The position numbers and the translations under genes are program-made. A model generated the notes under the pieces. That model did no database searches, had not been told where the DNA came from, and saw only the letters and a program-made list of their open reading frames with translations. Below are positions 1 through 20,000 of a stretch of 20,000 bases of DNA, piece after piece. The stretch is from IMG/VR virus record IMGVR_UViG_3300025769_000092; one strand, written 5' to 3'. Positions within the stretch are counted from its first letter, which is position 1. Every line of letters begins with the position of its first letter. The DNA comes from an uncultured virus (IMG/VR IMGVR_UViG_3300025769_000092). Taxonomy: Duplodnaviria > Heunggongvirae > Uroviricota > Caudoviricetes.

Positions 1-1
1 A

Positions 2-388
2 GAGGGCTTGGATGACGGTGGTATGACTGATAGAAGCCTAATGGAGAAGTTTATAGCCTTTTGTAACGATTACCTAGAGCTTAAGACTCCTTGTAAAATA
101 AAATTGACTAGTGATAGGGATTCTAATGGTATTAGAACAACAGCTTATTATAGTATATTAGATAAGATTATTTGTGTATATGTAAAAGATAGAGCAATAA
201 TGGATATAATGCGTTCTGTTGCACATGAGTTAGTACATCATCATCAAAACGAAAGAGGTGATTTACATGGTAGACCAGAAGAGGGGGCCGATGGGTCACC
301 GATAGAGAATGAGGCAAATGCTAAGGCTGGTGAAATTATCAGAATTTTCGGTAAACAAAACCCAGAAATTTATAGAAATAATAAATAG
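2..388 (+). CDS. C-terminal part of a zincin-like (HExxH) metallopeptidase-domain phage protein, probably truncated by the window edge
   Basis: The frame is open from base 2 (GAG GGC TTG...). It has the motif RSVAHELVHH followed by a downstream E (IENEANAKAG), the HExxH...E arrangement, and ends TAG TAG. Confidence 0.7.
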   Translation, partial: EGLDDGGMTDRSLMEKFIAFCNDYLELKTPCKIKLTSDRDSNGIRTTAYYSILDKIICVYVKDRAIMDIMRSVAHELVHHHQNERGDLHGRPEEGADGSPIENEANAKAGEIIRIFGKQNPEIYRNNK

Positions 389-399
389 TAGATAATTTA

Positions 400-429
400 T
401 TTGTCCCATGTCCCGAAACACGGGACAAA
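400..429. other. Intergenic GC-rich hairpin with two alternative left arms
   Basis: TGTCCCG (409-415) pairs with CGGGACA (421-427); TTTGTCCC (400-407) can alternatively pair with GGGACAAA (422-429). There is no clean U-tract. Confidence 0.45.
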
Positions 430-494
430 GTTTAATCATTAATTTAATAAAAAGTTTCAGAATTCAATGTTATTATTAAATTGGAGGATGAGAT

Positions 495-713
495 ATGTTA
501 CCAGAGGATATAAAAAAATTGGTGATTAAATATAAAAATGAAATCACAATTCTTAATAAAAATATAGTTGACTTACAAGAAAAATGTAGTCATGATAATT
601 ATGAAATAAAAAATATTAGCACTAGCACAGGTGTATTTAGAAATGTGTGTACAACATGTGAAAAAATTATTGGGTATCCAACTGATAAAGAATTTAGAGA
701 AGCTGGTTATTAA
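495..713 (+). CDS. Small hypothetical protein, putative zinc-binding (CxH...CxxC)
   Basis: 72-aa ORF with CSH and CTTC motifs; GGAGG at 483-487 upstream of the start. Confidence 0.65.
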   Translation: MLPEDIKKLVIKYKNEITILNKNIVDLQEKCSHDNYEIKNISTSTGVFRNVCTTCEKIIGYPTDKEFREAGY

Positions 714-1009
714 TTAGTTATTTTTAATCTTGGTGCTCTGAAACGATGTTCATCACCTATATAAATTATTTTACTAATAAAAAATGATGTATCTTTTAAT
801 CGTCTTTTAATGTTGCTATCATAATAGGAATGTATTTTTATACTATCTTCGTAGTTTAATTTTTTAGGTACTATAAAATTATTACAACCCCAATGATTAT
901 CATCTTCAGATGTTTTATAACAGTATGAATACCTCTCATCTCTAAAGATTTCTTTACCGCAACCCATTAAAATAATAATAATACATGTTATTAATAATAA
1001 TTTACTCAT
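710..1009 (-). CDS. Putative lipoprotein
   Basis: MSK, then a hydrophobic stretch, then the lipobox-like LMGC. The start codon is supplied by the junction repeat. Confidence 0.7.
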   Translation of the reverse strand: MSKLLLITCIIIILMGCGKEIFRDERYSYCYKTSEDDNHWGCNNFIVPKKLNYEDSIKIHSYYDSNIKRRLKDTSFFISKIIYIGDEHRFRAPRLKITN

Positions 1010-1024
1010 CTTTGTTTTTGTTTA
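1002..1024 (-). repeat. Gene-junction repeat copy 1 (TAAACAAAAACAAAGATGAGTAA, 22/23 to consensus)
   Basis: Contains the TAA of 1022..1267 and the ATG of 710..1009. Confidence 0.9.
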
Positions 1025-1267
1025 GTCTAAACCTAAATTATGGTCTCCTAATATGTCTCTTATTTTCTCTCTTAGTTTTTCAGCAACTTCATATTCTGCT
1101 TCACTTGCTTGCTCGTTGTGTTTCAACAACGATACATTATACTTTGTAGTTGACCGTAATAATTGGTCTAAGTCCCACATAGCAAGTTTCCACTTGTAAC
1201 CATCTAATGCTGTTCTAGCATCTTCTGCTTCTTCTACTCCATCAAATTCTAAAATAACTTTACTCAT
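1022..1267 (-). CDS. Hypothetical phage protein
   Basis: 81-aa ORF bounded by junction repeats on both sides. Confidence 0.8.
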   Translation of the reverse strand: MSKVILEFDGVEEAEDARTALDGYKWKLAMWDLDQLLRSTTKYNVSLLKHNEQASEAEYEVAEKLREKIRDILGDHNLGLD

Positions 1268-1282
1268 CTTTCATTTGGTTTA
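1260..1282 (-). repeat. Gene-junction repeat copy 2 (TAAACCAAATGAAAGATGAGTAA, 21/23)
   Basis: Contains the TAA of 1280..1501 and the ATG of 1022..1267. Confidence 0.85.
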
Positions 1283-1501
1283 ATAATAATCCTCTTCATC
1301 CCAATAAACTTCCTTACCTAATTCTTCGGCAACGGCTCGAGACACACTATTTATACTAGCACCTAAAAACTCTTTCCATTCAGTATTAGGATTGGCGATA
1401 CAACTATTACCACCACTTGTTAGTTTAATTCTATCTACATCCCATTTGACACCGAAGTAATCAAGAAATTCCTTACATCTATTTAATTCTTTTTCTGTCA
1501 T
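1280..1501 (-). CDS. Hypothetical phage protein
   Basis: 73-aa ORF in a co-oriented cluster. A TATATTTG (-7-like element) lies just upstream at 1506-1513. Confidence 0.75.
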   Translation of the reverse strand: MTEKELNRCKEFLDYFGVKWDVDRIKLTSGGNSCIANPNTEWKEFLGASINSVSRAVAEELGKEVYWDEEDYY

Positions 1502-1526
1502 ATTTCAAATATAATAAAAATTATTT

Positions 1527-1916
1527 TTAATCCCACCATCCTCTAATATAAAATTCAATTAATTTCCATAGAAGTTTATGGGCTCTTTCTTGTTTTTTCA
1601 TCGCTTCTTCAAACTCAATCTTTCCCTTATGCCAGTCATTCATGTATTCTTCATTGTATACTTTATCCATCAGTCTAACAACCATTCTAATCTTTTGGGC
1701 ATCAATATGTGAGTTAGCACCATAGGCTTCATGGGATTCCATAAAATCCGCTTGTTTCAATAACTGGTGTTTGAATACTTCTAATGAGTAATAGTAATCA
1801 AAATCAAATTGTTTCCATATTATAGGAATCCAACCAATAAGATTTTTAATCTGTCTCCATTTTCTACGAGGCCAGTAATTAATGTTTCTCCAAACGTCTT
1901 TTAATTTATTTTTCAT
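1527..1916 (-). CDS. Hypothetical Trp-rich phage protein (probable start MKNKLKD at 1916)
   Basis: The track ORF is 1527..1934. The ATG at 1914-1916 overlaps the end of the upstream gene (ATGAAAAATAA). The protein ends GWWD. Confidence 0.75.
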   Translation of the reverse strand: MKNKLKDVWRNINYWPRRKWRQIKNLIGWIPIIWKQFDFDYYYSLEVFKHQLLKQADFMESHEAYGANSHIDAQKIRMVVRLMDKVYNEEYMNDWHKGKIEFEEAMKKQERAHKLLWKLIEFYIRGWWD

Positions 1917-2157
1917 TTTGTTCCAAATAAGCACGTAATTTTTTTAAATCCTCTTTTTTAAATATTGTACTATCCCAATCACCAAATCTGCTTTTATAAC
2001 CAAAAGCATACTTTAACCCTCGCCATAGTCTTTTAAAAAAGTTTCTGTGAGTTGTCAAGTGTGGTTCGCAATATAAGTTACCATCTTCTTCATCATACCA
2101 AAAAATTACTTGGTGTTCAAGCGAGTGGCATTCGCATATCATTACTATTCTATCCAT
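1906..2157 (-). CDS. Hypothetical phage protein (CxCH motif)
   Basis: 83-aa ORF with an N-terminal ICECHSLEH motif. Confidence 0.75.
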   Translation of the reverse strand: MDRIVMICECHSLEHQVIFWYDEEDGNLYCEPHLTTHRNFFKRLWRGLKYAFGYKSRFGDWDSTIFKKEDLKKLRAYLEQNEK

Positions 2158-2201
2158 AATTCCGTAATTTTTAAAGTCGTTTTAATATTGGTCCATTTAA
2201 G

Positions 2202-2224
2202 TTACTCATCTTTGTTTTGGTTTA
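2202..2224 (-). repeat. Gene-junction repeat copy 3 (perfect consensus)
   Basis: The plus strand reads ttactcatctttgttttggttta. Confidence 0.95.
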
Positions 2225-2313
2225 TCGAAGAATATCCAATTAGCTTTTCCATTCCTCCCTATTTTGGAAATTTTACTAGATATTTCTTTTAGTTTATCTT
2301 TTAACTTACTCAT
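2206..2313 (-). CDS. 35-aa basic micro-protein MSKLKDKLKEISSKISKIGRNGKANWIFFDKPKQR
   Basis: Manually translated. It starts at the ATG of repeat copy 4 and stops at the TGA of repeat copy 3. Confidence 0.55.
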   Translation of the reverse strand: MSKLKDKLKEISSKISKIGRNGKANWIFFDKPKQR

Positions 2314-2328
2314 CTTTGTTTTGGTTTT
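2306..2328 (-). repeat. Gene-junction repeat copy 4 (AAAACCAAAACAAAGATGAGTAA, 22/23)
   Basis: The plus strand reads ttactcatctttgttttggtttt. Confidence 0.95.
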
Positions 2329-2420
2329 CCTCCCCATATTTTTATTGTCATATCTCTTGCGGGTGATGGCTTTAATCTATTCCACCTATCTATCCAATGT
2401 TGCCTTTCTTCTTTACTCAT
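2310..2420 (-). CDS. 36-aa micro-protein MSKEERQHWIDRWNRLKPSPARDMTIKIWGGKPKQR
   Basis: Manually translated. It starts at the ATG of repeat copy 5 and stops at the TGA of repeat copy 4. Confidence 0.6.
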   Translation of the reverse strand: MSKEERQHWIDRWNRLKPSPARDMTIKIWGGKPKQR

Positions 2421-2435
2421 CTTTGTTTTGGTTTA
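2413..2435 (-). repeat. Gene-junction repeat copy 5 (perfect consensus)
   Basis: Encodes the C-terminal NQNKDE* of 2413..2793 and the ATG of 2310..2420. Confidence 0.95.
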
Positions 2436-2793
2436 ATAAATTCATAAAATCTATATCTTTATCTAATATCTCAATAGGTACAGGACTCTTTTCTATAATA
2501 TTCTCTAATACATCTTGTACATATGGTCTAAACCAATACATACCATCTTTTAATCCATAACCGCTTTTACGACATTGATAACAACTACCACTATGGCCTT
2601 CAAAATAGTAATAATCTTCATCTTCTTCAATACCAACGACACCCGAATTCATTTTCCATCTGTCACCATCTAGATATCCACCTCTCCATCCACCGAATAC
2701 TCGGTAATAGGTTTCATTACCTTCAATTTTAAGGATAACCCAACTTTCTGGTTTTTCTGTTATATTTCTGATATCAAATATTTTATCTTCCAT
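2413..2793 (-). CDS. Conserved-looking hypothetical phage protein
   Basis: 126 aa with a WVILKI...YRVFGGWRGGYLDGDRWKMNSG motif of a type I recall from phage hypotheticals. It ends in the repeat-encoded NQNKDE. Confidence 0.8.
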   Translation of the reverse strand: MEDKIFDIRNITEKPESWVILKIEGNETYYRVFGGWRGGYLDGDRWKMNSGVVGIEEDEDYYYFEGHSGSCYQCRKSGYGLKDGMYWFRPYVQDVLENIIEKSPVPIEILDKDIDFMNLLNQNKDE

Positions 2794-2796
2794 AAC

Positions 2797-3000
2797 TTAT
2801 TTATAATTTGTAAGAAACTCTTTGGGTATGTCTTTACTTAATCCTTTCATAATATTCTCTTTGATATATTTAATGTCTTCCTCGTCTTTAATATCCTTAA
2901 TTATTTCTCTAAACTTAATTAAGAAATCAACATTCTCACTTTCACCATAGACATTAACTATTCTATCATGTAACCATTGTAAGTGTTCTGAATTTGTCAT
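2797..3000 (-). CDS. Hypothetical phage protein
   Basis: 67-aa ORF tightly packed in the cluster. Confidence 0.7.
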   Translation of the reverse strand: MTNSEHLQWLHDRIVNVYGESENVDFLIKFREIIKDIKDEEDIKYIKENIMKGLSKDIPKEFLTNYK

Positions 3001-3012
3001 ATTTTTTATATT

Positions 3013-3243
3013 TTAATATCCGTAATTCACTTTAATTGCCTTTGACTGATGTTTTCCTTCCTCACCAAAATGTTCCATCACCTCAATAGCAATATCTGTA
3101 TCCAATTGACATATTACTGCCGAAAAGTAACTTAACATAGATGATTTATCATCAGTTAATGTCATACCAAATTCAAACATAAATTCTTCTATCTCTGAAA
3201 TAATAGTATTTACTTTTCCTTGTCTTTCTCTATCTAATTTCAT
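3013..3243 (-). CDS. Hypothetical phage protein
   Basis: 76-aa ORF whose ATG lies in repeat copy 6. Confidence 0.75.
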   Translation of the reverse strand: MKLDRERQGKVNTIISEIEEFMFEFGMTLTDDKSSMLSYFSAVICQLDTDIAIEVMEHFGEEGKHQSKAIKVNYGY

Positions 3244-3258
3244 CTTTGTTTTGTTTGA
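3236..3258 (-). repeat. Gene-junction repeat copy 6 (TCAAACAAAACAAAGATGAAATT; 14-nt core intact)
   Basis: The core CAAAACAAAGATGA is identical; it lies between 3262..3534 and 3013..3243. Confidence 0.8.
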
Positions 3259-3261
3259 TAT

Positions 3262-3534
3262 TTAGTATTTTTTTAAATCTTTAAACGCCTCAATATCAAA
3301 AAACTCACTCTCTATTTTACCCATAACATCCTTTAAGAATCTACCTTGAGTTTCGTAATCCATATTGGTTATGGCAAATTTAATAGACATAGATAATGAT
3401 GAGGTTAATAAACCAACCAGTTCTAAATCAGACATTCTATTATCTTCTTGGAAGTATTTAAAGTTAAGGTATATCCTACCATCATCTTTAACATTACCTT
3501 CTAAAATGATTCTTTTTAATTCTTCTTTACTCAT
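3262..3534 (-). CDS. Hypothetical phage protein (start at 3534 MSKEE, or at 3543)
   Basis: The track ORF is 3262..3543. The second ATG lies in the half-motif AAGATGAGTAA (3527-3537). Confidence 0.7.
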   Translation of the reverse strand: MSKEELKRIILEGNVKDDGRIYLNFKYFQEDNRMSDLELVGLLTSSLSMSIKFAITNMDYETQGRFLKDVMGKIESEFFDIEAFKDLKKY

Positions 3535-3546
3535 CTTCTCCATTTC

Positions 3547-3684
3547 TTAGTTTGTAAAGTCTCGTTTAATTTGTTTTCTCTTTAGTTCACTTACACCCGA
3601 TGGCATGACAGTAGGCTTGTAATATTTTGTTCCGCATGAAGTCATTGCTATAAGGAAAAGCATCGATATTAATTTTTCACTCAT
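3547..3684 (-). CDS. 45-aa putative small lipoprotein MSEKLISMLFLIAMTSCGTKYYKPTVMPSGVSELKRKQIKRDFTN
   Basis: Manually translated. It fills the gap exactly, has a hydrophobic stretch plus lipobox-like MTSC, and takes its ATG from repeat copy 7. Confidence 0.65.
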   Translation of the reverse strand: MSEKLISMLFLIAMTSCGTKYYKPTVMPSGVSELKRKQIKRDFTN

Positions 3685-3699
3685 CTTTGTTTTGTTTTA
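3677..3699 (-). repeat. Gene-junction repeat copy 7 (TAAAACAAAACAAAGATGAGTGA, 21/23)
   Basis: Contains the TAA of 3697..4065 and the ATG of 3547..3684. Confidence 0.9.
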
Positions 3700-4065
3700 T
3701 ATCCATCCTTTTTTTCTAACCTGTTGTAAAAGATTAGTTAAGTTTATAAATTTAGAGTCACCTATTTCTTTTCTCAGATTTGTTACTTCAATATTTTCAT
3801 TATCTTCTAACACATCAATTAAGAAATCTTTATTATCCCAGTAATCACTATTGTTTTTATTGGCATGGCCTTCTGTATAGTAGGTTACATTTTGAGTACC
3901 TTCCCATATTTCATCATCATCATTTAGTAAAACACTAAACTCAAAATAACCACAATCACTAATAGAAGAGTAATAAAATGTTACTGAATTTTCATTTACT
4001 TTAGTCTCTTCTACTGGTACTAAATTGTACTCTACCCCATCTAATATTATTGTCTTATTATTCAT
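3697..4065 (-). CDS. Hypothetical acidic phage protein
   Basis: 122-aa ORF with N-terminal KTIILDGVEYNLVP. Confidence 0.8.
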   Translation of the reverse strand: MNNKTIILDGVEYNLVPVEETKVNENSVTFYYSSISDCGYFEFSVLLNDDDEIWEGTQNVTYYTEGHANKNNSDYWDNKDFLIDVLEDNENIEVTNLRKEIGDSKFINLTNLLQQVRKKGWI

Positions 4066-4091
4066 ATTTTTAATCTATTAATTCATCTATG

Positions 4092-4152
4092 TTTTATACC
4101 CCTTCGGGTATGTTTCAATTAATTTAACTCATTTTATACCTTAACGGGTATA
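4092..4152. repeat. Tandem pair of palindromic elements TTTTATACC-N5-GGGTAT, 40 bp apart
   Basis: ttttataccccttcgggtat (4092-4111) and ttttataccttaacgggtat (4132-4151), in an intergenic gap. Confidence 0.75.
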
Positions 4153-4189
4153 TGGGATAGAATTCTTATTAAATGCTGTTTGATAATTC

Positions 4190-4372
4190 TTATTTGTTGT
4201 ATTGTTTTAATTCTTTCTCCATATCTAACATGATAAATGATTGTTTTTTAATCATAGCCCTATACTTGAATATGTAAGAGGTTTGAAATGCTAACATGAT
4301 TGCAAACATTGCTATATAGGCATACCAAATCAAACTCTTTGGTGGGTCTAACCTTTTTAAATTAGTTTTCAT
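4190..4372 (-). CDS. Small single-TM membrane protein
   Basis: 60 aa with hydrophobic LIWYAYIAMFAIMLAF; ATG lies in repeat copy 8. Confidence 0.7.
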   Translation of the reverse strand: MKTNLKRLDPPKSLIWYAYIAMFAIMLAFQTSYIFKYRAMIKKQSFIMLDMEKELKQYNK

Positions 4373-4387
4373 CTTTGTTTTGTTTTA
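4365..4387 (-). repeat. Gene-junction repeat copy 8 (TAAAACAAAACAAAGATGAAAAC)
   Basis: Supplies the TGA of 4369..4494 and the ATG of 4190..4372. Confidence 0.85.
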
Positions 4388-4494
4388 TATATTGTCCACA
4401 TTTTCTTTTCACACTCTTGAGAACAAATTGTACCTTTTCCTTTGAATTTGGTCCCACACATATCACATATATTGTATTCTATTTTATTTTTCAT
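4369..4494 (-). CDS. 41-aa zinc-finger micro-protein MKNKIEYNICDMCGTKFKGKGTICSQECEKKMWTIYKTKQR
   Basis: Manually translated. It has CxxC-x10-CSxxC and ends in the repeat-encoded KTKQR*. Confidence 0.7.
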   Translation of the reverse strand: MKNKIEYNICDMCGTKFKGKGTICSQECEKKMWTIYKTKQR

Positions 4495-4499
4495 ATATT

Positions 4500-5738
4500 T
4501 TAAAAAGGTAAATCTTCAATCCAGTTTCCATTAATATCTCTACTATGACCAAGTTTTGTAGCTGGTTCAACATCTATACTTAAACCAATCTCTTTATTAA
4601 AGTTATTAACTTTTTCAATAACCATATTTAATAATGATTCTGGTGGGTTTGAGTTTGAGTGACCTCTTAATTGCCCCACCCTTAGAAATTTACTATGCTT
4701 ATTACTATTGGAAGAAATACTAAATGAAGATTCTGTGTTTAATTCTAGGGTGTAACCATTTACTCTAAAAATACCACAATTACCGTTTTCTACCTTGTTA
4801 ATATAAGTACCAACACAATGATTTTGTTTTTTACCCTCATAAGCCATTTCTTTAGTACTTTGTATGATTTCTATTTTAGAAAATCTTGAGAACTTTAAAT
4901 ATATGTCAGAAATTTTCATTTTTCTATCAGCACCAATAAATATAATATCGTTAATCACTTTAACAAAGTTATCGTGTTCTTGTCTTAATCTTTTTGATGA
5001 CCATGAACAATTAACTTTTTCATCAAGTATTTTTGCCATTTTAAGTGTATCCCTAAATATATTTAATTCACCTCTATCTGAGGTCCACTCTTTTTTTAAT
5101 GACTCAACATTTTTAATATATTTTAAATAGTATTTAAAGTAGTATTTAACCCAGTGGTCATTTGAAGTGTGTAATATTAAGGCCACTGGTTTTGGTACTT
5201 TATATTCAAACTGTAAAGCCTTTTTAAGATTATATAGTTTGTTTTTTATAATTGTATTAAACGCTATATTTTGTAAAACATTGTGTTCTCTAATAAACCT
5301 AATCCATGTAAATTTATTTTGTAGTTCATTTAATATAAGTTCAACCTGTATAGATTCTTTCAAACCTATTTGGTATTGTGGGAATGCACTAGATAAAAAG
5401 TTCATAGTTAGTGGTCTAACGTTTTTTGATTTACCCATGTTATCTATTATCCAGAATTTACCTTCTTTATAAGTTATAGTTAATAGTCTTTTTTCTGAAC
5501 TATAAATTCTATTTGTTATGCTTATACCATATTTTTTCCTAAAATAAACTATAGAGAACTCTCCATTTTTTTCTTTAAATAAAACTAACCTAAAGTTTTC
5601 ATAACCAACTGAGTCATTCATATAGACTACTCTAGCCAGGTATTTATCTTTATTATATAATTTAAATAAATGGTCAACTTTTGGAGAGGTTGCTTCATGT
5701 AACACATTATACTCTGTTTTATCATTCTTATTACTCAT
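4500..5738 (-). CDS. PcfJ-like domain protein
   Basis: 412 aa with the PcfJ-type signature EGKKQNHCVGTY...QLRGHSN near the C-terminus; ends EDLPF. Confidence 0.75.
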   Translation of the reverse strand: MSNKNDKTEYNVLHEATSPKVDHLFKLYNKDKYLARVVYMNDSVGYENFRLVLFKEKNGEFSIVYFRKKYGISITNRIYSSEKRLLTITYKEGKFWIIDNMGKSKNVRPLTMNFLSSAFPQYQIGLKESIQVELILNELQNKFTWIRFIREHNVLQNIAFNTIIKNKLYNLKKALQFEYKVPKPVALILHTSNDHWVKYYFKYYLKYIKNVESLKKEWTSDRGELNIFRDTLKMAKILDEKVNCSWSSKRLRQEHDNFVKVINDIIFIGADRKMKISDIYLKFSRFSKIEIIQSTKEMAYEGKKQNHCVGTYINKVENGNCGIFRVNGYTLELNTESSFSISSNSNKHSKFLRVGQLRGHSNSNPPESLLNMVIEKVNNFNKEIGLSIDVEPATKLGHSRDINGNWIEDLPF

Positions 5739-5765
5739 ATATTAAAATTTTTATTTGGTTGTGTA

Positions 5766-5797
5766 CAAATATAGAATAAAATTTGTAAAAAAACAAA
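5766..5797 (-). promoter_or_regulatory. Bacteroidota-type primary-sigma promoter for the accessory cluster
   Basis: The minus strand reads TTTG-N20-TATATTTG, matching the -33 TTTG / -7 TAnnTTTG consensus. Confidence 0.75.
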
Positions 5798-5810
5798 TTA
5801 TTTTTAATTT

Positions 5811-6062
5811 TTAATATATAGACCTTATCTCTATTAGACCTTTATCGTAATCTTCTTTCTTTTTTTTTAGGAAAGCTCTAGCGACAGTTCTAATATGTCC
5901 ATCCGTATAAGGTGGTGTTAATATACCGTCAGCTAGTCTAGCAATTTGGTTTATTGCACTAGTTCTACTTCTTTCCCTACCCTTTATATACTGGTATACT
6001 GCTGGATGGTCGTCTGGTATTGAAACTTTAATAAATTCTTTAATTATTTCTGAATCACTCAT
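5811..6062 (-). CDS. Hypothetical protein
   Basis: 83-aa ORF with normal composition. Confidence 0.7.
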   Translation of the reverse strand: MSDSEIIKEFIKVSIPDDHPAVYQYIKGRERSRTSAINQIARLADGILTPPYTDGHIRTVARAFLKKKKEDYDKGLIEIRSIY

Positions 6063-6135
6063 TGATTTTATTTAAAAAAAGTGTATATTGGTTATAATTA
6101 TAAATAATAGATAAAAAAGTAAAAATTAAAATCTT

Positions 6136-6456
6136 ATGAATTTAGAAATAACAGACAGCGAAATTGACAACCTTTTATCTAAAGGTGGTATAACAGTATT
6201 AGATTTTTGGGCACCATGGTGTGGGCCTTGTAAGAGTTATGGACCTATAATTGAAGGGTTCGCTAAAGATAATGAAAGTAGGTCTGATTTACACATCAGA
6301 AAAATTAATGTAGATGAGAATCCAGTAATGGCTCAGAAACATGGTATTAGAAGTATACCTACTACAATTATTTTTAAAGATGGGCAACTAATAACAAAAG
6401 TTCCTGGTGTGATACAAAAAAATAAATTAGATGAATTTGTGGGTAATTTATCTTAA
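6136..6456 (+). CDS. trxA: Thioredoxin
   Basis: DFWAPWCGPCK active site and SIPT cis-Pro loop; 106 aa. Confidence 0.95.
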   Translation: MNLEITDSEIDNLLSKGGITVLDFWAPWCGPCKSYGPIIEGFAKDNESRSDLHIRKINVDENPVMAQKHGIRSIPTTIIFKDGQLITKVPGVIQKNKLDEFVGNLS

Positions 6457-6485
6457 TTGAGGATATTTATAATAAAGAGTAAATT

Positions 6486-6806
6486 GTGGACATAAGAGAT
6501 AAAATAAGAAAAGCTCTCACAGAAGTATATGGTAATTTTGAGACTTACCTTGAGTCTGAGTATGAGAAATATATCTCTGATAATCTAACGAATGCTTCTA
6601 TGTCCAACAAGAGAAAGTGGATAACCTACAATCAAGTTATATTAGAATTGAAGCATAACATTAAAAATATGCTTAAGGTTAAAGAATTACAATACAAGCT
6701 TACTGAAGATGCGGAACCTAGAGAAGTGTGTATCGAGGTGATAGAAACTTTGGAAATTAAAACTCCAGAACTCGAAAGACTTTATTATAAAATAAGAAAT
6801 TTTTAA
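6486..6806 (+). CDS. Hypothetical protein, paralog of 6923..7258
   Basis: GTG start; motif WITYNQVILEL...ELQYKLTEDAEP. Confidence 0.75.
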   Translation: MDIRDKIRKALTEVYGNFETYLESEYEKYISDNLTNASMSNKRKWITYNQVILELKHNIKNMLKVKELQYKLTEDAEPREVCIEVIETLEIKTPELERLYYKIRNF

Positions 6807-6922
6807 AAAAAAATGGCCATACAAAACGTATGGTCATATCTCTGAAAAAAGTTAGTGTTAACCCAGTAGATTGGTTTGTTTTATGATATTTATTATAAAT
6901 AACAATTACTAAATTAATACTA

Positions 6923-7258
6923 ATGGATGACTTTGATTTCACTATAAAATCTGGGTCTGGTAAGTACTCAAATCTAGATAAGGAGTATGGTAATTTCCTT
7001 AAAACAATAACACAAAAATTAGACGGAGAAAAATTATATAGGTGGGAAAGCTACAACCTAATAATTGAAGAGTTAATTAAGGAAAATAAATTATCTACAT
7101 TTGAAGAGGTAAAATACAGATTGACAGATGGGGAAGACCCAAATAACGTAATGTTAGATATTATAACAAGAGAGAATAATTCGAATGGATTAATGTGGTT
7201 GATGAAAAAACGTATTGAAGAATATAAGAATGAAGATTTCTTTGACCAATTTTATTAA
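6923..7258 (+). CDS. Hypothetical protein, paralog of 6486..6806
   Basis: Motif WESYNLIIEEL...EVKYRLTDGEDP. Confidence 0.8.
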   Translation: MDDFDFTIKSGSGKYSNLDKEYGNFLKTITQKLDGEKLYRWESYNLIIEELIKENKLSTFEEVKYRLTDGEDPNNVMLDIITRENNSNGLMWLMKKRIEEYKNEDFFDQFY

Positions 7259-7261
7259 CTA

Positions 7262-7295
7262 AAAAAGAGAGGTGGCTAATGCTACCTTTTTTTTT
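7262..7295 (+). terminator. Rho-independent terminator
   Basis: AGGTGGC-TAAT-GCTACCT stem followed by a T-run. Confidence 0.75.
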
Positions 7296-7296
7296 A

Positions 7297-7327
7297 TTGA
7301 TTATTTTAAATATTTGTAGTATATTTG
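7297..7327 (+). promoter_or_regulatory. Bacteroidota-type promoter
   Basis: TTG (7297-7299)-N20-TATATTTG (7320-7327), just upstream of the ATG at 7340. Confidence 0.7.
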
Positions 7328-7339
7328 TAAAAAAGTTTT

Positions 7340-8764
7340 ATGAGTAAATTAGATAACACAAAAAGACTTGAGTACCTAGTAAAAAGGTACGATATTTTTG
7401 AGACTGATACTAAAAGTCTTGATGATAAGGTTAGTGAATTTACACGTAAAGGAAGTCTGGTAAAAGATATAATTGGTTCTAGTGGTAATATAATTGGGTT
7501 AGAGTCATTAATAGAGAATATTAAAGTTGATGGTGCTGGTAATAAGATAACTAAAATTAAAAAAACTATTAGTGTTTCTTTTGATGTTTTTAGTGAAATG
7601 GTTAAGTCTGACCCAACTAAGAATAAACAACACACTCAATGGATGTTAGACACATTTATTAGATTATTAAAAGATTCTAACTACTCAGATGCTGTTAGGT
7701 TCGTTGAAGAAGACCTACCATTGGCTAAAGAATATTTAGAAATATTTGAACAGAACAAAAAGAAAAGGAAATTTAAAGAATTATGTAATTCTTCATATGT
7801 TTTAAAAGGGACTGTAAATGACCCAACAAATATAAACCAATATAAATCACTATCTCAACTATATGATGCAGTTGACCCATTTATTGAAAGGGACTCTTCA
7901 GATATGGAAAAGCAAATGCAAAGGTTTGTAGATGCTGGTCAAGCGTTAATACCAGTTAGGGATAGAAAGTTTACAGTGTTTATTCCTTTAACTAGAGACG
8001 CTAGTGTTTTATTTGATAAATTTGCTAGTTGGTGTACTGCAACCCCTAATAACGGTATGTTTAATAATTACACTAGTAATTTAAAACCTAATGGTAAAAA
8101 ATCAAATATTTATATAGTGATAGACCACAGGTTTTACAAAGGTGATTTAGATGATAACTATTTATATCAAATTCATTTTGAAAGTGGGCAAGTTAGGAAT
8201 AGAAAACAAAATGGTAGGGGTAATTTCTTTGAGGATGTTATTTTAAAAAGTGATGGAGTCTCAAAATTCTTACATGAAGAATTAACTACCATGGCTAAAC
8301 AATTAAAAAAAATTGAGAATAATAAGTATATTGATTTCTTAGTTAGATTTGGTTGGACTGAGGCGCTATTTGATATAATGGATGATTATACACCAATAAT
8401 TAAATTTAAAGATAGAGAGGTACCAAAAATACCAGATATTTCTAAATTTAAGGAATTACATACATTGATAATTGCAAACGGTAAATTGCATGAATTACAT
8501 CCATCAATAGGTAAATTAAAAAATATTAGAGAGATTATTTTACCAAATAATAATCTAAAATCGTTACCAAAAGAAATTGGTAATCTTAATAATTTATTAT
8601 TTATAAACTTACTGGGAAATAAGATTAAAGATATTCCAGATGAAATTAAGTATTTAGATGAAACTAATGGTGGTTCATTATATAGAATAGCTTGTAATAG
8701 AAACGAAATAGGAGAAGAAAATTATAAAAAATTAAGAACACTACTGCCATCAGTTAAGATGTAA
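7340..8764 (+). CDS. Leucine-rich-repeat-containing protein (phage-type N-terminal domain plus C-terminal LRRs)
   Basis: C-terminal LxxLxLxxNxLxxLPxxIGxL repeats (e.g. IREIILPNNNLKSLPKEIGNL, LLFINLLGNKIKDIPDEI). The N-terminal part has DPTKNKQHTQW and SWCTA motifs. Confidence 0.8.
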   Translation: MSKLDNTKRLEYLVKRYDIFETDTKSLDDKVSEFTRKGSLVKDIIGSSGNIIGLESLIENIKVDGAGNKITKIKKTISVSFDVFSEMVKSDPTKNKQHTQWMLDTFIRLLKDSNYSDAVRFVEEDLPLAKEYLEIFEQNKKKRKFKELCNSSYVLKGTVNDPTNINQYKSLSQLYDAVDPFIERDSSDMEKQMQRFVDAGQALIPVRDRKFTVFIPLTRDASVLFDKFASWCTATPNNGMFNNYTSNLKPNGKKSNIYIVIDHRFYKGDLDDNYLYQIHFESGQVRNRKQNGRGNFFEDVILKSDGVSKFLHEELTTMAKQLKKIENNKYIDFLVRFGWTEALFDIMDDYTPIIKFKDREVPKIPDISKFKELHTLIIANGKLHELHPSIGKLKNIREIILPNNNLKSLPKEIGNLNNLLFINLLGNKIKDIPDEIKYLDETNGGSLYRIACNRNEIGEENYKKLRTLLPSVKM

Positions 8765-8792
8765 TAGCGTTAACACTTAATAATAATTTTAT

Positions 8793-8823
8793 AAGAGCTC
8801 TCGATTGGGGGCTTTTGTTTTTT
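8793..8823 (+). terminator. Probable Rho-independent terminator
   Basis: AAGAGCTCTC-GATT-GGGGGCTTTT stem (with G-U pairs) followed by a T-rich tail. Confidence 0.6.
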
Positions 8824-8835
8824 AAAGTATAATGT

Positions 8836-9384
8836 ATGTATAATAATAAAGACATAACATTTCAAGAAATGAAATGGAAAAGACTATCTAATGGTACAAT
8901 CAAAGAACCAATATTAACTTATTTAGAGAGAGTATTTAATGAAGAAATTAATAAAGGGTATACACTTAAGGTATCGATAGGTACTGACTCTCAAAGAGTT
9001 AGTAAAGGGTATAAGTTCGCAACAGTTGTAGTAATAACAACTGAAGAAGATTTAGGTGGTAACACTATTGTTGGTAGGGGCGGTATTGTTATTGGTGCTA
9101 ATTATTTTTCTCAAAGATATAAGAATAACAAAAGTGGTGTTAAGGAAAGGATGTTATTTGAAGTTGCTAAATCAATTGAAGTTGCCTACAATACATCACC
9201 ACTATTAGATAAATATAATATCCCTTTAGAAATTCATGCTGATATAAACCCAGACATTAAATGGGAGTCTAATAAAGCGTTACATGAGGCTGTTGGTTAT
9301 ATTTTAGGTATGGGTTATGATTTCAAGGTTAAACCAGACGCATGGGCAGCATCTAAAGGTGCTGATAGAGCAACTAGGACTTGA
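8836..9384 (+). CDS. RNase H-like YkuK (DUF458) family protein
   Basis: IGTDSQ, ERMLFEVAKSIEVA, EIHADIN and KPDAWAASKGAD motifs. Confidence 0.85.
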   Translation: MYNNKDITFQEMKWKRLSNGTIKEPILTYLERVFNEEINKGYTLKVSIGTDSQRVSKGYKFATVVVITTEEDLGGNTIVGRGGIVIGANYFSQRYKNNKSGVKERMLFEVAKSIEVAYNTSPLLDKYNIPLEIHADINPDIKWESNKALHEAVGYILGMGYDFKVKPDAWAASKGADRATRT

Positions 9385-9420
9385 CACTTTTATATTTTTT
9401 ATTATATTTATTTAAAAGAG

Positions 9421-9573
9421 ATGCTTATGTACGAATTGAGAACTAAAGATGGGGAAACTTTAAATAAAAAGTCAGCTGAGAGTATGGAAGATGCAATTGA
9501 ATTATTCTCTAAATACAAGATGATATCATCTAAATCTTTATTGGATATATTTGATGTTGTATATGTTAGCTAA
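9421..9573 (+). CDS. 50-aa hypothetical protein (missed by the ORF track; alternative start 9427)
   Basis: Manual translation MLMYELRTKDGETLNKKSAESMEDAIELFSKYKMISSKSLLDIFDVVYVS. It fills the gap and is preceded by ATATTTAT. Confidence 0.65.
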   Translation: MLMYELRTKDGETLNKKSAESMEDAIELFSKYKMISSKSLLDIFDVVYVS

Positions 9574-9661
9574 AAAAAAAATAATTGATTTTTGACTTTT
9601 TATAGATTACCCACATATTTATAATTAGACTAATAAAATTTTAAAAAAATTTCTAGAAAAT

Positions 9662-9862
9662 ATGTCAAATACTACACAAAAAACTGTTAAGATTACCGAG
9701 AACGAATTAGTTGAATTAATCGACAATATCGTAACTGAAACCGTTGCTGAAAAGAAAAAAGTATGGTTAGCTGAACAAGAATCTAAAGAAGAAAATCTAT
9801 TAGAATCAAAAATAGCTGACTTAGAAGCAAAGGTTAAAGCCCTTACGGAAGGTAAAAAGTAA
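9662..9862 (+). CDS. Small acidic coiled-coil protein, possibly head-associated
   Basis: 66 aa with KITENELVELIDNIVTE and a heptad-like C-terminus. Confidence 0.75.
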   Translation: MSNTTQKTVKITENELVELIDNIVTETVAEKKKVWLAEQESKEENLLESKIADLEAKVKALTEGKK

Positions 9863-9881
9863 TTTAAATTACAGAATATTT

Positions 9882-9923
9882 AGGCTGTTGGAATGATTTG
9901 TAAAATCACTCCACAGCTTTTTT
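9882..9923 (+). terminator. Long-stem terminator
   Basis: GCTGTTGGAATGATTT-GTA-AAATCACTCCACAGC imperfect stem followed by TTTTTT. Confidence 0.65.
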
Positions 9924-9959
9924 ATGTCCTAATTTTTAATTTTACTAAAATAAATAAAT

Positions 9960-9985
9960 AAAAAAAGCGGAATCAATTCCGCTTT
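9960..9985 (-). terminator. Terminator downstream of clpC
   Basis: Perfect AAAGCGGAAT/ATTCCGCTTT inverted repeat. The plus-strand A-run gives a U-tract on the minus strand. Confidence 0.8.
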
Positions 9986-10006
9986 ATTTATAATATCATT
10001 AATTTA

Positions 10007-12553
10007 TTATGATAAGATTATTTTTTTAGTTTTCTTATCGTAAGATATTTTAATGGTCGCTCCTAACTTATATTCATCGTTAAGGACCGCATCAGTTACT
10101 GGGTCTTCAATATGTCTTTGTATTGCTCTGTTAAGAGGTCTAGCACCATATGCTTCGTCATAACCTTGTTCTGATACATATTCTATCGCTGATTTATTAA
10201 CTTTAATTTTAAAACCAATCTCTTCAATCCTTTTATTAAGTTTATTCAATTCATTATGTATAATAATGTTGATAGCATCCTTTTTTAGACTGTTAAAAAC
10301 TATTGTTTCATCAATTCTATTAAGAAATTCTGGTTTGAATTTTTTCTTAAGCGCTTTCTCGATGATAGCTCTAGCTTTTTCTTCTTCATTAACTATTGCA
10401 GCATCAGTTTTGAATCCCATATCTTTACCAAAACTATTTAGTTCTGTTACACCTACATTTGAAGTTAGTATAATTAAAGTGTTTTTAAAATTAACTTTTC
10501 TACCAAGACCATCAGTAAGTGTACCTTCATCTAAAAGTTGTAACAATAGATTGAATACGTCTGGATGCGCTTTTTCTATTTCATCAAATAACACAACGCT
10601 ATAAGGTTTTCTCCTAACTTTTTCCGTTAATTGACCACCTTCTTCGTACCCTACATACCCTGGTGGTGGACCAATTAATCTAGAAACACTATGTTTTTCC
10701 ATGTATTCAGACATATCCATTCTAACCATAGCCTCTGTATCACCAAATATGTGTTCAGCCAATAATTTTGATAGGTATGTTTTACCAACACCTGTTGGTC
10801 CTAAGAAAATAAATGAACCAATAGGTTTGTCTTGGTCTTTTATTCCTAATCTATTACGTTTTATTGACCTAGTTACTTTAAGTACTGCATCGTCTTGACC
10901 TATAACCTTACCCATCAAGTCTTTATCCATACTCATTAACTTTTTATTTTCTTGAGAAGAAATCTTATTGACTGGAATACCAGTCATCATAGAAACTACT
11001 TCAGACACTAAATCAACATCAACAATAGTTCTTTTTTTGTCAAGTGATTCCATCCACTCAGTTTTAGCCACTTCTAACTCTTCGTTAACTTTTCTTTCAG
11101 AGTCTCTAAGTTTTGCAGCTTCTTCGTATCTCTGTTGTTTAACTACATCATGTTTTTTCTTATTAATACTTTCTTTTTTATTTTCTAATTTTTTGATATT
11201 TTCTGGTGCTTCTTGATTTACATTAGTTGTTGCCCCAGCTTCATCTAATATATCAATAGCTTTATCTGGCATGGCTCTATCAGAAATATATCTATTAGAC
11301 ATCTTAACTATTTCTTCAATTGCATCTTCAGTATAAGACACTTTGTGATGATTTTCGTATTTCTCTTTAATATTATTTAATATTTCTACAGTTTCGTCTG
11401 TGGTTGGTTCATCCACTAAAACTTGTTGGAATCTTCTGGTTAATGCACCATCCTTCTCAATATTTTCTCTAAATTCGTCTAAAGTTGTTGCACCTATTAC
11501 TTGTATTTCTCCTCTTGCTAAAGCTGGTTTGAAGATATTTGCAGCATCCATACCACCAGTAGCATTACCAGCACCAACAATTGTGTGTAGTTCATCTATA
11601 AAAAGTATTACATCTGAATTATCTTTAAGCTCATCTAATATAGCTTTCATTCTTTCTTCAAATTGTCCTCTATATTTGGTTCCAGCCACTATTGATGATA
11701 AATCAAGTGAATATATTCTTTTATCTAAAATAGTTCTAGGTGCCTTTCCTTGTCTAATAAGCATAGCTAAACCTTCCACTATAGCGGTTTTACCAACTCC
11801 TGGTTCACCTATTAAAACTGGGTTATTCTTTTTTCTTCTAGATAAAATCTGGGAAACTCTTTTAATTTCTTTAGTTCTACCAACTACTGGGTCTAGTAAA
11901 TCACTTTCAGCAGATTTTGATATGTCTCTACAAAAGTTATCTAGGACAGGTGTTTTACTCCCAGACCTTTTTTTCTTTTCTTGTTTTTTACTAGTGCTTC
12001 CACCGCCCATTGTGAATTCTTCACCATCCTCATCACTAACTGAGTTATTTATATCATCTAAATGTTTTCTTAGTTCATCTAATTTATCAAACATTTTGTC
12101 ATCATCAGTATTCATGTCCATAATTTTATCTTTAAAAATATTATACGTTATTTTATATTGTTTTAATAATTTAACTAGTTCCCATTTTGGGTTATTTAAT
12201 ATTGCCAACATGACATGTGCGGTGTCAATCATATGGTCATTAAATTTATTAGATTCTTTTTCCACACTCTTTAGTATGGCTTGTGTTTCGTCACTAAATG
12301 GTAGTCTAACTCTTCTCTTGGTTTGTGCCACGAAATTTAATTGAGTGTCTCTTAGTAACTCACCAACTTTATCATAAACTTCATTTAAATCAATTTTTAA
12401 TCGATTCATAATAACTACCGCACGGTTATCACCATGAGATATAATTGATAATAATAAGTGTTCTGGTCTAACTGATTTATCGTCAAAACTCTTAGCCTCT
12501 TCTTGGGATTTATTTATTACCTTTTTTAATTTTGGTACTATTTCTTTATTCAT
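10007..12553 (-). CDS. clpC: ATP-dependent Clp protease ATP-binding subunit (ClpC-type Hsp100 AAA+)
   Basis: Clp N-terminal repeats, two Walker A motifs (GEPGVGKT, GPTGVGKT), Walker B motifs LFIDE and LFDEIE, GTKYRG and GYVG pore loops, a short UVR-type middle domain (QQRYEEAAKLRD) and an MGF ClpP-docking-like loop. Confidence 0.93.
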   Translation of the reverse strand: MNKEIVPKLKKVINKSQEEAKSFDDKSVRPEHLLLSIISHGDNRAVVIMNRLKIDLNEVYDKVGELLRDTQLNFVAQTKRRVRLPFSDETQAILKSVEKESNKFNDHMIDTAHVMLAILNNPKWELVKLLKQYKITYNIFKDKIMDMNTDDDKMFDKLDELRKHLDDINNSVSDEDGEEFTMGGGSTSKKQEKKKRSGSKTPVLDNFCRDISKSAESDLLDPVVGRTKEIKRVSQILSRRKKNNPVLIGEPGVGKTAIVEGLAMLIRQGKAPRTILDKRIYSLDLSSIVAGTKYRGQFEERMKAILDELKDNSDVILFIDELHTIVGAGNATGGMDAANIFKPALARGEIQVIGATTLDEFRENIEKDGALTRRFQQVLVDEPTTDETVEILNNIKEKYENHHKVSYTEDAIEEIVKMSNRYISDRAMPDKAIDILDEAGATTNVNQEAPENIKKLENKKESINKKKHDVVKQQRYEEAAKLRDSERKVNEELEVAKTEWMESLDKKRTIVDVDLVSEVVSMMTGIPVNKISSQENKKLMSMDKDLMGKVIGQDDAVLKVTRSIKRNRLGIKDQDKPIGSFIFLGPTGVGKTYLSKLLAEHIFGDTEAMVRMDMSEYMEKHSVSRLIGPPPGYVGYEEGGQLTEKVRRKPYSVVLFDEIEKAHPDVFNLLLQLLDEGTLTDGLGRKVNFKNTLIILTSNVGVTELNSFGKDMGFKTDAAIVNEEEKARAIIEKALKKKFKPEFLNRIDETIVFNSLKKDAINIIIHNELNKLNKRIEEIGFKIKVNKSAIEYVSEQGYDEAYGARPLNRAIQRHIEDPVTDAVLNDEYKLGATIKISYDKKTKKIILS

Positions 12554-12571
12554 AGAAAATTTTTATTTGTA

Positions 12572-12636
12572 CAAATATATAACATTATTAATTAAAAATC
12601 AACACTTGATTTTATTATAAATATAAAGTATATTTG
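12572..12636. promoter_or_regulatory. Back-to-back divergent Bacteroidota-type promoters
   Basis: Minus strand: TTG (12602-12600)-N20-TATATTTG (12579-12572). Plus strand: TTG (12606-12608)-N20-TATATTTG (12629-12636). Confidence 0.75.
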
Positions 12637-12654
12637 TACAAAAATATTTTAATT

Positions 12655-12879
12655 ATGCAAGGAGCTCCTAAATTTGGAAAAGTTGAGTTGTTATTAAAAG
12701 ATAAAGATAACGGATTATCTAGAAATAAAGTTGAATATGATGATTGTGGTATGATTATCACTGGTGATTATATAATCATAGTGTTAGATGATAAAGTTGA
12801 TATTGAAACTACTAATACATCCACTGGTAAGATTTATCACATGAGTGAAATTGATTCTTATAAAACACACGCATTATAA
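12655..12879 (+). CDS. Hypothetical protein (probable start MQGAPKF)
   Basis: The track's TTG start at 12634 lies inside the promoter element; the first ATG is at 12655. Confidence 0.7.
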   Translation: MQGAPKFGKVELLLKDKDNGLSRNKVEYDDCGMIITGDYIIIVLDDKVDIETTNTSTGKIYHMSEIDSYKTHAL

Positions 12880-12900
12880 TAAATAAATAAAAAAAAGAAT

Positions 12901-13344
12901 ATGATTTTAGAGAGAGTAGAAAAAAATGGTTCGGTTGAAGCAATTTATGAATCATCAAACATTGTAGCGTCTAGTTACAATAAAAATAAAAAAGATTTAA
13001 ATATCACATTTAAGCATGGTGGCAACTATACCTATCAAAATGTTTCTGAAACAGACTACATGAGATTTGAAACCGCTGAAAGTCAAGGAAAGATACTTAA
13101 TAGCAACATAAAAAAGTATGCATTTCTTAAGCACGAAAATAAAGACGTTGATTTAGTTATTAAAAAAATTAAAGAACTTAAATCAAGTGAGCTTTCAGCA
13201 ATGGAGGTTGGGTTAGTCAATGTGATGAAAGAGGCTATATCATTATATGAAAGTAGTGGTATGTTAGGTTCTGACATGATTGATAATATCAATAAGGTTT
13301 TAAATGTTTATAATAAAACAGCTAGTCAACCAAAAGCAGAATAA
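12901..13344 (+). CDS. KTSC-domain protein
   Basis: ESSNIVASSY...LNITFKHGGNYTYQNV...AESQGKILNSNIK matches the KTSC pattern, with a helical C-terminal extension. Confidence 0.85.
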   Translation: MILERVEKNGSVEAIYESSNIVASSYNKNKKDLNITFKHGGNYTYQNVSETDYMRFETAESQGKILNSNIKKYAFLKHENKDVDLVIKKIKELKSSELSAMEVGLVNVMKEAISLYESSGMLGSDMIDNINKVLNVYNKTASQPKAE

Positions 13345-13346
13345 AT

Positions 13347-14399
13347 ATGAATGGTACTGACAAAGAATATTTAAAATTATTAGAAAAAATACTTACAAAA
13401 GGTAAAGAAAAAGGAGATAGAACTGGAACAGGGACTATCTCCGTATTTTCTCACACCCTAGAAATGGATATGTCTGAAGGATTTCCACTTTTAACAACTA
13501 AGAAGATGTTTACAAAGGGAATCATACACGAACTACTTTGGTTTCTTAAAGGAGATACAAATATTGAATACCTTGTTAAGAACGGAGTTAACATATGGAC
13601 ACCAGATGCTTATAAGAAATATAAAATATGGGCTGATGATTTATCTAAAACCCGTAAGTATTTACCTTATACAAAAGAACAATTCATTGAGAAAATCAAA
13701 ACTGATGATGAGTTCGCTAAGAAGTGGGGTGAATTAGGTCCAGTATACGGTAAGCAATGGGTTAATTGGGGTAAAGGTAAGATTGAGGCTACTGGATGGG
13801 AGCATGGAGCGCCTAATTATCATAAACATAAACCACTTAATCAAATACAGGTCGCAATAGACACATTAAATAACAATCCAGATTCACGTAGAATTATGGT
13901 ATCGGCTTGGAATGTAGATGATTTAGATAATATGACTTTACCACCATGTCATTGGGCGTTTGAGTTGTATACAGAAGAATTGACTTATGATGAGAGATAT
14001 GAAATGTGTTGTAATAGAATGTCTAAAATGTATAATCCAGATGAAAAAGACTTTGATGAGTATAATGTACCAAAAAGAAGATTATCATTAAAATGGCATC
14101 AGCGTTCAGTAGATACATTTTTAGGTTTACCATTTAATATTGCATCTTACGGTTTATTATTACATATGTTTGCGCAACAAACTAATATGGTTCCAGGTAA
14201 ACTAGTTGGTGATTTAACGAATGTACATATTTATAAAAATCATATTGAGCAATGCGAGGAACAGTTATCTAGAGAACCTAATAAACTACCACAATTAGCG
14301 TTGTGTAATGCTAAAGATATTTTTTCTTATAGCTTTGATGATTTTTTAATTAAAGATTATGAACCGCACCCAACTATTAAGGGTAAGATTTCTGTTTGA
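13347..14399 (+). CDS. thyA: Thymidylate synthase
   Basis: DRTGTGT, FPLLTTKK, ELLWF, GPVYGKQW, SRR, catalytic LPPCH, QRSVD, GLPFNIASY and HIY motifs. Confidence 0.97.
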   Translation: MNGTDKEYLKLLEKILTKGKEKGDRTGTGTISVFSHTLEMDMSEGFPLLTTKKMFTKGIIHELLWFLKGDTNIEYLVKNGVNIWTPDAYKKYKIWADDLSKTRKYLPYTKEQFIEKIKTDDEFAKKWGELGPVYGKQWVNWGKGKIEATGWEHGAPNYHKHKPLNQIQVAIDTLNNNPDSRRIMVSAWNVDDLDNMTLPPCHWAFELYTEELTYDERYEMCCNRMSKMYNPDEKDFDEYNVPKRRLSLKWHQRSVDTFLGLPFNIASYGLLLHMFAQQTNMVPGKLVGDLTNVHIYKNHIEQCEEQLSREPNKLPQLALCNAKDIFSYSFDDFLIKDYEPHPTIKGKISV

Positions 14400-14422
14400 T
14401 TAAAAACTAGTAATAATAATTT

Positions 14423-14451
14423 AAAAAGCATCTTAAATGGGTGCTTTTTTT
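14423..14451 (+). terminator. Rho-independent terminator after thyA
   Basis: AAAAGCATC...GGTGCTTTT stem followed by a T-run. Confidence 0.7.
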
Positions 14452-14487
14452 GTTTATAGACATATTTATAATAAAACATTAATACTT

Positions 14488-14748
14488 ATGCCAGTTAATA
14501 GAAAGATATCTTCAGTAATTAGGAGTTGGGATAATGCAGATTTTAATGCACACATATATTCAATGGTATATGCTAGTGTAAACTCAACAGCCATTATAAA
14601 TGGTGAAGAAGTATTTTTAGTTGCAACTACGCAATTAGATTTTAATGTTAAAAGCATTAGTGCTAATACTAATAATGTATATGTTTTAGGTGATAATAAA
14701 AATGTTATTGATGGTTCAACGACATTAAGTAATTACCCTAATCCATAA
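14488..14748 (+). CDS. Small beta-rich hypothetical protein, tandem paralog A (start MPVNRK)
   Basis: The ATG at 14488 aligns with the start of paralog B. The track start at 14437 lies within the terminator. The protein ends TLSNYPNP. Confidence 0.8.
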   Translation: MPVNRKISSVIRSWDNADFNAHIYSMVYASVNSTAIINGEEVFLVATTQLDFNVKSISANTNNVYVLGDNKNVIDGSTTLSNYPNP

Positions 14749-14763
14749 TAAAAAATATTTAAT

Positions 14764-15018
14764 ATGCCAATAAAGAGTGGAATTTATTCAATAATTGATG
14801 CAGCAGCTGATGCTGACTTTACAAAAAATGCGTATAATCAAATTTACGCTGGAGCTGATACTACTGCGGTAATAAATGGAACTAGCGTTGTTATGATTGG
14901 TGGTTCGACTATTGAAGTTAGGGTTAAAAGTATAAGTGGTACGAATGTTTATGTCATTGGTGACCCAATAGATGTTGTAGATGGTTCACCAACATTAAGT
15001 AATTATCCTAACCCATAA
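14764..15018 (+). CDS. Small beta-rich hypothetical protein, tandem paralog B
   Basis: Shares ADF, TAxING, VKSIS, NVYVxGD and DGSxTLSNYPNP with paralog A. Confidence 0.85.
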   Translation: MPIKSGIYSIIDAAADADFTKNAYNQIYAGADTTAVINGTSVVMIGGSTIEVRVKSISGTNVYVIGDPIDVVDGSPTLSNYPNP

Positions 15019-15063
15019 TAACTTTACTAAAAATGATAATATTTATTAATAAATCAAATTAAG

Positions 15064-15858
15064 ATGAAAAAAGGAAATAACATAAGACCTGTAGGTTTAA
15101 AAGGAAATGATAAATTAAATAGAATGAAAGAACTTATGGGTTCTACATCTATTAATGAAGATGTTAAACGTTCTGTTGTTGAATTGACTAAAGAAGGGCC
15201 AGATGGCAATATTTATGCAATTGTAAGAGAAAATCAAGAATATTATATTAAAATTTCTGAAAATAAAAGTAATTTAGTAACCGAAGATTTTAATTACATC
15301 GGTGGATTACAAAATAAGAAGGATAAATCATTTTCATCTTATTCCAAAGCTATCAAGCAATTAAACCTTAAGTTTATGAGTCTTAATGAAGCTATTGGTA
15401 AATCTGGACAAATCAATGTATTTGAAGATGATAATTTAATTACAGAACATCACCCACTTAAAGCTGATATGAAATTATCTGCTGATAAGGGTATTGGTGA
15501 TGGTGCTGAATACGTAGTTGATAAGAAGGGTGCTGAATTAAAGTACGACAATAAAGAAGGTAAAGATGCTGACGGTTTCGGTGATAACGTTGCTGATTCT
15601 ACTGCTGAAAAAGATATTGAAGAAGTTAAGTTAAACGAAACTGAAACTGCTATCGATGAGATGATTACTGGTGAAGAAGTAATTGAAGAGGAAGTAAAGG
15701 AAGAATCTAAGAAAGGGTTCTCAATTGCTAGAGCTATACAAGAAATGGATGATGTTATCGATGAAATTTCTGGTGATGACAAAATTGATACTATTCTTGA
15801 ATCACTTGGTGAAGAAGAAAGAGCTATCATGATGGAAGCTTTAAAAAAAAAAGTCTAA
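15064..15858 (+). CDS. Acidic hypothetical protein, putative virion/head-associated; ends at a slippery A10 run
   Basis: 264 aa with many (I/L)xE motifs; ends LKKKV*. Confidence 0.8.
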   Translation: MKKGNNIRPVGLKGNDKLNRMKELMGSTSINEDVKRSVVELTKEGPDGNIYAIVRENQEYYIKISENKSNLVTEDFNYIGGLQNKKDKSFSSYSKAIKQLNLKFMSLNEAIGKSGQINVFEDDNLITEHHPLKADMKLSADKGIGDGAEYVVDKKGAELKYDNKEGKDADGFGDNVADSTAEKDIEEVKLNETETAIDEMITGEEVIEEEVKEESKKGFSIARAIQEMDDVIDEISGDDKIDTILESLGEEERAIMMEALKKKV

Positions 15859-15884
15859 AGAGTAATGATTCATCTCTAAATGAG

Positions 15885-17594
15885 ATGAGATTTGATGGTA
15901 AGAAACCAATCGAATTTTCCGATGAAACTGTTGAATTAGAACAGGATAATCTAGAAGAAGAAACTAAATACAAGTTGAAGCTGGACGCACCGAGCGAGCC
16001 AGCTTCTTCTGTTTCTAGTGATGAGGAGTCATTAGATGCTTTTGCTGATGCTGAAGGTGATGAAGAATTATCTTTTGATGATGAAAAAGAAGTTAAGGGT
16101 GGAAACGATAAACCATTTGATGACACACCATTCGATGCTGGTGTTGAAGCTGATGAAGATGAAGACCCAGAAAAATTCATACAACAACTTGCTGGTAAAT
16201 TAGGGACATCTCTTAGAAAATATAATGATGAGAGAGGTGAACCAGATTTTGATTTAGAGAAATACGCTATTAATAGTGTGATATCCGCTACTCACACAGC
16301 TGAAATGGATGAAGAGGACCAAAAGGATATTATTAAGAAAGTTAAGATGTCTGGTGCTGGTGATGATAATGATGACATTGATAAGGATTTAGATATGGAT
16401 TCTGAAGAACCAGCTGAAGACCCAAAACCAGAAGCTGAAGGTGATGAATTAGAAGAAGGTAGTAATTTAGACCCATATCACGGTTTTAGTGATAAAACTT
16501 TAAGGGGTGCTTTGATGCATAAGTTGAATATTTCTCCAATAGATTTAAAAGCAAAAGGAGATTTAGAAAAACTATCTAGGGACGAATTAGAAAAAAAATT
16601 AAACTCCTTAAAAGGTAATAAATTAGAAGAAGGTAGCCGTGAGGGTGAGTCTATGGCTAATAGTGAAATACCTCCTACTGATGATGATTATTCAATAGCA
16701 ACAGAGTTTAAGAAAGAATTAGAGAAAGAGAAAGAGGAAAAAGACAGCGAAAATTTAGTTGGAAAGGCTATGGCTAAATCTGAGATTAAAGAGCTTTTTG
16801 GTAAAAAAAAGATAGACACAAGTGATTTACCTCAAGATATTAAGGATGAGATTGAGAAGTTAAGAGCTGCTGGTAAGAGCGAGGAAGAGATTGAAGACGA
16901 AATATTACACCCACAAGCTAAGAAAGACGGTATTACGTTAAAAAAAAAAGGTTTTAAGTTAGTGGGTGAGGAAGAAGAAAAATTATATGAAGAATCTTGG
17001 GCAGACCCAATGGAATTAAAAGAGGGTGTTGAAGTTTCTGATAACTTAAAGCATCACTTAGATAATAAAATCGCATTAGGTGAAAACGTATTTAGATACG
17101 GTTCAGATAAGCATGTTGAATTATATACTGAAGTAAAAGACTTACATGAAAAGGGATTAATAACTATTAATGAAAACGATGAGATTTTACTTGAGGATTT
17201 TACTGACCAGTCAATCATTATTGAGGGTGAAACAATTCTTTTAAACCTTATTATTGAGGACAGTGGTGAATATATTCTTGAGGGTGATAAATATAAGGGT
17301 AAGAAAACCAATTCACCAACTAGGGGTGCTGGCGGTGGAAAGGCATATAAGGTATTTGTGCCTGGATGTGCTAAGGAAACTAAATCAAACCCAAGAGGTA
17401 TTAAAAAAGTAACATTTGGTTCTGGTGGACTTAAGGCTAAATTAACTAACAAAGATGCTAAGAAGTCATATAACGCTAGACACGGGTGTTCTAAGGGTAA
17501 ACATAACGATAAATGTAAAGCTGGATATTGGTCATGCAGATTACCTAGATATGCTAATAAACTAGGTTTATCTGGTGGTGGTACTTGGTGGTAA
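15885..17594 (+). CDS. Large modular protein (acidic N-terminal part, basic Cys/His C-terminal domain); possibly expressed by -1 frameshift from the upstream ORF
   Basis: 569 aa. The frame is open upstream through the A10 run. It ends in a KKVTFG...SYNARHGC...AGYWSCR module. Confidence 0.8.
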   Translation: MRFDGKKPIEFSDETVELEQDNLEEETKYKLKLDAPSEPASSVSSDEESLDAFADAEGDEELSFDDEKEVKGGNDKPFDDTPFDAGVEADEDEDPEKFIQQLAGKLGTSLRKYNDERGEPDFDLEKYAINSVISATHTAEMDEEDQKDIIKKVKMSGAGDDNDDIDKDLDMDSEEPAEDPKPEAEGDELEEGSNLDPYHGFSDKTLRGALMHKLNISPIDLKAKGDLEKLSRDELEKKLNSLKGNKLEEGSREGESMANSEIPPTDDDYSIATEFKKELEKEKEEKDSENLVGKAMAKSEIKELFGKKKIDTSDLPQDIKDEIEKLRAAGKSEEEIEDEILHPQAKKDGITLKKKGFKLVGEEEEKLYEESWADPMELKEGVEVSDNLKHHLDNKIALGENVFRYGSDKHVELYTEVKDLHEKGLITINENDEILLEDFTDQSIIIEGETILLNLIIEDSGEYILEGDKYKGKKTNSPTRGAGGGKAYKVFVPGCAKETKSNPRGIKKVTFGSGGLKAKLTNKDAKKSYNARHGCSKGKHNDKCKAGYWSCRLPRYANKLGLSGGGTWW

Positions 17595-17606
17595 AATATA
17601 ATTAAT

Positions 17607-18815
17607 ATGGATAGGTTACAAAATTATATGTTTTTTGAGAATCTAGAGCAAATCTCTAGAGATATTAATAAATTAATGTCGTTAGACAAAGAAAAGATTG
17701 ACGCTATTATAAGTAATGGGCATGATTGGGTTGGTGAGCATATAACAACCGCAAAGGATGATATCGAAGAAATCACTAACTTTTTATTAAGTAATGCTCA
17801 AGAAGATAAACCATATGGTGAAGAGATTGGTGAGAATGGTATTATTAGAAGGACTTTCTCTGAGAATGTTAATGAATCTGAACTAGAGTGGCATAGAGAT
17901 AAAGAAGATAGAATTGTTTTACCCATTAATGAAAATGATTGGTCAATTCAATTTGACAATGAATTACCTAAGAAGTTAAACGTAAACGAAGAGTTCTTTA
18001 TACCAAAAGAAACTTTCCATAGAGTTATTAAGGGTTCTACTGATTTAGTAGTTGAGGTCATTAAAACAACTTTTGAAGAAGATGAGTATGAATTATTTGA
18101 AGCATACGAAACTTACGAAGTTATAGAAGAGGGTAAAAAGAAGAAGAAAAAGAAGAAGAAAAAGAAGAAGAAGAAAACTAAAAAAGATGCTTGCTATTAT
18201 AAGGTTAAGGGTAGATATAAGGTTTGGCCTTCGGCATACGCTTCTGGAGCATTAACTACATGTAGAAACGTTGGTGCTGCTAACTGGGGTAATAGTACTG
18301 ATGAATCTGAATTAGATGAAGCTAAAAAGAGAAAACTAACAGCCAAGCCAAGTTCTGAAACAAATCTAGGTGATTGGTTTAAGAGAAAAGGCGCTAAAGG
18401 TAAAACAGGTGGATGGGTTGATTGTAATACTTGTAGAAAAGATTCTAAGACTGGTAGAAATAAATGTAAACCTTGTGGTAGAAAAGAAGGTGAGAAGAGA
18501 GCTAAGTACCCAGCATGTAGACCAACACCAGGAGCTTGTAAAGCAAAAGGTAAGGGTAAAAAGTGGGGTAAAAAGTCAAAGAAGAACGAAAACTTGCAAG
18601 AATCACATAAAAATACTATATTTGTAGAAAACATAGATATGAAAGACCTTATAGTACATAACTTACACGAAACGACTCAGCCAGAGGTGAAGCCAGATGT
18701 TAAACCTACAGTTGTTCCTCAAAAAAATCCTTCACCATTAAGAAGAAGATTGTGGGAAAGTAAACCAGCTAGTAAACCAAAGCCTAAAATGGGTAACAAC
18801 AATGATATTGAATAA
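17607..18815 (+). CDS. Modular protein: helical domain, cupin-like domain, poly-Lys, basic Cys-rich modules and Pro-rich tail
   Basis: WHRD...FIPKETFHRVIKG (cupin-like), a K14 tract, DACYYKVKGRYKVWPSAYASGA and WVDCNTC...PCGR...PACRP. Confidence 0.8.
   Translation: MDRLQNYMFFENLEQISRDINKLMSLDKEKIDAIISNGHDWVGEHITTAKDDIEEITNFLLSNAQEDKPYGEEIGENGIIRRTFSENVNESELEWHRDKEDRIVLPINENDWSIQFDNELPKKLNVNEEFFIPKETFHRVIKGSTDLVVEVIKTTFEEDEYELFEAYETYEVIEEGKKKKKKKKKKKKKKTKKDACYYKVKGRYKVWPSAYASGALTTCRNVGAANWGNSTDESELDEAKKRKLTAKPSSETNLGDWFKRKGAKGKTGGWVDCNTCRKDSKTGRNKCKPCGRKEGEKRAKYPACRPTPGACKAKGKGKKWGKKSKKNENLQESHKNTIFVENIDMKDLIVHNLHETTQPEVKPDVKPTVVPQKNPSPLRRRLWESKPASKPKPKMGNNNDIE
18135..18170 (+). repeat. 3 x 12-bp tandem repeat AAAAAGAAGAAG encoding poly-Lys
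   Basis: Exact triplication read from the sequence. Confidence 0.85.
18594..18624 (+). promoter_or_regulatory. Intragenic Bacteroidota-type promoter
   Basis: TTG (18594-18596)-N20-TATATTTG (18617-18624); in-frame ATG at 18639. Confidence 0.55.
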
Positions 18816-19237
18816 TGGAAGAATTATACTTAATATACGTTAATAAAATTGGTGAGGACTGGACTGGAAAACATCTTTATGAATTCTTGTTTTCAGATAC
18901 AACTGAAAATGTAGATGGTGATGATTGGGATGCTTATCCAGCATCTGGTAGACCATCACCACCAAGTGAGGGTTTTGTTAAAAGAGTTGGTAAACTAGTT
19001 AGTAATGAATTAAAATTAAAATTAGTTCAAAATAATAGTGAGTTTGCTGTTTGGGATGCTGTTGATGGTGTTGTAGCTTTAGCTTGGGAAGACATGGATG
19101 ATTATGATGAATATCCAGAAAATAGAATTGCAATTCACTTTGGTGAATCAATTAAGAGTGTTGAAGATAAATTATATGAACATGATTTAGTTTTAGATTA
19201 TAACAATATTAATGAAACTATTAAAAATGAGAATTAA
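18815..19237 (+). CDS. Hypothetical acidic protein
   Basis: 140 aa; TAATG stop/start overlap with the upstream gene. Confidence 0.85.
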   Translation: MEELYLIYVNKIGEDWTGKHLYEFLFSDTTENVDGDDWDAYPASGRPSPPSEGFVKRVGKLVSNELKLKLVQNNSEFAVWDAVDGVVALAWEDMDDYDEYPENRIAIHFGESIKSVEDKLYEHDLVLDYNNINETIKNEN

Positions 19238-19922
19238 AAAGAAACATATTAAAGAAAAGGTTGAAACTATAAAAAAAGACCTTGAATCTAAAGATATAGA
19301 AAAAGAAAAAGAATCACCTATAGATGCTAAAGCAGATAAGGTTGATACAGAATTAAGTGATAAATTAGACCAGGTTAAAAAACAACTTAGACCTAGTATA
19401 GAGGGTCTTGAAGATGAACTTGAATTAATGACTGGTAGCAAAGATACTGCTGAAAAGCTTACCCAAGATATGGTTGATGCCGCACTTAAATCAGAAGGTA
19501 AAAATAAGGAAAAAGAAAGTCCTATCCATAAAGAAAAGTGGGAACGTTGTGTTAAAGATGTAAAGAAAAAATCTCCAGATGTAAATCCTTATGCTGTTTG
19601 TACAGCTTCAATAGGGTACGAAGGTTCAATTAAAAAACCACATAGAAGAAAAGATGAAAATGAAGAAAGAATAGCTTCAGATGCAATAAAGTATGGTCAA
19701 ACTCAAGGCGAGGTCGGTGATGAATTTTATGATTTACTAAAAAGTTTACCAAATGACGATAAGCCAACACCAAAAGACAACAAAGATGAACCGCTAAATG
19801 ATTTACCATTCGAGTCTGTTAAACCTAAGATGACTAAAAATGAGTTAATAGAAAGTGTTGTTGGTAAAAAAACGAGAAAAGTAATAAAAACAATTAGTAT
19901 TAAAAATTTAAGAAATGAGTAA
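19227..19922 (+). CDS. Hypothetical charged modular protein (probable start MRIKKKH)
   Basis: The track ORF is 19212..19922. It contains a KWERCVKDVKK...NPYAVCTAS module and KEKESPI twice. Confidence 0.75.
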   Translation: MRIKKKHIKEKVETIKKDLESKDIEKEKESPIDAKADKVDTELSDKLDQVKKQLRPSIEGLEDELELMTGSKDTAEKLTQDMVDAALKSEGKNKEKESPIHKEKWERCVKDVKKKSPDVNPYAVCTASIGYEGSIKKPHRRKDENEERIASDAIKYGQTQGEVGDEFYDLLKSLPNDDKPTPKDNKDEPLNDLPFESVKPKMTKNELIESVVGKKTRKVIKTISIKNLRNE

Positions 19923-20000
19923 ATATAGAGAATTAGCAAAAAAAGCTTTAGAAGAAAATAGAGGTAAGTCTAAAGAAGTTGTAAATGAAAACTATCTTTA
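19915..20000 (+). CDS. N-terminus of the next gene (MSKYRELAKKALEENRGKSKEVVNENYL...), truncated by the window end
   Basis: ATGAGTAA overlaps the upstream stop; the frame is open to the window end. Confidence 0.65.
   Translation, partial: MSKYRELAKKALEENRGKSKEVVNENYL

Follow-up and report, generated by a model that had tools for sequence, protein, structure and literature searches.

A conserved junction element, probably a translation start/stop joint, at the breakpoints of small-gene cassettes in uncultured AT-rich phages

The analysis of a 20,000-nt stretch of phage DNA (referred to in full as the window) has revealed a minus-strand element, TAAACCAAAACAAAGATGAGTAA, with eight copies and two partial copies within positions 1002-4387, at the junctions of small genes. 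Breakpoints of cassette exchange among related contigs coincide with this element. The carriers form a lineage of uncultured, AT-rich phages that includes many jumbo phages. From its sequence, the element is probably a translation start/stop joint that doubles as a short homology for the exchange of cassettes.

The junction element and its array

When the window was searched with the 23-mer allowing up to 3 mismatches, six matches were found, all of them on the minus strand, and 200 dinucleotide shuffles gave no match at all. The core CAAAACAAAGATGA was additionally exact at 3240-3253 and 4369-4382, and carried two mismatches at 4083-4096 (Table 1). The array that the initial annotation reported at 1002-4387 was thus recovered by both the mismatch and the core search, with all copies on the minus strand. 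For the rest of the window, in which no copy had been reported, the sole core match was located at 19776-19789 on the plus strand with 2 mismatches; this match is at chance level (expectation 0.62), and the earlier statement holds apart from it.

Table 1. Features of the array and its surroundings in the window.
Position	Strand	Feature	Context or basis
710-4494	-	Array of 15 small ORFs (35-130 aa) and one 12-codon stub	ORF calls, protein comparison, Pfam
1002-1024	-	Element copy, 1 mismatch	TAA 1022-1024 ends 81-aa ORF 1022-1267; ATG 1007-1009 opens 99-aa lipoprotein-like ORF 710-1009; right-hand breakpoint of the 2,651-nt block missing from L153
1260-1282	-	Element copy, 2 mismatches	Ends ORF 1280-1501, opens ORF 1022-1267
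2202-2224	-	Perfect copy	35-aa upstream ORF ends ...KPKQR at TGA overlapping ATG
2306-2328	-	Element copy, 1 mismatch	Upstream 36-aa ORF ends ...KPKQR; opens 35-aa ORF 2206-2313
2413-2435	-	Perfect copy	Opens 36-aa ORF 2310-2420; 126-aa upstream ORF runs through in the third frame (...LNQNKDE), TAA after ATGAG
3236-3258	-	Exact-core copy	Opens 76-aa ORF 3013-3243
3527-3537	-	Right half of element (AAGATGAGTAA, then AGAAGAA)	Within start region of ORF 3262-3543
3677-3699	-	Element copy, 2 mismatches	Ends ORF 3697-4065, opens 45-aa lipoprotein-like ORF 3547-3684; left-hand breakpoint of the 2,651-nt block missing from L153
4083-4096	-	Degenerate copy, 2 core mismatches	In non-coding DNA
4189-4210	-	Decayed element remnant	3' end of TM-protein gene 4190-4372
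4365-4387	-	Exact-core copy	Opens TM-protein ORF 4190-4372; zinc-finger ORF 4369-4494 ends ...KTKQR at overlapping TGA
5766-5797	-	Match to Bacteroidia -33/-7 promoter consensus TTTG...TANNTTTG	Pattern match

Every full copy in the window includes an ATG that is the start codon of the downstream ORF, in agreement with the annotated location of clear copies at gene boundaries in a single orientation, and the upstream ORF ends within the element in a frame that varies between copies. The claim of a gene at every junction has to be relaxed for copy 2202-2224, which starts an ORF of just 12 codons (2170-2209) that looks like a dead or truncated cassette. The consensus of the element is TTAAACCAAAACAAAG-ATG-AGTAAAGAAGAA, and the whole joint covers about 23-31 nt. 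It is A/C-rich on one strand, without self-complementarity, and neither promoter hexamers nor the TTTG/TANNTTTG boxes of Bacteroidia were found in its sequence, in line with its description as neither a promoter-stem-loop nor a palindrome.

None of the 15 array ORFs matched Pfam and only one matched PHROG. The genes between copies had been described as unrelated, and no similar pair was detected among 17 compared proteins of the minus strand, array ORFs included (best E 0.072). A promoter for the array had been proposed at 5766-5797, some 25 nt ahead of the first gene of the operon, which is PcfJ-like (4500-5738). This site fits the Bacteroidia consensus and is plausible as a putative promoter, but as a pattern match it is no better than chance (1 found vs 1.24 expected). 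Among 49 arrays, only 3 had a match to the strict two-box pattern in the 3 kb upstream.

Distribution of the element

The element is not confined to the window: 339 copies have been located on at least 115 contigs, mostly from uncultured phages that are rich in AT and as large as 380 kb, with a median spacing of 214 nt. The exact 20-mer was found in at least 132 stretches of IMG/VR and in only five stretches among 185,579 prokaryote species genomes, all five in MAG contigs. Five related contigs of 125-380 kb were scanned whole and contained 10-26 copies each, confined to 1-3 arrays of a few kb. The motif therefore does not mark starts across the whole genome, a pattern that would have spoken against the recombination joint of the initial annotation. 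In these contigs, 80 of the 81 copies were on one strand, with one exception, and a reversed-pattern control gave no matches. A cultured 160-kb Flavobacterium phage contained no copies of the element.

In several assembled contigs the array lies at, or close to, a contig end. Phage contigs with the element were also found binned into unrelated MAGs.

Translation features of the element

Adenines at positions -3, -6, -12 and -13 have been measured as positive determinants of initiation in F. johnsoniae (PMC6847099, available part), and the element has A at every one of these positions, all favouring Shine-Dalgarno-free initiation in Flavobacterium. It also lacks a Shine-Dalgarno sequence and is predicted to be weakly structured, with an unpaired probability over -20 to -1 of 0.66 versus 0.57 for other starts, features that together characterize the Shine-Dalgarno-free initiation regions of Bacteroidia. 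The host of these phages most likely translates without Shine-Dalgarno pairing, as Bacteroidia do, a trait deduced here from the phage side.

The start codon belongs to the element itself. In 127 of 133 exact 13-mer cores that had played no part in locus selection, ATG was present at offset 0 or +3, and of the 339 copies, 326 open an ORF of 23 codons or more; 25 copies belong to a variant that is 3 nt longer and keeps the ATG in phase. The element also includes one stop codon per frame (TAA at -15, TGA at +1 and TAA at +5), and the upstream ORF ends at one of these built-in stops in 232 of the 339 copies (64 at -15, 60 at +1 and 108 at +5). Where the TAA at -15 is not used as the stop, it is still mostly retained (in 48/60 of the copies with the stop at +1 and 84/108 of those with the stop at +5).

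Promoters of single-subunit RNA polymerases are comparable in length and strict conservation to the element, which extends from about -16 to +6 around the ATG, and the copies are unidirectional and located in front of genes. It is nonetheless highly improbable that a phage-specific RNA polymerase or sigma factor uses the element as its promoter, producing a leaderless or very short-leader transcript for each mini-gene: the short median spacing and the termination of most upstream ORFs inside the element fit better with coupled cistrons on one transcript than with promoters in their hundreds, and both the conserved three-frame stops and the in-phase longer variant point to translation.

In copies with one or two mismatches the changes were located on C-11 (39%), C-10, C-5 and G-1, and the A positions were kept in 94-100%, a pattern that could alternatively result from AT-biased mutation. 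Elsewhere in these contigs, genes outside the arrays show the generic A peaks (-14 to -10, -6 and -3) without enrichment in G, and a generic A-rich start region leaves the conservation of C-5, C-10, C-11 and G-1 unaccounted for. The 16-mer that includes these four positions is identical across phages whose shared ClpB-like protein is only 54-56% identical, which suggests either a specific reader or frequent homogenisation.

The invariant non-A positions would be accounted for if the element were an operator or cleavage site for a phage RNA-binding factor switching all array genes together, comparable to the control of T4 early mRNAs by the RegA repressor and the RegB nuclease. The identity of the 16-mer between divergent phages, the restriction of the element to arrays and its near absence from prokaryote genomes are in line with this explanation, and a similar possibility was raised for the start-associated sequences of Cluster K mycobacteriophages (PMC3203893, available part). 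Such an operator is quite unlikely, as no candidate factor was found (PcfJ-like proteins are encoded in only 2 of the 5 element-bearing contigs) and it is the C and G positions that vary in the copies with one or two mismatches, variation that would not be expected of a strict operator; an operator would be compatible with roles in translation and recombination.

Gene exchange at the element

Comparison with a relative that is 97.7% identical to the window (L153) revealed differences inside the array only, with 5 of the 6 breakpoints within element copies. The alignments that flank the 2,651-nt indel overlap by 24 nt, which equals one element. At copy 3236-3258, the homologous L153 cassette (71% identity) begins at the element and is found in another place in the array. 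Homology with L153 stops at 4079, right after the degenerate copy 4083-4096, where L153 has 422 extra bases that correspond to two cassettes, and at copy 4365-4387 it carries a 238-nt cassette (82 aa) inserted between two copies. The cassette between copies 1002-1024 and 1260-1282 is common to the contigs L137/L140 (84% nucleotide identity) with limits that run exactly from element to element (window 1001-1283), and at the remnant 4189-4210 the contig L135 has a near-intact copy with a further three behind it, which adds four cassettes. Another indel, of 1,821 nt, is joined through an overlap of 26 nt that also equals one element; overlaps of this kind are the signature of exchange between repeats. 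Gene order in relatives, which the initial annotation had put forward for comparison, is therefore not fixed, and the breakpoints of gain, loss and reordering fall in the element.

When copies on different contigs were compared, both flanks were shared in 49 pairs, the downstream flank alone in 84 and the upstream flank alone in 47, these pairs not being independent events. Of the recurrent flank families, 26 of 51 on the downstream side and 25 of 54 on the upstream side had two or more different partners. Alignments that came in from upstream ended for the most part at +3 to +17, and those running downstream mostly started at -17 to -14. Homology was broken at 341 of 426 element junctions (80%), at 129 of 224 other in-array junctions (58%) and at 22 of 129 junctions outside arrays (17%), with an odds ratio of about 3 for element versus other in-array junctions, the fractions again being calculated from non-independent events.

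These breakpoints might be explained if the element were only a translation signal kept at each gene by selection, the breaks being surviving recombinants at gene boundaries instead of crossovers within the element. The ATG, the A positions, the stops, the mismatch pattern and the low structure would all apply to such a signal, junctions without the element break as well, and of 15 gaps that separate collinear alignments in pairs of near-identical contigs, 8 have no element within 25 nt of either end. This explanation is unlikely, since element junctions break more often than the others in the same arrays, homology at discordant junctions reaches the element on one side and begins at its edge on the other, and the two large indels are joined by overlaps of one element.

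The same-direction, promoterless and unrelated cassettes downstream of a possible promoter, together with the cassettes that contigs have in common from element to element, could also suggest the attachment site of a dedicated site-specific system, like attC/attI and the integrase of integrons. This is very unlikely. The A/C-rich composition of the single strand makes an attC-like hairpin impossible, and only 1 of 81 copies is on the reverse strand. A co-occurring recombinase, which the initial annotation had recommended to look for, did not appear: the Pfam domain Phage_integrase (PF00589) was absent from the five jumbo contigs with the element, which include one rated 100% complete, and present in all 14 control genomes. 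Within the window, where none had been seen, Pfam and PHROG searches did not find a recombinase domain either.

The proposal of a recombination joint is thus maintained in part. The shuffling of promoterless cassettes holds as a comparative observation because gene order is not fixed and the motif is not genome-wide, but there is no support for the element being only, or mainly, a recombination site, nor for the involvement of a dedicated recombinase: the element contains an ATG that is present in nearly all independently collected cores, favourable adenines and stops in three frames, no tyrosine integrase was found in the five jumbo contigs, and more than half of the other in-array junctions are also broken.

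Proposed role of the element

The element would be the standard intercistronic joint in arrays of tiny accessory genes. On the mRNA, any upstream frame that arrives at the joint would meet one of the three stops, and the open A-rich leader would then present the ATG of the next gene; we infer this stop/start module from the sequence and the published determinants. Because the same 20-30 nt are present at many junctions in one direction, they would also provide a short homology for general recombination, either within one genome or between co-infecting phages, and element-plus-ORF cassettes could be excised, inserted, replaced and reordered with their reading frames unbroken. Recombination at the element would still be ongoing.

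A bolder and tentative reading, possible although not probable, is that the arrays play the part of integrons, but with no integrase, in phages without Shine-Dalgarno sequences, the three-frame stops and the ideal start forming a universal adaptor through which any captured ORF could be expressed at whatever place it is inserted. This adaptor would be read by a dedicated phage factor, either an RNA-binding switch or a cassette-capture activity, controlling or mobilising the accessory pool; such a factor is suggested by an adaptor that is letter-perfect across phages about 55% identical in a shared protein.

Considered as a translation joint at which cassettes are exchanged, the element offers a sequence handle on the turnover of tiny accessory genes in large uncultured aquatic phages, genes that are likely candidates for host takeover or anti-defence, and its exact 20-mer retrieves such arrays from metagenomes with almost no background. 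Regulatory repeats acting as recombination joints were described earlier for the promoter-terminator cassettes of T4-type phages, and here the repeat would instead govern translation, its lineage seeming to dispense with Shine-Dalgarno pairing. The element is also a natural, highly selected start region for asking what SD-blind ribosomes recognise, with conserved C and G positions that are not covered by the published adenine rules.

Comparison with known systems

In integrons, the attC sites are imperfect inverted repeats whose folding gives a recombinogenic hairpin, and the integrase IntI, a tyrosine recombinase, is encoded nearby. The arrays resemble integrons in their promoterless, unrelated, same-direction small cassettes, with a repeated joint at which these are added, dropped or rearranged. 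They differ in that the element has no hairpin-forming inverted repeat, its five jumbo contigs have no integrase, and the joint is at the same time the start site of the next gene.

The Kozak-like, Shine-Dalgarno-free initiation regions of Bacteroidia (PMC6847099, available part) share with the element the adenines at 0, -3, -6, -12 and -13, the absence of a Shine-Dalgarno sequence and the low predicted structure. In the host these regions are a loose composition bias, whereas the element is a fixed word of 16-23 nt, near-absent from the prokaryote genomes searched.

The start-associated sequence (SAS) of Cluster K mycobacteriophages is a 13-bp repeat, GGGATAGGAGCCC, with a Shine-Dalgarno core and located 3-7 bp before the start codon, for which a role in translation has been proposed, not proven; mosaic breakpoints at the SAS are not a focus of the available part of that report (PMC3203893). 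Like the element, the SAS is asymmetric, has one orientation, lies beside the start codons of unrelated non-structural gene families and, in some copies, includes the upstream stop. It is essentially absent from host genomes, and the 20-mer of the element is nearly absent from the prokaryote genomes searched. In contrast to the SAS, the element has a different sequence without a Shine-Dalgarno core, includes the ATG and the first codons, carries stops in three frames and occurs on at least 115 contigs instead of in one phage cluster.

The PeSLs (promoter-early stem-loops) of T4-type phages act in transcription, each being made up of a terminator stem-loop and an early promoter of the sigma-70 type, and their mini-circles, which arise when neighbouring copies recombine, have been physically demonstrated (PMC2839356, PMC4122927, available parts). 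Exchange at the element is known here from sequence comparison, and the element has neither promoter nor stem-loop, containing instead a start codon and a probable role in translation. Both are short conserved regulatory repeats between small non-essential ORFs in the hyperplastic regions of large lytic phages, the indel and replacement breakpoints of close relatives fall in the repeats in both cases (here 5 of 6 with L153, and break fractions of 0.80 vs 0.17), and both imply homologous recombination without a dedicated integrase. The element is thus a further variant that resembles the PeSLs and the start-associated sequences of mycobacteriophages.

A repeated element at the starts of the array genes

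The 23-mer TAAACCAAAACAAAGATGAGTAA was matched six times in the window when up to three mismatches were allowed, always on the minus strand, and was not found in any of 200 shuffles. Together with two exact copies of its 14-nt core, these matches bear out the repeated minus-strand element described in the initial annotation. Beyond the array (the run of small minus-strand ORFs at 710-4494) no further copies had been seen, and this also held, the sole core match being located at 19776 on the opposite strand with 2 mismatches, against a chance expectation of 0.62. The clear copies were indeed placed at gene boundaries, as the ATG in each full window copy is the start codon of the following ORF. 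The array ORFs (35-130 aa) were mutually unrelated, as had been claimed for the genes between copies (best pairwise E = 0.072), and a search with all 15 gave no Pfam match and a single PHROG match. The copy at 2202-2224 opens an ORF of merely 12 codons.

Coordinates of the element and of other features in the window
Feature	Position (strand)	Detail
Element, at most 3 mismatches	1002, 1260, 2202, 2306, 2413, 3677 (-)	two perfect
Element core (14 nt), exact	3240, 4369	
Element core (14 nt), 2 mismatches	4083	
Right half of element	3527-3537	sequence match
TATATTTGTA, exact copies	5764-5773 (-), 7320-7329 (+), 12570-12579 (-), 12629-12638 (+), 18617-18626 (+)	sequence match
TATATTTGTA, 1 mismatch	1504-1513 (-)	few bases before the ATG of ORF 1280-1501, within the array
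ClpB/Hsp100-type ATPase	10007-12553 (-)	848 aa, two AAA domains

Anatomy of the element

With the A of the ATG as position 0, the sequence of the element is T(-15)AAACCAAAACAAAG followed by ATG and AGTAA. Copies 1002, 1260 and 3677 end the upstream gene with the -15 TAA, copies 2202, 2306 and 4365 with a TGA that overlaps the ATG (protein tails ...KPKQR or ...KTKQR), and copy 2413 with the TAA that follows ATGAG (tail ...LNQNKDE). Since upstream genes end inside the element in different frames, it is conserved as nucleic acid and not as any protein. Across loci the conserved stretch extends leftward to TTAA and rightward to AGTAAAGAAGAA, with unrelated flanks beyond.

Counting the window, a 16-mer scan with up to 2 mismatches gave 339 copies on 115 contigs. 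The upstream ORF stops at -15 in 64 of these copies, at +1 in 60 and at +5 in 108, and 29 lack a long upstream ORF. Where another stop is in use, 48/60 and 84/108 copies still keep the -15 TAA, so the stops in all three frames belong to the element. Of the 339 copies, 326 open an ORF of 23 codons or more and the other 13 one of at most 12 codons; among exact 13-mer cores that played no part in choosing the loci, the ATG comes next at offset 0 or +3 in 127/133. A variant longer by three bases, AACCAAAACAAAGAAGATG, occurs 25 times and keeps the ATG in phase with the -15 stop.

According to the accessible text of PMC6847099, ribosome profiling and reporter assays in F. johnsoniae indicate that A at 0, -3, -6, -12 and -13 favours initiation, and the element carries A at all five positions. 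Genes far from the arrays on the same contigs follow the generic pattern, with A peaking at -14 to -10, -6 and -3 and G not enriched. Such a generic adenine rule fails to account for the C and G positions, which are invariant across diverged phages. In the 114 copies with 1-2 mismatches the changes fall at C-11 (39%), C-10 (20%), C-5 (18%) and G-1 (16%), while the A positions stay at 94-100%; AT-biased mutation could be an alternative source of this pattern. The predicted openness of the leader was 0.66 at the element vs 0.57 at other starts.

Distribution among phages and genomes

The exact 20-mer was present in at least 132 stretches of IMG/VR and in only 5 stretches among 185,579 species genomes, all of them MAG contigs of unrelated taxa and probably mis-binned phage DNA. 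These contigs (L133-L137), binned with Microbacteriaceae, Promethearchaeia, Campylobacteraceae (two contigs) and Aenigmatarchaeota MAGs, carry element-led mini-gene arrays and look like mis-binned phage DNA. The G+C content of element loci ranged from 24% to 42%, and the 49 arrays with at least 3 copies had a median copy spacing of 214 nt. In five element-bearing contigs of 125-380 kb scanned whole, 26, 22, 12, 11 and 10 copies were found, 80/81 of them on one strand per genome and in one to three arrays of a few kb; the reversed-pattern control gave 0 matches. The element is widespread, phage-specific and confined to arrays.

A ClpB-like protein 54-56% identical to that of the window is encoded in 3/5 of these contigs and part of the 569-aa protein is common to 4/5; these contigs form one broad lineage. 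No element copy was found in the cultured Flavobacterium phage immuto (160 kb), and LR756502.1, an uncultured phage of 642 kb with a ClpB-like protein of 58.6% identity, gave two matches with two mismatches vs one for the control, none above chance. When a 41-nt query around the element was compared with cultured phages, none with the element was among the best 60 of 99 matches. In the nearest genome record (G001), whose overlap with the window is limited to 17375-20000, the element is absent.

Arrays often lie at or near contig ends, as in three of the compared records (G002, 105-6159; G005, 57-1107; G003, 374679-380239 of 380343), and a near-identical contig (L152) stops within the window array at window 2880. 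These contig-end arrays could reflect assembly breaks from cassette variation within the population, or nearness to the physical genome ends.

Probable exchange of cassettes at the element

Among cross-contig pairs of copies with at least one homologous flank, both flanks were homologous in 49, the downstream flank only in 84 and the upstream flank only in 47, and the mis-oriented control gave 0/46,056 pairs. For flank families present on at least two contigs, 26/51 downstream and 25/54 upstream families had at least two different partners. BLAST alignments coming from the upstream side mostly stop between +3 and +17, and those running on downstream mostly begin between -17 and -14. Counted as pairs, which are not independent events, element junctions gave 341 breaks and 85 read-throughs; the corresponding counts were 129/95 for non-element junctions no more than 1.5 kb from an element and 22/107 for those elsewhere. 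Comparing element with non-element array junctions gave an odds ratio of about 3, and array junctions without the element are also mosaic (58% break). Collinear alignments of contig pairs (HSPs of at least 85% identity) left 15 gaps; an element was no more than 25 nt from one or both ends in 7 of them and from neither end in 8. A clean 1,821-nt indel showed a 26-nt overlap at an element.

A direct comparison was provided by the metagenome contig L153, which is 97.7% identical to window 13739-4369 and differs only within the array. Window 3675-1025 (2,651 nt) is missing from L153 and the flanking alignments overlap by 24 nt, a single element. A gain/loss breakpoint inside the element, which the initial annotation proposed to look for, was thus found in a relative. 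At the element 4365-4387 alignments end at 4369 and resume at 4392, with an extra 82-aa cassette in L153 between two element copies. Homology also stops at 4079, directly after the degenerate copy 4083-4096, where L153 has 422 extra bases holding two element-led cassettes, one of them a 71% homologue of window ORF 3013-3243 in a different array position; no element lies at the insertion's opposite end, 4069. ORF 3697-4065 is 83.5% identical to L153 between flanks of 97-98%.

Among other contigs, L137 and window 1001-1283 have one cassette in common, 84% identical and bounded precisely by the elements at its two ends; its neighbours differ on either side. L135 carries a TM-protein gene 91% identical to that of the window followed by four extra element-led cassettes, and only a decayed remnant (4189-4210) is found at the window counterpart of this site. 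In L154, whose PcfJ-like protein is 52% identical, the zinc-finger gene is followed by an RNase H-like gene, with no element and no array.

Gene content of the window and likely host

The window (G+C 26-35%) has a large-phage gene set, encoding ClpB-like ATPase, thymidylate synthase, thioredoxin, RNase H-like and PcfJ-like proteins, with other ORFs without matches. Neither a Shine-Dalgarno sequence at any gene start nor a tRNA gene was found in it. The decamer TATATTTGTA includes the Bacteroidia -7 box TANNTTTG, a consensus quoted in the accessible text of PMC6847099, and four of its five exact copies are intergenic, ahead of the genes at 5738, 7340, 12553 and 12901, which lead transcription units. 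The promoter that the initial annotation placed at 5766-5797 did not stand as pattern evidence: the full two-box pattern has this one window match, with 1.24 expected by chance, and its strict form lies within 3 kb upstream of only 3/49 arrays, so it was dropped. Judged from the sequence, the host is likely to be of Bacteroidia type. Against the cultured phage collection, the whole window matched only the thyA stretch of Flavobacterium phage immuto.

In the phage collection, uncultured phages of 634-642 kb are among the closest matches of the 848-aa ATPase, with 57-59% identity across residues 201-848. A conserved pair is formed by the PcfJ-like gene and the small CxxC zinc-finger gene after it (window 4500-5738, L154 4621-5886); the pair is kept even in this distant array-less relative, and the window array begins directly after the zinc-finger gene. 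No relatives of the PcfJ-like protein were found among viral contigs; the metagenome scan gave three loci. The non-coding gap 4066-4189 (-), also a mosaic boundary, contains two short stem-loops (TATACC-N6-GGTATA and ATACCC-GAAG-GGGTAT), neither of which is followed by a T run. Its conservation is 98% in L153 and 75% in L135, and similar TATACC...GGTATA hairpins are repeated in L135. Its role may be that of a terminator, stabiliser or binding site.

Proposed mechanism and comparison with known systems

The element is found at array-gene starts and carries stops in three frames, and it coincides with breakpoints at which cassettes were gained, lost, replaced or reordered. A ribosome finishing the upstream gene on a polycistronic mRNA would stop no more than 15 nt from the following ATG, and the open, A-rich leader may recruit or retain an SD-blind 30S subunit. 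At the DNA level, 20-30 nt of identity in direct orientation would be a substrate for general phage or host recombination, and recombination between copies could yield deletions and possibly circles, with re-insertion at any other copy. Every exchange product would be expressible because a crossover in the joint would leave the upstream frame and stop, as well as the downstream start, intact. A comparable route of exchange has been proposed for the promoter-early stem-loops (PeSLs) of T4-type phages in the accessible text of PMC2839356.

The search for a co-occurring recombinase suggested in the initial annotation gave none in the five large contigs. Among PcfJ, the RecA family and tyrosine integrases, no factor accompanied the arrays there: PcfJ was present in 2/5, RecA-family matches were below the cut-off only, in 3/5, and a tyrosine integrase in 0/5.

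No description of the element was found in the literature searched outside subscription journals. An integron was rejected, as the element lacks a hairpin site and none of the five large contigs gave a tyrosine integrase match. Unlike PeSLs, the element has neither promoter nor stem-loop, and unlike the start-associated sequences (SAS) of Cluster K mycobacteriophages, as presented in the accessible text of PMC3203893, it has no SD core; on these grounds its membership of either family was rejected. It resembles the SAS described there in being an asymmetric, start-linked, phage-only repeat, and PeSLs in being a regulatory repeat that serves as a recombination joint in hyperplastic regions.

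What the first reader, a model, noticed from the sequence alone, without database searches (positions are those of the whole stretch)
2171..2420. Three consecutive micro-cassettes (36, 35 and 12 aa) between closely spaced repeats
Seen: repeat copies at 2413, 2306 and 2202 are separated by unique 84- and 81-nt inserts. Both inserts are stop-free from the ATG of one repeat to the TGA of the next: MSKEERQHWIDRWNRLKPSPARDMTIKIWGGKPKQR and MSKLKDKLKEISSKISKIGRNGKANWIFFDKPKQR. The third repeat starts MSNLNGPILKRL* (2171..2209). The repeat-insert-repeat layout resembles a CRISPR array but the inserts appear to code for peptides. All are missed by the ORF track. Inference: these are minimal peptide cassettes (possible host-takeover or anti-defence peptides) or captured or truncated gene fragments.
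Basis: partly seen in the sequence, partly recalled or inferred. Interest (0 to 1): 0.7.

Follow-up and report, generated by a model that had tools for sequence, protein, structure and literature searches.

The report
Phage mini-genes joined by swap junctions
A large uncultured phage strings its tiny accessory genes together with one short DNA joint that stops the previous gene in any reading frame and starts the next, and the same small genes turn up behind such joints in many other phages, so the joint probably lets phages swap and even fuse small proteins.

Summary
The repeat is a 22-nt stop/start junction (minus strand AAACCAAAACAAAG-ATGAGTAA). It heads 8 of 17 genes of a small-gene block in a jumbo-type phage, probably with a Bacteroidota host, and 0 of 14 starts outside it. 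It recurs in at least 133 IMG/VR stretches and is clustered on one strand in four related 210-380 kb phages. It usually carries stops in all three frames, and upstream genes use all three. The 36-aa ORF is a real mobile gene: 23 other loci with other neighbours, a 32-member family, a confidently predicted helical hairpin. The 35-aa ORF is real but known only from close variants. The 12-aa ORF has no homolog found and is probably a stump. Shared DNA between loci ends at junctions in 318 of 522 cases, and junction-like words inside genes mark in-frame chimeras. Best reading: integrase-free cassette shuffling by short-homology recombination, with translation re-initiation at each joint. Peptide function is untested. 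It works like PeSL or boundary-sequence shuffling and mycobacteriophage SASs, but is a new variant. The scan noted a similar dual-frame junction array on other DNA (e1-5696273).

The parts
2413..2434 (-). Junction copy 1: TAA just upstream in frame with the ATG, TGA in ATGA, TAA after it; ends the 126-aa gene and starts p36
2310..2420 (-). p36: 36-aa mobile mini-gene, member of an unannotated helical-hairpin family
2349..2366 (-). Junction-like word inside p36 (before Met24; degenerate in this copy) at which homologs switch to other C-terminal cassettes
   Evidence: (P0079)
2306..2327 (-). Junction copy 2: ends p36, starts p35 (this copy lacks the upstream in-frame TAA)
2206..2313 (-). p35: 35-aa basic mobile mini-gene, close variants only
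2202..2223 (-). Junction copy 3: ends p35, starts p12
2171..2209 (-). p12: 12-codon ORF, no homolog found; probably a stump whose stop lies where the next cassette's shared DNA begins
1906..2172 (-). 83-aa gene with its own leader; 94% identical DNA in a phage with otherwise unrelated neighbours; best cultured relatives in Flavobacterium phages
2413..2793 (-). 126-aa gene that ends in the third frame of junction 1
4365..4386 (-). Junction copy (1 mismatch) heading the 60-aa gene 4372-4190, which is joined directly to p35 in L139
3677..3698 (-). Junction copy (1 mismatch) heading a 45-aa gene
3236..3257 (-). Junction copy (2 mismatches upstream of the ATG) heading a 76-aa gene
1260..1281 (-). 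Junction copy (2 mismatches) heading an 81-aa gene
1002..1023 (-). Junction copy (1 mismatch) heading a 99-aa gene
5764..5796 (-). Bacteroidota-type promoter-like site (TTG ... TATATTTG) upstream of the block
710..5738 (-). Co-oriented block of 17 mostly small unannotated genes (PcfJ-like gene first) that holds all junction copies

Best explanation
The three ORFs are part of a shuffled array of small accessory genes of a jumbo-type phage, probably with a Bacteroidota (flavobacterial) host. The repeat is a dual-purpose junction. As mRNA it is an unstructured A-rich start site with stops in all three frames around the ATG, so whatever lies upstream is terminated and the next gene is restarted (sequence shown; translation inferred). 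As DNA it is a shared homology of about 20 nt at which co-infecting phages, large and small, gain, lose, swap and sometimes fuse genes by general recombination, without an integrase (breakpoints shown; enzyme inferred). p36 and p35 are real genes moved this way; p12 is most likely a stump. Most likely peptide role (inferred, about 0.45): early products made from a host-type promoter that bind host proteins, for takeover or counter-defence; for p36 through a Trp-rich helical hairpin.
For: Junction heads 8 of 17 hand-picked starts in the block and 0 of 14 outside. 9-17 exact copies, one strand, clustered, in 4 related 210-380 kb records; reversed control 0. Stops in all three frames in 97 of 134 non-seed copies; upstream genes use frames 0/+1/+2 in 33/32/61 of 126. 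p36 in 23 other loci, none with a neighbour like the window's genes; 16 distinct upstream contexts among 23, identity 0.27-0.34 upstream of -15 against 0.71-0.91 inside. p35 joined by the junction to the homolog of a gene 1.9 kb away in the window; L010 joins two other window genes directly. 318 of 522 ends of shared stretches at junction starts (about 4% expected); homology runs through 18 of 336 junction starts against 35 of 118 other starts. Chimeras break at a junction-like word inside p36. p36 family of 32 plus pLDDT 93.7 hairpin; p35 7 synonymous to 2 non-synonymous changes against L139. A at -3, -6, -12, -13 and TANNTTTG sites fit Bacteroidota. No integrase, RT, Cas1 or Rad52 hit in the complete relative G002; a weak RecA-like hit in 3 of 5 records.
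Against: No reads could be laid, so neither expression nor excision in a population is shown. The breakpoint count uses loci picked for the junction, many with short flanks; alignments tend to extend into a shared junction; pairs are not independent. Nine of 17 genes in the block lack the junction, and the junction-less 83-aa gene also moves between phages. Only 11 of 23 p36 copies have a strict junction word at their own ATG. p36 pN/pS is 0.47 outside the search pattern and p35 against L140 is 0.42, not significant. RecA hits are below the Pfam cut-off; G006 has an integrase-family hit. The host is inferred, not linked. No evidence for peptide function.
Confidence: 0.7

Rival explanations
1. 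The junction is only a translation signal (an SAS-like start site or protein-binding site) selected in front of early small genes; breakpoints pile up there because only exchanges at gene boundaries survive.
For: It matches the Flavobacterium start determinants A-3, A-6, A-12, A-13, is unstructured, one-directional and confined to non-structural genes like SASs. Other gene starts also collect breakpoints (78 of 522 ends).
Against: Homology stops at junction starts far more often than at other starts (318 of 336 against 83 of 118). Chimeras break at a junction-like word inside a coding sequence. None of 14 core-type starts uses it. The conserved C and G positions are not among the published determinants.
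Confidence: 0.15
2. A dedicated sequence-specific enzyme (recombinase, nuclease or RNA-templated step) acts at the junction, as in an integron, capturing DNA and making peptide libraries.
For: Near-invariant 17-22-nt word across many contigs, tight one-strand clusters, very short orphan inserts (12 of 223 downstream ORFs under 20 aa).
Against: No tyrosine integrase, RT or Cas1 in complete G002; no palindrome or fold; lineage variants of the word intermix around one cassette, which suits homology better than a strict site. Serine recombinases and unknown families were not searched.
Confidence: 0.11
3. A CRISPR-like or non-coding repeat-spacer array whose inserts are open by chance in AT-rich DNA.
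For: Local spacings of 107 and 104 nt with exact repeats; p12 has no homolog.
Against: Spacings in relatives run from 114 to 7161 nt, median 394 (39 gaps); downstream ORFs have a median of 60 aa; no Cas1, no Rfam match; p36 family conserved as protein.
Confidence: 0.04

Closest known systems
PeSL cassettes of T4-type phages RB49/phi1 (Arbiol et al. 2010, PMC2839356; abstract and Discussion read)
   Same: Repeated elements in plastic regions of large phages at which small non-essential ORFs are inserted, deleted or replaced by recombination, with no integrase identified.
   Different: PeSLs are promoter plus stem-loop terminator units that isolate transcription. This junction is a 22-nt unstructured word overlapping stop and start codons inside one operon-like block, with stops in three frames; no mini-circles shown here.
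Boundary or linker sequences of phage modular evolution (as summarised in PMC3029335, passages read; Botstein and Campbell as summarised in PMC2839356)
   Same: Short conserved sequences at gene boundaries proposed as homologous-recombination points.
   Different: Here one word is repeated many times per genome, doubles as the start site, is shared between 200-380 kb and small phages, and also yields in-frame chimeras.
Start-associated sequences (SAS) of Cluster K mycobacteriophages (PMC3203893, passages read)
   Same: Asymmetric, one-orientation repeat at ATG starts of non-structural genes, sometimes holding the upstream stop; proposed role in initiation.
   Different: SAS is a 13-bp SD-containing word 3-7 bp before the start; this one has no SD, spans the ATG and has three-frame stops; the passages read propose no shuffling role for SAS.
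Integron cassette arrays (recalled)
   Same: Co-oriented single-gene units separated by a repeat, with changing order and content.
   Different: No attC-like palindrome and no IntI-type integrase found in the complete relative.
CRISPR arrays (recalled)
   Same: Repeat-insert-repeat look over 250 nt.
   Different: Inserts are genes of very variable length; no Cas1; repeat does not fold.

Membership tests
CRISPR array | Spacers of near-constant short length | tested here: not met
   85 and 82 nt here; 114-7161 nt between copies in relatives
CRISPR array | cas genes or a known repeat family | tested here: not met
   No Cas1 in 5 of 5 related records, only 1 of them complete; no Rfam match in window 1-7000. 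Other cas families not searched; own genome not held.
Integron | attC-like imperfect palindrome between cassettes | tested here: not met
   Three junction copies fold at 0 to -0.3 kcal/mol, z about +0.5 to +0.7
Integron | IntI-type tyrosine recombinase | tested here: inconclusive
   PF00589 absent from G002-G005, present once in G006; not examined further; own genome not held
PeSL cassettes | Promoter plus stem-loop terminator in each repeat | tested here: not met
   No fold; TATATTTG promoter-like sites lie apart from the junctions
PeSL cassettes | Gene gains, losses and replacements bounded by the repeat | tested here: met
PeSL cassettes | Circular intermediates | not testable with these tools
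   No reads available for this window
Boundary/linker-sequence shuffling | Short conserved sequence at mosaic junctions | tested here: met
   318 of 522 ends of shared stretches at junction starts; identity step at about -15 for p36
Boundary/linker-sequence shuffling | Exchange by general homologous recombination | not testable with these tools
   Only weak RecA-like hits in 3 of 5 records
Start-associated sequences (SAS) | Asymmetric one-orientation repeat at ATG starts of non-structural genes | tested here: met
Start-associated sequences (SAS) | 13-bp consensus containing a Shine-Dalgarno core | tested here: not met
   Junction has no SD-like word; 2 of 31 starts in the window do
Known phage anti-defence or host-takeover peptides | Sequence or fold match to a described family | tested here: inconclusive
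   No PHROG or Pfam family for p36 or p35; p36 model gives no significant fold match, best Z 3.5

The most novel reading that the evidence does not exclude
The three-frame-stop start junction is a shared adaptor standard of aquatic Bacteroidota phages of very different sizes, acted on by a still unknown sequence-directed capture step. Any DNA dropped between two joints is translated as a bounded peptide without disturbing its neighbours, so the arrays act as a gene nursery that tests orphan peptides (p12), spreads useful ones (p35, p36) and builds chimeric proteins from half-cassettes.
Probability: 0.2. Interest if true: 0.85.

Novelty: new variant of a known kind. Interest (0 to 1): 0.6.

Why it matters
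It gives a concrete, countable rule for how uncultured aquatic phages exchange their many tiny unannotated genes, and makes the old boundary-sequence idea testable with one defined word. The word can be used to call sub-50-aa genes that annotation drops, to infer cassette pools shared between jumbo and small phages, and to pick mobile peptides such as p36 for anti-defence or host-takeover screens in laboratory Flavobacterium. The frame-independent stop/start design also offers a route to new and chimeric genes.

Tried and rejected
No whole genome is held; the nearest record G001 covers only window 17375-20000 and has no junction. The block has no blastn match among 50,697 cultured or deposited phages; p36 and p35 have no significant tblastn match there; the junction gave 52 chance-level records, each with one place. 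Flavobacterium phage tooticki6-1 shares the 83-aa gene but shows no such junction at 31 starts inspected. The 642-kb phage LR756502.1, a good ClpC match, has 0 copies of a pattern covering the main variants. One scan of 185,579 species genomes gave 4 hits, all on MAG contigs of archaea or Campylobacteraceae, probably misbinned phage DNA, not checked. Pattern searches gave chance hits that were dropped: 3 of 5 and 13 of 15. Eight of 15 listed members of p35's cluster are unrelated proteins; P0093 among the 33 profile hits is an unrelated repeat protein. ESM Atlas gave nothing for p36 or p35. PDB sequence hits of the p36 profile (LIS1 WD40 repeats) cover 11 residues with no passing stretch and were rejected; fold searches found only generic helical pairs. 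The ThyA homolog search did not name a host. A p12 origin by frameshift from the 83-aa gene was rejected: the four close homologs start at the same Met. p36 is absent from G002-G006. One search used a mistyped pattern and is superseded. No complex was predicted because no partner is proposed.

Full report
1. Observation. The window is AT-rich (22-36% GC) and encodes ClpC-like, ThyA, thioredoxin, KTSC, RNase H-like and PcfJ-like proteins among unannotated genes; no genome is held for it. Three exact copies of a 22-mer (minus strand AAACCAAAACAAAG-ATGAGTAA) lie at 2413-2434, 2306-2327 and 2202-2223. Inserts are 85 and 82 nt. The 13-mer core occurs 7 times with at most one mismatch against 0.09 expected. 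Of 31 gene starts that I picked by hand from the ORF lists, 8 of 17 in the minus-strand block 710-5738 have the 14-nt upstream word with at most 2 mismatches; 0 of 14 outside do.

2. The repeat is a widespread stop/start junction. These hold 242 distinct copies by a looser pattern, 238 with ATGA; the ORF that starts there has a median of 60 aa, and 12 of 223 complete ones are under 20 aa. With a base T at -15 the word has a stop in each frame: TAA at -15, TGA at +1, TAA at +5. In a second count of 271 copies, TAA at -15 (not part of the search) is present in 106 of 137 seed and 123 of 134 non-seed copies; all three frames are stopped in 112 of 137 and 97 of 134 (two of the three stops are fixed by the pattern in seeds). 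The longest upstream frame is 0, +1 or +2 in 27/26/63 of 116 seed and 33/32/61 of 126 non-seed cases. So the word is conserved as nucleic acid, not as peptide; the KPKQR and NQNKDE ends are its by-products. It does not fold and no Rfam family matches window 1-7000.

3. Phage and host. Four long records picked because they carry the word (G002-G005, 210-380 kb) share ThyA, and three of them ClpC, with the window at 66-71% nucleotide identity. They hold 13, 9, 17 and 9 copies of the 17-nt core, all on one strand per record and nearly all in one or two blocks of 0.8-5.4 kb; the reversed control gives 0. Their blocks share few gene families, in different order; 76 junction-led ORFs have a median of 64 aa. 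TATATTTGYA occurs 5 times in the window against 0.52 expected (pattern chosen after seeing it), four times just before a gene start, one of them heading the block. This fits the Bacteroidota TANNTTTG promoter, and the junction has A at -3, -6, -12 and -13, the positive determinants in F. johnsoniae (PMC6847099, passages). Only 2 of 31 starts have an SD-like word. The 83-aa neighbour's cultured relatives are Flavobacterium phages in 46 of 57 records. A Bacteroidota host is thus inferred, not shown.

4. p36 is a real, mobile gene. The exact protein is on 11 contigs. Pattern scans gave 2 true loci of 5 in IMG/VR and 21 of 21 in metagenomes; L143 and L149 look like the same contig. None has a neighbour like any of 17 window ORFs. 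Among 22 loci plus the window there are 16 distinct upstream contexts; mean identity is 0.27-0.34 upstream of -15, 0.53-0.59 from -15 to -1 and 0.71-0.91 inside. Eleven of 23 have a strict junction word, often the variant ending AAAGAGAG, at their own ATG; the rest are degenerate or fused in frame to an upstream part. No frameshift or stop interrupts the shared part, though the pattern fixed 10 codons. pN/pS over 9 distinct cores is 0.24, but 0.47 outside the pattern, which is weak. Stronger: a profile finds 33 representatives of 50% clusters at E up to 0.001, 32 of them one family of about 29 residues with conserved Trp9, Trp13, Leu16, Pro-Ser-Pro, Lys27 and Trp29. AlphaFold2 gives a two-helix hairpin (3-14, 20-28), pLDDT 93.7. 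No PHROG, Pfam, Atlas or fold match names it.

5. p35 is real but narrowly sampled. The exact protein is on 22 contigs; 7 of 15 listed cluster members are 35-aa variants; 11 homologs are 85-100% identical, one fused through the junction to another start and one ending in the third frame. In L139 it follows, through the junction, the homolog of the window gene at 4372-4190, which in the window lies 1.9 kb and 7 genes away; in L140 it has other neighbours again. Against L139 there are 7 synonymous and 2 non-synonymous changes (5 and 2 outside the pattern and junction; p 0.003, transition bias not modelled); against L140 5 and 9, not significant.

6. p12 has no homolog in IMG/VR by pattern or in 246 held loci. 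Its stop lies where 94% identity to L134 begins (2172), that is, at the leader of the next gene. I read it as a stump (about 0.65); ultra-short ORFs after the junction are a regular by-product.

7. Breakpoints. Among 174 junction-bearing sequences, 306 distinct shared stretches of at least 82% identity and 90 nt have 522 scorable ends: 318 at junction starts (about 4% expected), 78 at other starts (7%), 126 elsewhere. Homology runs through 18 of 336 junction starts but 35 of 118 other starts. Loci were chosen for the word, pairs are not independent and alignments extend into a shared word, so this is support, not proof. L010 has three window genes in the same order with other genes between, two of them joined directly by the junction. 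More specific: in L148, L153, L154 and L161 the first 23 codons of p36 are fused in frame, at an internal junction-like word, to a protein that stands free behind a junction in L197, L199, L200 and L202 (30 of 51 loci inspected, none with the p36 half). P0079 breaks at the same residue with a third tail. A break inside a gene is not explained by selection for intact genes. In L143 p36 sits in frame inside a 1123-aa modular protein.

8. Mechanism. Shown: the junction's anatomy, its restriction to small-gene blocks, the mobility of p36 and p35, breakpoints at the word. Inferred: termination and re-initiation at each joint; crossing over within about 20 nt of shared sequence by general recombination. 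The complete record G002 has no hit for tyrosine integrase, RT, Cas1 or Rad52 and one sub-threshold RecA-like hit. Inferred with less support: early host-binding roles for the peptides, from position behind a host-type promoter and from the conserved Trp surface of p36.

9. Known systems and novelty. It works like PeSL shuffling (PMC2839356, abstract and Discussion) and boundary-sequence mosaicism (PMC3029335, passages), and sits like mycobacteriophage SASs (PMC3203893, passages), but fails their defining sequence features. Nine searches of the held library listed no description of this word or of a three-frame junction array; one search showed 15 of 33 papers, none on phages. PMC13573597 (Flavobacterium jumbophages) has no occurrence of 'repeat' or 'cassette' in its main text; PMC7468147 passages describe flexible genes but no such word. 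Subscription papers and supplements were not seen and could hold a description. An earlier unchecked note of this scan (e1-5696273) reports a dual-frame junction array in an aquatic phage on other DNA; sequence look-ups found no overlap, so I cannot say whether it is the same word. The PeSL comparison and the shuffling wording were also offered by those notes.

10. Verdict. Real; a new variant of a known kind (linker-mediated modular shuffling), with a new small-protein family. Interest 0.6.

Noticed in passing
L143:1454-4825: A 1123-aa jumbo-phage protein built of modules separated by a repeated in-frame linker (ESVNE, 5-6 copies conserved as DNA); p36 sits inside one module. Window genes 15885-17594 and 17607-18815 carry similar-looking modules. 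Possibly a second, in-frame cassette system.
   Followed up: partly
L145, L146, L151, L153, L162, L197-L202: Variant junction words ending AAAGAGAG or AAAGAGAA before the ATG (protein ends NTKER, KPKRD) in small phages and metagenome contigs; one cassette can have one variant at each end (L158).
   Followed up: partly
window 1903-2172: 83-aa gene 94% identical in DNA to L134, a phage with unrelated neighbours; PHROG 12660 calls its family virion structural; it carries a different leader ending AATT before the ATG.
   Followed up: partly
window 14437-15018: Two tandem paralogous genes (103 and 84 aa) with a 78-nt 79% identical 3' end (repeat D6).
   Followed up: no
window 5764-5796, 7297-7329, 12570-12602, 12606-12638, 18594-18626: Five Bacteroidota-type promoter-like sites, two of them divergent around 12600.
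   Followed up: partly
window 7340-8764: 474-aa protein with a C-terminal leucine-rich repeat region, unusual for a phage (PHROG 6688).
   Followed up: no
window 4086-4140: Short imperfect repeats with inverted symmetry (TATACC ... GGGTATA) in the gap between the 60-aa and 122-aa genes.
   Followed up: no
L182-L185: The junction occurs on four contigs binned into archaeal and Campylobacteraceae MAGs, probably misbinned phage DNA.
   Followed up: no
G002 85000-96000 and 371000-380343: The two junction blocks of one genome share three gene families (F7, F8, F9), suggesting exchange or duplication between blocks.
   Followed up: no

What the first reader, a model, noticed from the sequence alone, without database searches (positions are those of the whole stretch)
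2202..2435. The junction element is a frame-independent stop-and-restart adaptor, and all three stop frames are used
Seen: in the 23-mer, TAA is at positions 1-3 (frame 0), TGA at 17-19 (frame +1) and TAA at 21-23 (frame +2), with ATG at 16-18. Upstream genes end at the leading TAA (1022..1267, 1280..1501, 3697..4065), at the TGA reading K(P/T)KQR* (2206..2313, 2310..2420, 4369..4494), or at the last TAA reading NQNKDE* (2413..2793). Downstream genes begin MSK/MSE/MSN/MK from the same ATG. The consensus has A at -3, -6, -12 and -13, the positions reported to favour SD-independent initiation in Flavobacterium. Inference: any DNA placed between two copies gains a start, a stop and translational coupling regardless of frame. 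That would make it a ready device for capturing fragments or creating new genes.
Basis: partly seen in the sequence, partly recalled or inferred. Interest (0 to 1): 0.85.

Follow-up and report, generated by a model that had tools for sequence, protein, structure and literature searches.

The report
Start-stop junction motif of phage cassettes
A 23-base sequence that ends one small gene and starts the next recurs almost unchanged between unrelated small genes in this phage and in many other uncultured phages, and single genes have been exchanged between phages at this sequence.

Summary
On the minus strand the window holds 8 copies of TAAACCAAAACAAAGATGAGTAA (0 expected by chance), plus 2 decayed copies. 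All lie in one co-directional block of small genes (710-4494).

The pattern holds elsewhere. The exact 20-mer occurs in at least 136 stretches of IMG/VR viral contigs, against 9 in 185,579 prokaryote genomes. Among 158 unique copies from the window and 21 distinct contigs, upstream ORFs stop at +1 (40), +5 (40) and -15 (31).

The motif's ATG is a real start codon. An in-frame stop lies 5 codons upstream, the median downstream ORF is 61 codons, dN/dS is 0.04-0.41, and homologues align from residue 1. The genes it heads are mostly unrelated: 126 of 158 have no relative in the set.

Phages that share almost nothing else share single cassettes at 84-99% nucleotide identity, and that similarity ends inside the motif.

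My reading: it is a phage start-associated sequence without a Shine-Dalgarno element. It probably serves Bacteroidota hosts, and it doubles as a three-frame terminator and a recombination linker. It is a new variant of the SAS and PeSL kinds. Translational coupling, and use for capturing fragments or making new genes, are not shown.

The parts
4365..4387 (-). Motif copy (ATG 4372-4370). It heads gene 4190..4372 (60 aa). Upstream gene 4369..4494 ends at the motif's TGA (+1) with tail KTKQR*.
3677..3699 (-). Motif copy (ATG 3684-3682). It heads 3547..3684 (45 aa). Upstream gene 3697..4065 ends at the motif's leading TAA (-15).
3527..3549 (-). Decayed copy. The TAA that ends 3547..3684 is followed by 12 nt and then ATGAGTAAA, the second ATG of 3262..3543. 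The central A/C tract has been replaced.
   Evidence: read
3236..3258 (-). Motif copy with 2 mismatches and no TAA at -15 (ATG 3243-3241). It heads 3013..3243 (76 aa). The upstream gene stops at -21.
2413..2435 (-). Perfect motif copy (ATG 2420-2418). It heads the 36-aa gene 2310..2420. Upstream gene 2413..2793 ends at the last TAA (+5) with tail NQNKDE*.
   Evidence: The 36-aa protein has 23 cluster representatives at E<=1e-3.
2306..2328 (-). Motif copy with 1 mismatch (A instead of T at -15; ATG 2313-2311). It heads the 35-aa gene 2206..2313. Upstream gene 2310..2420 ends at TGA (+1) with tail KPKQR*.
   Evidence: The 35-aa ORF has a 94%-identical homologue in L098, dN/dS 0.04.
2202..2224 (-). 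Perfect motif copy (ATG 2209-2207). It opens only a 12-codon ORF (2171..2209), 13 nt before gene 1906..2157. Upstream gene 2206..2313 ends at TGA (+1).
1260..1282 (-). Motif copy with 2 mismatches (ATG 1267-1265). It heads 1022..1267 (81 aa). Upstream gene 1280..1501 ends at TAA (-15).
1002..1024 (-). Motif copy with 1 mismatch (ATG 1009-1007). It heads 710..1009 (99 aa). Upstream gene 1022..1267 ends at TAA (-15).
4079..4101 (-). Decayed copy: the core with one mismatch, followed by ATG AAT TAA. It lies in the only non-coding gap of the block.
710..4494 (-). Co-directional block of 15 small genes (35-129 aa) with no Pfam family. Only one of them (1906..2157) matches a PHROG family. All motif copies lie in this block.
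5764..5773 (-). TATATTTGTA box, a fit to the Bacteroidetes -7 promoter element. It lies 25 nt before the PcfJ-like gene 4500..5738, which precedes the block. No such box lies inside 710-4494.
   Evidence: consensus from PMC6847099

Best explanation
The element is a phage start-associated junction sequence: one fixed stretch of 23-25 nt that does three jobs.

1. Start of the next gene. It is the translation initiation region of the downstream small gene. It has an A/C-rich leader that cannot pair with itself and carries no Shine-Dalgarno sequence. Adenines stand at -3, -6 and -12 to -14. The leader is followed by AUG AGU AAA.

2. End of the previous gene. It has a stop in each reading frame: TAA at -15, TGA at +1 and TAA at +5. 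Whatever the frame of the upstream gene, it ends between 12 nt before and 8 nt after the next AUG. These are the ordinary -4 and -8 overlaps, or a 12-nt gap. Ribosomes on a polycistronic mRNA can then start the next gene, either by re-initiation or afresh on the open leader.

3. Place of exchange. Every cassette in many otherwise unrelated phages carries the same sequence. It is therefore the stretch of homology at which whole genes are swapped.

Shown here: the copies, their single orientation and their clustering; use of the stops in all three frames; that the ATG is the start of genes under purifying selection; that nucleotide similarity between phages is cassette-sized and ends inside the motif; and that the long motif is nearly absent from prokaryote genomes.

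Inferred: that it drives initiation without a Shine-Dalgarno sequence; that translation of neighbours is coupled; that recombination happens within the motif rather than merely being selected at gene borders; and that the hosts are Bacteroidota.
For: Copies and chance:
- 6 copies against 0 expected; 7 exact cores.
- One search lists the 8 window copies.

Spread:
- It occurs in 9 stretches of 185,579 prokaryote genomes. At least 4 of those 9 are motif arrays sitting in MAG bins.
- In 27 of 27 contigs picked because they matched, the core is clustered and almost always on one strand. I count 160 copies against 3 of the reversed control (my addition).

Stops:
- One search covers 158 unique copies. 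Of the 145 with an upstream ORF of at least 30 codons, 111 end at +1, +5 or -15.
- Unused stops are kept.

The ATG is a real start:
- The in-frame TAA at -15 is followed by no start codon before the ATG.
- 144 of 154 downstream ORFs have at least 20 codons, with a median of 61.
- Homologues align from residue 1.
- dN/dS is 0.04-0.41 in 6 ungapped pairs.
- The 36-aa ORF has 23 representatives at E<=1e-3.

Not a family of paralogues: the 158 cassettes fall into 141 clusters, 126 of them singletons.

Exchange:
- 83 of 152 HSP ends lie within -30..+12 of a motif ATG, against 18.1 +/- 4.0 for random placement.
- Five blocks run from motif to motif in both partners.
- G014 and G015 share only 201 nt, at 99%, starting at -9 and ending at +3.
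- G010 and the window share only 247 nt, at 84%.
- Whole contigs share 0-1 ORFs of at least 80 aa in most pairs.

Constraint: copies within a contig are no more alike than copies between contigs, 4.79 versus 4.52 mismatches in 25 nt.

Initiation region features:
- The adenines match Baez 2019.
- Predicted unpaired probability over -20..+9 is 0.64 for 8 motif starts and 0.52 for 26 other starts, Mann-Whitney p = 0.006.

Host:
- A Shine-Dalgarno-like core precedes 1 of 33 gene starts.
- There are five TATATTTGTA boxes, which fit TAHHTTTG.
- The G014 primase matches only phages of Bacteroidota among the 16 records with a named host.
Against: - There are no RNA, ribosome or reporter data.
- The 11-mer core is hardly enriched in 41 genomes of the order of a Chryseobacterium MAG: 219 against 172 for the reversed control, by my addition. 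It is therefore not a common host start context.
- It is not enriched in any of the 9 distinct GenBank phage records I scanned. These include phages of Flavobacterium, Polaribacter, Cellulophaga and Maribacter. It is thus not general to phages of Bacteroidota, which a purely host-set optimum would predict.
- The C at -5, -10 and -11 and the G at -1 are not explained by the published adenine rule.
- The +5 stop is present in only 95 of 158 copies, and all three stops in 78 of 158.
- A 12-14 nt gap cut re-initiation by 40-80% in E. coli and Haloferax (PMC10666635).
- Mosaic borders at gene ends are expected in phages in any case. BLAST also extends through the shared motif, so the random-placement null is generous.
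- The arrays were found through the motif itself, so conservation at -10..+4 is by construction.
Confidence: 0.6

Rival explanations
1. The motif is only a translation initiation region. It is a strong leader kept identical by selection from the host ribosome. The stops are by-products of an A/T-rich sequence and of tight gene packing. Cassette borders coincide with it only because it sits at gene borders.
For: - The adenines match the published rule, and the region is predicted to be more open.
- The -4 and -8 overlaps are the commonest gene junctions in prokaryotes generally (PMC10666635).
- The motif consensus is the same in all contigs.
Against: - The T at -15 and the TAA at +5 are kept at 59% and 58% in an unbiased sample, against roughly 8% for a stop at a given position at 30% GC by my own estimate (not a tool result). 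They are also kept where they are not used.
- The motif is absent from other phages of Bacteroidota that I scanned and rare in sampled genomes of the order.
- Near-identical single cassettes in otherwise unrelated phages end inside the motif.
Confidence: 0.2
2. The motif is a recognition site on RNA for a trans-acting factor. One possibility is a translational repressor of a temporal gene class, as RegA is in T4. Another is an endoribonuclease that cuts the polycistronic RNA into units. Its identity across copies would then reflect binding specificity.
For: - There is more sequence information than the adenine rule needs: C at -5, -10 and -11, G at -1 and AGU AAA after the AUG.
- The motif is restricted to one or two clusters per genome, for example 17 of 18 copies in two clusters of the 380-kb G004.
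- The authors of the SAS paper raise the same idea.
Against: - Phages that share the motif share almost no genes. No gene family recurred beside the arrays except thymidylate synthase and one 84-aa ORF, each in 4 contigs.
- A phage-encoded factor is therefore unlikely. A host factor is possible but untested.
Confidence: 0.12
3. The motif is a site for a site-specific recombinase or the end of a small mobile element. The arrays would then be integron-like cassette arrays.
For: - The arrays are co-oriented rows of unrelated small genes, with single cassettes shared between unrelated genomes.
Against: - No integrase or other recombinase family was found among the window's 34 ORFs. None recurs beside the arrays.
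- The 23-mer has no inverted symmetry, since almost all of its bases are A or C.
- The motif always includes a start codon in a fixed register.
Confidence: 0.05
4. The motif is a promoter, one per small gene.
For: - None beyond its position in front of genes.
Against: - The gene strand has no TTTG or TAHHTTTG element.
- The sigma-70 scan found 40 sites against 45.4 +/- 7.0 in shuffles.
- The motif abuts and includes the ATG.
- The specific TATATTTGTA box occurs elsewhere in the window but not in the block.
Confidence: 0.03

Closest known systems
Start-Associated Sequences (SAS) of Cluster K mycobacteriophages (Pope et al. 2011, PMC3203893; passages read)
   Same: - Both are short asymmetric repeats in one orientation, next to the start codons of many unrelated non-structural genes.
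- In both, the upstream stop sometimes lies inside the repeat.
- Both are conserved across subgroups and virtually absent from host genomes.
- A role in translation initiation is proposed for both and tested for neither.
   Different: - SAS is 5'-GGGATAGGAGCCC. It contains a Shine-Dalgarno core and lies 3-7 bp before the start.
- The present motif has no Shine-Dalgarno core and includes the ATG and two codons.
- It has stops in all three frames.
- It is shared by phages that are otherwise unrelated.
PeSL (promoter-early stem-loop) cassettes in hyperplastic regions of T4-type phages (Arbiol 2010, PMC2839356; Comeau 2014, PMC4122927; abstracts read)
   Same: - Both are conserved regulatory motifs between small non-essential ORFs in variable regions.
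- In both, insertions, deletions and replacements between phages have their borders at the motif.
- In both, the motif is read as a site of homologous exchange.
   Different: - PeSLs are intergenic transcription signals: a sigma-70-like promoter plus a terminator hairpin.
- The present motif has neither. It works at the stop-start junction and overlaps both coding sequences.
- Mini-circles, which are shown for PeSLs, could not be looked for here.
Termination-reinitiation at overlapping gene pairs (Huber et al. 2019, PMC6728339, listing only; Huber et al. 2023, PMC10666635, passages read)
   Same: - Two of the three stop positions give the -4 (ATGA) and -8 overlaps, which are among the commonest junctions in prokaryotes.
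   Different: - Here the whole junction is one fixed 23-mer that serves all three frames.
- The third position leaves a 12-nt gap.
- Coupling has not been measured in any Bacteroidia.
Shine-Dalgarno-independent, Kozak-like initiation region of Bacteroidia (Baez et al. 2019, PMC6847099; passages read)
   Same: - Adenines at -3, -6, -12 and -13, no Shine-Dalgarno sequence, and little predicted structure.
   Different: - The host rule is a weak, degenerate preference.
- The phage motif is a near-invariant word with fixed C and G positions, and it is rare in sampled genomes of the order.

Membership tests
Start-Associated Sequence (SAS), Cluster K mycobacteriophages | Short asymmetric repeat, one orientation, at many gene starts in the non-structural part of the genome | tested here: met
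   All 8 window copies are on the minus strand in one block. The core is clustered and mostly on one strand in 27 of 27 contigs searched.
Start-Associated Sequence (SAS), Cluster K mycobacteriophages | Consensus 5'-GGGATAGGAGCCC with a Shine-Dalgarno core, 3-7 bp before the start | tested here: not met
   The sequence is different, has no Shine-Dalgarno core, and abuts and includes the ATG. It is an analogue, not a member.
Start-Associated Sequence (SAS), Cluster K mycobacteriophages | Virtually absent from host genomes | tested here: met
   The 20-mer occurs in 9 stretches of 185,579 genomes. The 11-mer core gives 219 against 172 for the control in 41 genomes. The true host is not known.
PeSL cassettes of T4-type phages | Strong sigma-70-like early promoter in the motif | tested here: not met
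   The 23-mer holds no promoter hexamers and no -7 box.
PeSL cassettes of T4-type phages | Stem-loop terminator in the motif | tested here: not met
   The motif is almost all A and C and cannot pair with itself. The region is predicted to be more open than other starts.
PeSL cassettes of T4-type phages | Borders of gene gain, loss and replacement between phages lie at the motif | tested here: met
   83 of 152 HSP ends lie at a motif, against 18.1 expected. Single-cassette islands are shared between otherwise dissimilar phages.
PeSL cassettes of T4-type phages | Mini-circles formed by exchange between neighbouring motifs | not testable with these tools
   This needs PCR or reads from phage DNA.
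Termination-reinitiation gene pairs | Co-directional genes with a short overlap or very short gap | tested here: met
   There are 40 junctions with a -4 overlap, 40 with a -8 overlap and 31 with a 12-nt gap, among 145.
Termination-reinitiation gene pairs | Downstream translation depends on upstream translation | not testable with these tools
   This needs two-reporter constructs in a Bacteroidia host.
Bacteroidia Shine-Dalgarno-independent initiation region | Adenines at -3, -6, -12 and -13, and no Shine-Dalgarno sequence | tested here: met
   Adenine frequency is 0.97-0.99 at these positions (partly by selection). A Shine-Dalgarno-like core precedes 1 of 33 starts.
Integron cassette array | Integrase gene and attC sites with inverted repeats | tested here: not met
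   The 34 window ORFs include no integrase family. None recurs beside the arrays. The motif has no inverted symmetry.

The most novel reading that the evidence does not exclude
A common plug for gene exchange among phages of one host group. A single 23-nt word supplies a stop in any frame, a start without a Shine-Dalgarno sequence, and the homology for crossover. Small accessory genes would then circulate as ready-to-express cassettes between unrelated siphovirus-like, myovirus-like and 380-kb phages. Ribosomes of the host, probably Bacteroidia, would re-initiate at it after terminating in any frame.
Probability: 0.3. Interest if true: 0.8.

Novelty: new variant of a known kind. Interest (0 to 1): 0.62.

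Why it matters
How new small genes enter and move between phage genomes is an old question. The linker idea of modular evolution has few concrete examples, and PeSLs are the best of them. Here one short word marks the borders of hundreds of unrelated small genes in phages that share little else, so exchange at a defined sequence can be tested directly.

It is also a natural, compact candidate for a strong initiation signal in a phylum whose ribosomes ignore Shine-Dalgarno sequences. Every reading frame closes within it. That makes it a ready test object for re-initiation in Bacteroidia and a possible part for gene expression in these bacteria.

Tried and rejected
- Own genome: none is held. 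The nearest record, G001, is the same phage. It overlaps only window 17375-20000 and has no core copy.
- Close relatives through the PcfJ-like protein: none found.
- Paralogue family or tandem duplication: rejected.
- Promoter: rejected.
- Known RNA family: none at Rfam gathering thresholds.
- Density of TAnnTTTG inside and outside arrays: 0.69 against 0.62 per kb, which is uninformative.
- GenBank phages by blastn with window 2190-2445: only weak chance-level hits. The low-complexity filter may hide the motif, so this is weak evidence of absence.
- Core scan of 9 distinct GenBank phage records: no enrichment. The records were Flavobacterium phages immuto, elemoE and lotta8-2; Maribacter phage Panino; Polaribacter phage Leef_1; Cellulophaga phage phi46:1; MW202828; and two uncultured phage records of about 640 kb.
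- The search for homologous proteins for the 36-aa ORF: the query was too short.
- Two dN/dS rows (L033, L149) are dropped because those alignments have gaps.
- Literature: the string CCAAAACAAAGATG is in 0 papers of the library. A word search for conserved intergenic motifs in phages of Bacteroidetes gave nothing relevant among the 8 listed.
- Earlier scan notes by place and by sequence: nothing.
Full report
WHAT IS THERE

The window is AT-rich (30% GC) and comes from a large phage. It encodes thymidylate synthase, a ClpB-like ATPase, a thioredoxin, an RNase H-like protein and a PcfJ-like protein. From 6062 down to 710 all genes run on the minus strand. From 4494 down they are 15 small genes of 35-129 aa. 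None has a Pfam family, and only 1906..2157 has a PHROG family.

Its core AAACAAAGATG occurs 7 times exactly, all in 1007-4380 on the minus strand. Together this makes 8 copies within 3 mismatches of the 18-mer ending in ATG.

Two decayed copies remain:
- At 3527-3549 the spacing TAA-N12-ATGAGTAAA is kept but the middle is replaced.
- At 4079-4101 the core with one mismatch is followed by ATG AAT TAA.

No plus-strand gene in the window has the motif.

- Three upstream genes end at the TAA at -15.
- Three end at the TGA of ATGA, with tails KPKQR* or KTKQR* encoded by the motif itself.
- One ends at the TAA at +5, with tail NQNKDE*.
- One stops at -21, outside a variant copy.

One correction is needed. 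The copy at 2202-2224 opens only a 12-codon ORF (2171..2209), 13 nt before the next gene.

THE ATG IS A REAL START

- In most copies an in-frame TAA lies five codons upstream, with no start codon in between. The ORF therefore cannot begin earlier.
- Across 154 copies whose downstream ORF could be followed, the median length is 61 codons and 144 have at least 20.
- Homologues of the window's cassette genes found in other loci align from residue 1.
- Six ungapped pairs give dN/dS of 0.04-0.41 at dS of 0.27-0.94. This includes the 35-aa ORF 2206..2313 (0.04). Two gapped rows were dropped.
- The 36-aa ORF 2310..2420 has 23 cluster representatives at E<=1e-3 among 1.84 billion proteins. One of them, P0005, looks to me like a spurious repeat protein. 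Several begin at the same Met.

The two micro-ORFs in the flagged stretch are therefore conserved genes, not noise.

THE MOTIF ELSEWHERE

The 15-mer core is in at least 134 stretches of IMG/VR contigs and the exact 20-mer in at least 136. The same 20-mer is in only 9 stretches of 185,579 prokaryote genomes. At least 4 of those 9 are themselves motif arrays lying in MAG bins. Two of them carry homologues of window genes at 84-90% amino-acid identity.

I searched 27 contigs whole, chosen because they had matches. In all of them the core is clustered in one or two tight arrays, almost always on one strand. I count 160 copies against 3 of the reversed control (my addition). In a sample chosen only by positions -10..+4, the flanks are conserved too. 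T at -15 is 0.70, A at -14 to -12 is 0.77-0.82, C at -11 is 0.63, T at +5 is 0.72 and A at +6 to +8 is 0.59-0.67 (151 unique sites).

STOP FRAMES OVER MANY COPIES

I collected 180 copies, 158 of them unique, from the window and 21 distinct contigs. Five further fetched stretches added no unique copy. Of the 145 copies with an upstream ORF of at least 30 codons:
- 40 stop at +1, 40 at +5 and 31 at -15.
- 7 stop at +8 and 6 at +11.
- 21 stop elsewhere.
- The other 13 copies have no such ORF.

By frame class the split is 36:45:64, a mild excess of the +2 frame (chi-square p = 0.015).

A stop is present at -15 in 132, at +1 in 152 and at +5 in 95 of the 158 copies. All three are present in 78. In the unbiased sample the figures are 86 of 146 at -15 and 85 of 146 at +5. 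Where the upstream gene uses +1, the -15 stop is still there in 20 of 29 copies and the +5 stop in 18 of 29. My own estimate for a stop at a given position at this base composition is about 8%. This is not a tool result.

One gene family ends ...KPKQR* in two phages and ...KQKKDE* in a third. The relatives of the 36-aa protein carry several different tails, including ...NKDE. The same gene can thus sit in different frames relative to the motif.

WHAT THE MOTIF JOINS

The 158 cassette proteins fall into 141 clusters, 126 of them singletons. ORFs under 20 aa were not compared and count as singletons. The motif is therefore not the shared 5' end of a paralogue family.

The carrier phages are also mostly unrelated to one another:
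- Seven contigs fetched whole, compared with one another and with the window, share 0-1 ORFs of at least 80 aa in most pairs.
- G014 and G019 are both rated 100% complete at 33 kb and look siphovirus-like. They share 1 ORF at 38% identity.
- G010 has baseplate genes.
- G004 is a 380-kb genome rated complete.

Motif copies within a contig are no more alike than copies between contigs: 4.79 against 4.52 mismatches in 25 nt, with no excess in permutation.

EXCHANGE AT THE MOTIF

Between different loci there are 49 BLASTN HSPs of at least 80 nt, with 152 ends inside arrays. Of those ends, 83 lie within -30..+12 of a motif ATG. Random placement gives 18.1 +/- 4.0, with a maximum of 32 in 2000 trials. 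Five blocks run from motif to motif in both partners, for example:
- 93% over 224 nt, from -23 to +6.
- 96% over 162 nt, from -15 to +5.

These blocks are islands in otherwise dissimilar DNA:
- The whole of G014 against 8 kb of G015 shares only 201 nt, at 99%.
- The whole of G010 against this 20-kb window shares only 247 nt, at 84% (gene 1280..1501).
- G010 against 17 kb of G011 shares only 146 nt, at 92%.

In the G014/G015 pair the identity starts 9 nt before the ATG and ends 3 nt into the next ATG. The 35-aa gene 2206..2313 of the window lies, in locus L098, directly after a homologue of 4190..4372, which is a different neighbour from the one it has here.

Two caveats apply. Mosaic borders at gene ends are common in phages whatever the mechanism. 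BLAST also extends through the shared motif, so the random null is generous.

HOST

The host is not known. Several signs point to Bacteroidota:
- A Shine-Dalgarno-like core precedes 1 of 33 gene starts.
- The window has five TATATTTGTA boxes, four of them 10-25 nt before gene starts. They fit the TAHHTTTG -7 element of Bacteroidetes promoters (PMC6847099).
- The thymidylate synthase is closest to two uncultured phage records of about 640 kb and to Flavobacterium phage immuto.
- The primase-helicase of G014 hits 21 GenBank records. All 16 with a named host are phages of Flavobacterium, Polaribacter, Cellulophaga, Maribacter or Bacteroides.

Against a simple 'host optimum' reading:
- The 11-mer core is hardly enriched in 41 genomes of the order of a Chryseobacterium MAG, at 219 against 172 for the reversed control (my addition).
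- None of the 9 distinct GenBank phage records I scanned is enriched.

HOW IT MOST LIKELY WORKS

The block has no box of the promoter type seen elsewhere in the window. It follows a gene that does have one, at 5764-5773. I therefore take the block to be one polycistronic RNA, which is an inference.

On such an RNA each gene needs its own way to recruit ribosomes without a Shine-Dalgarno sequence. The motif offers adenines at -3, -6, -12 and -13, which are the positive determinants measured in F. johnsoniae (PMC6847099, passages read). It also offers a leader that cannot pair with itself. Predicted unpaired probability over -20..+9 is 0.64 for the 8 motif starts and 0.52 for 26 other starts (p = 0.006).

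The three stops bring a terminating ribosome to within 12 nt before or 8 nt after the AUG. The -4 and -8 overlaps are among the commonest junctions in prokaryotes. In the two species tested, gaps of 13-14 nt cost 40-80% of re-initiation (PMC10666635, passages read). The third of genes that end at -15 may therefore rely more on fresh initiation.

The identical word in all cassettes gives about 23 bp of homology for crossover. Any recombinant keeps a stop and a start only if all copies keep all three stops. That would explain why unused stops are conserved. The last two steps are inference.

COMPARISON WITH KNOWN SYSTEMS

By position and behaviour, the closest known element is the Start-Associated Sequence of Cluster K mycobacteriophages. 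By role in gene shuffling, it is the PeSL of T4-type phages. The motif is a member of neither. It lacks the SAS sequence and its Shine-Dalgarno core, and it lacks the promoter and hairpin of a PeSL.

I found no description of it. The string search gave 0 papers and a word search gave nothing relevant. Supplements were not searched.

Earlier notes of this scan describe other junction motifs in other phages. These are leads only, and I did not test them.

VERDICT

The feature is real, widespread and apparently undescribed. The 'adaptor' property is real as a matter of sequence and usage. Coupling, fragment capture and gene birth remain untested.

Noticed in passing
window 5764-5773(-), 7320-7329(+), 12570-12579(-), 12629-12638(+), 18617-18626(+): There are five copies of TATATTTGTA. 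Four lie 10-25 nt before gene starts, and two form a divergent pair around 12553/12655 with the palindrome TTTGTACAAA. They fit the Bacteroidetes -7 promoter element. The 10-mer pattern as a whole is not significantly enriched: 7 matches against 3.46 expected.
   Followed up: partly
window 4080-4175 (-): This is the only non-coding gap in the small-gene block. It holds two direct repeats of a short hairpin followed by TATAAAA, next to a decayed motif copy. As RNA the stretch folds at -20.1 kcal/mol, z = -3.4. Its function is unknown.
   Followed up: partly
contigs G002-G028: In 16 of the 27 contigs searched, a core copy lies within 3 kb of a contig end. This would fit assemblies breaking in a hypervariable or repeated region. 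I counted it by eye from the two tables.
   Followed up: no
L138 and L139 (G004, 380 kb): One complete 380-kb phage genome has two arrays, at 89.7-92.3 kb and 375.0-380.2 kb. They share several cassettes at 95-100% nucleotide identity, which means duplication or exchange within a single genome.
   Followed up: partly
L146, L147, L149, L151: Contigs binned into MAGs labelled Promethearchaeia, Campylobacteraceae and Aenigmatarchaeota carry motif arrays. L147, L149 and L151 also carry homologues of window genes at 51-90% amino-acid identity. They look like phage DNA placed in the wrong bins.
   Followed up: partly
G061:C5:243065-252298: One genome of the sampled order has 8 copies of the 11-mer core at a period of about 1.3 kb on one strand. 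This is presumably a tandem gene family.
   Followed up: no
window 6486-6806(+) and 6923-7258(+): Two neighbouring 106-aa and 111-aa proteins are distant paralogues: 27% identity over 86 aa, E = 3e-6 for the single comparison.
   Followed up: partly
window 13325-13346 (+): The leader of the thymidylate synthase gene reads like a motif copy with insertions. In G025 the thymidylate synthase gene starts directly at a good motif copy.
   Followed up: no
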